A DNA stretch of 20,000 bases from an uncultured virus (IMG/VR IMGVR_UViG_3300037067_016944). Its lineage: Duplodnaviria; Heunggongvirae; Uroviricota; Caudoviricetes. Position 1 is the stretch's first letter, and every line of letters starts with the position of its first letter. The notes beneath the pieces were generated by a model. That model ran no database searches and was not told the DNA's origin. It saw only the letters and a program-made list of their open reading frames with translations. The stretch is from the IMG/VR virus record IMGVR_UViG_3300037067_016944. The stretch is one strand, 5' to 3'. Position numbers and translations under genes: made by a program. Shown here piece by piece: positions 1-20,000 of the stretch.

Positions 1-103
1 AAATTGGAAGTGTGCTACTCCCTTTGTCGTTGTCGACCGCGAACAGCTTTTTTGTATTGTAGGCGATAACGAAGAACGGGGCTTTGAGTAATCTTGATGC
101 CAT
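1..103 (-). CDS. 5' part of a hypothetical protein running off the window edge
   Basis: ATG at 103 opens a frame MASRLLKAPFFVIAYNTKKLFAVDNDKGSSTLPI with no stop before position 1. It is divergent from the ORF at 208. Confidence 0.45.
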   Translation of the reverse strand, partial: MASRLLKAPFFVIAYNTKKLFAVDNDKGSSTLPI

Positions 104-207
104 AGTTATGAAATACGTCGCTGCCAAATTTTACCACAGGACAGGTTGCGCAACAACCCATTACTTCTGCGTATAAACGAACTCCCTATTATAGTGGTAG
201 GTGATTG

Positions 208-1143
208 ATGAAACTGGAAAATATTAATCGTCTCGATGAGACGTTAGAACTTGATCGCCAATACCTCATCATAGAGGGGTTGTTGTCGGATTTAATCGCC
301 ACGAGCGTTTCCAAGATTCAGACTTATATAGCCGCTAGGGATAAAGTAGTTGAGCAACTCGGTTTAAAAAATTATATCAACACCGCAAGAGATCTAGAAG
401 TATCTCTTCTCGACGATTCTCCGGCAGCCGAGAAGTGGTGGCAAGCTGCGGCGACTGCCGTCGACAAGAAACATGGTGGGAAGTCAACACCGCGAGAGCG
501 TGCTGTCTTGATAGCTAAAATCAAGGCAAAAGTCAAGCCTCTGATCAACAGAGATATGGAGGATACGGAGGAGCGGTTAGCTGCTTACTACGCACAACGT
601 ACCGGCCAAGATGAAAAGAAGGTCGAGCGGCTGTTTGATATTCTGTTCGGTGACAGAGCACCCAAGCCTAAAAGGCGTCGACGCGATTACGCCTACGCTG
701 AAGACATTTGGGATAAGGTTTCAGCCGGTCTTGATATGCTCGATCCGAAAAAGCGTGTAATGCGTGGTGCTCAGATGATTCGAGCCAACAACAATGCACG
801 AATCGCCACCATCGCAATCTCGGTATTATCGCAACAACTTGATACGATCAACGTTGATCGGAAATCGAAAACCGCGAATAAAAAACCACCGATACCATCT
901 ACGCAGCTCACGCAGAAGTATGAAATAGCGATGTTCATCAACAAGTGTATGCGTGATGCCAGCAAACTAGCAAACAAAGATAAAGATCCCGGATATTGGG
1001 TCCAAAAAATACGCAACAAGGCAAAGCGAATGGGGCTCAAAGTCCAATTCAACAGAATGCCATCAAAACCGTATCCGACAAATTTCGAGGAATTTAGGCG
1101 ACAATACGGCAAACCTGTTTTGAAACCCGGTCATAAGGTTTAA
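208..1143 (+). CDS. Hypothetical basic protein, possibly virion-associated
   Basis: 311-aa ORF; ATG at 208 is preceded by AGGTG. The protein is Lys/Arg-rich and helical-looking, and its MKL..I..LDE start resembles uncharacterised large-phage proteins. No catalytic motif recognised. Confidence 0.7.
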   Translation: MKLENINRLDETLELDRQYLIIEGLLSDLIATSVSKIQTYIAARDKVVEQLGLKNYINTARDLEVSLLDDSPAAEKWWQAAATAVDKKHGGKSTPRERAVLIAKIKAKVKPLINRDMEDTEERLAAYYAQRTGQDEKKVERLFDILFGDRAPKPKRRRRDYAYAEDIWDKVSAGLDMLDPKKRVMRGAQMIRANNNARIATIAISVLSQQLDTINVDRKSKTANKKPPIPSTQLTQKYEIAMFINKCMRDASKLANKDKDPGYWVQKIRNKAKRMGLKVQFNRMPSKPYPTNFEEFRRQYGKPVLKPGHKV

Positions 1144-1145
1144 TC

Positions 1146-1409
1146 ATGAATCATCCTTCAGTCTTACTCGGATCTGGCTTTATTGGAGCTGCTGCACAGC
1201 CGAAAATAACCATCAACCAAGTACCAGTGGTGTCAGAGAAGAAAACTGACACCATAAAACCAGCTAACAGAGGAAAATTCACAGCCAAAGCCAAAAAGGC
1301 AGGCTTGAGTGTCCCAGCGATGGCATCAAAGGCGTTGAAGCCCGGTAGCAAAGCTTCGAAGGCTACTAAGAAACAAGCAGTCTTCGCTAAGAACGCTCAG
1401 AAGTGGTAA
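1146..1409 (+). CDS. Small Lys/Ala-rich phage protein
   Basis: 87-aa ORF starting 2 nt after the previous stop. C-terminal IKPANRGKFTAKAKKAG...KKQAVFAKNAQKW is very basic. Confidence 0.7.
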   Translation: MNHPSVLLGSGFIGAAAQPKITINQVPVVSEKKTDTIKPANRGKFTAKAKKAGLSVPAMASKALKPGSKASKATKKQAVFAKNAQKW

Positions 1410-1761
1410 TCCACCGCTGCATAACAGTTTTATGCGCAGGATTTGTCGACCACTTCAAGAACTTCTCTACGATCACAGACCATTCGACATCTCCGTAGGT
1501 CTTGATCATATAGGCAATCATGTTGCGGTGTAATTTGCGCAGCTCCGTAATCTCGTCATCGGTCTGTCTTAAAACTACAGGCTTATGACATCTGATAACT
1601 CTATATTCAGTGCCGTCGATAGTTATGACGAGAGATATCGTGATGACCCTGGAAATCGGATCATAGACGCCTATTAGTTCAGCTATACAGTTCGGAATAT
1701 TCGAATTTCTGGCTAGCTTTTCACGTAACCAGACGAGTCTTGTATCGATGATGTCGCTCAT
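1387..1761 (-). CDS. Hypothetical protein
   Basis: 124-aa ORF coupled to the upstream gene by a TAATG overlap at 1761. Its 3' end overlaps the convergent ORF by 23 nt. Confidence 0.7.
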   Translation of the reverse strand: MSDIIDTRLVWLREKLARNSNIPNCIAELIGVYDPISRVITISLVITIDGTEYRVIRCHKPVVLRQTDDEITELRKLHRNMIAYMIKTYGDVEWSVIVEKFLKWSTNPAHKTVMQRWITTSERS

Positions 1762-1976
1762 TACTCCATAATTACTCTTGAAGTCGCCTGACTAATCAAG
1801 CTCTCTGCTGTAGTCCTCGGCAATCCCTCCAGCACCGGCGTCCATTGCCCGCCCTCTAAAATCTCAATCTTATAGGCTCCGGTATTGATGTCTTGTCCAG
1901 GCATTTGCATCGTTCTGATGCATTTTGAGCCTGCTCTACGCATTTGTACGAGTGCTTCTGAAATGTTGATAGCCAT
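1761..1976 (-). CDS. Hypothetical protein
   Basis: 71-aa ORF with stop/start overlaps on both sides (1976 and 1761). Confidence 0.75.
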   Translation of the reverse strand: MAINISEALVQMRRAGSKCIRTMQMPGQDINTGAYKIEILEGGQWTPVLEGLPRTTAESLISQATSRVIME

Positions 1977-2281
1977 TATTTGCCTACTGGCTTGGGTGCA
2001 TGAAGAACTGGTGATGGTAAATTATCTAGTCCTTTATCAATCGAAGTACATTGGATGAAATATCCACGGCCTTCGACATAATGCTCGTGGCTCATGCATG
2101 AGCCACATACCGTAGAGTCAGTCGAACAACTACATTGACCTGACGGATAAGTGGGGCATTGAATTGGAATCCATGCACGGCCATCCCATTCGACTTTTAC
2201 CCATGGCGGTTGTGGTTTTGTCGACGGCTCTGCTAGTTTTTTCCTAATTTCTGTTCTGATGGCCTCGATATTGTATGACAT
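1976..2281 (-). CDS. Cys/His-rich hypothetical protein, possible metal-binding
   Basis: 101 aa with a GGAG ribosome-binding site upstream and pattern C-x7-CxC-x5-CxxC-x2-HxH-x10-C. Confidence 0.65.
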   Translation of the reverse strand: MSYNIEAIRTEIRKKLAEPSTKPQPPWVKVEWDGRAWIPIQCPTYPSGQCSCSTDSTVCGSCMSHEHYVEGRGYFIQCTSIDKGLDNLPSPVLHAPKPVGK

Positions 2282-2296
2282 GCGGTTCTCCCGGCT

Positions 2297-3106
2297 TCAA
2301 AGTATTTTTGGTAACTGTATTCTTTGAAGTAACGCTTCAAAGGCGTCGAAAGCACGTAAGAACGTCTTGTCTTTTGTTGTCGCGTCTCCGTACCGCCTAC
2401 CAAGACCTGGTTCTAGACAGAACCATCCAGAGAAATTAGATGCTAGAGCGTCTGCTACTATGACATCTAATTGAGCATCGCCAAAACCCGCTGGCTTGGC
2501 TGCATCACCAGTTTTGAAATCGTGCACATCGACGAATGTGATTCTTGATTTCAAAAGGGACCAAAATTTCACGAATGGATTAGTTTTTGCTCTCATAACG
2601 AGCAACGCCGGGTCGAATAATAAATTCAATCGTCTGAATTTGTTAAGAAGAATTGCTATCGCTGCTGCCTGATTGTAAGATGAATTCGTTTCTGGTTCAA
2701 ACAGCAGTTGCACGTCATATGATATGCTTAGCCCAGAAGCCGTAGATAACCATTTCTGAATCAGCTCATTATCATCCTTCGCTGACATCGTACCGATACC
2801 GATCCTAATAGCTTTACATTTCAAGTATTTGCATATCTGCATAGCCCTGACGAGTTTCGGCTCTTCCGCCGCTAGTTGGCTTGGGTTGACACAACCAATT
2901 TCGGTATGCAGAAGAATTGGTGCAAGGCTGTGCTTACGCAATATGCCATCAAGTATGCTGATGGCATTATCAGGCATATTGTAGATATCACGACACCAGC
3001 CGCGCCGCAAGCAAACGCTGGTGATCTTCTTCGACGCTAATAGCTCGCAAGCTTTATCGGGGTCGTCGAACACTTCGTCAGTATAAACTGCCAGCTTTAC
3101 ATTCAT
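2297..3106 (-). CDS. Xylose isomerase-like TIM barrel (sugar-phosphate isomerase/epimerase, AP endonuclease 2 family)
   Basis: Motifs KLAVYTDE, LLFEPE, LLFDPA, FVDVHD, GFGDAQL and GWFCLEP occur in the family order. Start moved to ATG 3106, which overlaps the upstream stop as ATGA. Confidence 0.8.
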   Translation of the reverse strand: MNVKLAVYTDEVFDDPDKACELLASKKITSVCLRRGWCRDIYNMPDNAISILDGILRKHSLAPILLHTEIGCVNPSQLAAEEPKLVRAMQICKYLKCKAIRIGIGTMSAKDDNELIQKWLSTASGLSISYDVQLLFEPETNSSYNQAAAIAILLNKFRRLNLLFDPALLVMRAKTNPFVKFWSLLKSRITFVDVHDFKTGDAAKPAGFGDAQLDVIVADALASNFSGWFCLEPGLGRRYGDATTKDKTFLRAFDAFEALLQRIQLPKIL

Positions 3107-4353
3107 AACTCGACTATTTGGCTGTGCTTCGGACCGGTTCTGACCCAATGCAATCCGAAGAATTGCGACATATCAGACAAGTCATCGCAGCTTTCGTTCA
3201 CACCGCTTTCGTATGTTCCGTTATTTTCGATGACTGGTTGCAAATGTAGACGCAACCAGTTGATGACCTTGGGTGTGAAGACCTCTTTATATGTCGTCTT
3301 ACCCTTGACGGTTCTATCAACGAAGTTGATGAAGTTGAGGCTATATAAGACACGCCCGTCTCTGAGCAGACCACCAGCCAGAGCATTCACATATCTTGCT
3401 CTTTCTGTCGGGAATTCGAAGATACGTCTAACCTTCTTGGTGACGGACGTCATCATTGCATATCTGTATTCTTCGACGAATTCATCGAAGTTGTCATATC
3501 CGGCCTGTTTCGCTACAGCTTCCCACCCAATTTCTCTCGCTTCCCAATAATTGCCGGTATAGCATTGCTCACCGGTAGCCGCCGATTCGTTGCTAATGCG
3601 TATCGGGTTGGTGCGTAAATTTATGATGACATTTGTGATTGCTCTACCAGGAAGACCGGCATCAGCAACTAACTGCGTCGGGTGCGTTTGCCGCGAGGTG
3701 CAGTATGGGTATTCAGCGAAGTTGAGATCAAGATCGACACCCTGCGAACCTTCGACAAGAACACGCATCCCCTGCTTTGCTATGCCGCGATTCAGTTCCA
3801 TTGTCAAATCTGCGATAGTGCAGAACTCACGGAGTTCCTCATAGTCTCTTGCCAGCTTTTGCTGTGGCAGACGCATAGCTTTCGCTGCAATGGCCGCACC
3901 ACATCCCTTGAACGTGCTACCAGTTTTGATGGTTTCGCGTTCATATTGTTTGTTCTCTTCAGTGATTACGTTGGCCAACGGGTGGATGGTCAATCTTTCA
4001 CGAATCGGGAAGCCGAGTGATTCGAGGTTCGCGACTTCGCCGAATAGCGTCTTCAGGTCAATTGCAGCGCCGGCGTTGATGTAGAGTCGCGTGTTCTTAT
4101 TGATGAATGCTGATGGAATATGCTGGACTAGTATTCGCGTGCCGTCATCAAGCTCTGTGTAGTGACCAGAATTCGTCATCCAGTTGTTGGTTGCTAGATG
4201 GAAATCGTATTTGTCAGCCAACCAAGAATTGAGAGAGCCCTTTCCAGACGATCCGGCACCGCCGTCAGTCGTGACGACTACCATTTCTCCATTTTGGCCC
4301 GGCGTGAATGGATGCACTGGTGTTGTTCTGTGGTTTGGATAGCTAGCTGACAT
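3103..4353 (-). CDS. purZ: PurZ-type adenylosuccinate synthetase homolog (putative N6-succino-2-amino-dAMP synthase)
   Basis: PurA-fold motifs GSSGKG, NSGH, GSTFKG, EGSQG, YPYCTSR, NPIRI, TSVTKKVRR, LNFINF and TGP. Ser replaces the catalytic Asp of PurA GDEGKG, and NFxN replaces the GTP-specific TKLD. Start moved to ATG 4353 (GAGGG ribosome-binding site). Confidence 0.85.
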   Translation of the reverse strand: MSASYPNHRTTPVHPFTPGQNGEMVVVTTDGGAGSSGKGSLNSWLADKYDFHLATNNWMTNSGHYTELDDGTRILVQHIPSAFINKNTRLYINAGAAIDLKTLFGEVANLESLGFPIRERLTIHPLANVITEENKQYERETIKTGSTFKGCGAAIAAKAMRLPQQKLARDYEELREFCTIADLTMELNRGIAKQGMRVLVEGSQGVDLDLNFAEYPYCTSRQTHPTQLVADAGLPGRAITNVIINLRTNPIRISNESAATGEQCYTGNYWEAREIGWEAVAKQAGYDNFDEFVEEYRYAMMTSVTKKVRRIFEFPTERARYVNALAGGLLRDGRVLYSLNFINFVDRTVKGKTTYKEVFTPKVINWLRLHLQPVIENNGTYESGVNESCDDLSDMSQFFGLHWVRTGPKHSQIVEL

Positions 4354-4367
4354 ATTTCCCTCTTTTG

Positions 4368-4616
4368 TTAATCTGTTGGATCGACTGGTTTCATCCAATC
4401 TTTACGTACGCTGACGTCACGTTCTCGCTCTTCCTTGCGGCAAGTTGTCTTATTGCAGTGCTCACACTGGTCGTTGATATGCTCGACCCATTTAACATGC
4501 ACCGTATACCATTCCTCAGATGTTTGTGTAACCACAATACCAACCGCTGGCATACGGATACCATGACCGCGCATCTGAGTGATCACAACTACATCGCCAT
4601 TCTTAAATGCACTCAT
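4368..4616 (-). CDS. Small hypothetical protein, SH3/KOW-like beta barrel with CxxC
   Basis: 82 aa; FKNGDVV..I...GIV...Y.V.V.W pattern with a CEHC...C insert. First gene after a spacer containing TGTATT. Confidence 0.6.
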   Translation of the reverse strand: MSAFKNGDVVVITQMRGHGIRMPAVGIVVTQTSEEWYTVHVKWVEHINDQCEHCNKTTCRKEERERDVSVRKDWMKPVDPTD

Positions 4617-4649
4617 TTTACACTCGCTTGATACGTGGCCTACCTATAG

Positions 4650-4655
4650 AATACA
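4650..4655 (-). promoter_or_regulatory. TGTATT candidate phage promoter element
   Basis: 33 nt upstream of ATG 4616; same hexamer lies at similar spacing before three other genes. Confidence 0.5.
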
Positions 4656-4677
4656 TACGCAGAGGTCGCGTAATGGA

Positions 4678-5019
4678 TTAGACTAACACAGCTTGGACGT
4701 CATAGCCGTCTGCGGCCCAGACGTTGATTTGATCGCTGTGTTTGGTTTGGTTGGCGACTCTTACTGCTCTTGGTAGAGGTAGAATTTCGATTACCTCGTC
4801 AGAGATCCCACCACGATTAATAGGTCGTTTGACTGCTACTCGATTATTCTGTTGCAGCCTCTGTTTGATTCTGATTGCTGTCTGGACTTGTTCAAGGTCA
4901 TGTAAAAGAATTGTCAAGCTCTGCCCCAATTTCGCTTCTAACGCTGCGAGCCATCGGTCAGATTTGATCAGTAATTCAGCGTTGTCGCCAAGTTCATCAA
5001 TGATGTCGAATTCAATCAT
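4678..5019 (-). CDS. Hypothetical protein
   Basis: 113-aa ORF with AAGGGG ribosome-binding site, overlapping the upstream gene by 8 nt. Confidence 0.7.
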   Translation of the reverse strand: MIEFDIIDELGDNAELLIKSDRWLAALEAKLGQSLTILLHDLEQVQTAIRIKQRLQQNNRVAVKRPINRGGISDEVIEILPLPRAVRVANQTKHSDQINVWAADGYDVQAVLV

Positions 5020-5236
5020 TTTCTATCCCCTTGACATTTGGTTGCTCTTCTTCAACCTCCACTAACCAATGTGTCGGCATCCACACCAGCTTTCCTAGTA
5101 GCTCGACCCTACAGAACCCATTGCCGATTTCGCGAATGATACCTATTTCATTATGCCAGATATGCTGCTGATTGTAGATGCACACCAACATCCCAATTTT
5201 GACGGCACTATTGGTCATTGTGATGACCTCAAACAT
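5012..5236 (-). CDS. Small hypothetical protein, SH3/KOW-like
   Basis: About 74 aa; VKIGMLVCI...IGII.EI....CRVEL...VW pattern; fits the operon spacing. Confidence 0.6.
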   Translation of the reverse strand: MFEVITMTNSAVKIGMLVCIYNQQHIWHNEIGIIREIGNGFCRVELLGKLVWMPTHWLVEVEEEQPNVKGIEND

Positions 5237-5245
5237 CAATCGTAG

Positions 5246-5935
5246 TTACTTAAATATCTTTTCGATCTTGGATGGATTGTCTCTAAGCTCCTTGATGATG
5301 GTTTGAGCTTGTTTGAGACTAACTCCATACCGGTGTGCCTTACATGAGGCTATAATCTTGGCCGAATTGATGTTACCGCATAGCTTTATCGGCCTATTAA
5401 TGCATGCTTGTATCGCTGCTAGAGACGCATTATGGGCAGATATATTGGCCTTGGCTTGAGCACATCGGAGATTGATGTCGGTCCGTAGCAAATTAGGGGC
5501 CGGTATTTCTTTTATCGCCATGCAGAGATTGTCGATGTCGGATTGTTCTCTAGATAAGCAACCGAGAACAAATCTTATTTCTTGTACTCGCGGTAAGTGC
5601 TGCCTTATGAACGCAGTAATCGCCAATGTCTCTGCTTTTGTCTCGCCTGGCGATTTAGTTCCGAGTGCGATTTCAAAGCCATCACACGACAAAGCGTGGA
5701 TAGACATCGTATGGAATTTACTAACTCCAGACTTGTCGCCCTTAGGCCAATCTACTGTGGTTAGAATCTTATACGCCGCCTGTCTTTTGACTCTCTGCAT
5801 TGAGGCGTCAGCGACAAGATCCGGGTGGACGACTATTGCACCCATCTTATAGACGTGAGCGAGTTCCATCGCTTCGTTCAACTCACTCGCCTGCATTATG
5901 TCGAGTTCAAGTTTTTGGCTTATATAATATAGCAT
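5246..5935 (-). CDS. DeoC (deoxyribose-phosphate aldolase)-like TIM barrel, divergent
   Basis: AIVVHP, TTVDWPKG, CDGFEI, LLRTD, PIKLCGNI and RYGVS align in order with DeoC VCVNP, TVIGFPLG, ADEIDM, FIKTS, GVKASGGI and RIGTS. Confidence 0.7.
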   Translation of the reverse strand: MLYYISQKLELDIMQASELNEAMELAHVYKMGAIVVHPDLVADASMQRVKRQAAYKILTTVDWPKGDKSGVSKFHTMSIHALSCDGFEIALGTKSPGETKAETLAITAFIRQHLPRVQEIRFVLGCLSREQSDIDNLCMAIKEIPAPNLLRTDINLRCAQAKANISAHNASLAAIQACINRPIKLCGNINSAKIIASCKAHRYGVSLKQAQTIIKELRDNPSKIEKIFK

Positions 5936-6011
5936 GTTGTGTCCGTTCCCTTGTTAATTGCCGAATGTTCAAATACATGGCGTGTATTCGAACAAATAAT
6001 GACACAACGAT
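5934..6011 (-). promoter_or_regulatory. Nested stem-loop over the translation start of the DeoC-like gene
   Basis: Inner inverted repeat at 5966-5994 has 12-bp arms, fully paired with one G-U in the minus-strand RNA, and a 5-nt loop. Outer arms GTTGTGTC (5936-5943) and GACACAAC (6001-6008) abut the ATG. Confidence 0.6.
5972..5977 (-). promoter_or_regulatory. TGTATT candidate phage promoter element
   Basis: 36 nt upstream of ATG 5935. Confidence 0.5.
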
Positions 6012-6065
6012 AACTAGAAACTATATGGCAGCATCATCACAGATTCAATATTTTGCTTAGATGTA

Positions 6066-6263
6066 TTACTTAGGCTTCTTGATTTCGACGTTCTGTTTTT
6101 GAGTGTGTCCAGGGATTGGATTATGGACAGCGAATTCAGTACCAACCGATAATTGGTTGTAAGCTGTTCCGCCACCATGCGGACCAGTAAATGTCTTCTG
6201 CTGCTTGGTACCTTCCGGTACTACCGGCTTCGATGGCATTTTGTTCTGATCTAGCATGGTCAT
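6066..6263 (-). CDS. Small hypothetical protein
   Basis: 65 aa, ATGA overlap with the upstream gene and GGAG ribosome-binding site. Confidence 0.65.
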   Translation of the reverse strand: MTMLDQNKMPSKPVVPEGTKQQKTFTGPHGGGTAYNQLSVGTEFAVHNPIPGHTQKQNVEIKKPK

Positions 6264-6889
6264 CTCCCTAAGCCGTAGGCTATTAAATCGACATTTATAT
6301 CTTTGATGTCGATGTCGAAATGGGTTAAGATGTCGTCAATGGCATGTCTGGCGAATTTCACTCTATTGACGCCCGGCAAGTAGTGAAAACTCACAGGCTC
6401 TATTGGTTCTGTTTCGTCTAGAATTGTGATGGTTGGTGGATTGACGTCATTAAGACGCTGGTAGGCGATGCCATATTCGAAATTTGTACCACGTCCAGTA
6501 GGGACTATCACCAACACATAAGATGCAGTAGATATACCCTCATATTCACGCAAGGCTTTTTGACGCAAAGAATCCGGGTCGACATCTCTTGGTATCTTGC
6601 TTGTGGTAATTTCCTCGCCCCATATCGTCCAATCGAAAGCTATTGGGATTTGTAGACTTTTGAAGAACTCTATGAATGCCCTAGCTCGCTTCCAATTTGA
6701 TAACGTCGTTGCAACATATATCGATTTATCTCTATCCCAAGAGATGACGTGCCAACTATCGGTGAGATCACCGTTTGACTCCATCGACCAATAATAATTA
6801 CCACCGCATTTCTCACATCTACCATCAATCCATACGGCTGCGGAAAACTCTGAGCTGCAGTACGGGCAAGTGAGGTCTTGGGTTATCAT
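6260..6889 (-). CDS. Zn-ribbon fused to nucleoside 2-deoxyribosyltransferase / nucleotide N-glycosidase-like domain
   Basis: N-terminal CPYC-x13-CEKC, then SIYVA...FDWT...EGI..A..VLVIVPTGRGTNFEYGIAY. The GT..E.G.A motif contains the family's catalytic Glu. Confidence 0.75.
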   Translation of the reverse strand: MITQDLTCPYCSSEFSAAVWIDGRCEKCGGNYYWSMESNGDLTDSWHVISWDRDKSIYVATTLSNWKRARAFIEFFKSLQIPIAFDWTIWGEEITTSKIPRDVDPDSLRQKALREYEGISTASYVLVIVPTGRGTNFEYGIAYQRLNDVNPPTITILDETEPIEPVSFHYLPGVNRVKFARHAIDDILTHFDIDIKDINVDLIAYGLGR

Positions 6890-6896
6890 AAGTTAT

Positions 6897-7841
6897 CTAC
6901 ACATCATTGCAGATTATATCTATAGCCTGGTGATGATCTAATTTGTTGAATCTTGTGGTAAAATCGAATCGATTATAGGAACTGCAAAAGTAGAACTTAT
7001 GTCTGGTTTCTGGTGGTAGTGTGCGGCTCGCGTCTTCGTAATATCTTGCTTCTTCGATGAATCTCTTCTTACGGCTGTCTGCTGTGCAGTCTAGGTTTTG
7101 GCCATAGAAATGCAACATTTCCTTACCATCAACAACCACAGCTCCCATATCAATACCGAAGATATATATCTTATCGTAGCCTAACCATAATGCTACTTGC
7201 ATTGCTGCATAGACGCTTGATCTGCCAATATGGAATCCGCTTGCCAAGTCTGTGCTGAATCCGAAACCAGGAATATTTTTAATGAATATTGTCCCTGGTC
7301 TGATATCCTGAATCATTGTAGAATTGAAAATGTAGCCGTTATATCTCGACCATAGATCATTATGCCGTTTTAATTGTGAGATATCACAGAACAACCAATA
7401 CTTCGTCGGCCAGATGCGTGCATCTGGTTTGTTGATTGACATAATATCGACACGTGGATTGACAAGCAAGCGTGTCGTGTCAACTTCAAGCACGCTAGGG
7501 CCATTGGCGATTATTGCTAGCACTCGCCCGACGCATGAATTACGTAGTTCACGCAGCTTTCTGGTGCTAGCTTCTGGCGGATCACGTGTGACGACTTTGA
7601 CTGTCGGCTTATTGACTCTACCCGGCTGTTGTTTTGCTGCAACACCCCTCCTAGGTATTACTGGTGGTCGACGGGGTAGCTGTGAAGCAAGTGGAGGAAT
7701 TACAGCATGCGGCCTCATAACAGCCCGCAGAGCTTTCGTGACGGAAGGTTGTGGGCGAACTGCTGGTCTAGCAGCTCGCGGCAGAATAATCTCGCGTCTG
7801 GTGTTGTTGCTTATTGGTCGGACTCTTAAATTTAAAATCAT
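6897..7841 (-). CDS. DUF115/Maf-like (GT29/GT42-type fold) glycosyltransferase-like protein with Pro/Arg-rich N-terminus
   Basis: Motifs AIIANGPSV, MSIN, YWLFCD and SSVYAAMQVALWLGYDKIYIFGIDM. The first ~95 aa are low-complexity and rich in P, R and V. Confidence 0.75.
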   Translation of the reverse strand: MILNLRVRPISNNTRREIILPRAARPAVRPQPSVTKALRAVMRPHAVIPPLASQLPRRPPVIPRRGVAAKQQPGRVNKPTVKVVTRDPPEASTRKLRELRNSCVGRVLAIIANGPSVLEVDTTRLLVNPRVDIMSINKPDARIWPTKYWLFCDISQLKRHNDLWSRYNGYIFNSTMIQDIRPGTIFIKNIPGFGFSTDLASGFHIGRSSVYAAMQVALWLGYDKIYIFGIDMGAVVVDGKEMLHFYGQNLDCTADSRKKRFIEEARYYEDASRTLPPETRHKFYFCSSYNRFDFTTRFNKLDHHQAIDIICNDV

Positions 7842-7875
7842 AAACTAATATTTTCCGCCAATAAGCGAAAAGACT

Positions 7876-8520
7876 TTAATGATCGATCTTGACACGAGAG
7901 CGCAGACCTGCTCTACTATAGGCTCGCACAGCGCCGGTATCTTCGATCACGAGGTTATCGGCAAAAGCGGAGAAGTTCTTTTTCTGCCTGGTGTCCTTAC
8001 TTAATATACTATATATACAACGATGGATTGTTGTAGTCAAGAGATTAAAAACAGGGGCCCTGCCCGGAGTGTACTTGAGCTTGCCACGAGCAATTTTGCT
8101 GATGACTTGAACGAGCGCATCACTGGCAAGATTGTTCGTCTCCTCTGCAGATTGCTGGTTAAATTTACTAGCAATGCCCTGACACATCTTTGCGATATCT
8201 TGCAGCATGGCTTGCCAGCTTGTTGTCGTCGACTGTTCGTGATAATATCCTTGTTCTGCAAGCTGTGTTGTGGTAAGACTACTTGGCAAAACCCAAGTGA
8301 TTTTATTACCAATGGTGCAGAAACTTACATTCCCAGGGATGATATGGTGCAGGCGTGTTGCGCAGCAAGGGTCCTGTATTTCACTATCCGGCAGCATACC
8401 TATTATGAGAGTCCAAAGCACACCTTTAACTCGCAGTTGTTCAATGCTCGGTGTATCACTAGAGACGAGCCACTCGAACCAGTTTCGTTCGAGTACCTGT
8501 GTGTCGCAATATTTCGCCAT
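7876..8520 (-). CDS. T4 gp55-like (region-2-only) sigma factor
   Basis: C-terminal IAKMCQGIASKFN...LASDALVQV...YTPGRAPVFNLLTTTIHRCIYSILSKDTRQKK parallels gp55-family D.I...I.NFDP...NPFAYFTQII..AF...I.KEKKQ. No region 4. Start moved to ATG 8520 (AAGGGA ribosome-binding site). Confidence 0.6.
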   Translation of the reverse strand: MAKYCDTQVLERNWFEWLVSSDTPSIEQLRVKGVLWTLIIGMLPDSEIQDPCCATRLHHIIPGNVSFCTIGNKITWVLPSSLTTTQLAEQGYYHEQSTTTSWQAMLQDIAKMCQGIASKFNQQSAEETNNLASDALVQVISKIARGKLKYTPGRAPVFNLLTTTIHRCIYSILSKDTRQKKNFSAFADNLVIEDTGAVRAYSRAGLRSRVKIDH

Positions 8521-8547
8521 CGTCGAGAATTCCCTTTCTGTTTTTCT

Positions 8548-8553
8548 AATACA
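8548..8553 (-). promoter_or_regulatory. TGTATT candidate phage promoter element
   Basis: 27 nt upstream of ATG 8520 in the 50-nt divergent spacer. Confidence 0.5.
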
Positions 8554-8570
8554 CGCGAAGGAATGTTTGT

Positions 8571-9917
8571 ATGTCCAAAGTAAGACAAGTTCCGGAGGTC
8601 TTCTTACGCGGTTCACTCGCCAACGTTACAATGCGAGGGCTAACCGAGGAACAGCAGGCTAGAATAGAAGAGCTAATGATTACAGTCGGAGAGCATGAAG
8701 TTCTCGCCGGGCATAGACAAGAATTCATTTACCAGCTGGGATCAACAATAGCAGCCGATTATCACGACAACATCAATGCGGCTGAAGAAGAATTTCGCAT
8801 AGCAGTCTGGCGTGGCCTTGTTCATCTTCTCTATCACACTGATTACAATTTCGAATGCTCTTTGTGCCATAATACCTCTTTCGTCAGCCAGAGCAACCGA
8901 CTCACTCCTTTCAATCGTCGTTTCGACTTCTGTCCATCTTGCCATGCATGTCTGATATCTGACCCAGGAGACAGCACGTTTGAAGTAGGTGCTTCATTGT
9001 CGCAGGACGAGTATCTGTTCATGGTAGATCGGATGGAACGTGAAAGTAAACGCCCACCGACAATCAAGAGCCCAATCCTTGCGATTCACGGAGCCCCAAA
9101 AGTCGAAGACCCAGAACGAATCCTCAACGACCCAGAACAACTGAAGAAGTTCTTCGGGTCTTTCATTTGGAACTATTTCAGGCAGATTTTGCTTGAAAAT
9201 CCGATAACAAAGCATCAGAAACGCACGGTAGGATTATTCGGTCCAACCGACAAGACTGCTGCTGATACAATCAATCTACTATTGGCTGATCTTAAAGCCT
9301 TTCACGTTTACTATGGAGTCCCAGAACGCAATCCGTCATTCCCAATCGATGACGCCTGCTACGCTATCTCATGCGATCCGATGCTGCTATCTCCATCTGA
9401 CTTCTATCCAAGATTCTGGGAGATCAAGGAACGTCTTTTGTCTCTCGGTGGAGAGGTCGCCATCAGCCCTAACTATATTGTCATCCGCGACATGCAGGGG
9501 CAGGCACCATACACCGAATTTGCCGCATCTGTAAACTCAGAAGTTCAAATTGTGAATAATGTCGTTGGCCACCGAGACGATGATGGTGACTCAATCGACG
9601 TCATATCACAATTAGAGGATCAACACATGCTAGAAGATAGCACGAATGCCGTCGAAGTGCGTGAGATCATTGCTCACGTACAAGACTGCTTGCCAGATGG
9701 TCGCTGTCAAGCAGTCTTTCAATTGTTATCTGGTACCGGCCCAATCTACCAAGATTTCGTTCGGCAATTCCCAGATACACCAAGGGTTAATCAAGGAATT
9801 CCACACAACAACCGTATGGCGAAATTCCTTGGATGCACATCGAAGGATATCAAGCAGTACCAACAAACCATTGGGCTGCAATTGATCGCACACGGTGTGG
9901 CCGTTGGGACCGATTAA
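8571..9917 (+). CDS. Sigma70-like factor with Zn-ribbon insertion and C-terminal HTH
   Basis: Region-2-like AEEEFRIAVWRG and KKFFGSFIWNYFRQIL flank CSLC-x19-CPSC. The C-terminus LPDGRCQAVFQL...NRMAKFLGCTSKDIKQYQQTI resembles the region 4 HTH. AAGGA ribosome-binding site. Confidence 0.6.
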   Translation: MSKVRQVPEVFLRGSLANVTMRGLTEEQQARIEELMITVGEHEVLAGHRQEFIYQLGSTIAADYHDNINAAEEEFRIAVWRGLVHLLYHTDYNFECSLCHNTSFVSQSNRLTPFNRRFDFCPSCHACLISDPGDSTFEVGASLSQDEYLFMVDRMERESKRPPTIKSPILAIHGAPKVEDPERILNDPEQLKKFFGSFIWNYFRQILLENPITKHQKRTVGLFGPTDKTAADTINLLLADLKAFHVYYGVPERNPSFPIDDACYAISCDPMLLSPSDFYPRFWEIKERLLSLGGEVAISPNYIVIRDMQGQAPYTEFAASVNSEVQIVNNVVGHRDDDGDSIDVISQLEDQHMLEDSTNAVEVREIIAHVQDCLPDGRCQAVFQLLSGTGPIYQDFVRQFPDTPRVNQGIPHNNRMAKFLGCTSKDIKQYQQTIGLQLIAHGVAVGTD

Positions 9918-10448
9918 TCACCACTTCGGCCCACCGGGCTTGCTCCAGAACTGCTGAGCCATTCCAAGACCCGAAGCTCTCGGGTGCTGATAAGGCAGCG
10001 GGATGATTCGAGGAGTAAGATTGACGTAACCTTCCTCGTGCTGTTCGAAGACTCGCGTCACGAATTTGATTATGCGTCGTGGTGTTGTCTGCCGCGTTGC
10101 TGACTGGTCTTCTGCCAGAATCTGCCCGTGCTGAAGCTGTAACGTAAGACGCTTCAACCCCATGTGGAATGTCTCACCGAGATAACATCGTTGGTTGCCG
10201 AGAACAAACAAATTCCAGCCAAGTTTAGCAGTGTCTCCAAGTGGATCGATATTTCTGACGTACGGGACAACTTCTATCTTGTCTGACATCTCTGACACAG
10301 CAAACTGCATATCTTGAATCAGAGGTGGATAGAGTAATTGATCAAGTTTAGTTTTGTCGAATCCTTTGCTGGCGAAATAGCGGACGAGAAGCCTTTCGGC
10401 AACATCATTGTTCAGAGCGGTGCGTAGTTTGTCTGCAAAGCGATCCAT
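9918..10448 (-). CDS. Hypothetical protein
   Basis: About 176 aa from ATG 10448, which removes the overlap with kamA. Its stop abuts the convergent sigma-like gene with no gap. Confidence 0.7.
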   Translation of the reverse strand: MDRFADKLRTALNNDVAERLLVRYFASKGFDKTKLDQLLYPPLIQDMQFAVSEMSDKIEVVPYVRNIDPLGDTAKLGWNLFVLGNQRCYLGETFHMGLKRLTLQLQHGQILAEDQSATRQTTPRRIIKFVTRVFEQHEEGYVNLTPRIIPLPYQHPRASGLGMAQQFWSKPGGPKW

Positions 10449-10459
10449 AATTTTATATT

Positions 10460-11626
10460 TTATCCCGGATAGTGGCAAGTCTTGCCACAGAAGTTTCGAA
10501 GAGTGGTCCCCGTCTCGTCATGTTTGACCACATAATCCGGTTGTATCGGTATCTTCCCAGCACCACCGGGGCCATCTACCACGAACGTTGGTATAGCATA
10601 GCCAGAAGTATATCCTCTTAGACCCTCAATAATTTCTACACCTTTCGAGATTGGAGTTCTGAAGTGTGCAGTTCCAGTGACCGGATCGCATTGGTATAGA
10701 TAATATGGTCTTACCCGTATCTTCAACAAGAGATGCATTAACGATTTCATAGTTTCAACATTATCGTTGATACCTGATAGGAGTACTGTCTGTGAACCAA
10801 GTGGTATGCCTACATCAGCCAGCATTGTACAAGCTTTCGCACATTCGGGAGTGCATTCGTCTGGATGTGAGAAATGTATGCTCACGAAAAGTGGATGGTG
10901 CTTCTTGAGAACGTTGCACAACTTACGTGTAATTCTCTGCGGTAGGACGACCGGCACCTTCGTACCAATTCTGACGATTTCGACGTGCTTTATAGTGTGT
11001 AGCTCGCTCAATATCGAATCGAGTTTGCCGTCTAAGAGCAGCAGTGGATCGCCGCCAGACAAGATTACATCTCTGATCTCGTCGTGTTGCCTTATATAAT
11101 CGAAGGCAGCTTTCAACTGTGTCGGTGTCGTCGTCTTTGCGTTCTGGATGCCGATTAACCTCGAACGAGTGCAGTATCGACAATAACTTGAACAACGTCC
11201 AGACACCAAAACGAGTGCCCTGTCGCGATACCTATGGACGAGTTTTGGGATGGGGCTATCTCTGTCTTCTGCTAGCGGATCTTCAGCTTCGCCTGGCGAT
11301 GTGTAGAATTCGTCGAAGGTTGGAATAACCGTCCGTCGAAGTGGTTGGTCGGGGTCGGTCGGCGATATCAGGCTGAGATAATACGGCGTTATATTGACTG
11401 CCTGCCTGCCGTAGCTATAGAGCTTCACCATAGCCGTGCTCTCTTTGCTACTAAGATCAATGACGGCCTCTAGTTGCTCCTTCGTCGTATATCTATTACT
11501 TAACTGCCACCGCCAGTCGTTCCAATCCCCGTCGACTATACCTGGAAAATATCGTTCGCGAAAAGCTTGTGTTATAGAACTAGGTGGCTCGGCGACCAAC
11601 GCCGATTGGCCCTCTGAGCTGTCCAT
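10460..11626 (-). CDS. kamA: KamA-family radical SAM protein (lysine 2,3-aminomutase)
   Basis: Motifs WNDWRWQL, EDPLAED, VHRY, CSSYCRYCTR, SGGDPL, RIGTKVPVVLPQRIT, PYYLYQCD and PGGAGKIP (PLP-binding Lys). Start moved to ATG 11626 (AGGAG ribosome-binding site). Confidence 0.9.
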   Translation of the reverse strand: MDSSEGQSALVAEPPSSITQAFRERYFPGIVDGDWNDWRWQLSNRYTTKEQLEAVIDLSSKESTAMVKLYSYGRQAVNITPYYLSLISPTDPDQPLRRTVIPTFDEFYTSPGEAEDPLAEDRDSPIPKLVHRYRDRALVLVSGRCSSYCRYCTRSRLIGIQNAKTTTPTQLKAAFDYIRQHDEIRDVILSGGDPLLLLDGKLDSILSELHTIKHVEIVRIGTKVPVVLPQRITRKLCNVLKKHHPLFVSIHFSHPDECTPECAKACTMLADVGIPLGSQTVLLSGINDNVETMKSLMHLLLKIRVRPYYLYQCDPVTGTAHFRTPISKGVEIIEGLRGYTSGYAIPTFVVDGPGGAGKIPIQPDYVVKHDETGTTLRNFCGKTCHYPG

Positions 11627-11642
11627 TATTCCAACGCTCCTA

Positions 11643-13826
11643 TTATCGGATATCAGTGACGTGGGAGAACCTATCGGTTCTTTCAACAGTGATTTGGTGT
11701 GGGAAGACGTCGTGGAAACAATCACTATGTGAGATTATAAAGATGGATTCAAACCTAGTTGCTAAATCATCTTTGATCACGCTTATCAACATCTGACGGC
11801 CAGACTCGTCGAGAGCTTTCTCGGGTTCGTCCAATACTAGGATATTAGACTGCGGGCCATGGATGCCCTGGTGTAGGTCGAACACTGCGAACATGAAGGC
11901 TAGATCGGTGCGACCACGCTCTCCGCCGCTCTGGAAATCGTAACCCCAAAGATTGCTCTCGACGCCAAGTGAATCAGTCAAGGACACCTTGATATCCAGT
12001 CCGAACAGGTCTAAATAATGGTGTAACCTTGAGTTGAAGTATGGCTGGTGTCTGCTAATCAAGTAGCTCTTGATCTTCCTACGATCACTATACGCCTTCT
12101 GAATATATAACAGGTGCGTTAATATGATATTATAGGTCGTTAAGTCTTTCTGCTCCGCTTTGACTTGATCTTCATTTTCCTTGATTTTTTGGCCGAGTTC
12201 TATAATCGATCTAGTGTGAGTGTTCTTTTCATCTGCAATATCTGTAGCATCTTTTACCGCTTGACGCATCGAATCTAATAACGTGTTCCGTTGTGAGTTC
12301 TTTGCATTTGCTTCATTGACCGTAATATCCGGCTTTGTGGTCGCCAGTTTGCCTCTGGTAGTTGTTATCAGTTTTTCTAATTGGGCCTTTTTAGCCTCTA
12401 GCTCAGATTTAACCGATGCTGCCGTTTCGTTAGCAGCTTTCGTCGACGCCTCAAGTTGCTTGTCAATGGCGGCTACCATCGCGTTAGATTTTGTAGAAGC
12501 CGCTGATATAGCAGTTTCCGCTTCTGATTCTAGTTTTTCGATTTGTTTGTTTATCTTAGCAATTTTAGCTTCTTGGCTGCCGATATCACTCTGCAGCTTA
12601 AGCACTTCACGTTCTGCAGTATTTTTTACAGCTTTAGGACCATCGATCTTGCTATTTGCGTAATCGGCTGGAAGTTCGCGTTCGCATTCGACACAGATTT
12701 TACCAGACTTTGCAATCCACTTTTTGATAATGGTGTCTTGCGAAGTAACGATGCCATTTTGGTTTGAAATCTCAGTACGTATAGCTAGTATCTTCTTATT
12801 GATAACGTCTATTTCATCTTGCTTACTCTTAGTGGCAGCATCGCACGCATTTTGTATTGATTCCTCTTCAGTGTCGGATGATTCTGAGACCGCATCCTTC
12901 GCTGTTTGGGCTTCTTCTTTCAATCGCATCATAGTTTTTAGCTTCACGTTCTCGGCATTAGATATACCTGATTCTGCTGTGGTGATCTGCGATTGAATCT
13001 CGGTTATTTTGGCGTTGATCTTATCAACTATAACCCATTTTCTAGCTAATGCATCAGTATCGATCAAAACGCATTGTGCCGCTTTTTCTTCATATTCTTT
13101 TGCCAGCTTTAATTTAGATTCACGACGTTCTTTTCTACTGGCTTCAAAAGTCGACGATGAGCTTTGAGCAGTATTGAACTGCTCAACGAGGGTAGCTATA
13201 GTCGACTCCAAGTTGGCTATTTTCGTCTTGCGCTTCTCTTGTTCGATTAGCGCTCTATCGTATTTATCTTTCGCGACTTCGGCGTATATCGATAGACGAT
13301 CGATACCCATAATGCGTTCGAACGACTGCCGCCTGGCTTGGTCTTGCATAGCTAGCCACGGCTGGCGATATTGCGAGAAGAAGACAGATCCGCAGAATAG
13401 GCCATAATCGAATTTCAACTCTTTATCTAACAACCTCTGTTGGTTGCCGGTAGTCGAAAGTGTGCAGTTGATTATTTCTTGCGTGCCGCGTCTAAACAGG
13501 AGCTCGGTATCGCCTTGGCGAGTCCTAATGCGAGTTAGCTCATCGCCATTCTTGAACCTTAAACCTACTTTCGCATTGCCAGAAGAAAACCAATTGAGAA
13601 TTCTGTCACCAGGATTCTGGTTGTAGACGGTTTTCCCAGATAGACACCATAGTATAGCCTGCATCATAGAACTCTTACCGGAGCCGTTTGATTTGCCATA
13701 TGTATCGGCTCTATCTAACACGTTGCCGACTATAAAGCACTGCTCCATGCCAGCCAGCTTAAGCGTCGTGTTATACGGACCCCAGCTAATGAAATTCTCG
13801 ATGCTGACTGAATCTAGGTCGATCAT
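11643..13826 (-). CDS. SbcC/Rad50/T4 gp46-like recombination ATPase
   Basis: Walker A NGSGKSS, Q-loop FFSQ, coiled coil with Zn-hook CVEC, signature SGGE, Walker B LVLDE and H-loop IISH. Confidence 0.92.
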   Translation of the reverse strand: MIDLDSVSIENFISWGPYNTTLKLAGMEQCFIVGNVLDRADTYGKSNGSGKSSMMQAILWCLSGKTVYNQNPGDRILNWFSSGNAKVGLRFKNGDELTRIRTRQGDTELLFRRGTQEIINCTLSTTGNQQRLLDKELKFDYGLFCGSVFFSQYRQPWLAMQDQARRQSFERIMGIDRLSIYAEVAKDKYDRALIEQEKRKTKIANLESTIATLVEQFNTAQSSSSTFEASRKERRESKLKLAKEYEEKAAQCVLIDTDALARKWVIVDKINAKITEIQSQITTAESGISNAENVKLKTMMRLKEEAQTAKDAVSESSDTEEESIQNACDAATKSKQDEIDVINKKILAIRTEISNQNGIVTSQDTIIKKWIAKSGKICVECERELPADYANSKIDGPKAVKNTAEREVLKLQSDIGSQEAKIAKINKQIEKLESEAETAISAASTKSNAMVAAIDKQLEASTKAANETAASVKSELEAKKAQLEKLITTTRGKLATTKPDITVNEANAKNSQRNTLLDSMRQAVKDATDIADEKNTHTRSIIELGQKIKENEDQVKAEQKDLTTYNIILTHLLYIQKAYSDRRKIKSYLISRHQPYFNSRLHHYLDLFGLDIKVSLTDSLGVESNLWGYDFQSGGERGRTDLAFMFAVFDLHQGIHGPQSNILVLDEPEKALDESGRQMLISVIKDDLATRFESIFIISHSDCFHDVFPHQITVERTDRFSHVTDIR

Positions 13827-13837
13827 TTTCTATACCT

Positions 13838-13900
13838 TGGTTTTTCGATATCTCACTTTATTAATACAGTTGTGGCCGTACAAGAAAATCGAAGAAACCA
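13838..13900 (-). promoter_or_regulatory. Inverted repeat enclosing TGTATT and reaching the ribosome-binding site of the gp46-like gene
   Basis: TGGTTTTTCGAT (13838-13849) pairs with ATCGAA(G)AAACCA (13888-13900): 12 bp with one bulge. Confidence 0.5.
13863..13868 (-). promoter_or_regulatory. TGTATT candidate phage promoter element
   Basis: 36 nt upstream of ATG 13826 (gp46-like gene). Confidence 0.5.
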
Positions 13901-13906
13901 GCCTGT

Positions 13907-14533
13907 TTAAATGCGAGTTCTGCAGACCCATGCTACATTATCAAAAGCAGCCTTATTATACGGAATCAGGTGGTTATCACAACATGCCTGCTCTATATCC
14001 TTGTCGCAGATTTCGTGCCAATTCCATTTCTTCTGGAACATGTCGCAGTAGAATTTGTCAGCGTTCTCGCAATAATCATGTGCCATAATATAATCTCCCG
14101 TTTTTATAATGGCAGACAATATCGTGAATTCACTTTTCTTATTACCTCCATCGCATAAAACAAGCGTCACGCCACTCTGCGCGACGAAATCTTTGATGTG
14201 CTGTTTGCAATCATCAGTATCGAAAATATTCTGTACCTTAATATCGACGCCTTTGACTCTGAGTTCAGTGTAAAATGGGTGCTCACAGATATCATATGAC
14301 ACGAGCTGGCAATCTAGACCAAGATTTCTAATTACGGTGGACAAGAAATAGGTGAACCCACCGCCACCAGTACCAATTTCTAGTATTCTGCTTGGTTTAA
14401 CTTTTTCGATGAAGTCGGCGAATATTTGATATGCCAAATGATTCTGTTGAGCTGAATATCCAAGATATTCAGATCCATAATGATCGTCATCTGCCATATC
14501 ACTAAACTTGGTAATGTCAGATGTTATGTCCAT
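13907..14533 (-). CDS. Class I SAM-dependent methyltransferase (CmcI/Methyltransf_24-like)
   Basis: Motifs KPSRILEIGTGGGG, LVSYDI, LVLCDGG and YIMAHDY. ATG 14533 preferred over TTG 14551. Confidence 0.8.
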   Translation of the reverse strand: MDITSDITKFSDMADDDHYGSEYLGYSAQQNHLAYQIFADFIEKVKPSRILEIGTGGGGFTYFLSTVIRNLGLDCQLVSYDICEHPFYTELRVKGVDIKVQNIFDTDDCKQHIKDFVAQSGVTLVLCDGGNKKSEFTILSAIIKTGDYIMAHDYCENADKFYCDMFQKKWNWHEICDKDIEQACCDNHLIPYNKAAFDNVAWVCRTRI

Positions 14534-15426
14534 AATAATTCTTTTTGGCAATAGGTATCGATACTCGATACGACTCTTGACATATCTGAGAACGACTGTC
14601 GTTTGTCTGCAACTCTGACCGGCCTTTCTAATAAAGCCATCAATTCGAATTTCGTTGAAAAAGTTGATAAATTCAACCTTTCTATTGTCGATTTAGGTAT
14701 GAACGGACGGTCGTCCATTACCGGTACTAAAACTCGTGTCCCTCGATAGGCCATATCTATCACACTATGTTCATAACTACCAGGATGAGTCAAGATATAT
14801 GTTTCAAAATGAGAGGTCGCATCAAGATAATCAGTATACGATTTTTCTGCTATCGGCATCACCCACCTGGGAAAATTTTCAGATGTAGCGCAACCGCAAC
14901 GACGTAACTGAGAAATAGAGAATCGATGCTTGCATGGTGTTAACCAGTTGTAAAGCTGTAGGCTCCATTCTTTGTTTGTGCCACAGTACGGTGGCCAGAC
15001 ATGATCAAGAAGAATAGTGCTTTTAGATTTGATGTTGTTATGCTCATCCAAGATTTTGGATAAGCACGGCAGCGGAATCTCTTCGCAGTGTGTTATCGTT
15101 GCTTGTGGCAGATAAACAAAGCAATAATCCACATATGTTTTTGTTAGGCCCAGCTCCATGAATGATATAGTTTTGTATTTTGCTCGTCTCCGCATCGCAG
15201 CTAGTTGGCCAAACTCAAGATCTCCGAAGCAAGCATGGAACAAAACAAAATCTGGATGTGTGTTTGATAGTGGTTCATATATGCTCTGGAATTCTAATGC
15301 AACATGTGGCAATTTTGAAAATTCATCCCATAACGCCCATGTCATCATATGCACCGAGCTACGAGATTCATTAAGGCTACTAGGGTTCTTTAAGCTCAAA
15401 ATACAAAGACTATAAGATTTAGACAT
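14524..15426 (-). CDS. Putative GT-B glycosyltransferase-like protein
   Basis: C-terminal YILTHPGSYEHSVIDMAYRGTRVLVP resembles a degenerate GT4 E-x7-E..A.G..V motif; located in the glycan cluster. Confidence 0.5.
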   Translation of the reverse strand: MSKSYSLCILSLKNPSSLNESRSSVHMMTWALWDEFSKLPHVALEFQSIYEPLSNTHPDFVLFHACFGDLEFGQLAAMRRRAKYKTISFMELGLTKTYVDYCFVYLPQATITHCEEIPLPCLSKILDEHNNIKSKSTILLDHVWPPYCGTNKEWSLQLYNWLTPCKHRFSISQLRRCGCATSENFPRWVMPIAEKSYTDYLDATSHFETYILTHPGSYEHSVIDMAYRGTRVLVPVMDDRPFIPKSTIERLNLSTFSTKFELMALLERPVRVADKRQSFSDMSRVVSSIDTYCQKELLWT

Positions 15427-15428
15427 GG

Positions 15429-16457
15429 TTAATTCTGCAACAGCACCATCTTCCTATTTAATATTGGTATGATTGTGCCACCTCTATATCTTGATTGAAT
15501 AAGCGCATGCATATCGATGCCAGGATACATCCATTTATATTGTTCTTCTCCCTCTTCTGGCAGCTCATAGAGAAGCATATCAGATATCTTTTTAATTTGG
15601 TCTAATAAAGCTTCAAGCTTTTCGATTGGGTTTTCTTTAGCAAAATGATGAAACACTGCTAATGCAAAAACACAATCGAAATGTTTGGTGGTTTTGCTTG
15701 CAATATCGAAAATATTAGCGTTATATGCTTCGAATCCTAGTTTATCGAACAACATCTTTAACACACGATATCTGATGGGATTATATTCAACACCTGCCGC
15801 TGACTGTAGTAGATCCTTCAAGCTATATAGCACATGGCCGTGACAACTCCCAAGATCAAGAACTGATCTAATGCTGCGAACCTTCACAACATCTGCTATT
15901 TGTTGCTCTTTTAGATCATAACTGCAGCATGGCCAATCTATGATGTCTGGATGCGGGATAGCCTGATACATCATTCCTGGATATAACACCTTCAAATCAT
16001 TTAGTAGATTCTTCCACCCGTCTTCTCGTTCGCAAATCGTGAATTTAATTGGTTGGTGTGTAGCAAGCAAAATTGATATTCTGTGCATGCCATCCCACAC
16101 TCTTATTTCGCCATTACATCTGATTTTCACACATATAGGGCCGTAATAATAAGACACACCATTTATGACTTGTGTTGTTGGCTCTTCTTCTCTAAAATTC
16201 GGCGCTATCTCGAACAGATGCTTGAAATTATTGTACTGTCTGATAATATCTTTTCTAGTGCTCAACAACCCATTCCAAACACTACCATTTATCTCTAGTT
16301 GTGATTCTAGCCATTTGAAATATTCTGTTTCCTCTATCGGGATGTTGATGTTTCGTATCCATTGTTTGGCTGTTTTATAATGCGGTGAACTAATGATTTC
16401 ATGTTTTAAATCTTCACTCCATGGGTCGTCGCCTAGCTTAACCATTTTATATTGCAT
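15429..16457 (-). CDS. ParB/Srx-like domain fused to class I methyltransferase
   Basis: N-terminal half has GPICV...IRVWDGMHRISIL (ParB DGxHR). C-terminal half has SVLDLGSCHG, GVE and FDCVFALAVFHH. Confidence 0.75.
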   Translation of the reverse strand: MQYKMVKLGDDPWSEDLKHEIISSPHYKTAKQWIRNINIPIEETEYFKWLESQLEINGSVWNGLLSTRKDIIRQYNNFKHLFEIAPNFREEEPTTQVINGVSYYYGPICVKIRCNGEIRVWDGMHRISILLATHQPIKFTICEREDGWKNLLNDLKVLYPGMMYQAIPHPDIIDWPCCSYDLKEQQIADVVKVRSIRSVLDLGSCHGHVLYSLKDLLQSAAGVEYNPIRYRVLKMLFDKLGFEAYNANIFDIASKTTKHFDCVFALAVFHHFAKENPIEKLEALLDQIKKISDMLLYELPEEGEEQYKWMYPGIDMHALIQSRYRGGTIIPILNRKMVLLQN

Positions 16458-17098
16458 TATTTATTCCACCAGAGCCGTAGATCGTCATTGTAAGTTTCTT
16501 CAACGAGTCGTCGTAATTCTGGTGCATAATAACAAGCTGATGGTTTGTGTATGCTGATATTGAGATGTCCAAGATCAGGAAATCCAAATCGCTTCTGCAA
16601 GCCGGACCAGAAAGCACCTACTTCATGCATTTCTCGTATGACTTTAGCTACACATTTTCCCTCATAAAGTAAGAAATACGATATTGGCGTTATATGGGTA
16701 TCTAGGATTTCGTCTTCTGGTGGATTTTGTACGAGATTGCAGACAGTGCGGCAAAACACGTCAAATGGCTGGCCAGCTAACCGCTGCAACTGTGGTCCAA
16801 GGCATGGCCTTATTCCCGGTGTACAACATTTCTCCTGCCAGACTGATACTAGTCTGTCGAAAGGATTACGGATAATAGCCCATGTATACCAATCATCATC
16901 AAGTTCTGCTATCCATTTCATTGACTCGACATGGGGCCAAGTTCGACTATGGACCATTTTATATTTTTCAACTGGCTCTAATTTGAAGTGCTTTTCTAGA
17001 GCGCAGCGGATCGAGCTACATGCACACTTTGGGATAGAAACATGAGCCCACTTCTGCTTGTCATCTACAATAACTAGTGGAGGAAACTTCTTCGCCAT
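16457..17098 (-). CDS. Sulfotransferase family 2 protein
   Basis: 5'-PAPS-binding IPKCACSSI and 3'-phosphate-binding IIRNPFDRLVS, with C-terminal HLN and Y..D...W. Start moved to ATG 17098 (TGATG overlap). Confidence 0.85.
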   Translation of the reverse strand: MAKKFPPLVIVDDKQKWAHVSIPKCACSSIRCALEKHFKLEPVEKYKMVHSRTWPHVESMKWIAELDDDWYTWAIIRNPFDRLVSVWQEKCCTPGIRPCLGPQLQRLAGQPFDVFCRTVCNLVQNPPEDEILDTHITPISYFLLYEGKCVAKVIREMHEVGAFWSGLQKRFGFPDLGHLNISIHKPSACYYAPELRRLVEETYNDDLRLWWNK

Positions 17099-18756
17099 CA
17101 GTCGTACTGCCAGTTGCGAAAACACTTCTTGCAGGCTTCACACTGTTCGCCCGCTTTCATCTCTCTGAATCTTTGACAGTATTGGCTTTGCCAGATTATA
17201 CTGTCAGTTATCGTGCCATTTTCTTTTCTTGGTGGTGCTACGCTGTTGCAGATCGTTATTGATCTGTTCCCGTTTATGCCAATTGTCTTCCATGGGAACA
17301 AACAATTTCTTCTAACCTCATCTTTGGCTATGAGGATTGGATACCGTAATACGATGTCGGCATTTGGAAGAGCCTTGATGGCATCGATCAAGACTTGATC
17401 GTCTTTTGTCAACACCAAATCCCAGAACTTCGTATTTTCGCTGTCGTCAAAATGTGGGAGAATATTATGTAGATGAACCCCTTGTACGCCTAGTGATTTA
17501 GCTAATACTAGGAATTCTGCGATGTCTGATAAATTGTTTCTATCACAGACACGGGATAGGTAGGTTGGAATACCTATAGCAACACTAGTCCGAACGCCAG
17601 CTAATGTCTTCTCGAAAAGATTATTGCCGGTGATCCGCTCATATTCGGCGGCGTTGGATGCATTCAGACTTACTGATAAATAATCTGGTAAACACCCAGC
17701 ATCTCGTAGCCACGGCAGTCGCTCTGCTACGAGCGTTCCATTTGTGATAAGCCCGGCATATAGATTTTTACCATATGAATGCCACTGTTCTGCAGGTTTT
17801 TTGATATATTGCATTAGCGATATCAAATTCTCACACATAAACGGCTCACCAAAACCACAGATACATAGTGATTGAATAGATGGGAATCTAAATAGCAAAT
17901 CGTCTATGACACCAGCGGTCATATCTGGGAAGTCTTCTAGATCTTTGTGTTGCCGCCAGCAGAAGTTGCACTTCAGATTGCATTTGTTAGTGATATAGAG
18001 AGTGGCCGATGTTGGCTGCTCTAAAAAGCTCTGCATTCGATGGTATTCTGGTCGCTTAGCAGTGAAGTTCTTCTCACCGAGTTGTAGCCTCTTATCGCTT
18101 ACAACGCTAGTATAAGCACCTAAAAGTGCGAATAGGTTGGCTTCAGTTGGTTCTCTCTTGAAAATTTCAAAAAGCTTCTTCGGGAGACTTTCGAGCCACA
18201 CATAACCGAATTCTTTGAATTTCTCCATCAAGTTCAGATATCGCTCGAAGATGAGTTCGTTATTCCATAGCGGCGAGTGTTTACCGACAACATATTCATT
18301 CAGTGTATAGGTATATCCATCCGCTTTCATCCTGTCGAGTTGCTCGACCTCACATGACATATGGCTGAGGTCGTATGGATAATTCTTGAAGATCTCGAAT
18401 TTGTATATCTTGATACCATAGATGACGAAATCGATATGAACGTCCAATAAGCGAAAAGCGACCATCGAGCATTTAGGGTCTGTGCTAACGATAGTATTAT
18501 ACATCTTCTCGATGGCGTCAGGATTCAATACCATGTCCTCATCTACTTCTATATAGTAAGGCGTCTTACACCTTACCAACATCTGTTGGAAGGCAACAGA
18601 CATAGGACTATAGTCTCTAATGACATCGACTAGTACTTTGATGGTCTGAGTCTTCAACGCATCTAAACATAATTGAAGGTTCGGATTTGTCCCAGAACTA
18701 ATGACGAATGCTGTAATTTGTTTAGATAAGTCAGTGTTGTGTTTAACAACTTGCAT
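17098..18756 (-). CDS. GT2-like glycosyltransferase fused to radical SAM/SPASM(twitch) domain
   Basis: N-terminal GT-A (ITAFVI, CLDALKTQT, YYIEVDEDM with DxD). Radical SAM motifs CNLKCNFC, GFGEP, ITNG and SVSLN. C-terminal CLFPW...G.ITIC...CxxCxxC. Confidence 0.85.
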   Translation of the reverse strand: MQVVKHNTDLSKQITAFVISSGTNPNLQLCLDALKTQTIKVLVDVIRDYSPMSVAFQQMLVRCKTPYYIEVDEDMVLNPDAIEKMYNTIVSTDPKCSMVAFRLLDVHIDFVIYGIKIYKFEIFKNYPYDLSHMSCEVEQLDRMKADGYTYTLNEYVVGKHSPLWNNELIFERYLNLMEKFKEFGYVWLESLPKKLFEIFKREPTEANLFALLGAYTSVVSDKRLQLGEKNFTAKRPEYHRMQSFLEQPTSATLYITNKCNLKCNFCWRQHKDLEDFPDMTAGVIDDLLFRFPSIQSLCICGFGEPFMCENLISLMQYIKKPAEQWHSYGKNLYAGLITNGTLVAERLPWLRDAGCLPDYLSVSLNASNAAEYERITGNNLFEKTLAGVRTSVAIGIPTYLSRVCDRNNLSDIAEFLVLAKSLGVQGVHLHNILPHFDDSENTKFWDLVLTKDDQVLIDAIKALPNADIVLRYPILIAKDEVRRNCLFPWKTIGINGNRSITICNSVAPPRKENGTITDSIIWQSQYCQRFREMKAGEQCEACKKCFRNWQYD

Positions 18757-19742
18757 TATGCCATTCCGAAATGACGGTTGATTGTGTTTATATTACCAAT
18801 GTTTTTCTCAACGGCTGCTACAAAAGCGGTATCCCAGTAAGGAGATAAAACCTTCCAGCTTAATGATTTCTCAACCCGTTGCCTGTTTTCAAATCCTACT
18901 CGCTGCCGCAAGTCCTTGTTTTCTAGTGAGTGCAGGCGCTTGTTCATCTCTTCTACAACTAGTTTCTCTGGATTTACTGGCACGATCCAATCAGAATCCA
19001 GAATCATTCGGATAGAGCCGACATCAGTGCAAACTACCGGGATTCCACAAGCGCACGCCTCCAATACTACGCGTGGCATACATTCACTCAGGCTTGTCAT
19101 GACCAACACATCGATTGCGTTATAGAACCGCAACATGTGGTCAAGAGATCTCTCAATGAAAAATTGTTTTCCGTGTTGAGATTGTATCTCGACCTTAAAG
19201 TCGAGCCGGTCAAGTAGATGTAGTCTCTTGACGTCATCGTGCCTTCCAGCCCAACCAACGATCAGATTATTCACATATCTGCCATTACGCCTAGATAGTG
19301 AAGGGATTGGTAATTTCTCATTTGTAGGTCGCCATTTACCTCTCGCCCAAGTTGAAACCGGATCTCGTTTCAAAGGAACAAAGAACTCAGTATCTATTCC
19401 TTCTGGCAAGAAAATAGAAGGACACATATAATGTCCTTCACAGTACTTAAATGTCTGTGGAGAGATGCCGACAGCAAGGTCGAGATATGGGTATGGTTGT
19501 AGATTCTCTATAGGACCGGCATGACCACCGATAACTTTTACACCTTTGCGTTTAGCTCTGTTGCATAATTCAAGAGCTTCTGATGAAATATCAGGACCAT
19601 GAATATAGACTGCATCAAGACCGTCAAGCACGACTTCATTGTGTCTGAAGATAGTTAGATCGTGCTTGGTATATCGTTGTTGTTCTTTGTCAAGGAAATA
19701 ATATGCCCAGCCAAATTGATCAACAACTTTTGCAATCTTCAT
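18756..19742 (-). CDS. GT4-family glycosyltransferase
   Basis: Motifs EGIDTEFFVP, VGWAG and FYNAIDVLVMTSLSECMPRVVLEACACGIPVVCTDVG (E-x7-E). ATG 19742 preferred. Confidence 0.9.
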   Translation of the reverse strand: MKIAKVVDQFGWAYYFLDKEQQRYTKHDLTIFRHNEVVLDGLDAVYIHGPDISSEALELCNRAKRKGVKVIGGHAGPIENLQPYPYLDLAVGISPQTFKYCEGHYMCPSIFLPEGIDTEFFVPLKRDPVSTWARGKWRPTNEKLPIPSLSRRNGRYVNNLIVGWAGRHDDVKRLHLLDRLDFKVEIQSQHGKQFFIERSLDHMLRFYNAIDVLVMTSLSECMPRVVLEACACGIPVVCTDVGSIRMILDSDWIVPVNPEKLVVEEMNKRLHSLENKDLRQRVGFENRQRVEKSLSWKVLSPYWDTAFVAAVEKNIGNINTINRHFGMA

Positions 19743-19936
19743 TAGCAAGTCATTTCTTACTACTACCGTAGTTTAGTTGATTATCACCTTATGCCCTTGC
19801 CTGATATTTACTTTAGAATTTATTATTTAAGTATTTGGAATAGACCAGGACCCTTTTCCCGGCAGGGATAAATGGGAAATTCGTACGCTTTTCTGTCAAT
19901 ACTCAGTAACGTGAAAGTTGGAGTTCATGGAAGCTT

Positions 19937-20000
19937 TCATATCCCCGCACGGTCCAGGTCATAGGGTTCGATGTTGCCTGGTGTTTTTAGCAGCTTCTTA
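19937..20000 (-). CDS. Possible 3' end of a gene entering from beyond the window
   Basis: The only minus frame open from the edge reads KKLLKTPGNIEPYDLDRAGI-stop (TGA at 19937-19939). Confidence 0.35.
   Translation of the reverse strand, partial: KKLLKTPGNIEPYDLDRAGI

Follow-up and report, generated by a model that had tools for sequence, protein, structure and literature searches.

Positions 2297 to 6889 of the window, the 20,000-nucleotide stretch of DNA analyzed here, which is a fragment of a T4-like jumbo phage (~390 kb, uncultivated), hold a conserved, same-strand and partly translationally coupled set of genes around a PurZ-clade enzyme. From the genes alone, we consider it about an even call that this set forms a module that helps 2-aminoadenine (Z) to replace adenine without DatZ or MazZ. 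The cluster suggests that a recently described way of excluding adenine from phage DNA has a variant here. An earlier note on this DNA had proposed a neighborhood of four genes on one strand; all four are real and lie on the minus strand within the limits in Table 1, and the identities that it gave them hold at the fold or superfamily level.

Table 1. Features of the purZ neighborhood (positions in the window)
Feature	Position	Strand	Basis or remark
NDT-superfamily protein, 209 aa	6260..6889	-	Profile searches, ESM Atlas
Small ORF, 65 aa	6066..6263	-	ATG overlaps NDT stop codon (ATGA)
DERA/DeoC-fold (beta/alpha)8 barrel, 229 aa	5246..5935	-	Fold comparison
Small ORF, 75 aa	5012..5239	-	tblastn matches in 5/5 close and 10/16 distant loci
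Conserved ORF, 113 aa	4678..5019	-	tblastn matches in 5/5 close and 12/16 distant loci
Small ORF, 82 aa	4368..4616	-	tblastn matches only in window and closest relative
purZ, PurZ-type adenylosuccinate synthetase homologue	3103..4353	-	ORF 3103-4398, likely start ATG at 4353
Xylose-isomerase-like TIM barrel, 269 aa (sugar-phosphate isomerase/epimerase/AP-endonuclease-2 superfamily)	2297..3106	-	PF01261; ORF 2297-3148, likely start ATG at 3106, overlapping purZ stop codon (ATGA)
Conserved ORF, 71 aa, downstream of TIM barrel	1761..1976	-	tblastn matches in 5/5 close and 11/16 distant loci

The purZ ORF matched PF00709 (2.2e-25) and phrog_1211 (1.7e-45), and its best NCBIfam model was PurZ (NF038379), with a score of 170.5 bits that is under the model cut-off of 300. 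The P-loop of the window protein reads GSSGKG, in which Ser50 replaces the catalytic Asp13 of PurA; PDB alignments placed this Ser with the PurA Asp and with Ser14 of phiVC8 PurZ. Ser occupies the PurA Asp position in all 17 jumbo-phage PurZ sequences, and a recent study (PMC12884076) gives this hallmark for the whole PurZ group of phages (147 sequences, 100%). In the phylogenetic tree, the jumbo sequences grouped with canonical PurZ (phiVC8, PMBT28, and BCSR129; support, 100/97), apart from PurZ0. An intein in the purZ gene of one related locus (L023) suggests that the gene is under strong constraint.

Like the canonical purZ-datZ-mazZ cluster of phiVC8, S-2L, and PMBT28, the locus has a synthetase of the PurZ clade in which Asp13 is changed to Ser, but it differs in the partners of purZ, which here are the NDT-like, DERA-like, and TIM barrel genes, and in Ala48, which takes the place of Phe12. 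It differs also in that the window and five relatives contain neither an HD-type DatZ (PF12917, PF13023, and PF01966) nor MazG, DUF550, or DUF5664. The absence of DatZ and MazZ that the earlier note had reported for the window was borne out, since none of the 24 scanned window ORFs matched an HD, MazG, or DUF550 family, and it extends to all five related records, two of them 99 to 100% complete, in a search that matched the known DatZ and MazZ proteins used as positive controls. A Pfam scan of 452 of the 454 ORFs of the related genome G001 found only a SpoT-like HD_4 among HD-type domains.

Other genes of the relatives are possible dATP-removing routes, namely, those for dUTPases, NUDIX proteins, and adenosine-deaminase-like proteins. 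dUTPase was found in each of the five related records, with two paralogues in both complete genomes, and one dUTPase gene lies ~0.8 kb past the right end of the window; the relatives also carry two NUDIX genes and one adenosine-deaminase-family gene. Also present in relatives are a PurA-like gene whose GDEGKG motif is intact and two genes of DNA methyltransferase families (PF01555 N6_N4_Mtase and Eco57I-like), whose products might target adenine. The PurA-like gene and the methyltransferases fit full adenine exclusion a little awkwardly.

Among 21 related loci in T4-like jumbo phages, 20 to 21 kept the order of the four genes, at identities as low as 36%. The co-occurrence in related large phages that the earlier note had put forward as a check was thus observed: loci with the DeoC-like gene (n = 21) had purZ in 21 cases and the NDT-like gene and the TIM barrel in 20 cases each, although this test runs in one direction only because the loci were retrieved through the DeoC-like and NDT-like genes. 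The four-gene order was absent from the 50,697 deposited phages and the 185,579 cellular genomes searched, and each of the three purZ partner genes was absent from those deposited phages. ATGA overlaps occur at two junctions, purZ/TIM barrel and NDT/65-aa ORF.

The NDT-like protein has an N-terminal CxxC...CxxC zinc ribbon (approximately residues 8 to 28) followed by an NDT-fold domain (approximately residues 55 to 190). A direct Pfam search of this protein gave no match and did not reach PF05014, tblastn gave no match among deposited phages, and the predicted model is poor (pLDDT of 50). Its profile retrieved 616 proteins, and 34 of the 54 profile hits scanned matched PF05014, 13 above its cut-off. 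The PDB profile search reached a solved NDT (8qc0) at an E value of 9.5e-5 and also matched BlsM and MilB, and the ESM Atlas gave NDT candidates at 0.76 to 0.88. In the 8qc0 alignment, the catalytic Glu falls opposite Glu138 and the NDT Asp opposite Gly132, which is the position of the 5'-OH-binding Asp in nucleoside NDTs. Y58, N65, W87, E115, G134, and E138 are invariant in the 54 NDT-like sequences, and Tyr58, Glu115, and Glu138 are the putative catalytic residues.

NDT-fold removal of dAMP, which the earlier note had called an undescribed route, has already been published for Z-phages, and two reports cover removal of dAMP or dA. DmtZ is described as an NDT-fold dAMP-removing N-glycosidase/base exchanger (Poubanne et al., NAR 2026, PMC12884076), and the DutZ/DmtZ route is described there for PurZ0 phages (Ghobes of Gordonia and Wayne of Arthrobacter). 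NDT-M2, from dZ contigs, is described as a dA-preferring NDT that acts on nucleosides (Yang et al., bioRxiv 10.1101/2025.10.22.683976). The earlier interpretation is supported for gene identities, DatZ/MazZ absence, and co-occurrence, is overtaken for the novelty of the NDT route, and is unsupported for the dR5P role of the DeoC-like protein.

The locus resembles the DutZ/DmtZ route in having an NDT-superfamily gene near a PurZ-family gene, no DatZ, and dUTPase-family genes in the same genomes; the logic by analogy would be that dATP is turned into dAMP and then into adenine and dR5P, with base exchange onto Z as the alternative. DmtZ and the window NDT also have in common a small uncharged residue in place of the 5'-OH-binding Asp. 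However, the window NDT showed no detectable similarity to the two DmtZ-position proteins compared (the MamaPearl DmtZ-DutZ fusion and the protein at the DmtZ position in Olihed), its third triad residue is Glu115 rather than the Asn given for DmtZ, and a zinc ribbon is present in the subclade to which the window belongs. It neither adjoins nor is fused to a dUTPase, the nearest in G001 being ~14 kb away; the synthetase belongs to the PurZ clade and not to PurZ0; and the phage is a jumbo myovirus of ~390 kb, whereas the phages of that route are described as 40-kb siphoviruses. With NDT-M2 and the PF05014 NDTs of dZ-enriched aquatic phage contigs, the window protein shares a PF05014-related NDT fold and a proposed role in deoxyadenosine depletion. 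That preprint (bioRxiv 10.1101/2025.10.22.683976) associates PF05014 NDTs statistically with dZ phages from environmental metagenomes, reports UDG (PF03167, present in G001) as also dZ-associated, and describes the dZ-contig NDTs as co-occurring with DatZ and PolA and as not colocalized with the adenylosuccinate synthetase domain. By that description the window NDT is set apart, being 2 kb from purZ with no DatZ, and the protein itself falls below PF05014.

For the DERA-like protein, whose family turned up solely in phage contigs, DERA is clearly the nearest fold, and the phosphate-binding loop pattern and Lys184, the counterpart of the second DERA lysine, are retained. It differs from the DeoC/DERA class I aldolases (~13% identity) in that it does not match PF01791 and in that strand beta6 lacks a lysine, with invariant Arg151 aligned to Lys167, the Schiff-base residue in E. 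coli DERA. The other invariant residues are E10, D12, W63, P64, K65, G66, K73, E88, E119, R121, and K184. The dR5P function of DeoC is therefore not simply transferable to this protein, and aldolase activity on dR5P is unsupported for it.

The TIM barrel matched PF01261 (AP_endonuc_2) at an E value of 1.9e-8 (34.8 bits; cut-off, 31.1), and all 30 of its ESM Atlas hits were PF01261 clusters (score, 0.96). Four residues (D46, D165, D196, and K198) are invariant, and E137 is almost so; E137, D165, D196, and the Glu of an LEP motif are spaced like the metal ligands of xylose-isomerase-like barrels (AsbF, sugar-phosphate epimerases, and endonuclease IV). Unlike that family, however, the barrel has His or Arg at the usual His-ligand position, followed by an invariant D196-x-K198, and its closest solved structure, AsbF (3-dehydroshikimate dehydratase), was reached only at an E value of 8.5e-4. 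Its translational coupling to purZ is a further difference; we found no description of such a context for the family.

In the working model, PurZ would convert dGMP and aspartate to N6-succino-2-amino-dAMP, as its hallmark change of Asp13 to Ser and its place in the clade suggest, and the removal of fumarate would fall to host PurB or, possibly, to either of the phage barrels. dATP would first be converted to dAMP by phage dUTPase-family (two) or NUDIX (two) enzymes encoded outside the window. By analogy, a deoxyadenosine compound may then have its N-glycosidic bond cleaved or exchanged by the NDT-fold protein; dAMP is the likeliest substrate because the small uncharged Gly132 replaces the 5'-OH-binding Asp, a trait that dNMP hydrolases and DmtZ share. 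The dNTP pool would in this way be drained of adenine, which is what DmtZ and NDT-M2 bring about in other Z-phages. The ligand of the DERA-fold protein is probably a phosphorylated (deoxy)sugar or nucleotide, but the protein is probably no classical Schiff-base aldolase, and the TIM barrel may act directly with PurZ as a metal-dependent isomerase/lyase-type enzyme for sugar phosphates.

Synteny across the clade extends over a whole 12-kb block that includes SbcC and glycan-type genes, so the adjacency of the four genes could stem from a frozen core-genome order rather than from a common function. PurZ would then work with host enzymes or with distant phage genes (dUTPase, NUDIX, and adenosine deaminase), and the NDT-like, DERA-like, and TIM barrel proteins would serve nucleotide salvage or sugar/glycan chemistry. 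The conserved block indeed far exceeds four genes (proteins of 314 aa [MptE/WaaZ-like], 246 aa, 448 aa, and 186 aa are also syntenic), glycosyltransferases, sugar epimerases, and dehydratases abound in G001, NDT-family genes are common among phages generally, and the clusters closest to the TIM barrel carry the generic label "sugar phosphate isomerase/epimerase." Even so, we consider separate functions somewhat unlikely: three of the four enzymes have nucleotides or deoxyribose-type compounds as substrates, purZ and the TIM barrel overlap at ATGA, the order persists to 36% identity although other genes were inserted or lost in between, and there is experimental precedent for an NDT in Z metabolism.

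Two further schemes keep the genes in one pathway. A route to another purine or deoxyribose modification, in which the barrels process a PurZ intermediate (N6-succino or 2-amino) and the NDT-like protein exchanges the base onto deoxyribose phosphate, would suit barrel active sites unlike those of characterized relatives (an Arg in place of the Schiff-base lysine, and D196-x-K198), a PurZ clade separate from the characterized proteins with its Ala for Phe12, and partner genes missing from every deposited phage; DmtZ (PMC12884076) is a precedent for an NDT-fold enzyme moving dR5P to a noncanonical base. The conserved core, however, holds no further tailoring enzyme, the methyltransferases, radical SAM proteins, and sulfotransferase at 13.9 to 19.7 kb being unconserved in most distant loci, and ordinary dGMP-to-dZMP chemistry fits the Ser hallmark and the PurZ-clade placement, which makes this route distinctly improbable. 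The scheme of the earlier note in full, in which the NDT-like protein splits dAMP into adenine and dR5P, the DeoC-like protein serves as the class I aldolase that cleaves dR5P, and the TIM barrel isomerizes a triose or sugar phosphate, draws on the DERA fold with its retained loop and K184 and on dR5P as the known product of DmtZ (PMC12884076). It is very unlikely given the Arg151 substitution and the unmatched PF01791, and host DeoC would already dispose of dR5P.

Small ORFs lie between these genes. Family searches of the 75-aa ORF (Pfam, PHROG, and NCBIfam) gave no matches, the profile of the 113-aa ORF matched nothing in the PDB or Pfam, and its alignment lacks a MazG-like motif. The 82-aa ORF was matched by tblastn in one of five close loci (L001) and in none of the 16 distant loci. 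The 65-aa ORF has 79 to 98% identity across the five close loci (L001 to L005) and can also be detected in L027 and L034.

All four genes described in the earlier note, each on the minus strand, were confirmed at the level of fold or superfamily. Across related viral loci, searches with tblastn and HMMs showed the NDT-like gene followed by the DeoC-like gene, small ORFs, purZ and the TIM barrel gene. These loci were gathered with the NDT-like profile (five viral loci) and the DeoC-like profile (21 loci), on contigs of 30 to 408 kb, so co-occurrence was tested from those two genes only. Within that frame, the neighborhood proved stable: purZ was present in 21 of 21 loci (in the distant locus L025 the end of the contig truncates it), the NDT-like gene in 20 of 21 (missing from L022) and the TIM barrel gene in 20 of 21 (in L025 the contig stops before its position), with DeoC-like identity falling as low as 36%. 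No match to the NDT-like, DeoC-like or TIM barrel protein was obtained by tblastn in 50,697 deposited phage genomes, and the NDT-like search gave nothing beyond noise at E values up to 10; a PurZ query matched 203 of the same genomes. A pattern scan of 185,579 cellular genomes did not find the DeoC-like family. The module is real, conserved and phage specific.

Coordinates of the features in the window, in related phage records (G) and in related loci (L). L records in parentheses are pieces of G001, a related viral contig.
Feature	Record	Coordinates	Strand	Assignment
TIM barrel	window	2297-3106 (ORF 2297-3148)	minus	PF01261 above cut-off
purZ	window	3103-4353 (ORF 3103-4398)	minus	PurA family; phrog_1211, 1.7e-45; NF038379 best NCBIfam model
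DeoC/DERA-like	window	5246-5935	minus	DERA-type (beta/alpha)8 fold
NDT-like	window	6260-6889	minus	profile relatives match PF05014; no direct family match
N-terminus of NDT-like	window	6806-6889	minus	CxxC...CxxC zinc ribbon
314-aa protein	window	6897-7841	minus	weak MptE-like and WaaZ (KDO transferase) similarity
KamA-family gene	window	10460-11725	minus	radical SAM aminomutase
Tailoring-type run	window	13907-19748	minus
purZ, same position	L002	12519-13763
purZ with intein	L023	11717-15352	plus	1,212-aa ORF
Second PurA-like gene	G001	209143-210612 (L050:143-1612)	minus	bacterial purA, far under cut-off
dUTPase	G001	263836-264330 (L052:16836-17330)		NCBIfam dut, 114.8 versus 103 bits
Second nucleotide-metabolism cluster	G001	43022-48455 (L041:5022-10455)
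Second nucleotide-metabolism cluster	G005	164915-171057
PolIII-alpha, two ORFs, and UDG-superfamily gene	G001	289091-295514 (L054:5091-10514) and 307069-307785 (L055:3069-3785)		apparent replicative polymerase; UDG superfamily

The window PurZ protein scored 170.5 bits against the NCBIfam PurZ model, which was the top-scoring model yet fell short of its cut-off of 300. In alignments to archaeal PurA and phiVC8 PurZ, the P-loop reads GSSGKG where PurA has GDEGKG, and Ser50 occupies the position of PurA Asp13 and of phiVC8 PurZ Ser14. The change from Asp13 to Ser is the criterion for PurZ set out in the consulted text of PMC12884076, and Ser was found at this position in 17 of 17 jumbo homologues. 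The position of phiVC8 Phe12 is held by Ala48 in the window protein and by Trp or Phe in other jumbo clades, with Ser14 kept. A maximum-likelihood tree of 25 rows, from which archaeal sequences were left out, placed 21 of them in a PurZ clade (support, 100/97) made up of three canonical PurZ proteins (phiVC8, PMBT28, and BCSR129), the 17 jumbo sequences and BpsS-140. Outside this clade, one side of the tree holds PurA of E. coli and a further PurA-like gene of G001, and PurZ0 (MamaPearl and Olihed) splits next. The jumbo sequences fall into two groups whose mutual order the tree does not fix.

Three purZ-related genes were unusual. In the close locus L002, the purZ at the same position is merely 30% identical to that of the window, while its neighbors are 72 to 86% identical; it sits on a very long branch, retains GSSGKG, was missed by the PF00709 genome search and looks like a case of fast evolution or of replacement. 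In the distant locus L023, intein-splicing, LAGLIDADG and Hom_end domains lie inside the adenylosuccinate synthetase fold. The second divergent PurA-like gene, with GDEGKG intact and the Asp kept, occurs in four of the five related phage records (G001, G003, G004, and G005), and its best model reached 133.6 bits.

The NDT-like protein itself had no Pfam match, and a direct search of PDB sequences likewise gave nothing useful. A profile built from 15 close homologues collected 616 proteins, and PF05014 matched 34 of the 54 that were scanned, with scores over its cut-off for 13. A wider profile reached solved nucleoside 2-deoxyribosyltransferases (E value of 9.5e-5) and also matched BlsM and MilB. 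On these profile matches, the protein is assignable to the nucleoside 2-deoxyribosyltransferase superfamily. All of 54 NDT-like sequences have Tyr58, Glu115 and Glu138; alignment to solved NDTs places Glu138 at the catalytic Glu and Glu115 at the catalytic Asp, and Tyr58 would, from its position only, be the strand-1 catalytic Tyr. Nucleoside NDTs have an Asp six residues ahead of the nucleophile, and Gly132 aligns with it. Taken with the rule, from the consulted text of PMC12884076, that space-saving residues without charge in the 5' pocket are the sign of an enzyme acting on 5'-phosphates, this points to a dNMP as the probable substrate. The AlphaFold model was poor (pLDDT of 50.1). The N-terminal zinc ribbon is confined to the window and the close loci L001 to L005; the protein of the distant locus L026 carries a different Cys-rich N terminus, and the other 14 loci have a bare NDT domain. 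In distant loci, the protein is 125 to 148 aa long and the ribbon is missing.

The DeoC-like protein matched no Pfam family at E values up to 0.01, PF01791 included, and no DERA among PDB sequences, even by family profile, which gave only a chance ribosomal match. Residues E10, D12, W63-P64-K65-G66, K73, E88, E119, R121, R151 and K184 are invariant in its family. Strand beta6 of the model (residues 149 to 151) and its flanks (PAPNLLRTDIN) are without lysine. A relaxed local hhalign against E. coli-type DERA was colinear over 206 columns and statistically nonsignificant; it paired LLRTD with FIKTS, setting the invariant Arg151 opposite the Schiff-base Lys167 (E. coli), and PIKLCGN with GFKPAGG, setting the invariant Lys184 (beta7, PIKLxGN) opposite Lys201. 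The same alignment paired TVDWPKG with TVTNFPHG and RYGVS with RFGAS. The E. coli DeoC search that supplied the DERA profile returned only relatives of at least 80% identity, and hence this profile is shallow; a single-sequence hhalign aligned residues 22 to 68 alone. The protein looks like a DERA derivative in which the second lysine and the side that binds phosphate would have been kept and the Schiff-base lysine lost.

The TIM barrel protein scored 34.8 bits against PF01261 (gathering score, 31.1), and its G001 orthologue scored 41.6 bits; all 30 of its 30 look-alikes in the ESM Atlas belonged to PF01261 "sugar phosphate isomerase/epimerase" clusters. The closest solved relative was AsbF, a 3-dehydroshikimate dehydratase (E value of 8.5e-4). 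Four residues, D46, D165, D196 and K198, do not vary, and E137 hardly varies. The gene was given its shorter limits because relatives begin at an internal Met, and this ATG overlaps the purZ stop codon (ATGA), one of two ATGA overlaps. A promoter and terminator scan showed no clear operon boundaries, and promoter-like sites were fewer than the shuffled expectation. A conserved ORF of 113 aa was considered as a MazG-like helper and rejected, since it matched nothing in PDB or Pfam and lacks an EExxE-type motif.

The earlier note recognized neither DatZ nor MazZ in the window, and family searches of the kind that it proposed extended this absence to related phage records. Six-frame family searches for HD_3 (PF13023), YfbR-like (PF12917), MazG (PF03819), DUF550 (PF04447) and DUF5664-N (PF18909) found none of these in the five related phage records, two of which are 99 to 100% complete, and a search with the phiVC8 DatZ protein also found none. 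PF01966 (HD) was present in one of the five records, in a protein with a SpoT-like HD_4 domain. The positive controls worked: DatZ of phiVC8, PMBT28 and BCSR129 matched PF12917, PF13023 or PF01966, and the PMBT28 pyrophosphohydrolase matched PF18909 and PF04447. A Pfam scan that covered 452 G001 ORFs, all but the two shortest of the 454 with 80 aa or more, revealed no DatZ or MazZ family, an absence that applies to Pfam-modelled families; MazZ-2 of S-2L has no Pfam model.

Candidate dATP-handling enzymes of the relatives are dUTPase, present in five of five records and in two copies in both complete genomes; an adenosine deaminase-family gene, found in both complete genomes a few kilobases from the other dUTPase; and two NUDIX genes. 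The first dUTPase of G001 lies, by synteny, about 0.8 kb past window position 20000 and is followed by genes for a CAP-domain protein, a DUF7873 protein (318 bits) and a dCMP deaminase. A second nucleotide-metabolism cluster, far from the window, holds a dUTPase paralogue, a divergent thymidylate kinase-like gene, a NUDIX gene and the adenosine deaminase-family gene.

Published work covers part of the same ground. In phages with PurZ0, DutZ turns dATP and dGTP into dNMPs, and DmtZ, an NDT-fold enzyme, hydrolyzes dAMP to adenine and moves dR5P from dAMP onto Z (2-aminoadenine), as described in the consulted text of Poubanne et al. (PMC12884076). PF05014 NDTs and UDG are associated with dZ-enriched contigs, and one NDT prefers dA, according to the consulted text of Yang et al. 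(bioRxiv 10.1101/2025.10.22.683976). Thus, the core of the idea advanced in the earlier note, removal of adenine by an NDT-type enzyme, is sound, and a route of this kind has already been published.

The system described here differs from DmtZ in several respects. The DmtZ lineage is one monophyletic group, and the window NDT-like protein had no sequence similarity that could be detected to two proteins that were taken as DmtZ from gene position and the description in PMC12884076 rather than from annotation: hhalign of the NDT-like family profile gave a probability of 1.4% for the MamaPearl DmtZ-DutZ fusion and 0.1% for the Olihed protein at the DmtZ position. The synthetase partner is of the PurZ clade here and PurZ0 in DmtZ genomes. 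DmtZ is adjacent to or fused with dutZ, whereas here the NDT gene and the nearest dUTPase are ∼14 kb apart in G001 and 14 to 23 kb apart in other relatives. Two barrel proteins accompany the NDT here, and such partners are mentioned in the consulted text of neither Poubanne et al. nor Yang et al.; in PMC12884076, "aldolase" appears only as an assay reagent and "isomerase" only as a coupling enzyme, and both terms are absent from the main text of the preprint. Literature searches pairing PurZ with aldolase returned only E. coli DeoC as an assay reagent and no such module, no paper combined PurZ with a TIM barrel, and among the papers listed none combined PurZ with jumbo phages, huge phages or megaphages. 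In the consulted text of the paper on the jumbo phage PhiMa05, the adenylosuccinate term refers to PurB; the landfill megaphage paper leaves purine and adenylosuccinate genes unmentioned.

The four genes may together form a Z module, a reading to which we give about an even chance and in which every substrate and every reaction is predicted. The steps would be as follows: (i) PurZ makes a succino intermediate from dGMP; (ii) a dATP pyrophosphatase of the dUTPase or NUDIX type supplies deoxyadenylate to the NDT-like enzyme; (iii) the NDT-like enzyme drains this deoxyadenylate by hydrolysis or base exchange; and (iv) the two barrel proteins act on the sugar phosphate or on the product of PurZ. 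The module is best filed as a jumbo-phage variant of NDT-assisted Z-genome systems with two partner enzymes. The conserved order might instead be frozen synteny of four genes with unrelated functions, and it fits such an explanation that the flanking genes (those for the 314-aa MptE/WaaZ-like protein and three unknown proteins, and SbcC) are syntenic too; we consider this rather unlikely overall. That the module serves a different purine modification seems less probable still. The literal scheme of the earlier note, in which the DeoC-like enzyme acts on dR5P as an aldolase, fares worst: with no lysine in beta6, the Schiff-base lysine apparently lost and an invariant Arg151 aligned with Lys167, the classical reaction on dR5P is not supported, and we regard the scheme as very unlikely.

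A more far-reaching form of the Z-module reading is tentative, and we would put it well short of an even chance. The T4-like jumbo clade would make Z-DNA, or DNA with a related modified purine, by a self-contained pathway unlike both known ones. Its PurZ-coupled TIM barrel would process the PurZ product directly, for example as a metal-dependent lyase that releases fumarate from the succino intermediate and so replaces PurB; its DERA-derived barrel, with arginine in place of lysine, would apply new chemistry to deoxyribose 5-phosphate or to a nucleotide; and the removal or exchange of adenine would fall to an independent NDT lineage.

To our knowledge, the Z-genomes characterized so far belong to small sipho- and podoviruses, and two sets of helpers are described for them, DatZ/MazZ and DutZ/DmtZ. 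If the present clade of 230 to 410 kb, from landfill, groundwater and other metagenomes, uses Z, the trait would reach giant phages with a PolIII-type polymerase, and adenine would be excluded in a third way, assembled independently of the other two. The NDT lineage, the lysine-less DERA derivative and the PurZ-coupled TIM barrel would then be candidates for novel nucleotide chemistry and for engineering the production of Z-DNA. If the barrels are unrelated to Z, what remains is a novel clade of PurZ partnered by an NDT, a modest extension of the work of 2025 and 2026.

The window corresponds to positions 243,132 to 263,099 of G001 at 86 to 89% nucleotide identity. G001 is a viral contig of 388,105 bp, rated 99% complete, and its Pfam scan identified a Gp23 capsid, a Gp20 portal and a T4-type sheath and baseplate, the set of a T4-like myovirus, together with a split PolIII-alpha polymerase, RecA, DnaB, a class II ribonucleotide reductase, ThyX and many glycosyltransferases. 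The two polymerase ORFs hold the PHP and N-terminal part and then the finger/HhH part; a UDG-superfamily gene was also noted. Megablast of the window region against deposited phages gave no match, and no exact 40-base match to the window was found among viral contigs. Near-identical sequence to the module (window positions 2297 to 6889) was present in the assembled contigs of four DNA runs; these belong to three metagenome studies, of landfill and groundwater, and no RNA run was among those listed.

Upstream of the module, the KamA-family aminomutase gene scored 464.7 bits against the lysine 2,3-aminomutase model TIGR03820 (cut-off, 525), with the glutamate and arginine 2,3-aminomutase models scoring nearly as high; it is kept in close relatives. 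The tailoring-type run comprises an FtsJ/CmcI-like methyltransferase, a 300-aa ORF, a class I methyltransferase, a sulfotransferase, a 552-aa radical SAM protein and a GT1 glycosyltransferase. These genes are mostly absent from the distant loci, and their target may be glycan or DNA. Immediately upstream of the NDT gene, the gene for the 314-aa protein keeps its syntenic place in 19 of 21 loci; G001 carries two further MptE-like genes, and one of these is fused to a GT2 domain.
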